This document shows positions 1-64,000 of a DNA stretch of 64,000 bases, in pieces. The notes beneath the pieces are model-generated. The model had not been told where the DNA came from. It made no database searches and saw nothing but the letters and a program-made list of their open reading frames with translations. Origin of the DNA: Convolutriloba macropyga (taxonomy: Eukaryota). The stretch's first letter is position 1. Every line of letters begins with the position of its first letter. The stretch covers positions 18,414,001-18,478,000 of the forward strand of contig NC_134479.1 in assembly GCF_964194025.1 (NCBI RefSeq), read 5' to 3'. Both the position numbers and the translations under genes were made by a program.

Positions 1-86
1 AGGTCTTCGAAATCTACCTCCAGATTTCTTAAATATTACAATTTAGCACATGTCTATGCAACCCACTCTGAACAATCTTATCTTAC

Positions 87-235
87 ACAAAGTCGCGGCA
101 CTGTTGTTGAGTCTGTTAACAGAGTGTGGAGCAAATTGCAGCTCATTCACAGATCCGTGACCGACCAGCCACTTGTGAAGAGGGTTTTTAGGAGTCGATG
201 TTGTATTTTGGGTAGCAGTTGCAGCCTGGTTCTGG
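87..235 (-). CDS. WDR20: WDR20 exon
   Basis: tttag|C CAG AAC...KNPLHKWLVGHGSVNELQFAPH...|gtaaga, compare RNPLLKWTVGEGALNEFAFSP. Phase 2 matches the preceding exon. Confidence 0.85.
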
Positions 236-3200
236 CTAAATATAGATCAATATTAATCAGCTTTTTTTCTGTCAAGTTTTCACTACTTGTTTATGCAACG
301 TAGAGCTATTTTTGAATTTTATTTTGAAACTACGATTTCTATTCCAAGCTGACAAAGGAGCACAGTTTGAAAATTTGAAGGCAAACTGGAAAATCTAGTG
401 GAAAACTGGAAAATTTAGTTATTCTTTTGGAGCATACAAGCTGGGTAATTAATGAACCGAAAACTTAACAAAATGTTGTATAGAGAAGACCTCAAAAGGA
501 CAGAAAAATGTAAACCAAAAACTCGTGATATACTAAACAATAGAGGCTAATCATTCAGAACGAGAAAAAGAAGAAAAATATCGGAGGTTTCAAAATCTTT
601 TGGATTTTCTCAGTTTCGAAATAACTGAAGAAATCAAAAGTTTTTGACTCCCAAATATTAAGCCGCTAATTGACATGAATTGCACACGAACATTCGTACA
701 TATCAATTGGAATCAGTCAAACAGATCTAACTTTTCCAGAATGAAAAGCTGAGAAAGTCTGATGGGAAAATTTCATTTAGATATGAAGTTCGAACAAATT
801 CTATAGATCTGGGGCAATATCGCATACTTAAGACAACATCAGTTTATTGAGAAAAAGGCAATTAAAAAATAGTATTCCTTTTTTATTCAACTTCAGTTTG
901 TGCTGATAAATTGAGTTACAATTAAGCTCTCAAGTTAGGATCTAGAGTCAGTCAATGGAAACAGCACGAGACTCATCAGCATGTTTTCACATTATAGAAA
1001 ACAACTGTTTTCTTATATAAGAGCAGAAACTTTTGGTTTTATATAGAAACTTGTTTTTGACCACTTTCTACATGAGTTTACATCAGACCTCAAGTTCAAG
1101 TCCACTAGTTGGACATGGCTTCTATTTAACTAAGAAAAAAATCTACGCAAACCTTTTTGGGACAGTGAAATCAATGAAATAGGAGAGAGAGACCAAACCT
1201 TCTTTATGAACTTCACCTTAAAACGATTTTCAGTATTTTTAAATTGCTCTTAAAGTGGCATCAATTGAAGAGCAACTTGATATAGTGGACATTTTATACG
1301 AAAGTGAATAGTTTAAGATTTAACAAAAAGGCAGCTCAAAATTATTGCTCTGAAAAAATTCTGTCAGTTTTTGGACGAACTTAAAACAAACAACGAAACT
1401 AAAACCTCAAATATTCAGTTGATTAGAGTTTTAACATTAGAAAAAAGATTTGAGTAAAACATAATTGTGATATTTGTATTTGCCGGAAAACAACCGCCGT
1501 TGACCCGCTTGACGCACATTGAGATTGCAACAGAAAAATAAAAAATAAGAGAGAGAAAATGACAGGATTTTTTTAAGCATCAAATTAATTTTTACTTGTT
1601 GTGCAAATTCTGCAAATTTGGTTAGATTCTAAAATTACTCTTAATTCAACTTTTAAAATAAACGCTATTAAGCATGATAGTGAAGCCAGCTAGCAATCGC
1701 TTTAATGATCTTTGATAACCTAATGCACTATGCCTTAATGAGCGGGTTTTATATGTTTATCTTGTTTCTTTCGATCTTTTGATTTTGCTCTTATGACTTT
1801 CACCGAATTCACTACATTGCGTAATTCAATGCGTGAAAAAAATTAAAATCCATTCAGTGGAAACACTGACAACCTTGAAACACGTGAAAACCTTGACTTA
1901 TGTAAAATGAAAAACGTGATCAATAGATAAAGCGAATTAAAAAAAGAAGAGCGCCTAAATAATAGTCGCTGAGAGGCTGGCGGCGGTAACTAATAAGCGG
2001 TTGGAAAAGAATTGGAAAGTGTTTTTGTCCTGTGTATCCGCAGCAAGCTATCAAAACCCTTCTAAGCCTGTTACTTGTTTGCATGTTTCATTGGGAATTT
2101 TTTCACATGAAGATTGATTTTGCAAATCGTTGGCTTCTTTAACTGAAATTCTTTTATTGAAATTCTTCCAATGTTTTGCTAAGGTAGACTTCGCTTAAGA
2201 GCATAAACTGATTCATGTTCTACATTCCCAATTTAGAAAATCAATTTAACCCAAAAAGCGGTTTCTTTTTGAGAAATAAAACAAAAAGGCACAAACACTT
2301 AGCAAAATTATATCGAATTCACGCCTGGGGAAGTTTCAGGAAAGATTTTCATATGAAAGGAACTCTTACTTAAATTCAATAGAGAAATAATTGTTTCGAG
2401 TAATTTTTTTTCCTGTCTAGTCTTTGTTTCAGCACTTTAGCGTTTTTGAGTTCGGTAATTCTCGTTGAACATCAATTTATCCCGATCTAAATGCCAATGC
2501 ATATGGCTCACATCTAGTAAATAATAAATCAAATTCAGTGTTCGCTTACATACAAATTTTGCTAAAGAAGATTAAAGTTGATCCTTCGAATTGCTTTTGG
2601 ACAATGCAAAAGTTCTTCCCTTTCGGAACAAAAAAGACGCCATTGAAATTGGATTTATTTTAACTAGTATTGTAACATGTTACATTGTAACTAACAAATA
2701 CTGCCAAATGAATTTTTATGTTTTGGCGAATCAGTTACTTAGATACTAATAGAAAATTAGCTCTAGAATCTTAGAGGAATTACACGTCAACTACCACAAT
2801 CGGGCTTAACCACCACAGAATTTGATGATCAGACGAAAAACCGATAGTACAAAAAATACATTAAAAAGACCAGCACCTCTTAAAGTGCTAGAAACATCGT
2901 TTGAGAGCAATTTTTCAGATCTAACAACCTAATCTTCACATTTGACAAAATAAGAATAATATACTGTGCACTTCCTTACCTGTTAGAACTGGCTTTTGTG
3001 CTCTGAGCTGCTCTAGATTGATAGACGACGTACGTATCTTTCTGTGCAATGGGTGCAAACACAGGCACGCCTTGGTGGTTGGGCTCCGTCGCAGAATAAT
3101 GGTAGACGGCACCACTTAAATGTCCCACTTAAAACGCCGACTCTGAAACAAATTTTCCCTTTCAACAAGTAGGAAAACTAAAATATTGAAATATTGTCTG

Positions 3201-6200
3201 GTTACCGACAATTCACAGTGAAAGAAGAATTAATACCAATGCGATCTAGACATGCTTTATAATTTTACCATTTAGAATTTCACTAGTGCATAAAAATGGT
3301 CAAAAACGTACATCATCATCAAAAGAACAAAAAAAAATCAACTAATTCTTCCCTGATGCAAGCCAACCAAACGACACATATTTTTAAAATGATTCTCACA
3401 AGAAGGCAATAGCGAGCGCACCAATAAATCACATAATGGTACTTTTGCAGGTGATGCTGCTCTTTGACATTTTATTCTTCACGGGAAAACCTTGATTCAT
3501 ACATGTTCAATCCTCCATTTAACAGAGCGTTCATATTTTACGTCACAAACGTCACAAACTGAAGGGAGTATTTACCCGAATTGGGGAGCCACTTGATACA
3601 GGTAACTTTGGACTGTTCATATGCTTTCTCCTCATTGAACAACTTGCCATTATTCTGCCCTCCTCTGTAGTCTGTCAGCTGCGCTTGACCCTGTGTGAAC
3701 CCAACCTATAACAATCAATTACCTGTAAATTGTCAAAATACTTAAAAACAAAAAACACTTCTGAAAAAGCAGAAATCTCAATAGTATTTCAAGAGAAAAA
3801 CTTTCTCTGCAATTTGAATTTGCCCTGAATCCTTCCTGCTTTTTAATCGATAAGTTTAAATAAAAGGCAGAAAATGTCATTTGTAATATACCTTAGTCCG
3901 GCTATATTATTGTGTTAAATTTGTTGAAGTAATGTTTCCCGCTAATTTAATTAACTACTTAGTAGCATGGCTTTTATTACTTAAATTATTCTTTTCGCAT
4001 GATTAATTGTTCAGGGCCTGAGCAGTTTCAATATTGCTTCGGAGCAGGGACGACAGCTATAAGTTTTGTCACTAGAGAAAGAGATTCCAATCTAAGACTG
4101 AATTACTTGTCTACTGATTTTCAACTTGACAATCTTGGTTGTGTTGCTTAGATTATTACTTTTTAAGACCTGAGGGCCGTATTTACATTTGAGTAATCAC
4201 TTACACAAATACATCAAGATTAAATCAAGATAAATAGAACTTCTGGCGCGTGCTGGCACGTGCCGGGCAAATAAGATGAACATAGTAAAGTTTACATTGT
4301 AAATATAAATACAGGCTAGCATTGTCACAAATTCCTCTATTATGGGTAAATCAAATAACAAAAGATAGTTAAATGGTTTTTAAGACAAATATACTTGAGA
4401 AAGTTTACAGGATGTTAATAAAATAAATATACATTTTCTCATCTTAATAAGGCAGAAAAAAGAAGTCTATATATGGCCTTGAGATTATAGCAAGTATAGC
4501 ACTAAATAAGGCGATCAGTAAAATTGGGGAAAAGATATATCGATTACTATATAAAACGTACTTTAGGACGTTACACTACCCACGTTTAATGAAAAATTTA
4601 GAAATAAATTTTTTTTTGATAGAATACACAGATAAAATGTTAATAAAGAGCCACCCTTAAGTTTCTGTTGCGTTTTCGTCAGTTTCCATACAGTCGTTAT
4701 TAAGTTGTTGAAGAAATTCGGGATTCAGTCGATTAGAGCGCATAGAAATTGTCGATTTTGATCGTCTAATCGGCAAATTGGGCTTTTGTGTAGTTGCAGA
4801 GATATCAACTTAGAGTTTTAACAATAGAAAAAAGATTTGAGTAAAGCATAATTGTGATATTTGTATTTGCCGGAAAACAACCGCCGTTGACCCGCTTGAC
4901 GCACATTGAGATTGCAACAGAAAAATAAAAAACAAGAGATAGAAAATGACAGGATTTTTTAAGCATCAAATTAATTTTTACTTGTTGTGCAAATTCTGCA
5001 AATTTGGTTAGATTCTAAAATTACTCTTAATTCAGCTTTTAAAATAAACGCTATTAAGCATGATAGTGAAGCCAGCTAGCAATCGCTTTAATGATCTTTG
5101 ATAACCTAATGCACTATGCCTTAATGAGCGGGTTTCATATGTTTATCTTGTTTCTTTCGATCTTTTGATTTTGCTCTTATGACTTTCACCGAATTCACTA
5201 CATTGCGTAATTCAATGCGTGAAAAAAATTAAAATCCATTCAGTTGAAACACTGACAACCTTGAAACACGTGAAAACCTTGACTTATGTAAAATGAAAAA
5301 CGTGATCAATAGGTAAAGCGAATTAAAAAAAGAAGAGCGCCTAAATAATAGTCGCTGAGAGGCTGGCGGCGTTAACTAATAAGCGGTTGGAAAAGAATTG
5401 GAAAGTGTTTTTGTCCTGTGTATCCGCAGCAAGCTATCAAAACCCTTCTAAGCCTGTTACTTGTTTGCATGTTTCATTGGGAATTTTTTCACATGAAGAT
5501 TGATTTTGCAAATCGTTGGCTTCTTTAACTGAAATTCTTTTATTGAAATTCTTCCAATGTTTTGCTAAGGTAGACTTCGCTTAAGAGCATAAACTGATTC
5601 ATGTTCTACATTCCCAATTTACAAAATCAATTTAACCCAAAAAGCGGTTTCTTTTTGAGAAATAAAACAAAAAGGCACAAACACTTAGCAAAATTATATC
5701 GAATTCACGCCTGGGGAAGTTTCAGGAAAGATTTTCATATGAAAGGAACTCTTACTTAAATTCAATAGAGAAATAATTGTTTCGAGTAATTTTTTTTCCT
5801 GTCTAGTCTTTGTTTCAGCACTTTAGCGTTTTTGAGTTCGGTAATTCTCGTTGAACATCAATTTATCCCGATCTAAATGCCAATGCATATGGCTCACATC
5901 TAGTAAATAATAAATCAAATTCAGTGTTCGCTTACATACAAATTTTGCTAAAGAAGATTAAAGTTGATCCTTCAAATTGCTTTTGGACAATGCAAAAGTT
6001 CTTCCCTTTCGGAACAAAAAAGACGCCATTGAAATTGGATTTATTTTAACTAGTATTGTAACATGTTACATTGTAACTAACAAATACTGCCAAATGAATT
6101 TTTATGTTTTGGCGAATCAGTTACTTAGATACTAATAGAAAATTAGCTCTAGAATCTTAGAGGAATTACACGTCAACTACTACAATCGGGCTTAACCACC

Positions 6201-9200
6201 ACAGAATTTGATGATCAGACGAAAAACCGATAGTACAAAAAATACATTAAAAAGACCAGCACCTCTTAAAGTGCTAGAAACATCGTTTGAGAGCAATTTT
6301 TCAGATCTAACAACCTAATCTTCACATTTGACAAAATAAGAATAATATACTGTGCACTTCCTTACCTGTTAGAACTGGCTTTTGTGCTCTGAGCTGCTCT
6401 AGATTGATAGACGACGTACGTATCTTTCTGTGCAATGGGTACAAACACAGGCACGCCTTGGTGGTTGGGCTCCGTCGCAGAATAATGGTAGATGGCACCA
6501 CTTAAATGTCCCACTACAAACTCCGACTCTGAAACAAATTTTCCCTTTCAACAAGAAGGAAAACTAAAATATTGAAATATTGTCTGGTTACCGACAATTC
6601 ACAGTGAAAGAAGAATTAATACCAATGCGATCTAGACATGCTTTATAATTTTACCATTTAGAATTTCACTAGTGCATAAAAATGGTCAAAAACGTACATC
6701 ATCATCAAAAGAACAAAAAAAATCAACTAATTCTTCCCTGATGCAAGCCAACCAAACGACACATATTTTTAAAATGATTCTCACAAGAAGGCAATAGCGA
6801 GCGCACCAATAAATCACATAATGGTACTTTTGCAGGTGATGCTGCTCTTTGACATTTTATTCTTCACGGGAAAACCTTGATTCATACATGTTCAATCCTC
6901 CATTTAACAGAGCGTTCATATTTTACGTCACAAACGTCACAAACTGAAGGGAGTATTTACCCGAATTGGGGAGCCACTTGATACAGGTAACTTTGGACTG
7001 TTCATATGCTTTCTCCTCATTGAACAACTTGCCATTATTCTGCCCTCCTCTGTAGTCTGTCAGCTGCGCTTGACCCTGTGTGAACCCAACCTATAACAAT
7101 CAATTACCTGTAAATTGTCAAAATACTTAAAAACAAAAAACACTTCTGAAAAAGCAGAAATCTCAATAGTATTTCAAGAGAAAAACTTTCTCTGCAATTT
7201 GAATTTGCCCTGAATCCTTCCTGCTTTTTAATCGATAAGTTTAAATAAAAGGCAGAAAAGGTCATTTGTAATATACCTTAGTCCGGCTATATTATTGTGT
7301 TAAATTTGTTGAAGTAATGTTTCCCGCTAATTTAATTAACTACTCAGTAGCATGGCTTTTATTACTTAAATTATTCTTTTCGCATGATTAATTGTTCAGG
7401 GCCTGAGCAGTTTCAATCTTGCTTCGGAGCAGGGCCGACAGCTATAAGTTTTGTCACTAGAGAAAGAGCTTCCAATCTAAGACTGAATTACTTGTCTACT
7501 GATTTTCAACTTGACAATCTTGGTTGTGTTGCTTAGATTATTACTTTTTAAGACCTGAGGGCCGTATTTACATTTGAGTAATCACTTACACAAATACATC
7601 AAGATTAAATCAAGATAAATAGAACTTCTGGCGCGTGCTGGCACGTGCCGGGCAAATAAGATGAACATAGTAAAGTTTACATTGTAAATATAAATACAGG
7701 CTAGCATTGTCACACATTCCTCTATTATGGGTAAATCAAATAACAAAAGATAGTTAAATGGTTTTTAAGACAAATATACTTGAGAAAGTTTACAGGATGT
7801 TAATGAAATAAATATACATTTTCTCATCTTAATAAGGCAGAAAAATGAAGTCTATATATGGCCTTGAGATTATAGCAAGTATAGCACTAAATAAGGCGAT
7901 CAGTAAAATTGGGGAAAAGATATATCGATTACTATATAAAACGTACTTTAGGACGTTACACTACCCACGTTTAATGAAAAATTTAGATATAATTTTTTTT
8001 GATAGAATACACAGATAAAATGTTAATAAGGAGCCACCCTTAAGTTTCTGTCGCGTTTTCGTCAGTTTCCATACAGTCGTTATTAAGTTGTTGAAGAAAT
8101 TCGGGATTCAGTCGATTAGAGCGCATAGAAATTGTCGATTTTGATCGTCTAATCGGCAAATTGGGCTTTTGTGTAGTTGCAGAGATATCAACTTTGTGAT
8201 CGGTCATTGTTTTAAGAACGCATATTTCATTGTCAAGGTATTGAATTTCTTCCTCGATTTTCAGTAGACGTGCATCTATATTGTTATCTATGTTTGTTTC
8301 TCCAACAATAGTCATCAAATTTTTCATTTTATGGTCAAGGGACTGTATCTTTGTCAACTCACTGTTTGCAACCGAAACTACTGGTTTAAGAGGGATTTTT
8401 CCATCGGAGAATTTCATAAAATTGGGGGTTATTCGTTGGAAAAATTTGATCTTATGATACAGATACATTACTAGAATGTGAAGGAGAAGATTTCCAATGA
8501 AGACTGTAATAGTCAGAGTAAGGGAAAGCTTTATTGGATTATAAGATTCTAACTTTTCGACCAGGGACGGCTTCAGGAGTTGCATTTTGTGGACCAAAGG
8601 GGCTGCTATTTTGTCTAAATCGGCTTGTTTAAGAGAGTCAGTTGTGCTGATCATTTCTACTCTCAATTGTTGAAACAATTCAATGTTAGCATCTGTTTTC
8701 GACGTAAAGTAAGGGAGTTTCTCAATTTCCGGTAACGATGAAATGAGGTGTTGAAGAGAGTCAGCAAGTTTAACATCGATTCGAGTTGCTGGAATTGTTT
8801 GGCAACTCGAGAGGTCCGGTCGGATTTTGATGTGTTTGCTGATCAATTGGATTCCGCATTGGAGAGTTATTATGCAGAGTTGACATCCCTCCTTCTCTTC
8901 ACTAGTTGGCAATGAGGCATCGTTCAAATTGTATTCTCTCCACGTAAATGGTTTTGCGCTCATGATTAGCCAAATCCCGTAACCGAGACTTCTGGCGGTT
9001 TCAGGCGTTGGGAGCATTACTTTTTCTGTTTGGCATACAGAAAGTGCAACAACTGTCGCGTGAAAATAGAGTGTTGCTAAGCAAGACGATTGTGCTAGAT
9101 GGGTCTCCATAGTTTCGTGGCATATACGATAAGTTGAGGATCCTAGACAGTTATCGAGCTGTTGTTGGGTTAATGTAGTCGTCTCCATGGAATCCTGCGA

Positions 9201-12200
9201 AATCGCCAAGTGTGGACCTTCGATGATCCATTGAAGGGCTTCTTTAGGATCCTGTTGGGGCATTGGGATGACGTGTGCACTGTAGACGTGAAATGAAGTT
9301 TGACGGGATGCTGGAGGAATTGCTAGAGTCAAAAGTAATCCTTGTTCAACGGTGGCAATTTCGTAAACAAGTTTGGCATCATAATATGACATGAGATCCT
9401 TCATGGGTATTGCCAGTGACAAACGATCTGTTGAATGTTTCTGGCTATCATGAACTGAATCTAAGACAGCTAATAATGATTCGCGGGGAACTAAAGACAT
9501 TGGTAAACGTTTATCTAACAGAATGGGTATGGAGTTTAGCAAGTTTATACTATAGGCATATAAAGCTGAACGATAGCTTTTGATGTCGGCGTATAAGATT
9601 GATAACAGTGAAGCTACAGCATCGAAGTTGAAATTTAATTGCTGATTTGAGAAGAGCATTTGTGTACAATCTCGTAATAAATGGAAATTTTTCTCGAAGA
9701 TGTTGAATTGATCTTGTACTACTTTCCAATTTTTATTTTGATTATCTTGCATTTCCTGGTGGATTTTCGAAACTTTAGCAATTTCATTAGAGATAAGAAA
9801 GAATTTTTCGTTGCTCGCTGACTCAACTTCGAGTACATAATCAGTAAGAACTGATGCGTAATCGTTAAGTCGTGCAATGTTTTCTGCATTTTTGCGTCCG
9901 TAATTTTGGCATTTTCCGAACAATCTGGTTATTCCGCATCCTTCTGAACTTGCCATTGAGACTCCGAGGGATCCAAAGAGTGCTATTTCAGCAACTGCGG
10001 CGGCTGCTGCTACTGGTGCTGCACGTTTTTGTCTGCTTCTTTGACCGTTTTCTTCAGGGCTTAAAAATTCCGCGGTAACGTTGCGCATATGTTTCACTTC
10101 GTTTTCTGCTGATTTTGTCTCATTTGTGATTTTTGAGAGCATCCAATCAAAGTTGAAAGGTTTATTAGATGAGTTAAATGGTTCTGAAAAGTTAACTGGA
10201 TACACAATCGACGGTTGTGTCCACATAGTTGCTAGTTTTTCGAGCATATCTTCGATTTGTTGTTTCATAACAAAATCGTATTGCGGGAAAGGAACTAGGA
10301 ATTCAACGTTAACGAACTTCTCTGCGAGTAGAATCTTTGATTCTTTGTGAAAAAGAATTCCTTTAGTTAGCGCTTCATATTTAGTTGGGGTCTCTGTATT
10401 AATAATTTCAGAAACTAAGAAGAAAAGAGAAAGAAATGAACAATTTAGTGTTTTCATCGTGAGAAAAATAAAGTGTACTGTAAGTCGAAATTCGAACCAA
10501 GTGATGTTCAATAGAGACCCGCTGTGTTGTTCTACTAATATTTGTCTCAATTGTTAACATTACCATACTGGGTTGATGTTCATTTTATGGTAAATAATTG
10601 TTCTAGCATTTTATATACAGATTTCCAATTATGGTGATGCTGATGTTTGATTTGTAAATAAACATAGTTTCTCCCAGCTGCACGGGTCGAAGCAGCGCTC
10701 AACCTGAGCCAGGGGGGCAAATAATTAGGTTCTTACGGCACCATTTCCCAGCAACACGGGTCGAGGTTGCGCCACTTGCGGCTAATAATGCGAAGCAAGT
10801 AGGGCTAAGTGTTTTCAAGTTTTCTAGATTTTGACCATGTGTTTTAACATTACTGTGTTAAATTCCATTCTGTCTTGCTGCCCAAATGGCAAATTTTTCC
10901 CGAAGTTTGGAGTGTGGGTGAAGACAGTGATTCCACAATGTCAGCAGCAAGTTGAGGGGGGGAGTGGCGGAGGACAATCTGATAGTGATATCAGGCTGTT
11001 TTATATGATTCTGACTGTCCTGTCAATTTACCTCAGCATTATTGCAGTTGTGGCTTGCAAGCTTAGTTTTTTCAAGTTGTTGAAGGTATTGCATTGAATT
11101 GGAGAAATCCTTTTCGCAATTTTTATTATTGTGCATAACAGTTTAGAGTGTACCAGTTGAGACAATTTGTTAGAGTCAAGGTCAGCCGTGAGTTTACAAA
11201 GTTACACACGATCAAGAAAACAGATTCAGCGTAGATGTCTCATTAGACTGGAAATGATATTATGAACTAGTGCGGCTTTACCTTTTGTCATAAATGTAGT
11301 TTTGTGCATGTTGGTGTTGTTGTTGTGCATTTTGGTCATTTAAGCATGTGTTATAGTAAGTGCTGCAATTAAACGTTAATTGCATGTGTTGTCTCAGAGC
11401 TGTGCGGTATAAACATGTTACGCGACTTGTTCATTTCAATCGCTTGTGCAGTTGAACGGCTTGTTAATATTTTAACCGCTTTGTTTTGCTATTAACATTT
11501 GCATGAATTAACAAGAGTTGTTTCATTCCAGTTGAAAATGACTAACTTTAATGACAAATGCTCCTGGTTATTGAAATTGGCCAGAGAAGCGAAATTTGAG
11601 AGATTTGGTTTCCGAAAGTTACAGCATCAAGAGAAGTGGGAAATTAATGAGGGTGATAGTTTTCCAACTGAACCGTTTTATTTGAGAGGGCCGGCTGCTG
11701 AACACATATATTCATGGAATCAAGATTTAATGGACAAATGGAACGGCGGTCTGGTTGACGTCAAGGATTTTGTTAGAAATGAAGGAGGAGTTATTGGTGC
11801 TGAAAATAATGGACAGGACCATGGATACGGTGACTCAAATACAATTTCCTTTGAATTACCTCGAGAAAAAGTTAATTTTGTGGATCACCCAGCGTTGAAC
11901 ATTATGAGTGCTGCCAGTATCGCTGCCGTGGGGGCGTGATGCACTGTTGGACATATCGAATGGGGGGTGGAGAGTCTGTTGCAAAAGTGATATCCCGATC
12001 AAAATTGTGGTTGATAGCATCAAATTCTGATTCCGGAGAAGCCCTATTTGATTTATCCACATTTGATCTATTATTTGATTTTTTAACGAAGGATGCCGAT
12101 CGAAGAGTTGCAAGCAAGGCATCACTTGAAAATCATCTGTTTTATCACGTTGCCGAGCCCTTAGATCTTATAATTCAGCCGAGCTTTGCTGTACATGCGG

Positions 12201-15200
12201 TCATAACTGAGCCAACTTTTAGCCGGGGGAAACGTGTATGGGCCTTAGTTACTGGTTATGAGGCCATTGCAAAGAAAGACCCATCGTCAATAAGAGGCAG
12301 GCGAGTTATTAACGATTTTTGTTTGAATGTTCGTAAGGGACTCATAGCGCAGGAAATGAGTATTCGTTCTCAACTTGAGTTATTACGTTTATTAAAGATC
12401 GCCGATTATCGAAGAAGTGTCGCTAAAAGTGTGAAAGATGGTGAGAACCCCCCAAGTGCCATTGTAGAGAGCAATGTGACGACCCATGTAAAGATCTTAA
12501 TTCGAAGTGGGTATGATTTAAAATCGAGTTTGGCTGATATTAAGCAGAAGAAGGCAAAGGCGTACAATTTCGCGCCAAAGAGTTCCCAAGAAAAGAAGAT
12601 AGTTTTGCGATACACAGATCTGACGGCTGCTGAGAAACGAGAATGGCCTGCTGATGTTTTGGAGCAGTTAGATGAGAAGCTGCTGCATTGACAGTTACAG
12701 TACTTATTAAGTGAGTGAATGTCTTTTCTTTTCGAAATTGCTATAAGTCATTCTTTTTTTGCGTCATGTAAAGTGAGCATTTAGATAACCCGCAAGCTAA
12801 TAGACGTTGCTTTGTTTGCATGAATCTGTTCCAATTATATGCACGCTTGTTGTTGTGTAATAATTATAGGCTGTATTTACTCTCTTTCACTCAGAAAGAA
12901 CTAAATAAAAATTGGCTATATTTTACACTGTTTTTCGGACACCTGCAATTTAATGGTCAGAACTTCGAATAAAAGACAAAATTTCAATTTCTACTCCAGC
13001 CAATCGTTTTCTAGGTTCAAGTACTCTCGATTGGTACTATCTGTTCGTTCCATTTCAGTCTCATTCTGTTGGGGGGCGGTTTTAAAGTTTTGGCGAACTT
13101 TTGACGGATTGAATTTTTGGCTATTCAGACGGTATAAAATTATGAAAAACTCTTCAATCACGTCGTTTTTTGGTCTGATTCATTAGTACGGAAGCCAATC
13201 ACAATGGTGGTATAGTTAGTTTCTGTCAAAATACTTTTTTCGTTGAACTATGAGTGTTTTTGTTGATTTTTGAGCCGTTTTTCAGGGGTCGGATTTCCTC
13301 GAATTCAGGTCTCCAGTACTCTTAGCCAAATGGCCTCAGACTCGTTCCTGGGGCACCTGGACCCTGGTTTGTATCCCTGGGGGTCCAGAAAAATGTTTCC
13401 GGGCGTCTGAAGGCCTTTTTTGGTGCTCTAACTTAGTCATTTTTGGAGGGTAACCTGTGTGGTATCAATTTTGGGTCATTTTCTTGAAAGAAGTTCATTT
13501 TTCTCCAATATTACATAAACTAGCCTCATTTTCGGTTCTTCAGCGTCATTGGCAACATATGTAGAGGCGATGGATGTACTTTGTGTCATCTAAAGTTGAT
13601 TTTTGCTAGGGACATTGCAGATAAACCAGTTGCACGTTCCACATTTTTCTGTTATTTTCGAACTTTTGGCGCTGTTTTTAGGCGCTTTAAGGCATGATAA
13701 TGCGCGTCAAATGGTTAACTGGCAACTGCACATTATCAGTTAGTGGCCGTGTTATAGTTGTATAGGTGAATTTTTACTGGGACATCCGAAAATACTTCAA
13801 TAATCTGTCGTAAAACACTTTCTGAAAGTTGATCGAGACCACATCCGAATTTTGGTAAATTTATTGAACGTATGTTGTGCTTTAATATAACAAATCGTAG
13901 TGTGTGAAGAGCAACTGAGAGGTTGTAATAAGTAGGTTTATCATAGTAGTTCTCTTTCGTGACCAGGTTGAAGATATATCAATTTAAATTTGTGTCATAA
14001 AATGAGATAACGGAACCTGGTGGTCTTTGCGCAAATTCTTGACTTTGCAGCATTTCGGTGTAGTAATTGACAATTTGCCAGGCGAGGCCTTTACTCATCT
14101 TCATATTGCTTGATATGCAACGTGCAAAAGAGCGTCTGGAGTTGAGAATATCACCTCTATGATAGAAAAAATTGGCTCTTGTTTTTCCGATTTCAATTAC
14201 ATTTATGTTTGAAGTAGTTTGTTTGCTCTTTGACTGGCTTCGGGTTACCCTTATGTTATCGGCTGTTGAACCTCTTTGATATCTCTCAATGCTAGATCGG
14301 ACTTGGTCTAGTTTCGTTTCTCTAGTTGGAATTTGGTCCCTTCTTGATCTGCGCGATGATTCTGCAATTAGTTGGTGTTTTTGTTCTTTTGTTAAGATAG
14401 GTGGCTGTGTGGGAGATTCGGGCAGTTGTGGCGTTTGTGAACGTGAACCGTAGCGTGCTACTGGTTCCCAAGATTCAAATTTTCTGACTCCTCTCATTTT
14501 TGCAAAGTTGACTCTGTTTTGATTGCTTCGAGTGCTTGGTCCCGGTTGTTGTTCTGTATCTTCTTCGTCGTTTTCTCTAATTATTTCGCTCTCAGCGGCT
14601 GCAGGGAGTCTTTCAGGGTACTGAAATTCTTCCGGAGTTGCAATAATCTCGGGGCTATCTGAAAGGCTGGCTCGGGGTGAATTTTCTTGCGAATTTCTTG
14701 GCGAATTCATTGGTGAAGGTGTTCTAATTTCCGCTGGTGGTATTACGGGTATTGGCGGTATTACCGGCACTATCGGAGGTACTGGTGCTGCCAATGGCGT
14801 TGCAGGGGCTCCATTTGGAGGAACAGTTACGCCAAGGCGTATTTGTGAAGGTTGAACTGTTGCAGTCTTTGAAATTGCGGTACTTTGCTCCTCTTCTAAT
14901 AAATTTGGGATATACTCGTCAAATAATTCTGGCTCATTTCGAGTTGTTCTTCTGGAAGGATCCGCTTCAAACTTTGCAGGATCAATTTCCTGTATGTCTT
15001 CTGGTGGCTCTGTCAGTTTGATAGGTCTTAGTCTGATCCGATGAACACATTGAGTGTAATTTGTTCCTGTTTTTCTAATAATATAATTTGAATTTGTTAA
15101 GAATTTTTCGACTCTATAGAGTGGTAGCCATGTTTGTACTGCTTTCTGGGTAAAATCGTTTTGCCTTGTTAAACGAGGGTTTAGTAGTAAACATGAGTGT

Positions 15201-18200
15201 AAAACATGTGAGTGCAATTTGAGTGGCTGTGCTTCAGCTTTTTGATCGTAATAACTTCTGTATCGCTGGTAAGAATCTAAAAGTCTTTGTTTATTTTCGC
15301 CAAATTTTTAAGCATTGCGTCTTGTAGCTGCGAAACGTAATCTGAATTGACTTCAACTGCTTGCATTGCTTGTGTGGAAAAACGGAGATCAAGGGGTTTA
15401 ACAGGTTCACGTCCATGAAATAGAGTTGTCGGACAACAATTAATTGAAGAATGATACGATGTATTGTGTATAAAGGTTGCAAGCGGTACTGTGCCAATCA
15501 TTCCACTGTTCATTGGAGTTGAGTTTTAGGATCCGTTTAAGTGCTGCGTGTGAGCGTTCCACTACTCCAATTGTCTGTGGGTGTTTCATCGTAGCATGTT
15601 TGAGTTTAACTTCGAGTAACTTCGTTAATTCAGCCATTAGCTTTGAGGTGAAATTTGTTCCTAAATCACTCAGTAAAGTACTAGGTAAGTAGCTATGCTG
15701 GAAGAAAATCTTCACAAGCTCTCTGGCAACTGTGTCGGCACTACCATTTGTCAGTGGTACTGCAAACAAGTACTTTGTAAACACGTCAATTCCACTAAGA
15801 ACAAATTTGTAAATTGGGCCTTTTTGTTCAACTAAGTCGATTTGCATCATTTCTCCGGGAAATGACTGTAGTGAAGATACAGGCTGTAATGGTGGTTGCA
15901 GTTGCTTGTTCGTTGTTTGCTTGAGCTGTAGGCATGTTATGCAGTTTTTAATGAAATCGATGAAATGTTCTGTAAAACCAGGATAGTAAAATCGTTTTCG
16001 GAATTCTTGAATTGTGCGAAGTATTCCCAAATGTCCTCCTGTTGGTGAGTTGTGTAGTCTATAGATTACTTCTTTCCAGAGATGCTTTGGTAGGCAGTAC
16101 TGCTTAAAAATTATTTTGCCTGTGTCATCAAAGAATTGTCTGTATAATGTATTGTTTTCAATTTCCAAACGGTCCAACTGTTTCACATATTTCTTCAATC
16201 GTCGGGATGCATTTTTCAAGTTGCTGCTTAAGTCGTTGCGTTTCCACTCAATTGCCTGCATGATCTCCTCGTCTTTTGTCTGCTCACTTGCCAAATCTAA
16301 TATTTCTTCTCTATCCGACAAATCGTTCAAAAGATCAGCTTGGTTCGCATATTGTATTGCATTAACTTCCGCACGCTTCAACTTAAAGAGACTATTTAGA
16401 TTTTCATCTCCATTCTCTCGTTTTCGTTCAATATACGCGTCGTAAAGTCCGAGTTCCTGTAGTTGTGAGACGATGGTAACTTCTTCTATCTCTGATTCAG
16501 GGACAGTGTTCAGTTGGTCGATATTCGAAATGGAAACATCAGGTGATTTCGCTTCAGATTCAACATATATTTCACGGACTGGTACTTTGTCTGTTAGTTT
16601 AAGGGACAAGCTGGCTCCTTTATCCGTCTGTACGCGTGAGAGAAAATCTGCTGCATAGTTAGCTTTGCCAGGAATATGGGCAATAACTATATTAAACGAA
16701 AGAACTCGGTCCAGAAAGTTCCATAGTGATGGAGGAATGGTTTTTGACTGAAAGAAATGCGTTAAACTTCGATTATCCGTGAGTACAAGTACTGGATGGC
16801 TGGATGCCCAGATATAGTGGGAAAACTGGTCTAATGCAAAGTAAAGTGCTAAGATTTCTTTGTAATAAGTCGAGAACTTCAGCTGTGCTGTTGTGAAGAG
16901 TTGTGATCCAAAAGATACGGGAGCATAGACTTTTTTTCCTTTGACTGTTTTCCTGTCACGTAGTCTTCAACCATAAGCACAGATCCGGCTCCGTAGTAGC
17001 TTGCGTCACAGAGGAGGACATATTGTAGGCCAGGTTTAGGCAATCTGAGCGTCATCTCTGTTGCTTCAAGTAAATCCTTTTTCACAGTTTCTAATGCATT
17101 GTAATGTGTTTCTTTCGCTTCAAAATTGGTTCCTTTACGTAACAACTGATAAAACGGTATAAGCTTCTCGCCTAAATTTGGGATGAAATTTCTGAAGAAC
17201 TGGGCGAAGCCAATTAGTCTTTTGACCTGTTTAGTTGTTCTTGGCATCGTAATCTTCATTTAAAACTTTTTGATTTTCTCTGCTTGTGGGGATATTCCCT
17301 CATTTGTAATTGTACTGCCCAGAAATTTGATTGACTGTGAGGCTATTTCGCATTTTTCTGGTGACAATTTCAGTCCAGATCTTCGGATGCATTCGAAAAT
17401 TTTCCTTAGACTAGGAAGTAGCTGACTAAATTCTGTTACTGCACTCCCAATATCGTCCATGAATTGTGTGCATATACCGGCTGCTAAACAAGGGTCTAGA
17501 TAATGGCGAATGAATGAGCTAAAACCAGTGACTGATTTGCTAAGTCCTTGAGCTAGACATTTGTACGCGTAAGTTCTTGATGAGAAATTGAAAGCTAAGA
17601 GTTGTACTGAGGTATCGTCCGCCATCTGTACGCAATGGTAAGCTTGCGAGCAGTCAAGTTTTGTGAACAATGTTTTTCCTGCGAAATGACTGGTTGCATC
17701 GGCCATGTTTGAGATTGGGAAGTTTGTGCTGTGGTAGTTATTTTTAAGTAGGTGGTTGACTCTTCTCAGATCAATTAAAATTCGCAGTTTGCCTGACTCT
17801 TTTCTATGAGCAAATAAAGGACTACTGTATTTAGACTGTGACAAAGCTGTTATAAGTCCATAGTAGTGCATTAATGCTAATTCAATGTGCAGTTCGTCTC
17901 GTAGATGTATTGGAGTTGGAGGTCCTTGTACATATACGGGTAAGTCATGCTCTGGAGTTAGCTTTATTTTCAGTTCCGTATTGTATCCAACGTCAAATCG
18001 GTGTTTGGCGAAAATGTCACAATATTCAATTAATAAATGCTCGCATTCTTCTATTTGCTTTTCGTTTAGTGGCGAATTTTCCCAGTTGAATTTGCTGATA
18101 AGGAATTTACGGTCTTCTTCATTACTTCGTGGATCAAACTGCTCCAATTTTTGGAAATTTAATATTTGGTCGTAAATTTCTTGTTGTAACAACGGCAAAT

Positions 18201-21200
18201 TACTTGGGTCCTCGCAAGTTTCTGGTGTCGGAAACCATAGTTTACTATATTCCGGTTGAGGTCTCCTAGTTTGGCCTGGTTTGTGTTGGGTAAAATCTTG
18301 AATGAGCTGGTTCAATTCCGCAAAATAATCTTTGTTTCTTGATTTTGCTAACGTTATCAGTTGTGGGTCAATTTGTATCAATTGGTCGGCTTGCTCGGTT
18401 GAAAGAATTGAGAATCTGCCTACCTCGGTTCGGCTATTGATTGTGATAGGGTGCTCAGTTATGTTTATGGCAGAGACGTACAATGTATTATTCTTTCCTA
18501 CAGTACTTAGCGAAGAAGTTAGAGCAATCTCTGTTTCTTTTCAAGAATTTCATTAGGAGTGATTACTCCACTTTTGTTCTCAAACTGATCGGTTTTGTCT
18601 GATAGATAGCATTCTAGGAAGATTTGCTCGTTGGGCTGTATTGTGTGCTTCTTGTTTGTGTAAATGGGAATCTTCTTATGTCTTACTGCTCGTCGTTTTT
18701 CGTTTACAGGCTTGATTTCATTAATTTGAACGGTCAGATCGGGGAATTGTATAAGGGCTTGTTTTGGACTAATTGAAATATCATGCTTGACAAAGAAGGG
18801 GTTACCAAGGATGACCGAGTTTGTTGAGGAAAGGACGAGGAAGTCTTCAACAAACTCTCTGTGAGCGAGTCTTCAACAAACTCTCTCTTTCGGCCTGTTT
18901 CTCAATTCTGACTAGTTGTCCTCCAGCCATTTTGAATAAAGTACAATCGGGTTGCTTCAATTTGACTGCGTTCTTGTCAGTGTCAGTTATTTCTTGAAGT
19001 AAACTGTTGCTTATGACGTTTGCACAAGCGCCGGTGTCAATTAGTGCTCGACGGCTTATTCCGTTATTAAATTTAATTTTGACATAGGGGAGAAGGGATG
19101 ATCTCATATTTGAATTTCTATTGTAAAGATTAAATAGTTTGCTAGACTGCTCTATAGATTTCGTGAACTGTTTGCGACTTTTGTGCGTTAAGGGTGGCTT
19201 TATTAGTTTTTTGATTGGCAATTAAATGGGAATGAGGTCCCTCTATTATTAGTTCTATCTCTCTGAGAACACTGACTTGATCGGTGATTTGGATAACCAC
19301 ATGTATAACAGAAGGTACCACTGGATCTAGTCACAGGCATATATGGGCTGGTGGGCATGCGGAATTGTGACTGGGCTGTGAAATTTCGAGGTTAAAACAC
19401 TTGAGCGTTAGTGTTTGGGTATCGGGATCTAGGATTTCTATTAAAGAAATTTCGACCTCTAAAATTATTTCCTCTGTAAGAGTTTTGATACATTGGACTT
19501 GTACAGTTATTTTGACTTGCATAGTTATTTCTGGTCGTGTAGGGCGCCGCGGAGAATTGCCCCTGCCTATTAAATGGTTGCTGGGGAGAGTGGGTTACAT
19601 CTCTTTGTGTTGTTGATTCTATCTGTGCCGCCGTGATGCGGTCGTCAATCGTTTGAAGCCTTTTGTCTAGTGAATCTTGCGTCTGGTTCAGTTTAGAGAG
19701 CGCATTTATCAAGTTTTCGGACACGGCATTATTGATTTCATTAAACCCATCTTCAGGATAGTCATCTTTTCTGCACATGTCTCTAATTGTCATCTGTTGT
19801 CGAGCAGTGGTGCAGAGATCGGTAACAAGCGTGGCTGGTGGTTGTTCCATCAATTTTGATCGCAGCCATCCCGGCATAGCTTTAATGAAGATTCGCTTAA
19901 CTTGTTCGTTCTTGTTGTCCTCCGCTGCTTGCAATCTAGCATCTCGTGCGGCTGTTTCTCCATCAAAGCGTGCGTGCTCTGCTCTATCCCCTGCTCCTCC
20001 ATCTCCTGGAAGCGCTAACGCTGCCACTGCTGGTAGATTTGGCGTTGGGTAGGCACGCTGAGCCTTTGTTTAAGTTCACTAGAAAATTTTCGGAGCCGTC
20101 TGTTTTTGGGTCAAATCGCAGCTGTTCTAATTTAAGAACTTTAAGTACTTCTTGAAGATCTTGATGCGCGAAGTTGTCCCTGAGTGCTGTGAGGCTTAAT
20201 TCAAGATCATTTCTGGTTGCTTCGGGCAACGTTTGAAAATATCGTAACGCTTGAAAATATCGGAGGTGGAGTTGCAGAAAATTTGATTGTTGGTTAGCAG
20301 GAATTGCTGCGACACCAATAAAACCTCGGAAAGGTGCTCAAATTGGCGGAAACTTTAGTTTTCGGCTCCGCTATAGGGCTCCACTGTTATTTGGGCATTT
20401 GCGGCCATCTCAGTTTCTTATAATTTTAAAACTGCACTGAATGAAAAGGTGATGATCTGGATGAGCTGGGAATGTGATTATTCAGAAATTATGATGAGGG
20501 GAGATTCAAAATCATCTAAATCGATGTCATAGCCATGGGTCATGAGATGTCTAACTTTAAAGAATTCACGTGCTTTTCGTCGCAAAGTCTTGGGGATAAA
20601 TATTAATAGGGCGCGTTTGTCAATAGGATTTTGAGTTAAAAGCACAATTTGTTTTGTTTTGTCAGATACAAAGGCACTAATAACTGTTGAGATAATAAGG
20701 TTGTTAGTTTGGGGGCTAATGAATTGTATGTAGTTACAGTCTACATATTCCAAAAATGATTTGAATAGCGGCAGTTATTAACAACAGGGAGTATTTGGGT
20801 AATGTATAAATCGTGGGAGGGCATTTTAATTTAGCTCCAAAATTTATATGTTCTAACTCACAGTTTCCAAATTGACTCGGTTTTGTTACCAATAGGGGGT
20901 TTCACTCTCTCATTCTGTGTGTATGTATCTCAGTGTGATGTCACCGTCTTTGGGCGTCAACTTCTTTTAGACTCCAATCTCTGTTGCATTGACAATTGAT
21001 AATTGGAAAAAGCTAATAGCGCTGTCTGTCATGAAGAGGTAAATGAAGAGTGCTGTGATCAGATAATAAGCAATGATGAAAAAGATAAAGAATGCTACAG
21101 TAAAATATAAACAAAATTTGTCGAAAGACATCGATAATGGGACAATTATAAAGTGCTAATTTCAATTAGAATCTCCGCTTTCGAATATTAGTTGGAATTT

Positions 21201-24200
21201 CAAGCTTTCTAAGTCGAGATACATATCCCTTTTTATGTGCCTAATTACTGCTTTGAATTCATACTGATTGTCAAATGATACTATTGCAATGAGCCTGTCT
21301 GTATAGTCTTCTGTAAATCCAACAATAAAAATAATGAATAATTTATCTTCAAGAAAGATAGAGTACGTTTCTGCGGAGGTATTTTCGATGTTGGGGCTTC
21401 CGTGGGAAAAGAGTGTTAAATCAAATTTGTGCAGTTGTCTAACTTCATCTGAATCGTGCAAATAAGTTAATAATGTTTTGAAGAGCAATGACATTTAGAA
21501 AAAAGAAACATTTAAAAGGTAAACGATTTTTGTTTTTTGAAGGAACTAATTGGAAAAGCTGTCTACACTCCTGTCACCATGTAATATACCTTAGTCCGGC
21601 TATATTATTGTGTTAAATTTGTTGAAGTAATGTTTCCCGCTAATTTAATTAACTACTTAGTAGCATGGCTTTTATTACTTAAATTATTCTTTTCGCATGA
21701 TTAATTGTTCAGGGCCTGAGCAGTTTCAATATTGCTTCGGAGCAGGGCCGACAGCTATAAGTTTTGTCACTAGAGAAAGAGATTCCAATCTAAGACTGAA
21801 TTACTTGTCTACTGATTTTGAACTTGACAATCTTGGTTGTGTTGCTTAGATTATTACTTTTTAAGACCTGAGGGCCGTATTTACATTTGAGTAATCACTT
21901 ACACAAATACATCAAGATTAAATCAAGATAAATAGAACTTCTGGCGCGTGCTGTCACGTGCCGGGCAAATAAGATGAACATAGTAAAGTTTACATTGTAA
22001 ATATAAATACAGGCTAGCATTGTCACAAATTCCTCTATTATGGGTAAATCAAATAACAAAAGATAGTTAAATGGTTTTTAAGACAAATATACTTGAGAAA
22101 GTTTACAGGATGTTAATAAAATAAATATAAATTTTCTCATCTTAATAAGGCAAAAATGAAGTCTTAATATGGCCTTGAGATTATAGCAAGTATAGCACTA
22201 AATAAGGCGAACAGTAAAATTGGGGAAAAGATATATCGATTACTATATAAAACGTACTTTAGGACGTTACATCATTTAACCATACAAAAATTTAATTTCT
22301 CTCAGTTTGGAGTGAGCAGGTAGACACGTAAGAGATTTGATAACTATAATACTTTTTTGATAAAATGACCTAATTGTTTATTTTCGCCGCACCTATTGCT
22401 CTTATGTTAATTTTTCAAATGATGCTGCTCAGAAACAATGAGGTGTTTTCTAATAAAACAATCCTAAACAATTGCTTGAAACTACGACTGAGCAACCACT
22501 GCTTGAGTTCGAGAGCACATAAAACTTTTTTGGACTTTCAGAAATTCGCCCAAATTTGCTGTTTTTATACGAGTCATTATCGATCTAACCATATGACAGA
22601 ATGCGCTTACAAATGTTCGTTTTGAATTTTAAGGGTTCCGAACGAATACTGAATTCAATGATCTCTCATAATCTGAAGTCAATTTTTAAACTTTCCCTGG
22701 ATTTCATACCATCCTTACTATTACTCCATTTCAGGGTATTATTATGCATTTTAATAATAGCATGATGCTTTCCTTGTACTGATTTGATTAAATATTGATT
22801 GTTTTGCCGTAGTTTCTGCTGTTAGTTAATTTTGTCAATTCGTGCTATCATTTAAAACGTGATATAATTTCTATACCGATATAGGCAGTCTTAATTGCTT
22901 AACAATTCCAAAGCGTTAATGAGTATAATGGTTTTGAGAACACTGATTTTCAAAAAAAAACCTTAGTTTTGCCCTCATCTTTTTCTTTTTAATCAAAACT
23001 TGGTAGGTTTTGGAAAAACAAAGATTTTTTCGTTTTTGATTGATCGAATGTAGCGGAAAGTGATGTCAAACCTCTAGTTACCCTTTCTCTTATGTGGAGG
23101 AAGGTCGGAGCTAGCTGAGCGAAAGCTCAAATGCGCAATCCTCCTCCTTGTATACGATTGAACACACTATTTGCATTGAAGTACATCGTATATTATATAC
23201 GTATATGTAGACTCAACTGCATTACTCAATTTGACATGAAAGGAGAGTACGCAGAAAAACTGTATACAAATAAATGCTCAAGTTTAGAATATAAAAAATT
23301 TGTGGCATGAAACCAACGCTTATCAAATGCTATTATAAGGATAGAACATCCGAAAACCCATTTTTGTTTATTCGTTTTTTCTTTTAGCGTTACTTAATTT
23401 ACAGATGCCAATGACTTATATGTTTGTTAAATTACCTGTTCGCGCCTTTATTGAATGAGTTATTCACAGTTGACTCATTGGAGAGTCAAGTATTTGGGCT
23501 TTTTTGTCACGTACATCTGTAATTTAAGTTTATGCGACTACAATTTTAGCACTAGTTATCACTGGTTTCATCAGTCTTCGGCCTCGTAGTCTAGTAGTCT
23601 AATTCCAGTAGTCTAATATCAACTTATGTGAAAAGCTTCCCTGAACCCAGTACTCCGTTTCATAATACAAACAAATGTGGCAAGCACTCACTAAATTGAG
23701 GTGATAAACTTCGGATCCAGTAGAGTGACTGTCCACCTGGTATACGTCACACAGATCGTGAGAAGTAGGGGGAGCTCCTCTGTAGAATCGTCTGTCCATC
23801 TTGTGCAGATCCAACTCCACACATCTATTTGCGCCCCGATACGCATACCAATAGGTCGCCATACCTGAAGGCGAAAAATACAGCTTCATGGGCAAAAATT
23901 TATTAGTCGCATCTTATGCTATTAACCTTTAACTACTTATCGAATAATGTTTAACTGTTATAATAATTCATTCAATTCAGCTTTCGATCAACCACTCATT
24001 TGAAAATGTAGCAAAAAGACACCAACTTCAAGAATAAACAAAACTTCCTTGGTTTACTCAAAGCAAAATGATTGCAAGGACAAAATCAAAAAAGGGTCAA
24101 AAGAACATGGTTTGACTCCAAATCGTCAACTCCAACTTTTTTTCAATGAAAGCAGAAACTTGACAAAACTGCTGCTAAAGCAAACTTGTTGATCATTAGA

Positions 24201-27200
24201 CGTCAAACACAGAAAACAGACGAATTCAAAATTACAAACATTTCAGTTGTAGATTATCGTGGCCGCAAGGTACTAAAATAAATACATTCTACCTAGAAAG
24301 CTGACAAATCAAGAAGATGGTCTCTGAAAAAATTTGGACCTCAAGGACCAAACTAACAAATAGATAAAACTTCAACTGCAAAAGTCACAAAGAACATATT
24401 GAATTTAGTTTTTAAAAAACTAGCTCTTCCTGAGAAAAACAACTAGCCTGGAGGTTAACAGAAACCTTGCTTGCCATTTATGTGGTGGCCCCTCCCATTG
24501 GTAGGCAGCGAAAGGCTACCCGACCGACGGTGTGTAGTCATCAGACCTTTGAGGGTTTGCAACAGGAGACTGATCAGATCAGATCCTTTGACTCCCGTGA
24601 GACGGGGCCCCCGGATTATCCGGATCTCTAGGTAGAGGAGAGTCTTCGTGTTGAGAGCCTCTAGTCCCTCTCCTTCCGACCTCTCTGCCTTTACTGTAGG
24701 ACCAGCCATGTTTCTCGTAACAATGATTCACCAGGCTCTTCTTGACATTATACTGTTGAGCACATTTCGGGCATTGAAACACTTGACTGCTATTGTCCAC
24801 AGTTATATCTGAGCTTGCTTGTGCGGCTGATTCTTGAGTACTTGCTACTTTCATATCACTTTCCACTACCACGCATTGCGGGTGTGCATTTCTCATGTGA
24901 GCTTTCCACCAGCCTACTGTCTTGTATGACTTATTACAGCCACTCAAGGGGCAGCAAAGCAGTGTTGTTGTTGGTATTACGATCATTTCTGGGTCTAATT
25001 CCGACTCCATTGTTGTTACATCATGATCGGTTCTCACATGCCAGTTCATTTCCTTTGTAGTTGCAAACATGCGACTACAATTTTTCATAGAACACTCTAC
25101 TATCTGTGGTCTTTCACTCAGATTGAAAAAGTGTCGACTAATAAAAATCTTTGTAAAGCCAATTCTGTTATACGGCCTTGAAACCAGCATCACGAGAAAA
25201 ACTGATAGAGAAAATGAGTGCCGTGCTAAATAAAGCACGAAGAACGGTCATGAAGATAAATGACAAACGTGTGATGCCAGTAAAGGAGTTGAGCGAAGCT
25301 GTCCCTCTGAAGGACATAGAGACCGAGTTGGCGGTCAGAAGAGCCAATCTTTGGGTGAGCCTCAATAATCTAAAAGTCCCTGAGCTACTTTCGACTTGTA
25401 AGAGCCGAAAGACATACACCAAAGACTGGCTAAGAACACTCAAAAACGACTTAAAGAGGCTAAAAGTTGCCAATATTGAAGAGTGGATCAAGAGACCGAA
25501 GTCGATGAAATATTCAGACAAGGTTGATACCGCCATTTATGCAAACAAAAGAACACCATTTGTCCGAAGAATGGAATCTTATAAATACTGAAACTAATAA
25601 TTACCGAACGCTATTAAAGATGATGGTAATTCCAGCTAGCAATGGCTCTAATGAAATTTGATAACCTAATGCACTATGATTTAATGACCGGGCTTTGCAT
25701 GTTTATCCCGTTTCTTTTGATTTTGCTCTTTCGACAGTATTCACTGCATTAGGTAATTCAATGAGTGAAAGAATTTAAAATCCATTTAGATGAAACAGCA
25801 AGTGAGGTAAGTCAAACGAGAAAATCGTGACTGATGTAAAAAATATTTTCAGTGCCTAAACAAAAGCGAGTTTTTGTTCTACTCCGTTTTCTCAATCTAC
25901 TTAAAATTTGAATAAAAAATCACGTCGCAAAACCACTCGCTTTTTTGCGCCACTACCTGATTCGGCGTGACCAATCCAATTTCCCCTGAAAATTGCCTTC
26001 AAAATTCATGAAAATATGTGAGCGAGAACAATTAGTTTTGACTACATTGAGATTAAGCAATTAGATCACAAGAACAACAGAAACAAGCACGACTAAAAAT
26101 TTTTTTTTCAAAAAAAAAACAAGGTCAAAGTCCGAAAACGACTTCTATCAACTAAATGCCACTAATTATCTTCCTTTACTGCACAAAAGCAATCAATGAA
26201 ACCTGTCATTAAAGAGTTTGAGTGATAAAAAATCAGTAAGTACAATAAATAATTGCAAAACTGAAAAAAATCACTATAGTGATTAAAATGGACAGCGTAT
26301 AAGTCAAAGAAAGCAAAACCTACGAACTGAAATGATTATTTGCATAAATAAAGATTCCTAGAAACCGATTAAACATGTCAAAAATAGGACTAAGATAAAA
26401 GATAACAAAGTTGAGAACAAAAACACTCAAAAAAATCTATATTTCTTAAAAATCATTAGTGTCAAGGTCACAGAAAGCATCAGATTTGAAGAGAAACAAT
26501 TAAAACGACTAAACTAGCCCCGATTAGCAACCAATGAGGCCTGTACGTAAGGAAAAAACCATAAGATAACAAAAACTACAAGAACAACAATAACTCCAAT
26601 AATTTTTTGAGAAAAAATAGCGTCAAATTCATGAAAACTATTAATCTATCAACTCGAACATTTAATTAGGATCGTCGGCGCTTCATTATTAACCAATCAG
26701 AACTGTCATTGAAGATACTAAGTGATAAGACAAAAGAAATAATTTTAAAAAGTGGGCAAAATCAAACATTCAATAATATTTTATGACAAAAAGTGTCAAA
26801 GTCATAAAAAAAGTGTCAAAGAGCTGCCCCTTGATGTATTTAAGAAAATTGCAAATTAGAACACATATGTATCATGCTGAAAGCACTAAAAAAAGAAACA
26901 CTGAAAACAAGTCAAATTCACGCATGTTAAAAAAGGACCCTCTCGAAAACCAAAAATTTGTTCAAACACAAATTTCTGACTCACTCCATTTTAAATGTAG
27001 TTTGAAAAAACCACCGCTCAATGTTACTCTTCACTTAATTCTCATTGGCCAAACAAAATCGCTTGATTCAAAATGGACTACAAATGGATTCGGAAAACCA
27101 ATTAGAACATATCCGGTGAAAAAATAGAGAAAACAACACAAATCAAAGTCAAATTGCCACAAGAGAACTAAAAATCACAAGCAAAATATTAAATTTTTTT

Positions 27201-30181
27201 CAAACACCGTTTTCTCTCTACTCTAAAATTACTCAATTTTTCGCTCCACTTCCTGTTTCGGCTGGACCAAAATCATCAATTCAGTTCGACTTCAAAAATC
27301 ATAAAAATGGACAGATTTTTCAGCAACCGCCGCAAGAATTCCTCAAACGACTCGAAGGAGACAATGGGGCACCCCCAACTGACATAATGAACATCCTACT
27401 TAATAACACTAATAACTCTGAAACAAAAACATGAAAATGAACAGTGAAAAAGTATCTGAACAGAAAAGCTGATAAAGCATCTGATACAAAAAGTTGAGAC
27501 TCCCAAACAATTATTGGCAAAAATACCACGCGGCACGTTTCGTTTTCATTCATTAGACGACTAAAAATGGACAGAAAAATCAACAAAATTATTTTATATG
27601 GAGAAATAGTAAGACCGGGAAAAGAAAAAATAAAAAAAGATTCTCCGCAGCAAAATTCCATAATTTCAGCCAAATTTTGCGGAAAATGCAAATACGCTAC
27701 TTCGCAATCATTATTTAAAAAAATATATTACAGCGTCTGGTCAACCAATCAACCACCCAACACCTTGCAGATTAATACAAAAAAAAGCGAAGAACGAAAA
27801 ATTAAAAATTAGGAATTTGTAAAAGTTATTTCATTGAAGAGTATCCTATCATCTACCTTCAGTGCTTACCAAAAACACCTCTAGGATAATTCTGAATAAA
27901 AGATTCAACGGGAAACAATAGCGAAAAGCACAAAATCAGAGGCAAAAAAGTGCATTGGAGCAAATAGAGTATTGAAATGCCCGCAAAACAATAGGCAACT
28001 CATATCATGCTAATAAAATTGTTTAGGATTAGAAAAAACTTAAAATTTCTAGATTAATTGCCATTTTTCTCAAAGAAACATTTAAAATCAACAAACCTGT
28101 AATTACTCAGTTCCCAAAAACGCCTGAGGTAATACGCGTCTATTCAAATCCCACTTAGCGCATTAAAAACAAAGCGAAAAATCGATAAAATTCAAAAATC
28201 AGCAAAACAGATTAAAGAACCTCAATAACACTATCATTTCCCCTCAACCATCAAAACACTATTAAAACACGCCTAAAATTAATAGGATATCAATCAAATC
28301 ATGATCAAAAATTGAAAAGAAAACTGCTTTTATACAAAGTCTCGTGAAAAAATTTAGACCGCATAGAGAAATTTTTTCCACGCCTCAATTGTTCTCTCCC
28401 TCTGTGGCATGAATAAAAACCACGCCTTTCGATCGACTCTTCAGTTTTGTTCAGCGACCAAATTACAACAAACTTTCTCACGCGTTTCATTTCCTACTTC
28501 AAAATTCAATCCAATAAAATTTATTTAAAAAGGACTTCTCCAATACTCCTCTTCGAGTCGTAAAAAAGACAGCACCCCAATAAAATTCAAATTTTTTTCA
28601 TTGTAAAAAAGGAGAGCGTAATTTTTTTAAAATCTTTTGCATTGTAGGTCTAAATAATAGCCGTAGAGATGCTGACGGCGGCTATTAATTACCAATAATT
28701 AAAAAATAGCAAACCAAAGAACCGCAATAGAACGACTGGTGAATCGCTGACATTGGATCAACATTGGACATTAAAAAAATCTGTTGTTCTAAAATTCAGA
28801 AAAGTACTTTAACGCAAGTCCAAAATTTATGAACTTCATCGATTTATTTATCTCTCTCGGACATGTCCTCTCTTCCGAAACAACTCGCTTAAAGGCTCTC
28901 CAAAATACAGTCTTCTCTTTATGTCACTCGGATAATTGCCCGATCTATACACCTGCTCATTTAAGTCGTTGCTGTTTTTGTTGATCTGTTAATGAAGTTC
29001 TCCTGATAATCATTAAAAAATTTTTGGCTTAAAATTGATTCAAATTCAAAGACCGAGAGAACATGCAGTCTGAAACAAGATTAGAAGCTTTAAAGACAAT
29101 GCTGCGCCTAAAAAACTCTGACCATGAAAATTCGATTTAAATTACCATAATTTATTCCCAGCATCTCACATAATTCTCCATCGAGGTAGTAACTCTGGGA
29201 GCAGAATTTGAGTGACTCCAAAGCACCATTTGCATTTGCACTATTCACTGGCATTGACATGTTGGGACCTCCTGCCCCGTATCCTCCGCCTGCATGAGTC
29301 TAAATAACTGTAATATTAAGAAAAACTACCAAAATATAATTCTTATACTTGTAGTTTCTGCGTAATCGCAGCGGAACAGCATTAGCCCATAGCGGCTTGT
29401 TCTCAGCTGTTCCTTTTCTTTTTATTCCCCATATTTCAGACAGTTCTCATTCATGTTCGCAAATTGTTTGGTTACTAGGACCACTTTTTTTGCGTCTGAA
29501 ACTTTCACATGGTACCATCATTGCGGCCAAGATTGGTCAGGCTACAGTCAACCTGAAGCTATGTTTAAGTAAGAGCTCATCCTCACACATCTTCACAGAG
29601 GCAGAGGATCGACCATCAATCATTGTCGTGTGAATAACAAACTTTACTGCAGAGATAATTTTTTTTCTACACTGATCAGAAGTTTCATCATCCATAGAGT
29701 AAAAGCAAGTTTAAAAATATTCTTTTAATAGAACAATTGTGGGAAGCGAGAGGTCACCCTGGCCATAGATGCGGAAGTAAGCTAGCTTCTTACCTGGTGA
29801 GGTGCGTTGATTGCATGGCCCTGACCGTATTGGCCCGAAGGCGATCTGACCTAAACAAAACCTGCCTATTATACATCGTTTTAAGCAATTATCAGCTTTA
29901 AATTATCAGTATTAGAACATCACAGCTAACAAGGGGTGCGTTTAACGATTTATAAGTTGAGAGTAGTTCTGTACTGTAATTTCTAATTTAATAACTCAGC
30001 TATACATTAAATGAACTAAAAATTGCGGAATTCAACTGCAGTTTAATACTTTAAATTTGAAATGACTTCGAAGAATGCAACTGACCCTTAGATCTAATCT
30101 GCCACCTGTGAGCGAATACTCGCCCTCCTTCAGCACAAAATCAGTCACTATCTTCTCACTGTTGTTGTGATCCCCATCCAT
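87..30181 (-). CDS. WDR20: WDR20/DMWD-family WD40 protein (USP12/46 cofactor), multi-exon, 3' end beyond the left edge
   Basis: GT-AG exons 30181-30106, 29850-29794, 29646-~29590 (boundary unresolved), 29299-29146, 23864-23692, 7090-6961, 6528-6366 and 235-87. Phases are compatible apart from the unresolved join. Peptides KIVTDFVLKEGEYSL, YWYAYRG..MDRRFYRGAPPTSHD, VGFTQGQ..KLFNEEK..KVTCIKWLPNSESEFVVGHLSG and KNPLHKWLVGHGSVNELQFAP parallel WDR20 in order. Confidence 0.88.
2980..3705 (-). pseudogene. WDR20: Duplicated WDR20 exon pair (3705-3576 and 3142-2980); the second carries a premature TAA
   Basis: Copies of 7090-6961 and 6528-6366. TCG GAG TTT GTA has become TCG GCG TTT TAA (stop at 3129-3131). 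Splice sites are retained. Confidence 0.85.
3882..4575 (-). repeat. Third LTR copy created by local tandem duplication (not a solo LTR)
   Basis: Same 694-bp LTR with the same TCATT flank (3877-3881). Followed by the PPT and env 3' end (to ~4811) rather than by a TSD. About 7 substitutions versus 7267-7960. Confidence 0.93.
6366..6528 (-). CDS. WDR20: WDR20 exon (intact copy)
   Basis: tttcag|ESEFVVGHLSGAIYHYSATEP...ASSN|gtaagg. 163 nt, phase 1 to 2. Confidence 0.88.
6961..7090 (-). CDS. WDR20: WDR20 exon (intact copy)
   Basis: tatag|VGFTQGQAQLTDYRGGQNNGKLFNEEKAYEQSKVTCIKWLPNS|gtaaat. 130 nt, phase 0 to 1. Confidence 0.88.
7267..7960 (-). repeat. 3' LTR (694 bp)
   Basis: Direct repeat of 21580-22271, 80 nt downstream of the env stop. 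Preceded on the minus strand by a short purine-rich tract (AAACGTGGGTAG, 7961-7972; weak PPT). Confidence 0.97.
8040..10457 (-). CDS. env: Envelope / class I fusion glycoprotein (805 aa), intact ORF
   Basis: ATG at 10457 with signal-like MKTLNCSFLSLFFLVS. Furin site RSRQKR followed by a hydrophobic fusion peptide AAPVAAAAAVAEIALFGSLGV. Heptad-rich region, Cys-rich ectodomain, TM LSLTLTITVFIGNLLLHILVMYLY and a ~135-aa tail. Lies directly before the 3' LTR. Resembles baculovirus-F/errantivirus/paramyxovirus-F-type proteins. Confidence 0.92.
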   Translation of the reverse strand: MKTLNCSFLSLFFLVSEIINTETPTKYEALTKGILFHKESKILLAEKFVNVEFLVPFPQYDFVMKQQIEDMLEKLATMWTQPSIVYPVNFSEPFNSSNKPFNFDWMLSKITNETKSAENEVKHMRNVTAEFLSPEENGQRSRQKRAAPVAAAAAVAEIALFGSLGVSMASSEGCGITRLFGKCQNYGRKNAENIARLNDYASVLTDYVLEVESASNEKFFLISNEIAKVSKIHQEMQDNQNKNWKVVQDQFNIFEKNFHLLRDCTQMLFSNQQLNFNFDAVASLLSILYADIKSYRSALYAYSINLLNSIPILLDKRLPMSLVPRESLLAVLDSVHDSQKHSTDRLSLAIPMKDLMSYYDAKLVYEIATVEQGLLLTLAIPPASRQTSFHVYSAHVIPMPQQDPKEALQWIIEGPHLAISQDSMETTTLTQQQLDNCLGSSTYRICHETMETHLAQSSCLATLYFHATVVALSVCQTEKVMLPTPETARSLGYGIWLIMSAKPFTWREYNLNDASLPTSEEKEGCQLCIITLQCGIQLISKHIKIRPDLSSCQTIPATRIDVKLADSLQHLISSLPEIEKLPYFTSKTDANIELFQQLRVEMISTTDSLKQADLDKIAAPLVHKMQLLKPSLVEKLESYNPIKLSLTLTITVFIGNLLLHILVMYLYHKIKFFQRITPNFMKFSDGKIPLKPVVSVANSELTKIQSLDHKMKNLMTIVGETNIDNNIDARLLKIEEEIQYLDNEICVLKTMTDHKVDISATTQKPNLPIRRSKSTISMRSNRLNPEFLQQLNNDCMETDENATET
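10837..11097 (+). CDS. Possible small antisense membrane protein inside the LTR element
   Basis: ORF with ACCATG at 10837-10842, just after an acceptor-like TTTTCTAG. C-terminal hydrophobic LFYMILTVLSIYLSIIAVVA followed by basic residues. Confidence 0.3.
   Translation: MCFNITVLNSILSCCPNGKFFPKFGVWVKTVIPQCQQQVEGGSGGGQSDSDIRLFYMILTVLSIYLSIIAVVACKLSFFKLLKVLH
11538..12691 (+). pseudogene. Antisense JmjC-domain protein (KDM2/KDM7-like lysine demethylase), ~384 aa when repaired; one stop and one 1-nt deletion
   Basis: Reading ORF 11499-11939 past TGA 11937 gives GA*CTVGHIEWG. Adding one G to the G6 run (11962-11967) joins it to ORF 11936-12691 (GGESVAKVISRSKLWLI...HVAEPLDLIIQPSFAVHAVIT...ALVTG). 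This matches KDM2/7 NVISLEF..P, YTDFHxDFGGTSV, K(V/I)F(W/Y)LI, IPSGWIHAVxT and LVFGG. Confidence 0.82.
13736..14175 (-). pseudogene. TARG1/OARD1(Poa1p)-like macrodomain at the Pol C-terminus, one in-frame stop
   Basis: FFYHRGDILNSRRSFARCISSNMKMSKGLA...NLN*YIFNLVTKENYYDKPTYYNLSVALHTL...INLPKFGCGLDQL...IIEVFSDVPVKIHLY aligns motif by motif with OARD1 (KGDLF..SLAHCISEDCRMGAGIA; RYIYYLITKK...KPTYENL; MPRIGCGLDRL; IEEVF). Confidence 0.9.
19203..20408 (-). pseudogene. gag: gag, disrupted by a stop and frameshifts
   Basis: ATG at 20408 (MAANAQITVEPYSGAEN*SFRQFE...). Fragments in ORFs 19984-20229 and 19392-20027. CCHC knuckle CYTCGYPNHRSSQC at ~19270-19311. Stop TAA at 19203-19205. Confidence 0.88.
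19206..19212 (-). promoter_or_regulatory. -1 ribosomal frameshift slippery heptamer A AAA AAC
   Basis: gag ends TCA AAA AAC TAA, and the pol frame (…ATC AAA AAA CTA ATA AAG CCA…) is -1. Exact X XXY YYZ pattern. Confidence 0.8.
20478..20824 (-). pseudogene. Leader ORF3 (~115 aa), probably frameshifted near 20765
   Basis: ATG at 20824 (MPSHDLYITQILPVVNN...) is one frameshift from ORF 20478-20753 (FLEYVDCNYIQF...DFESPLIIISE), which ends 70 nt before the gag ATG. Confidence 0.4.
20967..21131 (-). CDS. Leader ORF2, 54-aa small transmembrane protein
   Basis: MSFDKFCLYFTVAFFIFFIIAYYLITALFIYLFMTDSAISFFQLSIVNATEIGV*. Below the ORF-track cutoff. ~27-residue hydrophobic stretch and a C-terminal NAT sequon. 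Confidence 0.45.
   Translation of the reverse strand: MSFDKFCLYFTVAFFIFFIIAYYLITALFIYLFMTDSAISFFQLSIVNATEIGV
21162..21494 (-). CDS. Leader ORF1 of the LTR element, 110 aa, unknown function
   Basis: Intact ATG-initiated ORF (TAAATGT context) 72 nt after the PBS, upstream of gag, with globular-looking composition. Confidence 0.5.
   Translation of the reverse strand: MSLLFKTLLTYLHDSDEVRQLHKFDLTLFSHGSPNIENTSAETYSIFLEDKLFIIFIVGFTEDYTDRLIAIVSFDNQYEFKAVIRHIKRDMYLDLESLKFQLIFESGDSN
21566..21579 (-). promoter_or_regulatory. Primer binding site, tRNA-Leu-like
   Basis: Minus strand reads TGGTGACAGGAGTG immediately after the 5' LTR. It is complementary to a tRNA 3' end CACTCCTGTCACCA, one mismatch from the tRNA-Leu(CAG)-type end CACTCCTGACACCA. 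Confidence 0.75.
21580..22271 (-). repeat. 5' LTR (692 bp)
   Basis: TG...CA termini with 5-bp inverted ends. About 98% identical by eye to 7267-7960. Followed on the minus strand by the PBS. Confidence 0.97.
23692..23864 (-). CDS. WDR20: WDR20 exon
   Basis: ttcag|GT ATG GCG ACC TAT TGG ... CTC AAT TTA|gtgagt. Encodes YAYRG...DRRFYRGAPPTSHDL. Confidence 0.88.
24460..25591. mobile_element. Truncated non-LTR retrotransposon (RTE-like) with an inverted 5' part
   Basis: Plus strand ~25120-25591 encodes an RT thumb (CRLIKIFVKPILLYGLE...KARRTVMKI...RR). Minus strand ~25115-24579 encodes three C2H2 fingers, then a stop and a UTR ending in CAAGCAAG. Confidence 0.6.
29146..29299 (-). CDS. WDR20: WDR20 exon
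   Basis: ...LDGELCEMLGINY(G), compare DRLCFNVG. Donor GTAATT, phase 1, matches the next exon. Confidence 0.65.
30106..30181 (-). CDS. WDR20: WDR20 first coding exon
   Basis: MDGDHNNSEKIVTDFVLKEGEYSLT(G), compare IKTQFTTREGLYKL. Phase-1 donor. Confidence 0.72.
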
Positions 30182-33100
30182 GATTGGTGACACTAGATGA
30201 ACCAATCAAAATCCAGCAACGCAGTCGCGTAGCTTCATTATTGTATTTGACAACTTCTGCAAAAACTTTTTGGCGGAAACGAGTCTCTATTGTTGCATTA
30301 GATGCTAGTGATTAGTATGAACCACTTTCAATCTTTGACTGTTAATTATAGCATAAATAAGTCTCGAGTAAACAGTTTTACTAAGAGCTGTTCTTAGGAT
30401 CCGTAATCTCACTTAGAGTCAATTTCTTTTGGCGTGGCTGAGTGAAATTAGCCACTTCAAGGACAGCTATCTGAAAGAAAAACGAACAATTGAATAAGAC
30501 AGCGCGCGCAATTCTGTCAAAGGTACAGAGAGTCACAGCCATAGCCTTAGTGGCCATGTTGAATAGGCCCATCATTGTCACACAAAACAACTCTGAAAAT
30601 ATATTATGTTTCCCCCCTGAAAAACTAAACACCAGACGTGCTTGAGATACTATCATTCATTTGTTCGGTACTCAGCAAACAACTTTTATTTCAGAAAGCT
30701 CACCGTAAATGAACTGCTACTCAAATAAAATCTGAATCCTTACAATTAAGCCTTTAAAAGCCATATTAATTATTGAGCATGCACCAAAATTAAACCTACT
30801 TTTGCCTTCCTGTATTTTTTATAGTTCAATAGTTATTGTTAATCGTTTTTGCTCCAAACCCACTTGTGGGGGAGAAACTATATGCTTAACTGGGTTTTTT
30901 GTTCAGTCAATTTTGACCGATCGATATATTTATTGTAGAGAGTTGTGAGGAGTACCACTAAAAACCCGTCAAGCGTAGAGTGTGAACTTAAACGACTTTT
31001 TCTAAAAATTTTTTCGAGGACTTATCGAGGTTTAAAAATTTTGTAAACAACCACTTTTCACACTAATTTTGTTCACATTTTTGGGCAATTTTTCAAAAAA
31101 TCGTTTGTGAATTTTTGCACCACTAAGTCCCCATTTCCAACATTTTTGCGTTTTAGTAACCCTTAAGCTGTAATTAGGCTATACTTTTTTATCTCATCGT
31201 GTTCCTTTTAGAAAAACAGAAGTAGATTTACATCTAGATTTTCCAGATGTAGATTTCCATCTTTTTTGTTTTTATTTTTTGATTTCTGTTTGGCTTCTCT
31301 TCTAGTGACATTCTGGTAAAATATACTCATTTCCACGCAATTGATTTGATGGCGAGGTTTCGTGAACTGGTCATCAGGCGACTCATGGCCTTGTTGAGTT
31401 TGAAACTAAACGTTTTCATCAAAATTTTGTGAAAAGTGTCCATTTTTGTTTTTATGTTGTTCTGTTTTTTCCTCCAAACAGTGAAAGGTTTCATTGAAGT
31501 TTCAACGAGCTTTAAAAAAACCTAATTATTGTTTTCGGCTTAAATATTATGGCACTGATTACTTTGAAAATCTTTAATTTCGTAAAAAAATTTCCGAAAG
31601 ATCTCATTAACTTCAGTAGTGGAAAATATCAAACACTTCAGTTTACAGCTAGTGGCTTCTCTTAGCTGGACACAGTGTTCTGCCCATTTTTGTACATTAT
31701 ATTGCCTCTAAAAATCAATACTGAGAGGTCTCGTTGAAATTCAAACGAGAACGAGGTATGACAAACCTTGAGAATGTCTCTTTTTTAAGGTTTATGGTAC
31801 AGATACTTACTCCTCGCATTACAGTTTGAGATGCATCAAAAGCGGGATAGATGTTGATTTTTGGATCTCAATTTTTCGCTAAACATACGTTTTTACTTGA
31901 TAAATTGTTTTTCTACCTGATAAATGTCATAAGAGTTCATTTCATGTTTGTGGTTTCAGTGTTCGCTTTGCAGGGTAAAATTGAAAAAAAAAATTTGATC
32001 TCACAATTATGAACCCTGTTTTGTGTGTAGACGTGTGTCCTCTTTTAACAAAATACCAAATTTTAAATAATACAATATGGATTAATTCTTTGAAGGCAGC
32101 ATATCTCTGCTTCAATAAACTAATATTTTGGGTATTTAGGTATGACATTACTCTCTTGCCGTGAAATGCTATTAAAAAACTGTGAACCACACTGACCTCA
32201 GACTCAAAAAAGTAAGATGAACTGAAACACAATTTCAAAAATAAATAAATCAAGGCTTTACGTGTTTTCAGTTCCTAAAATGTAACAACCACGTGCCCAC
32301 CAATTTGTACAGTTTTTTTCAAGATGTCTGTACTATAAAAGATAAGGATAAAGTGGTTTTTTGTTCAAAATTATCTCTTCTTTCGGAGTAATAAAAATTT
32401 TCGCTGATTTGACAAAATTAATATTTGATAGCTAATACTGTTGTCAAACTGGATGACTATTATAACCCCAAAAGATCACTGCTAAGACAAAAAAGTAAAA
32501 AACTGCAGAAGTCGCTTACTAGATCATCAATTACAGGAACAAAATGTAATCTTAATGAATTGTGGCACATATTCGAGCATTACAACTCTTTTAATGATCC
32601 AGCAAAACTGATGTCATAACTTTAATAATAAAAAGCAGATTAACGCTAACTTTTGAGGGAATCGAATTATCATCGGGGTCATAAAAATACAAAGGTTTTC
32701 GTTTTCGTACAAAACAACGGAAGAGGAAAAATAAAGAAACCAACCATTTTTCCTTAACGGTTAAAAAACTGCAATCGTAACTTTTTTGTGAACTTTCTGA
32801 GCTGTTATTTTCTGGGGAAAAATTTTTGATTGATTAGTCTCTCGAAAATGCCTTGGTGACACGGAAATCACAACAGAGTTGTCTTTTCCATTTACTCATT
32901 TTTTCGACAAAACTTCATTTTCGTTTGATTACAATCTTCTTTTCCAGAAGCAACGTTTTGTTTTAGGTAAGGCTAGAAATATAGATTAAATGGTTTTTTT
33001 TGTCAGTTCAGGAGTCCTGTGGGTACAAAAAGCTGTACGTTCCAGTCTGTGTTACGGGGGGGGGGGGGGGGGCAGTACGACTACTTTTGCCTGATTGTTG

Positions 33101-34870
33101 TCTTCGCGCGCGGCTAAGGAGAAAACCAAAAACCAGAACGAGTGATTAACATCGAGCTCTCAGACAACCAACAAGCGGTTGGCTTCGGTAGTAGCTAGGT
33201 GGGGCATAAGGATGCTAACATAAGGGGAAGAGTGCGGCGAGTATAGCCGGGTGGGGTCAAGTGTTGAAGGGGCCGAGATCAAGCTATGGGGATGAGGGTA
33301 GGCTTGGCGGGTGGTTATCTCTCATCGATTTTTCTCATCGGATCTCATCCATTCTTGGTTTAGGCAGATTATCAGTTAAAATCTAACTAAGACATCTTTT
33401 TCAGCCATATTATGCTTCTAAAACTTTCTAAACCTCTTTCATAACATCGCGCTCTGTAATGGCCAAAACATTAAATTTAAACGCGTCAAACCAAAAGTCT
33501 AACAAAACTTTCAGCGACTATTGTTGATTAGCAAAAGTTTTATGTGCACTAAGCCAAGGGGAGAGGGCACAATAGATCCAAATCGAGTACTGCCGGAGTT
33601 AGTTCTAACTTTTGTAAGTTTTTGGATGTGACGGCCATTATAGGAGTTAAAACATATCCGAAAGATTTCCAGAAAATAGCCGCCGTTGACGCGCTTGCTG
33701 CAAATCGGAATTGAAACAGAAAAAAAAAGAAGAGATAAATTGACCGAATTTTGTGTTTTTTTTTCAGTGTCAAAAACTGTTCTAATTTGGCGCGCAGTTT
33801 GTTGGATTTTGAAACTAAACTTAATTGAGCTTTGAACTGAAAACTAATAAGCTTATCCCCAATGTCAGCTAGCAAACACTCTAATGAACTTTGGTAATCT
33901 AATTCTCAGTGACTTATGACCGGGCTTTATCGGTTTATCCCGTCTCGTTTGATTGTGATCTTTTGAGTTTGACAGTATTTACCACATTTCCTAATTGAAT
34001 GCGTGAAAGTACTTAAAATCCATTCAGTTGAAACATTGAGTAAATACATTGAGTCAAACGGGAAAATCGCGACTATTGTAAAAACGAAAAATGTCAACAT
34101 GACAAGTCCTGACGTACAATTCAAAGAATTTTGATTGACTAAACAAAAACTAGACCAAGAACGGACTATGAGTGGATTGGCAAAACCATTTCCAAAAAAA
34201 CATCAAAAAATTAAAAAAAAACTGAAAATCAATGTCATAAATGCCGCATGTGAAAAAAACCACTATCGAGAAAGGGTAATTTGGTTCAAATAAAAAAACT
34301 AGGCCTAGAATGAACTGTGAACGCATTGGGAAAACCATTAAGAAAAAATATGATCCAAAAAATTGAAAACACAGTAAAAATCAAAGTGAAAATGCCTCAT
34401 GTGAACGAAAAAACCCACTAGCGAAAAAGCGAATTTTTGTTCAAACACCATTTGTCACTCTACTTTAAAATTAAAGAGAAACAGTTTTACGCCGCGAAAT
34501 CACTCGCTTTTTTGCTCCATTTCCTGTTTCGGCGACACCAAATTGACTACTCCAATTTGAGTTCAAAAATCATGAAAATGTGGGAACAGATCTTTAAAAA
34601 TAGACAGCCCCCAATACAATTCAAATTCTTTGAATTGTTAAAAAAGAGAGCGCATAAAAAATAGCCGCTGAGAGGCTGATGGCGGCTATTGACAAACATC
34701 ATCGTAGGAAAACAAAATACGATTTTACGTAACTTATCACCAGCTTCCAATATAAGCCTATCATAGAACTAGTCCGGCCTACAAACATTATTTTCACAAA
34801 AACTTATGATCAAAGTTTGTTTTTAATAATCTATCAATCAATCATACAACATTCTAAGAAAGTAAATCAA

Positions 34871-37800
34871 TTACTTCATCGCTTCAGCTAATCGGCCTTC
34901 AGCGTCCTTCCAATTGACAATATTAAAAAGAGCATTCACATAGTCAGGTCTCACATTCTTGTACTGCAAATAATAAGCATGTTCCCAAACATCAATTCCA
35001 AGCAGTGGGTGAAGTCCAGTGGTAGCCAAAAGGGGGTCTTGATTAGCACAGGTAGCAATTTCCAGTCGATTCTTATCTTTGTTGAATCCGAGCCAACCCC
35101 AGCCAGAACCCTATCAAAAGCACTTCACCTTACCTCATTATTCTTGATGACTTTTTTGAGGAAAAACTGATTTGACTTACAAATATCGCCCCAATAATTT
35201 GATATATGCCGTAGATAACGGTCCAAAGGGAACTTCTAGGAAAGGCCCGCATAATTTAAAATAAATTTGAGATGTTATGAAACAATTTAAGTGTTAGCTC
35301 CCTATCTTTAAATCAAATTCAGGTTGCTTGCAACTGGGAAAAATGAAGAATTACGTTATACTGACGATACCTGAATGGCAACAGTTTTCGTTGCGAATTC
35401 TTTAGTAAAGACGTCGAAAGATCCAAACTGAGATTTGATCATGTCAGCTAGGGTTCCAGATGGTTCACCTCCCCCATTTGGAGATAAATTCTGCCAGAAG
35501 ATGGAATGGTTCAAATGGCCTCCTCCATTAAACTTCAAACTGCCTTGCAAACTGAAACATTGTGCTTAGCTTCAAATTGGGATAGATGTGATTAAATCAT
35601 TTAATGCACACAGGTACGTGATTTTTGTATCCAATAGAGTACGAGAAAACAATGCATAAAATTATCCAATAATATATTTGCAACAAGGAGCCTCGGTAAC
35701 GTTTGTTCACAAGATGTCTCCGCGCCACAAACCTTTGAAGTTTCCAGAAGAAACTTCTCACTATTCCTATAAAGATCTGTCGGATCAATAGAGCAAAATT
35801 CAATCAATCCACGAATGAATTTAAGCCACTTCTTCTCCATATGGTTGATATCGAAACAACAATTCATTCGAGAAAAAAATTCTAAAAAGATAATATGCAG
35901 GCGAAGTTTTAGAAATAATAAGTTCAGCCCTCATGGCTCTTTCAGTATACTGGGGTTTTTCAACACTCTAATATAATATACGATGCGTTCGGAAAGCATA
36001 AAATGAGTAAAAACATCATATCGGAACTATAGACTCGAATTGATATAATTAAAAAAAGAATACGGTAAAGAAAAATTGAGGACTCAATAACTTTGAGGAT
36101 TAGGATCAATTTGATTATATCGGCTGTTATGAGCTTCATTATAAGAAGGCTATGATGAAGAGAAAAATCAGAAAAAACACGGAAAATTAGCCCTACCTCC
36201 CCAAATCTATCCTAAATACTTCGGTTTGCATTCAATAACCATGCAAAAAAAGCTCATATTGTTTTGCAGAAAAAAAAACTCGGCTCCGGAAAAATTCGAA
36301 GATAAACATCAACCGACTAACAGCGGACGAATTCCTCTCGGACGACAGGCGGCGCAATCTAATTCAGAAGAAGCTGCTGACTAGATAATTTTCATGGGTA
36401 AAAAATTCCGCCTAATGAGGGGTTCGAACCATCGACCTCCGTAGTACTCTAGACAAAAGCATTAACAGCACTCGGCTATCAAGCCCCTGTAATTGATTGT
36501 TTAAGATTTTTTTTGTTTTAGCCACATACTTAATTACGTAATAAGTGCAATTTAGGTCAGACAAAAGTCACGATTAATCACTAAAAATTATTTTAAAGTA
36601 GATTAGTAATGAAACAAGCTAAAATGTAACAACTAATTTCTTGTGGAACAGAAGATAAAATGCTCACGAAAAATTAAAAGAATTTCATATTTTCTGACAC
36701 ATTGGATAATTTCCTCCCTCCAACTAACTCTTACTTTTGTTTAAGGGAGCATCTGGCTAAAAACCTGTTCAAAATAATGTGTTTTAGTTCATCTATAACA
36801 GTCAATGCTCAAGAACTTGAACAAATAAGGAACAACAAACTTAAGGAGCTTCGGATGTCATCAGTTGTAAGTATAGGCATAATAGTCATTGTTTTCTCTT
36901 TAAGCCGATCTCAGTAAGAAAAAATAAACAAACTAAATTGAACGCACTGACGTACAGTGAGCTCACAGAGCAATAGAAAATGAAGTGTTGTTGATTCAAA
37001 TCATTTGGATGTTTTTGTATTCTATTTTAACGGTGATGGGAGAAAAATAAATTAGCAGACTTTTTATTAATTGGAAATTGAAGTAATCAACAAGTAGCCT
37101 GAACAAGGTTTACATACAAAAAAGGCGACAATTCAATGCCCAATTTTTCACCTTGTTGGAGCAATAACGTGTAAAATTATTTATCACATCATTTGATAAG
37201 GTTTTTTTTCACAGAATCATTCAAATTAAAACATTAAAAAACTTTGACAAAATTTTAAAAAATGATAAAATTCCTCAAAGGGCTTTTTGGAAATAATATC
37301 CTCCATATTTTGAAAAAAAACGTCTAATTGTTGACGGTAATATAATAAGGGTAACAATTGAGCGTTAAAACACGAAAAAAATATTTAAAAAAAAACAGAA
37401 ACAAAGCCAGCAGTGAAGGAACACACTGCCAAAATAGATGCCAAGAAAGACATGTGTGCATAGAATTAAAAAGGTGAGACACGGTAGTGGGATTGGGAAG
37501 TTAAGACACGGTGTACTCTCAAAAATTTCAAACAAAAACCTCAAAAACTCCAAAAAGACAAAGACAATAACATAGCTGGCAGATTGCCAGAAAATAGCCG
37601 CAATAGCTTCGTAGATCTTCAATCTCAAAAAGATAGTAAGAGACAAAAATAAATTTTTCATTAAATGGTGAAAAATTATATTTTGATAACGAATCTGTAT
37701 AATTTATAGCTGCTCTTAAATAACCTTCACTTAGAGTGACATACACTCACTTGACCTTATCTCTTTGAATTCAATTCAAAAAAGTCAATTTTAGAGTGAA

Positions 37801-39557
37801 GAAGTCATTTTTGAGAGTGAGGTAAGTCAAGTGTGACCAAAAACTTAATCACTCGAATGAACAAAAAACTCGCTCCACTAAGAGCGAAAAATGACGTCAC
37901 GCACGCACTTCAGTTGAAATTGCATGAACCAATGAACAACAAGCAGATTTGAAGTGGTTGTGATGCCACATGGTCGTAACAAAAATCGCAACGACGAAAA
38001 AAACCAAGAGAAGGCCAATAATAGCCTAAGTTATCGCTGTGCGGCTAATAAAAAAATGTACGTAACCAACTAAGTTTGGGTGAAGTTCTCTCCAACAACC
38101 GGCGAGCAGTTGAGTAGCCAGCAGGGGCTTAGAAATATTAAGATTGAGGTAGGGGGCTCAAACGATGGGGGATGTAGATCCCAGAGGACTGAACTAGAAG
38201 GACAAAACCCAAATAAGATTAAGAACCACCCTTCACAACATGAAGTTCTCTACTCAAAACAGTTTCGGTGAATCGCATACTTAGAGACTAGAAAAGCTAT
38301 AAGAGAGCTGCTTCGCCTGTTAACACTCTCCGAACACTACCTATTTATCCCATTTCCTATTTTTGAGGATGAGAACTTAAAAGGGTCAGACAAAAATTGG
38401 TCCAGCCAAAAATCCTATTAAAAGACCACAGGAGTAATAAAATTGGTACTAACTTCGTTTGAGGAAAATTAATTATATCTTTCTATGCATAAAATAGAAA
38501 CAAAAAAGAACCTTTTTGAGGATACTAGGAAAACTAGTCGACAGGGCGTTCAGCCGACAAGGAAAAGATGAAAAATTTAGCCAACATTTTAATCATTAGT
38601 AAAAAAAACTCATTGGTCTATAAATCAGTAGTTCTGCTGACCACTATCTTTTCTTTGGTGCGCGGTCGGCTGGCAATCCACTCGGCCTCTCCGTGGCCAC
38701 ACCCCCTAGCAACCACGTAGGAGTGCAACCACGGATAGACTTCTGTTACGCTAGTTGATGAAAACTGTGGGGACTGCTCGGAAAGTTACGCTAAATGTCG
38801 GCTAAATTTCTCATTTTTTGGTTTTCATCTAAACGCCCTGTCGGCCAATATGGCGGTCACTCCTTTTGAGCATATCCTTCCGCCACTGTTAATCGGAGCG
38901 TCATGAAATCGAGCACTAAACCTACGTACCCTTAGTTATTAATTTATTTTTCCTCACTCGGACTAAAGGGGTAAAACTCAAAACTTTGAGCCATGGCCAA
39001 TTTTTGTTTCATTACCGAATGTGTGCACAAACTAAAATTAATGCGCGTCATATTCAAAGCTAATGCCTGGTATCAACCTTTCTTTAAACTTACCTTTCTC
39101 AATTCTTACAACAATTACTAAGACACTTGAAAATGGATCGCATGTGTATTCAACAGTGTTCTGTGCTTTTAGTTTCTTGTAATTTTGTTAAAATTTGGTA
39201 TATATAAAACAATGTTTAATTTAAAGCGAAACGATTTAATTATTAATTAATTTATTTCTAATCTTAAAACTACCTAATAATTTTACTCGTTTCTCCCTTT
39301 TCCACTGCTTCAGCCAACTGTTCTTCTGCAAGATTGTAGTTGTTCACGTATGTCTGATGATGCTTGCTATGATGCAATTGCATGATGTCAGCACTAATGT
39401 AGGGTTCCAAGGCATTGTAATCGTATGGCAGGTCGGGGAGTGTACATTTAGTTCTAGATTGAGTAGAACAAACAACTAATGGTGCAGAAGTGATTTGAGA
39501 TCCAGAACATCTTGCAACAGTTGAAAAGATACCGCGAGCTACTTTGGTTGCAAACAT
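34871..39557 (-). CDS. SOD2: Mitochondrial manganese superoxide dismutase, 3 exons (39557-39274, 35551-35371, 35110-34871), 234 aa
   Basis: Transit-peptide-like N-terminus. [46 protein letters not shown] and [15 protein letters not shown] introns, phases 2 and 0, 705 nt in total. Confidence 0.97.
36409..36486 (-). repeat. tRNA-derived (Pol III box A/B) cassette within a repeat
   Basis: Minus strand GGGCTTGATAGCCGAGTG...GGTTCGAACCCC...GGAATTTTT. Poor cloverleaf. Confidence 0.55.
37570..38049 (-). mobile_element. HINE-like family D. Related copies at ~40632, 41441, 54052, 54657 and 60938
   Basis: Left end is a hairpin CTGGCA-GAT-TGCCAG plus AATAGCCGCA. Right end is AATAGCC...TGCGGCTAAT. Confidence 0.5.
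38535..38846. mobile_element. MITE with terminal inverted repeats (second copy at ~44557-44873)
   Basis: Left (T)CGACAGGGCGTTCAG...AATTTAGCCAACATTT versus right AAATGTCGGCTAAATT...CTAAACGCCCTGTCGG. Confidence 0.6.
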
Positions 39558-41839
39558 TACTCAACTGAAATGCAGGGACGAATGCACAACCGACTCCCAG
39601 GGCTAAGGCGAAATATTGACACTTCTGACAGATAATGTGAACAACGGTTTCAGCTTTCACCGATCTGTATATGAGTTAAAATAATTGCTGCTGCCACAAG
39701 ACGTATCGGAAGCGTCTTAAAAGGCATTTATTTAATGCAAATACATTTTAAGATTTCAAGAAATTTACGCAATAAGACCGACTGAGTACCCAGTGAACTG
39801 AAACTTGATACACCCTGATAAGACATGCATGATCTTGACACTTCTTGCGAAACTTGAAACATCTTGCCAAGATCTTGAAATACATTTCATGGTTAATCTT
39901 GATAAGATCTTATCAAGATAGACCAAAAAAATTCTTGACAGCTCTTGACAAAATCTTGATATTGCATACATTTTTTCTGATAGAAAGCGTTAGCAAAAAA
40001 AACAACAAACTAAATTCAGAACAAGGAAGAAGCTTTGTTAAGAAACTGCATTCATCAACTGATATTCACATTTTAATAATAGTTTGATAAATCAGACCTG
40101 CAGAAGAACAAGGCTGTAATGGCGGCACTTATCTATTTAAATCCTTGTCTTCGAATCTTGGTTAGCAAAAAACCACAAAATATTCTGAACGATAAAGGCC
40201 TCAAAACACAGTACTGCGCTAACCATTTTTCCATCATAGTACTGATTGAGCAAGCATGCTCAATAAAATTCTTAGTAGTCGAGTGCGTTGCTCATGAGAA
40301 AATGCCTCTGCACTAAACTTAATCATGAAAAAAAACTTTGCAGGAAACAGTCACTTAATAATTAACTGTCAGATGTAGGTAACAACTTAATGCTTCAAAA
40401 ACCAAGCCTTTGTTCTGAAGCAAAGTCGAAAACATACTGCAGGAAAACAGTCGACATTGATTTTCATAACACCGATTGCGATTGAAGCAACAGAAAAAAA
40501 AGAATTGTACAAAAACATTAAAGTGCAAACTATTTTGATTTCATTGTGTAATCTCCTGTTTCCTAAGAGAAGATACAGAGCTACTATTCATATCAATAAG
40601 CATTAGAGATGGTAACAAAAAATTATAACAACATAGCTGGCAGATTGCCAGAAAATAGCCGCAATAGCTTCGTAGATCTGCAGTCTAAAAAAACAGTAAA
40701 CTTCAGACCAAAATTACTCTTTTCAATAAAAGATGGGATGTTATAATTTGATTAAAAATATGTATAAGTTATTTCTGCCTCTATTAGCTGTCGTCAAATA
40801 ACTCATTTAGAGTGACGCACAATCACTTGACCTTATCTCTTTGAATAAAAATAAAAGTCAAATTAAAAGTGAGGAAGTCATTTTTGAGAATGAGGAAGGT
40901 TGCTTTATGGTGGAAGGTTGCTTTATTTCAGGAAGGTTGCTTTATGGTGTACGTGAAAAACTAATTTGGCGAAAATCAGAACTTTTTTGAAATTTGGTGG
41001 CCTGAAAGAAAAAACCCAAACTACATAACAAACTCATTGCCAACAGCATGGCATACAAATAAGGATCACCAAATATCTATTGTAATCCCGTAAGGTTAAA
41101 AAAAGACGAAAAACACCATAAAAAACGAAAATCAAAAATTCAACAGAGCCTTTCAAAAACAATTATCTAACTCAATAAGTCACTAATATAAGTTAACCAC
41201 CAAAACCGATAAAATAAAAAACTAGGCCGCACTAGAAGCGCAATAAGAACTGCTATTAATTGCACTGAGCAACAAATATCACACAAAAAGTAAATGCTAA
41301 AAAATTTCTTATTTTTAAACAGTAGATACTGAAGTCAAGAACGTCAGGTGTTACTATCTCACAATGGTACACAATATACCGCGGCATCTAAGATGGCCAT
41401 AAATGATAGGTGTATATCATATAATAAGGAACAAAAAAAACGTAGCTGGCAGATTGCCAGAAAATAGCCGCAATAGCTTCGTAGATCTGCAGTCAAAACA
41501 GTAAAGACAGACCAAAAAAATCGTCTTTTCATTGAAGGCTTATACGTTATATTTTGATTCAAAATCTTTATAAGTTTTTGCTGCCTCTATTAGCTGCTCT
41601 CAAATAACTTTCATTTAGAGTGACACACACCTATTTGACCTTATCTCTTTGAATTAAAGTAAATAACATAACCGACTAACGTCGGGCGAATTGCTCTCAA
41701 ACGACCGGCGGGCGGTTGTCAGCACCTGGCCACTGTTTAGTAAGGTTAGCTTTCGCTTGATTGAAGAGGCGTGAGGCTAGGATAATATACGATATTATCA
41801 CGCCACATAACAGCCGCTGAAGTCAACAAAAGAGTTAAG

Positions 41840-41928
41840 GAGAGAGAGAGAGAGTGCGAGGTAAAACGTGAGCGAGAAAAAGAAGGAAAGAAACACCAAC
41901 CAACACACACACACACACACACAGAGAG
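41840..41928. repeat. (GA)n and (AC)n microsatellites
   Basis: AGAGAGAGAGAGAG at ~41841-41853 and (CA)~10 at ~41903-41923. Confidence 0.8.
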
Positions 41929-44900
41929 AAAGAGTTAGAGAGCTAGAAATTTTTTCCATGAGATTCTAGCCTTGTTAGTAACTAAATCATATAAAAAACT
42001 GAAAGTGAAAAACTGAAGAAAACTTTCCACATTTCGCAGTGACGAAAATGTTCAAAGAACATTTTTTGCCTCTGGATTTTTGTCCAGTAACCCATCTGCA
42101 AGACTTAAAAAGCTTCGTTGGCCAGTATTAATCGTTAAACTCAAAAAGGACTCAAAACTGCAAATAAAATGACAAAATTTTAAAAAAAAAATTGAAAAAA
42201 TCATAAGTTTAATTAAAAAAGCGATAAAATTTGTGATATTAAAAAGTTCAAAACTATTCTATCGCCATAAAAATTGTTCAGTAACCTGTTATCAAAGCCT
42301 ATACGAGGTTTCTTGGGGCTGGAAGAACTTAGACAAATTTTGAAAAATTTGAAAAAAAATCAAGTTTTATCCAACAATTGCTAAAAATCGTGATGTTCAA
42401 ATGTTGAAAAACATTCTATTACCGCTAGAAACTATGCAGCAACGTATTATCAAACCCTTCAGGAGGTTGTCTGAACCCTGAGGCTGAAAAATCTTGAAAC
42501 ATACCCGGCAGATTGCCGGAAAATAGCCGCCGTTGATTCCAATAAGCATGATTGGGATTGAACGAATAGAATAATTTAAAAAAAAAGATTTTTGTACAAA
42601 AATTTTGATGGCATTTCGTAGTTGAACATACTTCTGTTTCTTAGAGAGAGGCTACAGGGGCTACTATCAGCACCAATAAGCAGTAGAGGTGGTAACTAAG
42701 ACTTATAGGAACGACGTTCAAATAGCGGGCATCTAAAATTGGGCTTTATGGGTTTATCCCGTTTCTATTTCTGACTTCAATTTTTCATTCTGACTCTGTT
42801 CATTTTGAATTGCTTTGCTGAGCAACTAATGTTCAAATTCACTTTTAGCAGAATGAGAGAAGAGAGAAACTAGCCTAGAGAAGTCAAAAAGATTTCACGC
42901 AAAATGTCGAAAAAGCGGCAAAATGGTAAAGCGAAAAAAAGTTTGACGAAGTAAAAAAAACGAGCGCAATATTAGCCGGCTGAGAAGATGAGGGCGGCTA
43001 TTAATAATGAAAATATATGTCAAAATTTTAAAAATATAGCAATTTTTGTCAAATGTGATGTTTAAATCTTGAAAATGATTCCATTACTTCTAGAAACTAC
43101 ATAGTAACCTATTATTAAACCCTCGAGGAAGTTCCTTGACTCTTGAGGCTGGATAAACCTAAAAAACGACAAAAACTTTCAAAAACATTGAAAAAATTTG
43201 CAAAATTTATCAAAAAAATGCAAAAAAATTTGCAGTGTTGAAATGTTGAAACCATTCTATTACCACTAAAAACTATTCAATGACCTATTATCAAAACCTA
43301 GAGTGGATTCCTTGACACCTAGGGCTGCTAGGGCTGAAAAACTTAAAAAACTGACAAAAATTTTCAAAAATCTTGAAAAAAATTGTGAAAATTTGTATAA
43401 ATTAGCGTTTTTAGCTAGCGGTTGTTCGTCAGTAGCTAGCCACGGGTGGGGGGAGGGTGCACGGCGGTGCCGATGGGGGTGGCGACAGTCGGGTGGGGGG
43501 GGCAACAGGGCGGTGGGGGGGCAATAGTGGGGGGTCAGCAGTGGGGGGGTGGGGGGGGGGTCTTCAACCTCTAAGAACCGCTGTTCACACCATAAGTATA
43601 AGACTCGAAAACTGTTTGAGCTGAAACAGAGCTAAAAGGCTCTAAGAGCACTTAATGCCCGCTGGGCGCTACCTGTTTATCCCTTTTTTTGAGGACGAAA
43701 AGTCAAAAGCGTCAGACGAAAAATTGGTCAAGCGAAAAATCGCATAAAAAAAAGACCGACAGGACTAATATAATTGCTACAAACTTCGTTTGAGAGCAAT
43801 TAAAAAGTCAATTTCAAAGTGGGGAAGTCATTTTTGAGACTGAGGTAAGTCAAGTGTGACCAAAAATTTAATCACGCGAATGAACAAAAAAATTGCTCCA
43901 CTAAGAGCGAAAAATGACGTCACGGACGCACTTCAAATGACATTGCATGAACGAATGAACAAAAAGCAGATTTGAAGTGGTTGTGACGTCACAAGGTCGT
44001 AACAAAAATCCCGACGACGAAAAAAACCAAGAGAAGGCCAATAATAGCCTAAGTTATCGCTGTGCGGCTAATAAAAAAATGTACGTAACCAACTAAGTTT
44101 GGGTGAAGTTCTCTCCAACAACCGGCGAGCAGTTGAGTAGCCAGCAGGGGCTTAGAAATATTAAGATTGAGGTAGGGGGCTCAAACGATGGGGGATGTAG
44201 ATCCCAGAGGACTGAACTAGAAGGACAAAACCCAAATAAGATTAAGAACCACCCTTCACAACATGAAGTTCTCTACTCAAAACAGTTTCGGTGAATCGCA
44301 TACTTAGAGACTAGAAAAGCTATAAGAGAGCTGCTTAGCCTGTTAATACTCTCCGAACACTACCTATTTATCCCATTTCCTATTTTTGAGGATGAGAAGT
44401 TAAGAGGGTCAGACAAAAATTGGTCCAGCCAAAAATCCTATTAAAAGACCACAGGAGTAATAAAATTGGTACTAACTTCGTTTGAGGAAAATTAATTATA
44501 TCTTTCTATGCATAAAATAGAGACAAAAAAGAACCTTTTGAGGATACTAGGAAAACTAGTCGACAGGGCGTTCAGCCGACAAGGAAAAGATGAAAAATTT
44601 AGCCAACATTTTAATCATTAGTAAAAAAAAACTCATTGTTGGTCTATAAATCAGTAGTTCTGCTGACCACTATCTTTTCTTTGGTGCGCGGTCGGCTGGC
44701 AATCCACTCGGCCTCTCCGTGGCCACACCCCCTAGCAACCACGTAGGAGTGCAACCACGGATAGACTTCTGTTACGCTAGTTGATGAAAACTGTGGGGAC
44801 TGCTCGGAAAGTTACGCTAAATGTCGGCTAAATTTCTCATTTTTTGGTTTTCATCTAAACGCCCTGTCGGCCAATATGGCGGTCACTCCTTTTGAGCATA

Positions 44901-45097
44901 TCCTTCCGCCACTGTTAATCGGAGCGTCATGAAATCGAGCACTAAACCTACGTACCCTTAGTTATTAATTTATTTTTCCTCACTCGGACTAAAGGGGTAA
45001 AACTCAAAACTTTGAGCCATGGCCAATTTTTGTTTCATTACCGAATGTGTGCACAAACTTTCGCCTAGATAATTTTTCTTTATGGGTGCAAAAACAT

Positions 45098-45182
45098 CAG
45101 CCCACGGAAGGATTCGAACCCACTTCTGGACTCCTGATTCCTTCACCTCAACGGAGGTATTATCCACTGAGCTATCATGGCC
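45098..45182 (-). repeat. tRNA-derived cassette within a repeat
   Basis: Minus strand GGCCATGATAGCTCAGTGG...GGGTTCGAATCC...GATGTTTTT. Confidence 0.55.
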
Positions 45183-46226
45183 TTGCCATCGAGTCTCTAA
45201 CAATCGGTTTTGTTTGCACAACAAACTTTATTTCAGAGTGAGAGCAATTGAAATCACTCAAGTGCGTGAAAAAGTCACTTGAGTAGTCAAAGATTATTCT
45301 AGAAAAGCGAAAATTGGTCGAGCTAAAAATTTGCATAGAAAACATAGCCAGTAGAATACCGGAAACGAATTGAAGAGTCGTGCAATGAAAATCGTATCTA
45401 ATCCTACCTATTTCAGACATATGAAGAAAGAGAGAGCGGTAGTTTAGATAGGCTAGAGGGACTTACATGGGCTCGATTCTCGAAATGACCTTTCAACCTG
45501 GAATAATACCATCAGTTCTTAATTAATATACATTACAAACTAAGCTACTTTCTAAGTCCAATGTTCGCAAACAGAAATCAACGCTCTAAAACTGAAGTCA
45601 ATGTTCGAAAGCAAAATTTCAAGCCATGACTTCAGCTAAAAAAAACCGTAGAATCTCAATACTCCTCTTCGAGTCATAAAAAGACATACACGTTTACAAT
45701 AACTGCTTCTCATTCGAGAGCAATTAATAAAAAGGGCAACTTTCAGCCTTGCCCAGTTTAACTCATCGAAGAACAGAAAAGACACGGAATAAAAAAAATG
45801 ACGAAGGACAATTCTACGGCAGCATTTGGCGATTGAGAAAAAGTTTGAAGCTAACTCACTATTAAAATAAATTGGAGAAACATTAGTGTTATAAATTTCA
45901 CAAAAATAGAGGTGATAACTTAAATTAAAAAAAAAATTATTCATTTCCATTTAGAGCAAGAATATGTGCTAAAATAGCTGGCAAAAATAAAACTTCGGCA
46001 GTTGTACAATTTATACAAAAATATTCAACAGAAGTAACATAATTTCGAGATAATTTAGCTTTTTTAATTAACACTGATTGTGCTTCCTTCATAATATAAA
46101 TTCAGACAGCATTAAGTGGAATTTTGATTTAAAAAACAGATATATATTCTTGGATGCCAATCGGTATCGAGTCGGGAAAGTTTTTCTATCTAACGAAGGA
46201 TAAAATTGCTAGAAAATAATTATAAT

Positions 46227-49200
46227 TTATAGAATTGCAAATTCGGAGGAATTGTTGATTGCGGTGGTGAGCTTCTGCTTGAGCTCGTTGTAGCTGGAGT
46301 ACTTTGGAAGTTCCAAAAGGTTGAAACTGAAACAAATAGCAGTTTATGATACGTCTAGCACATTCAGTAGAAAATAACTAAAACAATAACCGGTGAAAAC
46401 CAGTTTACAAAACCGACTAACGTAACACATATTGACCACTATGAGCAAACAGACAGACGTAACATTTTTACAATATCTGATAAACATACCCGGCCGACGG
46501 AAAATATCGGCCGTTGATTCCCATAACCCAGATTGAGATTGAAAGCACACACTTTTTCTTAATGAGAGGATACAGTGGCTAGTATCAATACCAATAATAA
46601 TTAGAGATGGTAATTAAGACATATAAGAACAATTAGTATTAAGAATTAAGTATCAGGTATCTAAAATTGGGCATTATGGGTTTATGCCGTTTCTATTTTG
46701 CTGCATTTTTATTTCGATCCCGTTTTTATTCTATTAATACTGACTTGGTGGATTCCAGATTATTTTGCTGAGCATCTGCTGTTTAAAAGCTCTTTGAGTA
46801 GAATGAAAGAAGACTAGAACTAGGCTAAAAGAAGACTAAAAGAAGTCAAAAACATTTCACAAAATGTTGCACAAGCTGTCAACTAAGCTAAAGCAAAACA
46901 ATTTTTTTCGACGTAGCGAAACATAGCAGGACTAGTCATGAATTATAATCCAAAGAATTGAATACAATACTTGTATACCCTCAATTGCCCAACGGCACAA
47001 TGCGATAACCTTGGTTGAGAGAACACCGATATATAAGGCACAAGCACAAGCAAAAACACCAAAAAAATAACATTTTAAAAGCAAACTTTCAACACGAGCT
47101 CTAAAATTTCTTGCTGTTATTGTTCTCAAACATTTTTGCATTGTTAAAAACGATTCAAGAAATTAGCTGGAAGCTAGCTAAACGACCGATTGGAACTTTG
47201 CATTTAAAACATTGCTGCCCTTTTTTTTCACTCAAAAACTTGAAATTTGAGAAAAAAAAGTTAACATAAATTTAATTAAAGTTTAATTTGCACTAAAAAT
47301 TTGAAAAGTCAATTTGCACTAAAAATTTGATTTTAGTTAATTTCATGAAACTCATTTCTTCACAGCCTGCTGCTCCTCTCCAATTAAAACAAAACGGAAA
47401 AACCAGCGGGATATCAAAAGAGCTACTGATTATATACGAGAAAAATAGTTGCAAAAACTGATCAAAACCCAGAAAATTAGCAATCACTCAAAACAAATGC
47501 GCGAGATCGTAAAATTAATGTCTTTAAACTACTTATCGTAAACCTGCCAAAAAATCAATAACACTAGATGAAAGCTTTAAAAGCTTTTGTTGCCTACTAG
47601 TGAGTGAAAAAATATTTGAAAATTGACAAAATATTAAGACGAAAAAAAGCGAAAATTAAAAATTATTAAATATATCAAAAATAGGTTAAACTGTGCTATT
47701 TAAAAACATTAATTAATCAATTCTGCGTTGCAAGACTCAATCGATTTACCGATCTGCAGTCCTAAAAATCCGGCTATTTAAAGCAGACATTACAATTCAA
47801 AACGACATTGTCGTTGAGGCAGTAAATAAAGGACTTAAGAACAAACTACAGATAAAAATTTTGACGTCTAATAGAAATTTTGGTTAGCCATTCAAATCGA
47901 AACAAAGATCAGAAAAAGTTTGAAAATTTAATTAAATTGCAAAATTTACTAACAGATTTTTATTCTTGAAAACTAACGTTATTAAAGCCAACCCATTTTA
48001 GCAAAACATGATAAAACAATTGAGCTGCTGGCTAAGAGAAATCTTGATTAACTTAACAAACGAAATCAAAAAGATAAAAACCAACAAAAACCCTTTTGAT
48101 TGCCCACACCATCACTGATCAATTGAAATTCCAACAAAATCTATGAATTTACAGAAACAAAATTTTAATCAGCCCTAAAAAAAGAAGTATTAGAGAATTA
48201 GTGGCGTCAACCTAATCAAAACCAATAACTCTTGTGAACTAATCTTGAGAACTAAATACGCTTTTAAAAATAGATAATTTTATGAATAGCAATAAGTGTC
48301 AAAATGAAAGAAACTGAAAATAAATGCTAGACAAATGGTGCTCTCCAACAATGCTATCAAAAGAAAGGTGGGTGTGTACTTTTTCTATTCTAGCCTTCTT
48401 TTAGCGAACCACTAAGAAATTGCAACTATGCACACTTAGAAAAGTATGTCAATTTCGTAATAGCATTCACGAAAATATCAAGCGAAAAAAGGTTACGACA
48501 AATGTAATATTTAACATACATAACTGAGATTGATGGAGTTGTCGATGCAACCCATGAAACTATTAAAAAAATCGTTTTATATTCTACGATATTGAAACTT
48601 GCTATGAAAAGTTTAAATTCGTAATTTTAATTTACTCTCGAAGCCTCACTTTTAACAGCCTTCAATAAGCAGTGGCCCTCTATTGACCTCGATAGCGGTT
48701 ATAGAAATATAAAGTGATATTAAACTGTCATTTTAAAAAAGAGCCAGGCAAGTCATTTATGATAATCATGCAATTCAGCTAAAAGCTCACCGCTAATGAG
48801 CATAAAAAATGACGCCACTCACATATAAACAATTGAAGAATGGCATGAACATTTGCACATCGCAATCACCCTTTGAACTTTGCGGCGCAAGAAAACTATT
48901 TTAAAAACAATTCAGTTGAAAAAAATCAAGAGTACCTCAATATAGCTACGTCAAACTTAAGAGCTTCGCGAACATGAGAAGCTTTCAACCTTTATCCTCA
49001 TGATTTCTGTATAAACATTTTTGTCTAAATACAGTTCAGTAGAAAATCAAACAAACTACTCTTTGCTAAAAAATTAGTGCTTACTAGCAGGCCCGCAAAA
49101 CCATAACAAGAAAATCATTTGCACGAATAGCAGGTTCAAAAGATGTAAAGGTTTCTGTTTCGCACCAACTCGAGCTCGAACCCATGCCCCTCGTTTAACA

Positions 49201-52200
49201 GCCATAGGTCTCACCACTTAAGCTATCTATGCGTATTGCAATTGTCTTTTCCCCTTTCTACAGCAAATTTATGGACAATGGCGTTTGTGACTTGCTTGTT
49301 TTTGCTATACCGCATGCTTAATCAGCGCAAAAAACAAATGTGCATATTAGGAGCTTAAAAATGATGCTAAAACTCAAAACGCATTTATTACGCTAGGTTG
49401 GATGATTAAGGACCCCTAAAACAAGTTACGATAGGAGCGCTGTTGACCCTTGCGTTCAATTGCGACTGATAATTACTAGAAAAAGGAAGATTAGAAAATA
49501 CGACTAAAACTGCTCAAAACTTAATTCATAGCTATTTTATGGATAATGGTAATAGAAAAATACTTCAAACTTCAAATTAGCAGTCTTCATTCTTACGAAC
49601 TGCGCTATAACCACTAGACACCACCGTTTCTCACAAACGCTTTTATCAATAAACATATTTCAGATTCAGAGCATCTGAGATTACGCAAACATCAAAAAGT
49701 AAAGCGTGAAAAACTTAGTTGAAAGCTAAGAGTGTTCTAGATTAGCGCAGAATCTGTAAAGCTAATTTTTTCGAGATCAAGTACGCGGTAATTTATGCAT
49801 GCAACCCTATCCATCTCGCTGAAATTGCTAATAGTCCTCGAATATACAATTTCTGCAGCAACCATGTCAAATAGCAAAAAACCAATGTTGATCAAATAGA
49901 AAAACGTGCCACACCATGTGCGAGCTCTGGGTAAGTGTTTGTGAGTAGATTCCTGGCTCATTTGAATCGTAAACAATTGAGGTCCGTTACTTCCGTGCAG
50001 CTGTGAGAAACCATTGACGGGAACGTGCGAAGTACCAGTTACAAATTTCAGCAGTCTACACCTTTCTTCGTCTGAATATGACATGACAGCTTTCCAAAAC
50101 CAGTGAATAACTTCGTGATCTTCACTATATCCTCCTGAAAACGGAATTCCACAGATTTATACATTTAAAGCTGATGATAATTTCATCAATTTTGAGGATG
50201 CAATTTGAAACAAAGCGGACAGATTGCCGAAAAAGAGCCACCGTTGACCGCACTGACCAACGTTAATATTAAAACAGTAAGAGACCAATGTAGAAAAATT
50301 GACGGAGTGTTGAAAAGTGCTCTAAAATGGTTCGCAGTTAATCATATTCAATAAAAATGTGCATTCCGCCTCCTGCAGGACAAGAACCTTAATACTGATA
50401 CCAATATACTCCAATGGATTTTGATAACTTAATGCAGTAAGTCTTTAATCATTAGGTCTCAGCACCGTGCTTTATTGGTTTATCCCGTTTCGTTTGATTT
50501 CACCTTTTGACCGTGATCTTATTCGCAATCGCGTAATATTGCTGAATGAATTCTAAAATCCAATTAGTTGAAACATTGAGCGAGGTAAGTCAAAAGTCAA
50601 ACGTGCCAGTAAGGATTTACGTAAAACGAAAAACGTGATCGAACGGTAAAACGAATACTAAAAAAATATAACAGGACAAATCCTGAATTACAACCCAGAG
50701 AACTTAGTTGACAGAAATCGGTCAGACAACATTGTTCCAGTAACATAAAACTATGGCAGACAACAAACAACATTGTTCCAGTAACACCAAACCATGACAA
50801 TCAACAAAGAACAATCCTATATCCGCAAAAATCTGAAAAACAATTAAAACATTTCTTTTCCGGAAAAATACAAGTGATAATACAAGAAAAAACTACAAAA
50901 CTGGATGACACTAATATAAATTACTGAAAATTATTTTTTTTGAAAACAAGTTATGACGAAGTAAACAAAACTTTTAGACGTCAATTCTTCTTTTACTCCT
51001 CATTAGAGAGCCAAAAAGACCAGTAATTGAGGAGACTAAAAAACATGACAACAAACTGAACTAAAAGAAAGCGTAAAAGAAATAAAAAATCTCTCATGAA
51101 ATAAAAGTTATGACGAAGTTCACAAAACCTTTAGACGTCAATTCTTCTTTTACTCCTCATTAGAGAGCCAAAAAGACCAGTAATTGAGGAGACTAAAAAA
51201 CATGACAACAAACTGAACTAAAAAAAGCGTAAAAGAAATAAAAAATCTCTGATGAAATAAAAATACATGTATTCAATATTAGAACATGTATGATCGTTCT
51301 GAAACATTAGCAAAAAATCCGAAGAACACGGCAAAGAAGTCCAATTAGCGCACGTGAAAAAAATCCTTTTCCAAAAACCATTTTTTTGCAAAATCAGCTC
51401 AAATCTACTCACTTCGCTCGCTTTAATACTCCACGATTAAATCACCACTCTAATTTGATTTCTCTTGACATAAAAAAGTTGAAAAAGTATGAACAGACAT
51501 GAAAAAACATGACCGAAAAATCCGGAAAGGACTCGAATAGTCGCATCTGCCATAAAACTAACCTTTCAAAGAAGTAATACCTAATAAAACCAGCCACAAA
51601 ATTTTGGTGAATTAAAAATGCCAGAAAACTCAACAAAAAAATCAGAAAATTAAACATTCCTTCATATAATACAAGTGCAACTATAAACAAAAAACCTCTA
51701 TTCTATACAATTGAAAACACTGAAAAGCCCACTCAACAATAGGCTAGCCATGCTAGGCTCAAAAACGTCACTAGTTTCGAAAATAAAAAAACGACAGAAA
51801 TTGGTCAAAATGGTTACGCAATATCTCGATTTTCTGTCACATTGCTCACTGAAAACACTGCTTTATACCAAGAGAATGGTGTTAAATTTGTGTCAAAAAA
51901 TGACTTCGAGCAAAACGCGTTCAATTCCGAAATTTGCTAACTTCTCGCTCCACTCTGAAATTTTGTTCAAAAATAAAACGACCACACATTTTCCAGGCGT
52001 TTCATCTCTCAAGATTAACCCAATCAAATTGATTTAAAAACATTTCTTGCAGTCGTAAAAAGACAGCTCGCCAATACAATCCAAATCCTTCAAGAACGCC
52101 TAAATAATAGCCTTGAGACAATTTAAACAATAAAAAAGACAATTTAGATCACCCAAACGGATCTAGTATATAGATTCAATTTCTCTATATAATTAACAGC

Positions 52201-55200
52201 TATCAAACTTTCGGTTAATAATCAGGTTAGCGAAAATTTAAAATCCATTATCAATGGCTGGGATGCAAATTTACCACTAGCTCAGGTAGTCAACAACATT
52301 CGCCTGAAGCTTTACCATATTTTGCACTGAATTGAATCAGTTCTGTCTATTTCTCATCTCACAGTCGCTCAGGTTAGGCATAATGTAAAAAAAAGAATTC
52401 GATTATAATGACAGACCATCGAAAGAACATCTCACTTTTATATTTTGTATTGTCCCGCCAATCTTTTACATTGACATGAGGTAATCCCGCCATTAGCAGT
52501 TCCAGTTCTGTCTCATCAAACACTTTGAGTAAAGAGGGATCCACAATCTCAGCAAACCCAGATACGAATGCATTCATCTGGGGTTTCACTTGATCCACTA
52601 GCTTGTACTGGAGAACTAACCTGTAACGGCAAATTTAGTGTTCAGGAACGCACAATAATTTGCATAGCTTGACGATTAATCGATTTTGTTGATTTCTATG
52701 CCATACCGATTAGAAAAGAATCTTACTGTAGAGTCGCAGTCAATTGTGGGGTAACGAATCTATAACGTTTAAAAACCTTCCTCTAACTAGTTTTAAGAGA
52801 TATCAGAACAATCGAAAAAAAGTTCTGGCCGATATTTGTTCCAATATCAAAATCCTTTTAGGGTTATTAAAACTTTATGCCACTGGCTTTTTTTGTTACG
52901 GCAATTTTGCACATCGATATCTTTTGCTCAGATAAAAAATTGATCTTTGCAGAGACTTCAAGTAATTTATTTAAAATTGATTAAAAAAGCATTAAGTTTT
53001 AAATTGATTAAAACTTAAAAGCAAATTAGAAAACATAGTCGACGACCGTCGCGCGAATTGCTCTCAAACGACCGGCCAGTGGTTAGCTTCGGTGGTAGCG
53101 GGGGGGGGGGGGGTGTTGCGTTGAGGAGGGGGTTCAAGAGATGAGGAGTAGGGATGCGACAGCTAGATCAGAGACACTTCAAATTAAGACGCAGAAGAGG
53201 GTGGACAATGGGGGTGATGGGGGGTAATTAGGGGCTGATGGTGGAGGGGTGGTGACTGAGGGGGTCAAATTTTCAGAACCGGACTTCACACCATGAAATT
53301 TTCTCCTCAAAGCAGTTCTTGGAGTATAGTAAGGCTTAGGTCTCTAAAAAAAACTTAATGCCCTCCGAGCGCTTCCCGTTTATCCTGTTCTTGAGGACAA
53401 AAAATCGCATAAAAACACCAAACACCACAGGACTTATATGATTGCTACAAACTTCGTTTGAATGCGAGCAATAATTAAAATAAATCCAAAAAGGTAGGCT
53501 GAAATGTAATAATTTTATTTAATAAGTACACTAAATTTCGTACACTTTGTTCGTACCAGAATCAATCAACTAGAAGTTTCACAAAAACCATCTACTGCAT
53601 AATCTAGGAAAGAAACATTGCAAGATCATACTGTCGGCAAACAGCCACCAAACAGCCATCAAAAGCTATTGAAACGGAATAAGAAAATAAAAGGTTCAAA
53701 TGAGAAGCATTATTTTTCAAAAAGTATTTCCAAATGGAGTACAGAAACATGTCGGTTACACAAGTATAGTGAATTAAACTTTCAATGAGTACGCGACCAG
53801 GCTTCATCAGCTAATCCTATTTTTCACTTTGAACTTTTGACCCGACAACAAAACTATATTAGGTAAAACTTGCTGCCTAAAAAACTATTTCTATAAACCG
53901 AAAACAAGAAAGAACGGTAAAAACGGATTAATAAAATATAAACGGAAGAGTTCGTAATCAACGTGCAGCAAAACTTGACTTCACATGCATCTGTCCCCAA
54001 AATACATCCTCGAACAAGTAATTACTTAACCAAACAAAACTTGAGAAAAAAGCATAGCTGACAGATTGCCGTAATAGCTGCGAAATAAAGTAGCATTCCG
54101 TATAAAACAGATAGAAACAGAGAAAGGTATAAGTTGAAAAGTTATCGACATCGCTCAATAAGCTATGTAAAAACCATTTAACCAAAAAATTAATAGCCTG
54201 GTTAAAATTCATTCAGCAGAAGCCTTTCTATAAGCTACTTTTTGTACAAACGTGAGTTGATTTGACCTTAAACTAATTGAACTTAAACTTGAGTTTTAAA
54301 GTGCACAAAAGTCATTTCATTGAGTAAAGCAAGTCACGTATGATCAAAATCTAATCACGTAAATCACCCGAAAACATTTTCTAATGGGAGTGAGACAGGA
54401 GGTACGATTCAGGAAAGACATTTCCGCTTTGCTGTGTAAACAAATTTAATAACAAAAATAGTCACACAAAACAAAAAACATAGCCGGACAAGACCTGACA
54501 CAATTCTAAGATTTCCATTGACTAAAAAAGGATTTGGCTAAAATGGACAAAAAATGGATTGGGAAAACCACTAAAGAATAAAATCTGATCAAAAAGAAAA
54601 ACTGGAAAAATTCTAGAATGAGAGTACCAAAATGGTCGAGCGAAAATTTTCCAACAAAGCTGGCAAATTGGCAGATTATCAGAAAATAGCCGTTATAGCT
54701 CTGTACTTACAAAAAGATAGTAAAAAAGACGGAAAAGAGATTGCTGAAATGCTGAGATGCTAACCTTTGAATAAGAATCTGTAGCACTTACTGCTGCTTC
54801 TATTATGTGCTATTAGATAACCTTCAATAAATAACACATACTCACTTGAATTTATCTCCACGAATTAATGTAACGAAAAATCAAATTGAGAGTGACGGAG
54901 TCAGTTTCCAGAGTGAGGTTAATTAATCGCGCCAATTATTAGGTACCTCTATTAAATCCATGAGTTCCTTTGACCTCAAAAAATTTCATATTGAACTTCA
55001 CTTTCAAAGTGCACAAAGTCATTTTATTGAGTGAGACAAGGCACGTATGACCAAAATCTAAACATAGCAAGCAAATTGCCATCGTTGACCCGCTTGATGC
55101 ACATTGGGATTGAAAAAGAAAAAAATAAGAGAAAGAAATTGACAGAATTTTCCAATGTGTCAAAGTTTTCTTTTTTGGTGTGCAGATTCTTCAAACTCGG

Positions 55201-58200
55201 TTAGATTCTAAAATCACACTTAAATCAGCTTCCAATCTGAAGGCTCTTAAGTATAAAAATAGTGCTACCTAGCAATCGCTTTAACCAACTTTGATAAACT
55301 AATGTACTATAACTTAATGACCGGGCTTTATATGTTTATCCCGTTTCCTGATTTTGCTCTTTTGACCTTGACCGTATTCAATACATAGGGTAATTAAATT
55401 TCTGAAAGAATTAAAAATCAATTCAGTTGAAACAGTGAGTGAACTAAGACACAAGTCAAGCGTGAAAATTGTGACTTAAAACAAAAAACGTGATCAAAAG
55501 GTAAAGCGAATTAAAAAGAGCGCCTTAATAATAACTTTTGAGAGGCTGACGTCGGCTATTAATCATCTAAAGGAACTAATTAAATTCGCTAGAGAGAAAA
55601 AGAGCAATTACTTACGATGAAAAAAGGCAAACCGACTAACTTCGGAAGAATTGCTCTCGAACGACCGTAGAGGAAATTTAAATCAGGGGCTGTAACCCAG
55701 ATAAATTTTTCTTTAGCGTAGAGAAATTGTTGACCGCGCCGTGATTCGAACTATGGCCCATCCTGATTGACAGAATCCCTGTCCACTCGGCTATCAGGCA
55801 CTACTTTTTGCTATGCTGCAGTCGATTTCATTTTACAACCACCTTTACTTCAGAGTGAGAGCAATAGAGATCACTCAAAAATGAAGAACATAAGCATGGA
55901 AAAGTCACTTTAGAAGTCAGTGAATGTTCTCGAAGCTCAAAACGGTCAAACTTTTACAAAAACCAGCAGGCCCGCAAAAGCCTGACAAAATCATATCCGA
56001 ATACGTCTAAATGAATTTCGGATTTCTGTTTCGTACCAGCTCGGTTTGTAACCCCTGCCCCTCGTTTAATAGCCACAGGTCTTACCGTTTACGCTACCGA
56101 CGCGTATGTTTTACGTCCTGTGCCCTATTTAGCAGCAACTTTTTTAAGCCACACTTTTGGCTTTCCATGTTTAAGGAGCACTACGTTTAATTACGTTGAA
56201 TTAGCAGAAAACGAGCTTCTACGGGGTGTTATTGAGCGTCTCAAAACGCATGTAATACACTAGGCTGCATGTTTAAGGAGCTTTAAAACGTGAGGATTGG
56301 AGCTTAAACATGGTGGTACAGCATTCGAGTTAGAAATAATACATAGATTGCTACGAACTTCGTTCGAGAGCAATAAAAAAAATACCACCTCTTGCGCTAA
56401 CTCGATTAACATAGCCGGCAAATTGCTGGAAAATAGCCGCCGTTGACGCACTTGACGAACACTGGGATTGAAACAAAAGGAGGAAGAAAATTGTGAGATA
56501 GAAATTGACAAAACTTTTCTAAGTGCCAAAGTGTTCTTATTTGGTGTGTAAATTCTTCATATTCGGTTAGATTCCGAAAGTACACTTCATTCAGCTTCTA
56601 AACTGAACGCTGTTAAGCATAAAAATAGTGCAACCTAGCTTAATGAACTTTGATAACCTATTGTACTATGACTTAATGACCGGGCTTTATATGTTTATCC
56701 CGTTTCCTGATTTTGCTCTTTTGACCTTGACCGTAATCACTACATAGGGTAATTCAATATCTGCAAGAATTAAAAATCAATTTAGTTGAAACAGTGAGTG
56801 AATTAAGTCAGAAGTCAAGCGTGAAAAATTTAACTTAAAACAAAAAACGTGATCAAAAGGTAAGGCAAATTTTAAAAGGCCTAACAATAACCCTTGAGAG
56901 GCTGTCGGCGGCTATTGATCATCAAAGGAACTAATTAAATCTGCTAGAGAGAAAGAGAGAAATGACTTAGGATGAAACAAAACCAACCGACTAATTTCGG
57001 AAGAATTGCTCTCGAACGAGATAAGAGGCAATTTAATTCAGTGGATGTAACCTAGATAAATTTTTCGTTACCGTACAGAAATTGACCGCGCCGTGATTCG
57101 AACTTTGGCCCATGCTGATTGACAGAATCCCTGCCCACTCGGCAATCAGGCCCTACTTTTTGCTATGCTGCAATCGATGTTAGTCTAACAACAAGCTTTA
57201 CTTCAGAGTCAGAGCAATAGAGATCACTCAAAATTGAACAAAAGCATGGAAAAGTCATTTGAGTCAAAGAATGTTATAGCTCAAAACGGTCAAGCGTTTA
57301 CAAAAACCAGCAGGTCCGCAAAAGCGTGACAAAATCACATCAGAATATGTTCAAATGAAATTAGGATTTCTGTTTCGTAACAGCTCAGTTTACAACACAA
57401 CTCTCGTTTAATAGCCACAGCTCTTACCGTTTACGCTACCGACGCGTATGTTTTGCGTCCATTACCCTATTTAGCAGCTACTTTTTGTCAATCGACATTT
57501 TTGGCTTTGCCGTGTTTCGGGATTCTATGTTCAAGGAACGCTATGAATTCGCAGATAACGCGCTTCTACGTGGTGGTATAGCTTGTCTCAAACCACATGT
57601 ACTACACAAGGCTGCATGTCTAAGGAGGATTGGTTAAGACGTGAAGATAGGAACTTAAAAATGATGGTACAGCATTTGAGTTAGAAACAATATATAGATT
57701 GCTAAGAACGTCTTTCGCAAGCAATTAAAAATACCACCTCTTGTGCTAACTCGATTACCATTGCCAGCAAATTGCTGGAAAATAGCCGCCGTTGAAGCAT
57801 TTGACGAACATTGCGATTGAAATAGAAAGAGGAAGAAAATAATTTTATAGAAATTAACAGAATTATTAATGAAATTAATTTTATAGAAAATAACAGAAGA
57901 GTCAAAGTGCTATTATTTGGTGTGCAGATTCCTCAAATTCGGTTAGATTCTAAAATAACATTTAACTCAGCTTCTAAACTGAACGCTGTTAAGCATAAAA
58001 ATAGTGCAACCTAGCTTAATGAACTTTGATAACCTAATGTACTATGACTTAAATGACCGGGCTTTATATGTTTATTCAGTTTCCTGATTTTGCCCTTTTG
58101 ACCTTGACCGTATTCACTACATAGGGTAATTCAATATCTGAAAGAATTAAAAGTCAATTCAGTTAAAACAGTGAGTGAATTAAGTCCGAAGTCAAGCATG

Positions 58201-61200
58201 AAAAATGTAACTTAATACAAAAAACGTGATCAAAAGGTAAAGCGAATTTTAAAAAAGGCCTCAATAATAGCCCTTGAGAGGCTGTCGGCGGCTATTGATC
58301 ATCAAAGGAACTAATTAAATCTGCTAGAGAGAAAGAGAGAAATGACTTAGGATGAAACAAAATAAACCGACTAATTTCGGAAGAATTGCTCTCGAACGAC
58401 AGGCGAGGCAATTTAAATCAGGGGCTGTAACCTAGATAAATTTTTTTTATCGTACAGATATTGTTGACCGCGCTGTCATTCAAACTATGGCCCATCCTGA
58501 TTGACAGAATCCCTGTCCACTCGGCTATCAGGCACTACTTTTTGCTATGCTGCAATCGATTTCATTTTACAACCAGCTTTACTTCAGAGTGAGAGCAATA
58601 GAGATCACTCAAAAATGAAGAACATAAGCATGGAAAAGTCACTTTAGAAGTCAGTGAATGTTCTCGAAGCTCAAAACGGTCAAACTTTTACAAAAACCAG
58701 CAGGCCCGCAAAAGCCTGACAAAATCATATCCGAATACGTCTAAATGAATTTCGGATTTCTGTTTCGTACCAGCTCGGTTTGTAACCCCTGCCCCTCGTT
58801 TAATAGCCACAGGTCTTACCGTTTACGCTACCGACGCGTATGTTTTACGTCCTGTGCCCTATTTAGCAGCAACTTTTTTAAGCCACACTTTTGGCTTTCC
58901 GTGTTTAAGGAGCACTACGTTTAATTACGTTGAATTAGCAGAAAACGAGCTTCTACGGGGTGTTATTGAGCGTCTCAAAACGCATGTAATACACTAGGCT
59001 GCATGTTTAAGGAGCTTTAAAACGTGAGGATTGGAGCTTAAACATGGTGGTACAGCATTCGAGTTAGAAATAATACATAGATTGCTACGAACTTCGTTCG
59101 AGAGCAATAAAAACAGTGAGTGAATTAAGTCCGAAGTCAAGCATGAAAAATGTAACTTAATACAAAAAACGTGATCAAAAGGTAAAGCGAATTTTAAAAA
59201 AGCAGGACAAGTCCTGACGTAATTCAAAGAATTTTCATTGACTAAACAAAAAACTAGACCTGGAATGAACTATGAATAGATTGGGACAACCATTTGGAAA
59301 AAAATCCGATCCAAAAACCGAAGAAACGGTAAAAATCGAAGTGAAATTGCCGCATACGAACAAAAAACCACCAGCGAGAAATCGAATTTTCTGTTCAAAC
59401 ACCGTTTTCTCACTTTAAATTTCACGCCGCAAAACCACTAGATAAATTTTTTTTATCGTACAGATATTGTTGACCGCGCTGTCATTCAAACTATGGCCCA
59501 TCCTGATTGACAGAATCCCTGTCCACTCGGCTATCAGGCACTACTTTTTGCTATGCTGCAATCGATTTCATTTTACAACCAGCTTTACTTCAGAGTGAGA
59601 GCAATAGAGATCACTCAAAAATGAAGAACATAAGCATGGAAAAGTCACTTTAGAAGTCAGTGAATGTTCAAGAAGCTCAAAACGGTCAAACGATTACAAT
59701 AAGCAGCAGGCCCCCAAAAACGTGACAAAATCATATCGGAACAGGTTTAAATGAGTTTAGGATCTCTGTTTCGTACCAGCTCGGTTTTCAAAACGTGCCC
59801 CTCGTTTAATAGCCACAGCTCTTACCGTTTACGCTGCCGACGCGTATGTTTTGCGTCCTGTGCTCTATTTAGCAGCAACTTTTTTTAAGTGACACTTTTG
59901 GCTTTCCGTGTTTAAGGAGCACTACGTTCAATTACGTTGAATTAGCAGAAAACGCGCCTCAAAGAGGTGTTATAGAGCGTCTCAAAACGCATGTAATACA
60001 CTAGGCTGCATGTTTAAGGAGCTTTAAAACGTGAGGCTTGGAGCTTAAACATGGTGGTTCAGCATTCGAGTTAGAAATAATACATAGATTGCTACGAACT
60101 TCGTTCGAGAGCAATTAAAAATACCACCTCGCTAACTCGATAGCCGGCAAATTGCTGGAAAACAGCCGCCGTTGACGCATTTGACGAACATTGGGATTGA
60201 AACAGAAAGAGGAAGAAAATTGTGAGACAGAAATTGACAAAACTTTTCTAAGTGCTAAAGTGTTCTTATTTGGTGTGTAAATTCTTCATATTCGGTTAGA
60301 TTCTGAAAGTACACTTAATTCAGCTTCTAAACTGAAGGCTCTTAAGCAAAAGAATAGTGCAACCTAGCAATCGCTTCATTGAATTTGATAGCCTAATGTA
60401 CTATGACTTATTGACAGGGCTTATTATTTTTATCCCGCTTCTTTAGATTTTGCTCTTGACCTTGATCATATTCACTACATTATGAAATACGTGAAAAATT
60501 TAAAATCCATTCAGTTGAAACAGGGAGTGAAGTACGTCAGGAGTCAAGCGTGAAAACTGTGACTAATGTAAAACGAAAAACTTGATCAAAAGGTAACGCG
60601 AATAAAAAAAACATAGCAGGACAAGTCCTGACGTAATTCAAAGAATTTTCATTGACTAAACAAAAAACTAGACCTGGAATGAACTATGAATAGATTGGGA
60701 CAACCATTTGGAAAAAAATCCGATCCAAAAACCGAAGAAACGGTAAAAATCGAAGTGAAATTGCCGCATACGAACAAAAAACCACCAGCGAGAAATCGAA
60801 TTTTCGGTTCAAACACCGTTTTCTCACTTTAAATTTCACGCCGCAAAACCACTAGCCTTTTCCTGTTTCGGCGTGACCAAAATCACCACTCCAATTTGAC
60901 TTCAATAATTATGAAAATGTGTGAACAAAGCTTAAAACATAGCCGGCAGATTGCCGGAATAGCTGCGAAAGAATAGACCTGCCTGCTATATAATAGAGAT
61001 AAACAGATACAGATCTAAACAAAAAAAAATAATTGACCCCGCTGAAAAAACTAGGCTAAAAAACACGCAGCGATAAATTAATAAAGCTTGTTAAAATTCA
61101 TTCTACAGAAGCCTCCTATTAGGTAACTTTACTGCACATATGAGTTCCTTTGACTTTAAACAAATTCAAATTAAACTTAAGTTTTAAAGTGCAAAAGTCA

Positions 61201-64000
61201 TTTTATTGAGTGAGGTAAGTCACGTATGATCAAAATCTAATCACGCAAATAACCTAAAAACTTTTGCTAAAGCGAGTGAGAAATGACGTCACGCGCGCAA
61301 ATGCCGTTATTGAGAGGAAGAAGTCATTCAGAAAATTTGACTTCTTCAGCTTTGCTGTGTGAACAAATGTAAAACGAAAAAAGAGCGTCAGACGACGAAA
61401 CAAAAAAACATAGCAGGACAAGTCCTGACGTACAATTCAAAGAATTTTCAATGACTAAACAGAAAACCTAGATCTAGAATGGACTATGAGTGAAATGAAA
61501 AAACCATTTTAAAAAAATCAAAAGAATAAGAAAAAAACTGAAAATCAATGTCAAAACGCTGCATGTGAACAAAAAAAACACTAGCGAGAAATGAAAATTT
61601 AATTCAAACAAAAAACTAGGCCTAGAAAGAGCTGTGAATGGATTGGGAAAACCATTTACAAAAACATCCTATCCAAAAAATCGAAAAAACAGTAAAAATC
61701 AGAGTGAAATTGCCGCATGTGAACAAAAAACCACTACCGAGAAACCGATTTCTCACTCGACTTTAAAATTAGAGCGAAAAATTCACGCCGCAAAACCACT
61801 CCCTTTTTCGCTCCATTTCCTGTTTCGGCGTGACCAAAATCACTACTCTAATTTGACTTCAAAAATCATGAAAATGTGTGAACAGATGTTAAAAAAACAT
61901 AGCAGGACAAGTCCTGACGTACAATTCAAAGAATTTTCATTGACTAAACAGAAAACGAGACCTAGAACGGACTATGAATGGATTGGGAAAACCATTTAGA
62001 AAAAAATCCGATCCAAAAAATCGAAAAAACAGTAAAAAAAAATCAAAGTGAAATTGCCGCATGTGAACAAAAAACCACTTGCGAGAAGGCGAATTTTTGT
62101 TCAAACACCGTTTTCTCACTACTTTAAATTTAGAGCAAAAAAATTTCACGCCGCAAAACCACTCGCTTTTTCGCTCCACTTCCTGTTTCGGCGTGACCAA
62201 AATCACTACTCCAATTTGACTTCAGAAATCATGAAAATGTGTGAACAGATCTTAAAAAAAAAGACAGGGCCCCAATACAATTCAAATTCTTTGAATTGTA
62301 AAAAAGACAGCGCCCCAATACAATTCAAATTCTTTGAATTGTAAAAAACCATTGGCACCGCAATATAGCTACGCTCAGCTTACAGCTTCGCAGCTATAAA
62401 AAGACAGCGCTCCAATACAATTCAAATTCTTTGAATTGTAAAAAGGAGAGCACCTATGTAATAGCCATGGAGAGGCTAACGGCGGCTATTAAAAAGTCAC
62501 TCATTATGTTCCAAAAAAGTACATCAATTAGCCTATAATTAACTTCTAGAATTTCAGTAATACTTACTTAAGAAAGGATTTAGAAATCACATTTTGATCA
62601 TTTGTTTAATTGACGCGCTGTAACGAGTAATCTTGGACAAAAGCGACAAAATCGAGTAAAATTACTAGAGCAAATGACCCGTTTCCAACAATGCTTACTG
62701 GACAAATCGGTGACGGTTATCCATAGTAACTGGAATCATATCTCCATGAGTGACCAGAGGTACCACTTCCTTCTGACCTAAATATTCTTCAGTGACTGTG
62801 AAGTCCGCATCAATGTCATTCAGCTCATCTTCATCACATTCTAGAAGCATCTTCATCGAGTTGTAATACCTCGCATCCTAAAAAAATATTTCCGGCTAAA
62901 ATATACATATATCTTTGAATTATGAAACTCAGAATTACAAATTCTTCTAATTTCTCAGTTTCTAACCAACTCAAAAAATTGTGAACTATTAACAAAACTT
63001 CACCACAAGGCCATTTTCCTATATTATCAAAGTTAATTTACAGCCATGCGTTTAACATCAGAAAAATTCCAGTGCTGAAAATTCCAGTGCTGAAAATGCC
63101 CCCCCCCCCCCCCCGCAAACTTTTCACCCCAAAAGCTTTTCACCAAACCCTCAGAACGTCAAATTGCGAGTGATAATTCCTGAACACTCTATCCAACCGT
63201 AACGTATCCCTAATTTTGAAAGTTAATCACACCAATTATATTGGGAAATAAAATCGGGGTTAAATGACAGGGGGTGAAAAAAGCGCAACACCAATTTCAG
63301 AATCCTAGTTGTGCAAAAGGGTCTACATGCACGCTTTTAGGTTAACATAGTATCTCTTTAAAAGTTTGTTCATTTAAACGTTGCTCCAATTCGCTAAACA
63401 AAAACAAACTCACCACACTTTCCAAGTCCTCCAAAGTCACTTCTTTGCCCAGCAAAGCCTTGTAGAACGACTTCACAAAGTACCCTGAAAAAATGTCAGT
63501 GGTACTTTAACTGCGCAAAATTCAGATTAACTCTTTTCTCACGCCGCTGTTTCAAATGACTCCTTAGAACTTTGATACCTATTTTGAAACTGTTATTATT
63601 AATGTCATCGCACAAAATTTGCCAGATGTGGGATGGCAAATAATGAAAAGAATGTGCCTAGTGATTTTCGATTCTTAGTGATTCTTTAATTAGGTTACAT
63701 CAAAACTTATAGTATGATAAATTTAGGTTTTATCATACTTTTATTAGCCCAGGGGTCAGGGCGGTCACTCCGAGGTATCTCTCCGAGTTATGTTCACAAT
63801 AAAATCTCAAACCTACCATCAATTAATTTTCCATGATACACGGCCATGCCACAAACTCTGCCCACAAACGCAAAATACTTGAGATGTTGATCTCCACAAC
63901 ACAACTGGCTGTGAGGGTTAATCTGGAGAGAGTAGGAGTCGAAGGCCGAGTACTCGAAGAGTCCATAGTAGGGATCAAACATCTGACGAGAGATATCTTG
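46227..64000 (-). CDS. NEDD4: NEDD4-family HECT E3 ubiquitin ligase, 3' exons (>64000-63817, 63484-63414, 62877-62699, 52620-52436, 50134-49915, 46326-46227)
   Basis: [94 protein letters not shown] (catalytic Cys split by an intron) and a -4 Phe (EFAIL*). All phases are consistent. Confidence 0.93.
49161..49233 (-). repeat. tRNA(Asn)-like cassette within a repeat; homologues at ~56032-56104, 58777-58840 and 59772-59845
   Basis: Minus strand CGCATAGATAGCTTAAGTGG...GGCTGTTAAAC...GGGTTCGAGCTC...TGCG. Mismatched acceptor stem. Confidence 0.5.
50949..51250. repeat. ~157-bp tandem duplication in a NEDD4 intron
   Basis: AAGTTATGACGAAGT...AAAAGAAATAAAAAATCTCT occurs twice in succession. Confidence 0.85.
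55629..56375 (-). mobile_element. HINE-like family B carrying two tRNA-like cassettes. Related copies at ~56985-57726, 58364-59107, 59440-60115, 36312, 41670 and 53035-53472
   Basis: Left end is a hairpin CCGA..TCGG plus subTIR AATTGCTCTCGAACGA. Right end is the palindrome ATTGCTACGAACTTCGTTCGAGAGCAAT. Confidence 0.55.
56409..56917 (-). mobile_element. Helentron-associated (HINE/DINE-1-like) non-autonomous element, family A. Related copies at ~1481-1995, 4868-5380, 33660-34690, 42500-43000, 46485, 50215, 55064-55560, 57760-58297 and 60140-62490
   Basis: Family consensus: left end is a hairpin CCGGCA-GAT-TGCCGG plus subterminal AATAGCCGCCGT. Right end is the inverted ACGGCGGCTATT, preceded by a partial inverted copy. 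A-run flanks and no TSD seen. Confidence 0.6.
61897..62300 (-). mobile_element. HINE-like family C. Related copies at ~34098-34640, 59202, 60611-60930 and 61408-61890
   Basis: Left end is a hairpin CAGGAC-AA-GTCCTG plus subTIR TACAATTCAAAGAAT. Right end is TACAATTCAAATTCTTTGAATTGTA, repeated again at ~62318 and ~62415. Confidence 0.55.

What the first reader, a model, noticed from the sequence alone, without database searches (positions are those of the whole stretch)
11538..12691. Cryptic KDM2/KDM7-like JmjC demethylase gene carried antisense inside an LTR retroelement
Seen: the two plus-strand ORFs between pol and env appear to be one gene. Reading through TGA 11937-11939 gives CTVGHIEWG (Thr 11943, His 11952, Glu 11958). 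Restoring one G in the G6 run at 11962-11967 continues into GGESVAKVISRSKLWLI and EPLDLIIQPSFAVHAVIT (His 12194). Upstream lie VDVKD and NTISFELPREKVNFVDHP. An acceptor-like TTTCATTCCAG sits 7 nt before the ATG. Established: JmjC enzymes bind Fe(II) through H-x-D/E...H and 2-oxoglutarate through Thr and Lys. KDM2A/KDM7/PHF8 have NVISLEF...P, YTDFHxDFGGTSV, K-x-F-x-LI and IPSGWIHAVxT in this same order. KDM7/PHF8 remove H3K9me2/H3K27me2, KDM2 removes H3K36me2, and the related S. pombe Epe1 is an anti-silencing factor. Inference: the element captured a histone demethylase, with all five cofactor ligands kept in the repaired sequence and no PHD or CXXC reader, possibly to erase repressive marks on its own copies. 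I do not know of a described LTR family with such cargo.
Basis: partly seen in the sequence, partly recalled or inferred. Interest (0 to 1): 0.96.

Follow-up and report, generated by a model that had tools for sequence, protein, structure and literature searches.

The report
Retroelement carries antisense JmjC-like oxygenase gene
A 15-kb retrovirus-like element in an animal genome carries, on the opposite strand between its pol and env-like genes, a broken copy of a gene from a previously unnamed family whose predicted fold matches JmjC oxygenases, the enzyme class that includes histone demethylases, so the element may carry its own tool against chromatin silencing.

Summary
The two plus-strand ORFs are pieces of one gene (window 11538-12691). 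They align in order to naturally intact homologues of 358-397 aa. The window copy has one stop and one frameshift and sits in a dead LTR element (7267-22271, minus strand).

No sequence method links the family to JmjC: Pfam, NCBIfam and PDB profile searches were all blank. An AlphaFold model of an intact homologue (pLDDT 92) does match JmjC structures, and only those, among its 50 best PDB hits (ceKDM7A, FIH, KDM5B, TYW5, PHF8). The Thr, His-x-Glu, Lys and His positions are conserved across the family.

The gene sits in the same place and orientation in six further copies of this element family and two more distant relatives. It is under purifying selection (dN/dS about 0.2, like RT).

Elements that are 97-98% identical in pol and env carry versions of this gene that are saturated at synonymous sites. 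The gene therefore behaves as an exchangeable cassette.

Histone demethylation, KDM2/KDM7 membership and capture from a host gene are not shown. I found no published LTR element with JmjC cargo. The nearest precedents are AlkB in orchid Gypsy elements and TET/JBP in fungal DNA transposons.

The parts
7267..22271 (-). Complete LTR retroelement, 15,005 bp. Gene order on the minus strand is gag-like, PR, RT, RNase H, INT, then an env-like ORF. It is flanked by a 5-bp target-site duplication (AATGA).
   Evidence: Self-BLAST of the LTRs; TG..CA termini, the duplication and a TGG-starting primer-binding site; Pfam RVT_1, RT_RNaseH_2, Integrase_H2C2 and rve on minus-strand ORFs.
21580..22271 (-). 5' LTR (692 bp).
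   Evidence: 98.1% identical to 7267-7960; starts TG and ends CA.
7267..7960 (-). 3' LTR (694 bp).
19395..20027 (-). gag-like ORF (211 aa, weak coiled-coil hits only).
   Evidence: It is 66-87% identical to the ORF at the same position in related copies L002 and L003.
13982..19221 (-). pol (PR-RT-RNase H-INT plus a C-terminal extension). It is broken into at least five ORFs.
   Evidence: Pfam hits. Against the intact 1744-aa pol of L008, a crude frameshift-aware alignment counts 2 stops and about 9 frame changes at 64% identity. The 412-aa ORF after INT is part of pol in L008.
11538..12691 (+). Antisense JmjC-fold oxygenase-like gene, a pseudogene in this copy with 1 in-frame stop and 1 frameshift.
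   Evidence: Collinear homology to intact P0005, P0010 and P0076. Fold shown, conserved cofactor columns, dN/dS.
10551..11537 (.). Spacer of about 990 bp between the start of the env-like ORF (running leftward) and the start of the antisense gene (running rightward). It is the candidate promoter region for the antisense gene (inference only).
   Evidence: ORF geometry. It is 94% identical to L003 while the adjoining CDS is 63% identical.
10862..13281 (.). Variable cassette: the widest block that differs between otherwise near-identical elements. It holds the antisense gene and its flanks.
   Evidence: Block bounds are 10862-13281 against L002 and L006, 10941-13071 against L004, and about 11480-12655 against L003.
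8040..10550 (-). env-like ORF, 836 aa, open. It has an N-terminal hydrophobic segment, an R-x-K/R-R site followed directly by a hydrophobic segment, and a C-terminal membrane anchor.
   Evidence: Crude sequence features only. No Pfam or PDB hit. It is 86-98% identical in related copies.
1423..4811 (.). Tandem duplicate (99% identity) of 4810-8194. It repeats the last 234 bp of the element's interior, the 3' LTR (third LTR copy at 3882-4575) and about 2.46 kb of flank.

Best explanation
Shown: window 11538-12691 is a broken copy of an accessory gene that belongs to a family of retrovirus-like Ty3/Gypsy-type LTR elements of an animal, probably a marine invertebrate. The gene lies between pol and the env-like ORF on the opposite strand. 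It runs divergently from env and convergently with pol. Its product belongs to a small, unnamed protein family of about 360-420 aa. The predicted fold is a JmjC-type double-stranded beta-helix followed by a helical domain. The positions expected for Fe(II) binding (His-x-Glu/Asp ... His) and 2-oxoglutarate binding (Thr, Lys) are conserved. The gene has evolved under purifying selection as strong as that on RT. It exists in several deeply diverged versions that sit as an exchangeable cassette of about 1.2-2.4 kb on nearly identical pol/env backbones.

Inferred: the protein is an active Fe(II)/2-oxoglutarate oxygenase, made from its own antisense transcript. It enters the nucleus; a conserved basic motif near the C-terminus fits this. 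It most likely removes repressive methyl marks from chromatin on or near element copies, or otherwise disarms a host silencing factor. An arms race with the host would then maintain the divergent versions.

In this window the gene (two breaks) and pol (many breaks) are dead, so nothing is expected to be made here.
For: One gene.

Element anatomy.

Same position and orientation: six further copies of the family (L002-L006, L010). Also a relative whose env is 57% identical and whose gene is intact at 386 aa (L014). Also a distant relative with an intact 1744-aa pol and an intact 397-aa gene (L008).

Fold: AlphaFold2 of P0005 with 59 family sequences gives pLDDT 92.1 and pTM 0.88. Foldseek against the PDB gives 472 hits at E<=1e-3, and the top 50 are all JmjC-family structures (ceKDM7A 3.3e-8, FIH, KDM5B, TYW5, PHF8, UTY, KDM4A, JMJ14).

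Conserved columns in P0005 numbering: T113 18/19, H116 17/20, E118 18 Glu plus 1 Asp of 22, K133 23/25, H195 38/42.

Selection, measured on single-frame pieces: window vs L010 gives dN/dS 0.19-0.22 for the gene, against RT 0.14, INT 0.25 and env 0.54.

Cassette: against L004, RT and env have pS 0.02 while the gene has pS 0.77-0.86 and pN 0.25-0.30. Against L003 the CDS is 63% identical with transitions roughly equal to transversions, and the spacers are 92-94% identical.

Basic motif near the C-terminus: alignment columns 480-500.
Against: No sequence-based method links the family to JmjC or any 2OG oxygenase. Pfam found nothing on 59 members, with the best a 2OG-FeII_Oxy_5 hit at E 0.13. NCBIfam and a family profile against the PDB were also blank.

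Foldseek TM-scores are modest (0.25-0.38) and identity is about 12%.

I had no model coordinates, so I could not check that the conserved residues meet at a metal site.

Substrate, nuclear location, transcription and any effect on silencing are all untested.

All seven copies of the window's own family, the window's included, carry a broken gene. That fits dispensability or counter-selection as well as it fits decay of dead copies.

All related loci were found through the gene itself. How many family members lack it is therefore unknown, and an RT-based search returned only contigs of 1-2.7 kb.
Confidence: 0.6

Rival explanations
1. It is the same JmjC-fold oxygenase and the same element-borne accessory gene, but it does not demethylate histones. 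It might hydroxylate a host or element protein (as FIH does), modify RNA or tRNA (as TYW5 does), or act without catalysis as a binding protein (as argued for Epe1).
For: Foldseek ranks FIH and TYW5 level with the histone demethylases. There is no reader domain for histone tails. An AlkB-type RNA demethylase is the documented 2OG oxygenase cargo of a Gypsy element (PMC9289625). A non-enzymatic role has been reported for Epe1 (PMC7192584).
Against: The best hit and the longest structural alignments are with ceKDM7A and PHF8. The cofactor positions are conserved, which argues against a purely non-catalytic role.
Confidence: 0.27
2. The gene with its flanks is a self-contained module of about 2.2 kb. 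It passes between unrelated mobile elements as a passenger, rather than being an adaptation of this LTR family.
For: In another sample the intact gene sits in a multi-copy unit of about 17 kb with 1.2-kb terminal direct repeats and no detectable pol or env of this family (L011-L013, 99.7% identical). L001 shares only a 2.2-kb gene module (98.9% identity) with those copies. A distant member lies beside an adenain-like protease gene (L009). The block exchanged within the window's family is of similar size.
Against: No terminal repeats or duplications bound the block in the window. Position and orientation are the same in LTR lineages that are saturated at synonymous sites in pol (L008). The dN/dS on the element lineage equals that of RT.
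Confidence: 0.15
3. The breaks in the window's gene are not all real defects. The frameshift class that recurs in five copies could be a sequencing or assembly artefact, or a programmed recoding site, in which case the gene may still be expressed.
For: One frameshift class occurs in five of seven copies. Those five span three gene versions that are saturated at synonymous sites. It lies in a slippage-prone sequence context. An older copy of the window's own version lacks it.
Against: Four of those five copies also carry in-frame stops or further frameshifts. Intact relatives (L001, L008, L011-L014) need no recoding. Recurrent slippage during reverse transcription explains the pattern more simply.
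Confidence: 0.08
4. It is a one-off insertion of a host gene fragment, or a chance pair of ORFs with a coincidental H-x-E...H pattern, and plays no part in the element's biology.
For: The window copy is broken, and no Pfam model recognises it.
Against: Homologues reach E 2e-75. The gene holds the same position in eight other loci. A confident JmjC fold is predicted. The gene is under purifying selection.
Confidence: 0.02

Closest known systems
JmjC-domain Fe(II)/2-oxoglutarate oxygenases: KDM7A/PHF8 (KDM2/7 group), FIH, TYW5, KDM5B
   Same: The predicted double-stranded beta-helix fold gives Foldseek probability 1.00 to these structures. The family conserves a His-x-Glu/Asp...His pattern. It has a Thr three residues before the first His and a Lys 15 residues after the Glu. 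From my own knowledge, that spacing resembles the FIH and PHF8-type cofactor sites.
   Different: Identity is about 12%, and there is no hit to Pfam JmjC or Cupin models or to PDB sequences. The proteins are small (360-420 aa) and have no JmjN, PHD, CXXC, ARID or other domain. They are found only in mobile-element contexts, and the subfamily cannot be assigned.
AlkB-type 2-ODD (m6A RNA demethylase) ORF of giant Ty3/Gypsy elements in Phalaenopsis orchids (PMC9289625)
   Same: A 2OG/Fe(II) oxygenase carried as an additional ORF by a large Gypsy-type LTR element, and proposed to counter host surveillance.
   Different: The orchid protein is AlkB-type rather than JmjC-type. The host is a plant, and the acquisition is recent with close similarity to host genes. 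Here the family is old and divergent, lies antisense, has no recognisable host parent and occurs in animals.
TET/JBP dioxygenases carried by fungal DNA transposons (Kyakuja-Dileera-Zisupton and others; PMC12730594)
   Same: A 2OG oxygenase able to erase an epigenetic silencing mark, encoded by transposable elements of several lineages.
   Different: Those are DNA transposons with a different oxygenase family that acts on DNA bases, and the hosts are fungi.
[quoted passage not shown]
   Same: A conserved antisense gene downstream of pol as a family trait of an LTR element.
   Different: The protein is unrelated (no TRP28 hit). Here the gene lies between pol and an env-like ORF.
VANC anti-silencing proteins of Arabidopsis VANDAL transposons (PMC5735166, PMC10398659)
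   Same: A transposon-encoded factor thought to oppose silencing of its own family, which diversifies quickly together with neighbouring non-coding sequence.
   Different: The protein and mechanism are unrelated, and VANDAL is a DNA transposon. Anti-silencing has been shown for VANC; here it is only inferred.
Epe1 of Schizosaccharomyces pombe (PMC6576747, PMC7192584)
   Same: A JmjC protein that opposes H3K9-methyl heterochromatin.
   Different: Epe1 is a host gene recruited through HP1/Swi6, and its catalytic role is debated. No sequence relationship was detected here.

Membership tests
JmjC-domain 2OG/Fe(II) oxygenases | JmjC-type double-stranded beta-helix fold | tested here: met
   The AlphaFold2 model of the intact homologue P0005 has pLDDT 92.1. 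The top 50 Foldseek hits in the PDB are all JmjC-family structures, with E down to 3.3e-8 and probability 1.00, although TM-scores are only 0.25-0.38. This was tested on a natural relative, not on the window's broken copy.
JmjC-domain 2OG/Fe(II) oxygenases | His-x-Asp/Glu ... His iron-binding triad | tested here: met
   Family columns are H116 17/20, E118 18 Glu plus 1 Asp of 22, and H195 38/42. In the window all three codons are present, but the reading frame around them is broken. Whether the residues meet in space could not be checked, because no coordinates were available.
JmjC-domain 2OG/Fe(II) oxygenases | 2-oxoglutarate-binding residues (Thr/Tyr/Asn and Lys) | tested here: inconclusive
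   T113 (18/19) and K133 (23/25) are conserved at plausible spacing. Their role rests on analogy, not on a superposition.
JmjC-domain 2OG/Fe(II) oxygenases | Significant match to the curated sequence models (Pfam JmjC, Cupin_8 and related) | tested here: not met
   No such hit for the window pieces or for any of 59 family members even at E<=10. NCBIfam was blank. phmmer and a family profile against the PDB were blank.
JmjC-domain 2OG/Fe(II) oxygenases | Fe(II)- and 2OG-dependent catalysis | not testable with these tools
   No computation here addresses activity.
KDM2/KDM7 (PHF8) histone demethylase subfamily | Closest structural and sequence neighbours are KDM2/KDM7 members | tested here: inconclusive
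   ceKDM7A is the top hit and PHF8 ranks 15th. FIH, KDM5B, TYW5 and UTY have E-values within a factor of five.
KDM2/KDM7 (PHF8) histone demethylase subfamily | Associated reader domains (PHD, CXXC, F-box/LRR) | tested here: not met
   No Pfam domain was found in any member. The longest relative among 1.84 billion cluster representatives is 420 aa.
KDM2/KDM7 (PHF8) histone demethylase subfamily | Demethylation of H3K9me2, H3K27me2 or H3K36me2 | not testable with these tools
   Not addressed.
Ty3/Gypsy-type (Metaviridae-like) LTR retroelement | Paired LTRs with TG..CA ends, target-site duplication and primer-binding site | tested here: met
   The LTRs are 692 and 694 bp and 98.1% identical. TG..CA ends, the 5-bp duplication AATGA and a TGG-starting site after the 5' LTR are present.
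Ty3/Gypsy-type (Metaviridae-like) LTR retroelement | pol domain order PR-RT-RNase H-INT | tested here: met
   Pfam hits lie in that order on the minus strand. The order is intact in L008.
Ty3/Gypsy-type (Metaviridae-like) LTR retroelement | Envelope gene (for the retrovirus-like subset) | tested here: inconclusive
   The 836-aa ORF has a signal-like segment, a furin-like site next to a hydrophobic segment and a membrane anchor. It has no homology to any known envelope protein.
LTR elements with a conserved antisense accessory ORF (as in plant Retand) | Antisense ORF downstream of pol that is shared by family members | tested here: met
   The gene has the same place and strand in L002-L006, L008, L010 and L014.
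LTR elements with a conserved antisense accessory ORF (as in plant Retand) | TRP28 domain in the antisense protein | tested here: not met
   No Pfam hit.

The most novel reading that the evidence does not exclude
A lineage of retrovirus-like elements of marine animals encodes its own JmjC histone demethylase as an anti-silencing weapon. The enzyme is kept in several anciently diverged versions by an arms race with the host. It is shuffled as a cassette among otherwise near-identical elements and into other kinds of mobile element. In one of those contexts it sits next to a possible SET-domain gene. This would be the first retroelement-borne chromatin eraser.
Probability: 0.3. Interest if true: 0.92.

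Novelty: new variant of a known kind. Interest (0 to 1): 0.8.

Why it matters
Transposable elements are held down by histone and DNA methylation, and few element-encoded counter-measures are known. The known ones include VANC in plant VANDAL transposons, TET/JBP genes in fungal DNA transposons and an AlkB RNA demethylase in orchid Gypsy elements.

A JmjC-fold oxygenase that is a conserved, selected, antisense gene of an animal retrovirus-like element would add a chromatin-level candidate to that list. It would also add one from animals.

The protein family has no name, no Pfam model and no entry from NCBI or UniRef among the clusters I examined. It therefore marks a gap in current annotation.

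The cassette pattern is a clear signature of recombination and long-kept diversity inside one retroelement family: the gene is saturated at synonymous sites on backbones that are 97-98% identical. This makes an arms-race hypothesis testable from sequence data alone.

Tried and rejected
- Pfam on the two window pieces separately: no hit.
- Pfam and NCBIfam on intact homologues and on all 59 family members: no JmjC or cupin hit.
- phmmer of P0005 and a family profile against PDB sequences: only noise.
- First structure prediction with a 9-sequence alignment: unusable, pLDDT 32. It worked only after the exhaustive representative search supplied 56 relatives.
- Foldseek against viral models: only generic cupin, AlkB and JmjC hits at E 1e-6 to 1e-4, with no close viral relative.
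- Editing-type hypermutation as the cause of the divergent CDS: rejected, because transitions (207) roughly equal transversions (211) and all substitution classes are present.
- Nested transposon as the cause of the variable block: no terminal inverted or direct repeats were found.
- Poly(A) signal downstream of the gene: AATAAA occurs at chance frequency.
- tRNA scan: none found.
- Finding family members without going through the gene: the RT query in JGI metagenomes returned only contigs of 1-2.7 kb.
- Host identification: only animal-type neighbouring domains were seen (Syntrophin, Otopetrin, ACTMAP, HECT, C2H2). No species could be named.
- Literature: five searches found no JmjC cargo in an LTR element.
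Natural intact homologues were used instead.

- The script saved a small file, /scratch/events.pkl, that holds the break events in reference-protein coordinates. It was not printed, not reused and not deleted.
- In private reasoning I went over the break places named in the finding and their possible causes.
- In private reasoning I once began to recall a short motif of a human JmjC protein from memory.

Full report
**What is in the window**

The window looks eukaryotic (31-41% G+C). Between 7267 and 22271 lies a complete LTR retroelement on the minus strand:
- Its LTRs are 692 and 694 bp long and 98.1% identical.
- The LTRs have TG..CA ends, a 5-bp target-site duplication and a TGG-starting primer-binding site.
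- Minus-strand ORFs carry aspartyl protease (weak), RVT_1, RT_RNaseH_2, Integrase_H2C2 and rve, in that order.
- A further 412-aa ORF after integrase is simply the C-terminal part of pol in an intact relative.
- An 836-aa open ORF next to the 3' LTR has no homologue in Pfam or the PDB. It does have a signal-like segment, a furin-like site followed by a hydrophobic segment, and a membrane anchor. "env-like" is therefore a fair label and no more than that.

pol is broken many times. A crude aligner against an intact relative counts 2 stops and about 9 frame changes. This copy is dead.

**The observation**

Two ORFs of 146 and 251 codons lie on the plus strand between pol and the env-like ORF, where the minus strand has no long ORF.

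I searched them separately. The longer piece found eight unnamed proteins from ENA assemblies (E down to 2e-75). One of them, P0005 (358 aa), is uninterrupted and covers both window pieces in order: piece 1 at 39% identity and E 9e-23, piece 2 at 44% identity and E 9e-67. The two ORFs are therefore remnants of one gene, 11538-12691.

A frameshift-aware alignment, kept to counts, gives one stop and one frameshift in the window's copy.

**Is it part of the element or a chance insertion?**

The loci that encode the homologues answer this.
- Six loci from one sample (L002-L006, L010) are copies of the same element family. The younger copies are about 80-98% identical to the window's in pol and env proteins. 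L010 is an older copy, about 80% identical in DNA. Each has the gene at the same place and on the same strand.
- A more distant relative in the same sample (L014, env 57% identical) has an intact 386-aa gene next to its env-like ORF.
- A still more distant element from another sample (L008) has pol and the gene saturated at synonymous sites relative to the window. It has an intact 1744-aa pol and an intact 397-aa gene, tail to tail.

The gene is therefore an old, inherited feature of this element lineage.

One caveat: all of these loci were found through the gene. An RT-based search meant to remove that bias gave only very short contigs.

**What the protein is**

Sequence methods say nothing:
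- Pfam gives no hit for the pieces, the intact homologues or any of 59 family members. The best is a 2OG-FeII_Oxy_5 hit at E 0.13.
- NCBIfam gives no hit.
- PDB sequences give no hit, even with a family profile.

An exhaustive HMMER search of 1.84 billion cluster representatives found only 56 relatives. None is longer than 420 aa. The ten clusters I looked up have no name and no NCBI or UniRef source.

With those relatives as the alignment, AlphaFold2 modelled P0005 confidently (pLDDT 92.1, pTM 0.88). A first try with nine sequences had failed.

Foldseek against the PDB returned 472 hits at E<=1e-3. The fifty best are all JmjC-family structures: ceKDM7A (3.3e-8), FIH, KDM5B, TYW5, PHF8, UTY, JMJ14 and KDM4A. 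TM-scores are modest (0.25-0.38) and identity is about 12%. The relationship is therefore one of fold, not a close one.

The family conserves exactly the positions a JmjC enzyme needs (P0005 numbering):

| Position | Conservation |
|---|---|
| Thr113 | 18 of 19 |
| His116 | 17 of 20 |
| Glu118 | 18 Glu plus one Asp of 22 |
| Lys133 | 23 of 25 |
| His195 | 38 of 42 |

In the model these residues sit at strand ends, as expected for a double-stranded beta-helix.

A helical C-terminal half carries a conserved basic motif that could serve as a nuclear localisation signal (inference).

The subfamily is open, because KDM7A/PHF8, FIH, TYW5 and KDM5B score alike.

**Selection**

I measured each single-frame piece on its own.
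- Window vs L010, an older copy of the same gene version: dN/dS is 0.19-0.22. For comparison RT is 0.14, integrase 0.25 and the env-like ORF 0.54.
- Window vs L005: dN/dS is 0.24-0.46.

The gene was under constraint while the element lineage was active.

**An unexpected pattern: a cassette**

Copies that are nearly identical elsewhere differ radically in this gene.
- Against L004, RT and env have synonymous differences of 0.02. The gene has pS 0.77-0.86 and pN 0.25-0.30.
- At DNA level the divergent block runs from 10941 to 13071 against L004, from 10862 to 13281 against L002 and L006, and from about 11480 to 12655 (essentially the CDS) against L003. Everything outside is 90-97% identical.
- In the L003 comparison the CDS is 63% identical, with transitions roughly equal to transversions and all substitution classes present. 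This is old divergence, not editing. The adjoining spacers are 92-94% identical.

At least four gene versions coexist in one genome: one in the window, L005 and L010, one in L003, one in L004, and one in L002 and L006. A fifth is in L014. Pairwise they are as far apart as versions from other samples.

The simplest reading is recombination between co-existing element lineages that moves the gene as a module, with diversity kept for a long time. An arms race with the host is an attractive explanation but is not shown.

**Breaks in other copies (counts only)**

| Copy | Stops | Frameshifts |
|---|---|---|
| Window | 1 | 1 |
| L002 | 0 | 1 |
| L003 | 1 | 1 |
| L004 | 1 | 1 |
| L005 | 1 | 2 |
| L006 | 1 | 2 |
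| L010 | 0 | 3 |

L001, L008 and L011-L014 are intact.

One frameshift class recurs in five copies across three gene versions, in a slippage-prone context. Two stop classes are each shared by two copies. The old copy L010 lacks all three. I read this as recurrent mutation at hotspots or spread by recombination. An assembly artefact or programmed recoding cannot be excluded, but the additional defects in most of these copies make them unlikely.

**Other contexts**

In a different sample the intact gene is part of a unit of about 17 kb. That unit has 1.2-kb terminal direct repeats and is present on at least three contigs at 99.7% identity. It has no detectable pol or env of this family. Its neighbouring 604-aa ORF gives a weak, sub-threshold SET-domain hit.

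L001 shares only a 2.2-kb gene module with that unit. A distant member (23% identity) lies beside an adenain-like protease gene and a 1446-aa zinc-finger ORF. The family thus seems confined to mobile elements, of more than one kind. I found no sign of a host parent gene.

**Mechanism**

Shown: gene identity, position, fold class, conserved cofactor positions, purifying selection and the cassette structure.

Inferred: an antisense transcript from the spacer of about 990 bp shared with the env-like ORF. Also inferred are an active Fe(II)/2OG oxygenase that works in the nucleus and a most likely role in removing repressive chromatin methylation or disarming a silencing factor.

The chief rival keeps everything except the substrate, proposing protein hydroxylation, RNA modification or a non-catalytic role.

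**Comparison with what is known**

Element-borne 2OG oxygenases are known:
- an AlkB-type m6A RNA demethylase in giant orchid Gypsy elements (PMC9289625);
- TET/JBP genes in fungal DNA transposons (PMC12730594).

Conserved antisense genes downstream of pol are known in plant Retand elements (PMC11963269). Fast-diversifying anti-silencing proteins are known from VANDAL transposons (PMC5735166, PMC10398659).

Five full-text searches found no LTR element with a JmjC-type gene. I therefore rate this as a new variant of a known kind: a new oxygenase class, a new host kingdom and a new antisense cassette arrangement.

**Verdict**

- The JmjC fold, the cofactor residues, family-wide conservation and selection are supported.
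- KDM2/KDM7 membership, histone substrate, host capture and function in this particular copy are not.

Interest is high.

No mended, joined, consensus or ancestral sequence was built. Breaks are given as counts.

Three slips are declared. A scratch file holds break events in reference coordinates; it was not printed, not reused and not deleted. My private reasoning went over the break places named in the finding. It also briefly started to recall a human JmjC motif from memory, which was dropped and not used.

Noticed in passing
window 1423-4811 and 4810-8194: A 3.39-kb tandem duplication at 99% identity. It repeats the last 234 bp of the element's interior, its 3' LTR (a third LTR copy at 3882-4575) and about 2.46 kb of downstream flank. 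It is either a post-insertion segmental duplication or an assembly artefact.
   Followed up: partly
window 10862-13281, compared with L002-L006: The antisense gene region is saturated at synonymous sites between elements that are 97-98% identical in pol and env. At least four gene versions coexist in one genome, and against L003 the break in similarity coincides with the ends of the CDS.
   Followed up: yes
window 11538-12691 and the equivalent genes in L002-L006 and L010: One frameshift class recurs in five copies that carry three different gene versions. Two stop classes are each shared by two copies. An older copy lacks all of them. This could be hotspot mutation, spread by recombination, an artefact or recoding, and it is not resolved.
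   Followed up: partly
L011 7628-9442 (minus strand); the same ORF occurs in L012 and L013: In another sample the intact JmjC-like gene lies next to a 604-aa ORF with a weak, sub-threshold SET-domain hit (E 0.0016, 19.3 bits against a cut-off of 22.4). Both sit inside a multi-copy unit of about 17 kb with 1.2-kb terminal direct repeats and no recognisable pol.
   Followed up: partly
L009 82-1074 and neighbouring genes: A distant family member (23% identity) sits beside a 1446-aa ORF with zf-C2H2_jaz and weak Endonuclease VII hits, and near a Peptidase_C5 (adenain-like) gene. This suggests a different kind of mobile element or virus.
   Followed up: no
L001 2264-7328 and 11807-16861: Two 5.07-kb direct repeats (99% identity) containing PIF1-helicase fragments flank a 4.5-kb stretch that holds the intact gene. 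Only a 2.2-kb gene module is shared with L011.
   Followed up: partly
window 55073-62313: A block of tandem and nested repeats with a period of about 1.36 kb, 80-94% identical. Related dispersed copies of 75-82% identity lie at about 1480-1986, 4867-5371, 25607-25842, 33798-34091 and 50464-50686.
   Followed up: no
window 37772-39033 and 43797-45059: A 1.26-kb direct repeat at 97.5% identity, about 6 kb apart. It could be the LTR pair of a second, smaller element. It was not examined.
   Followed up: no
window 24582-25238 (minus strand) and 49740-50084 (minus strand): Host-like coding fragments: a C2H2 zinc-finger ORF and an exon-sized ORF with a HECT ubiquitin-ligase domain (E 3e-11). Both are consistent with an animal genome.
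   Followed up: no
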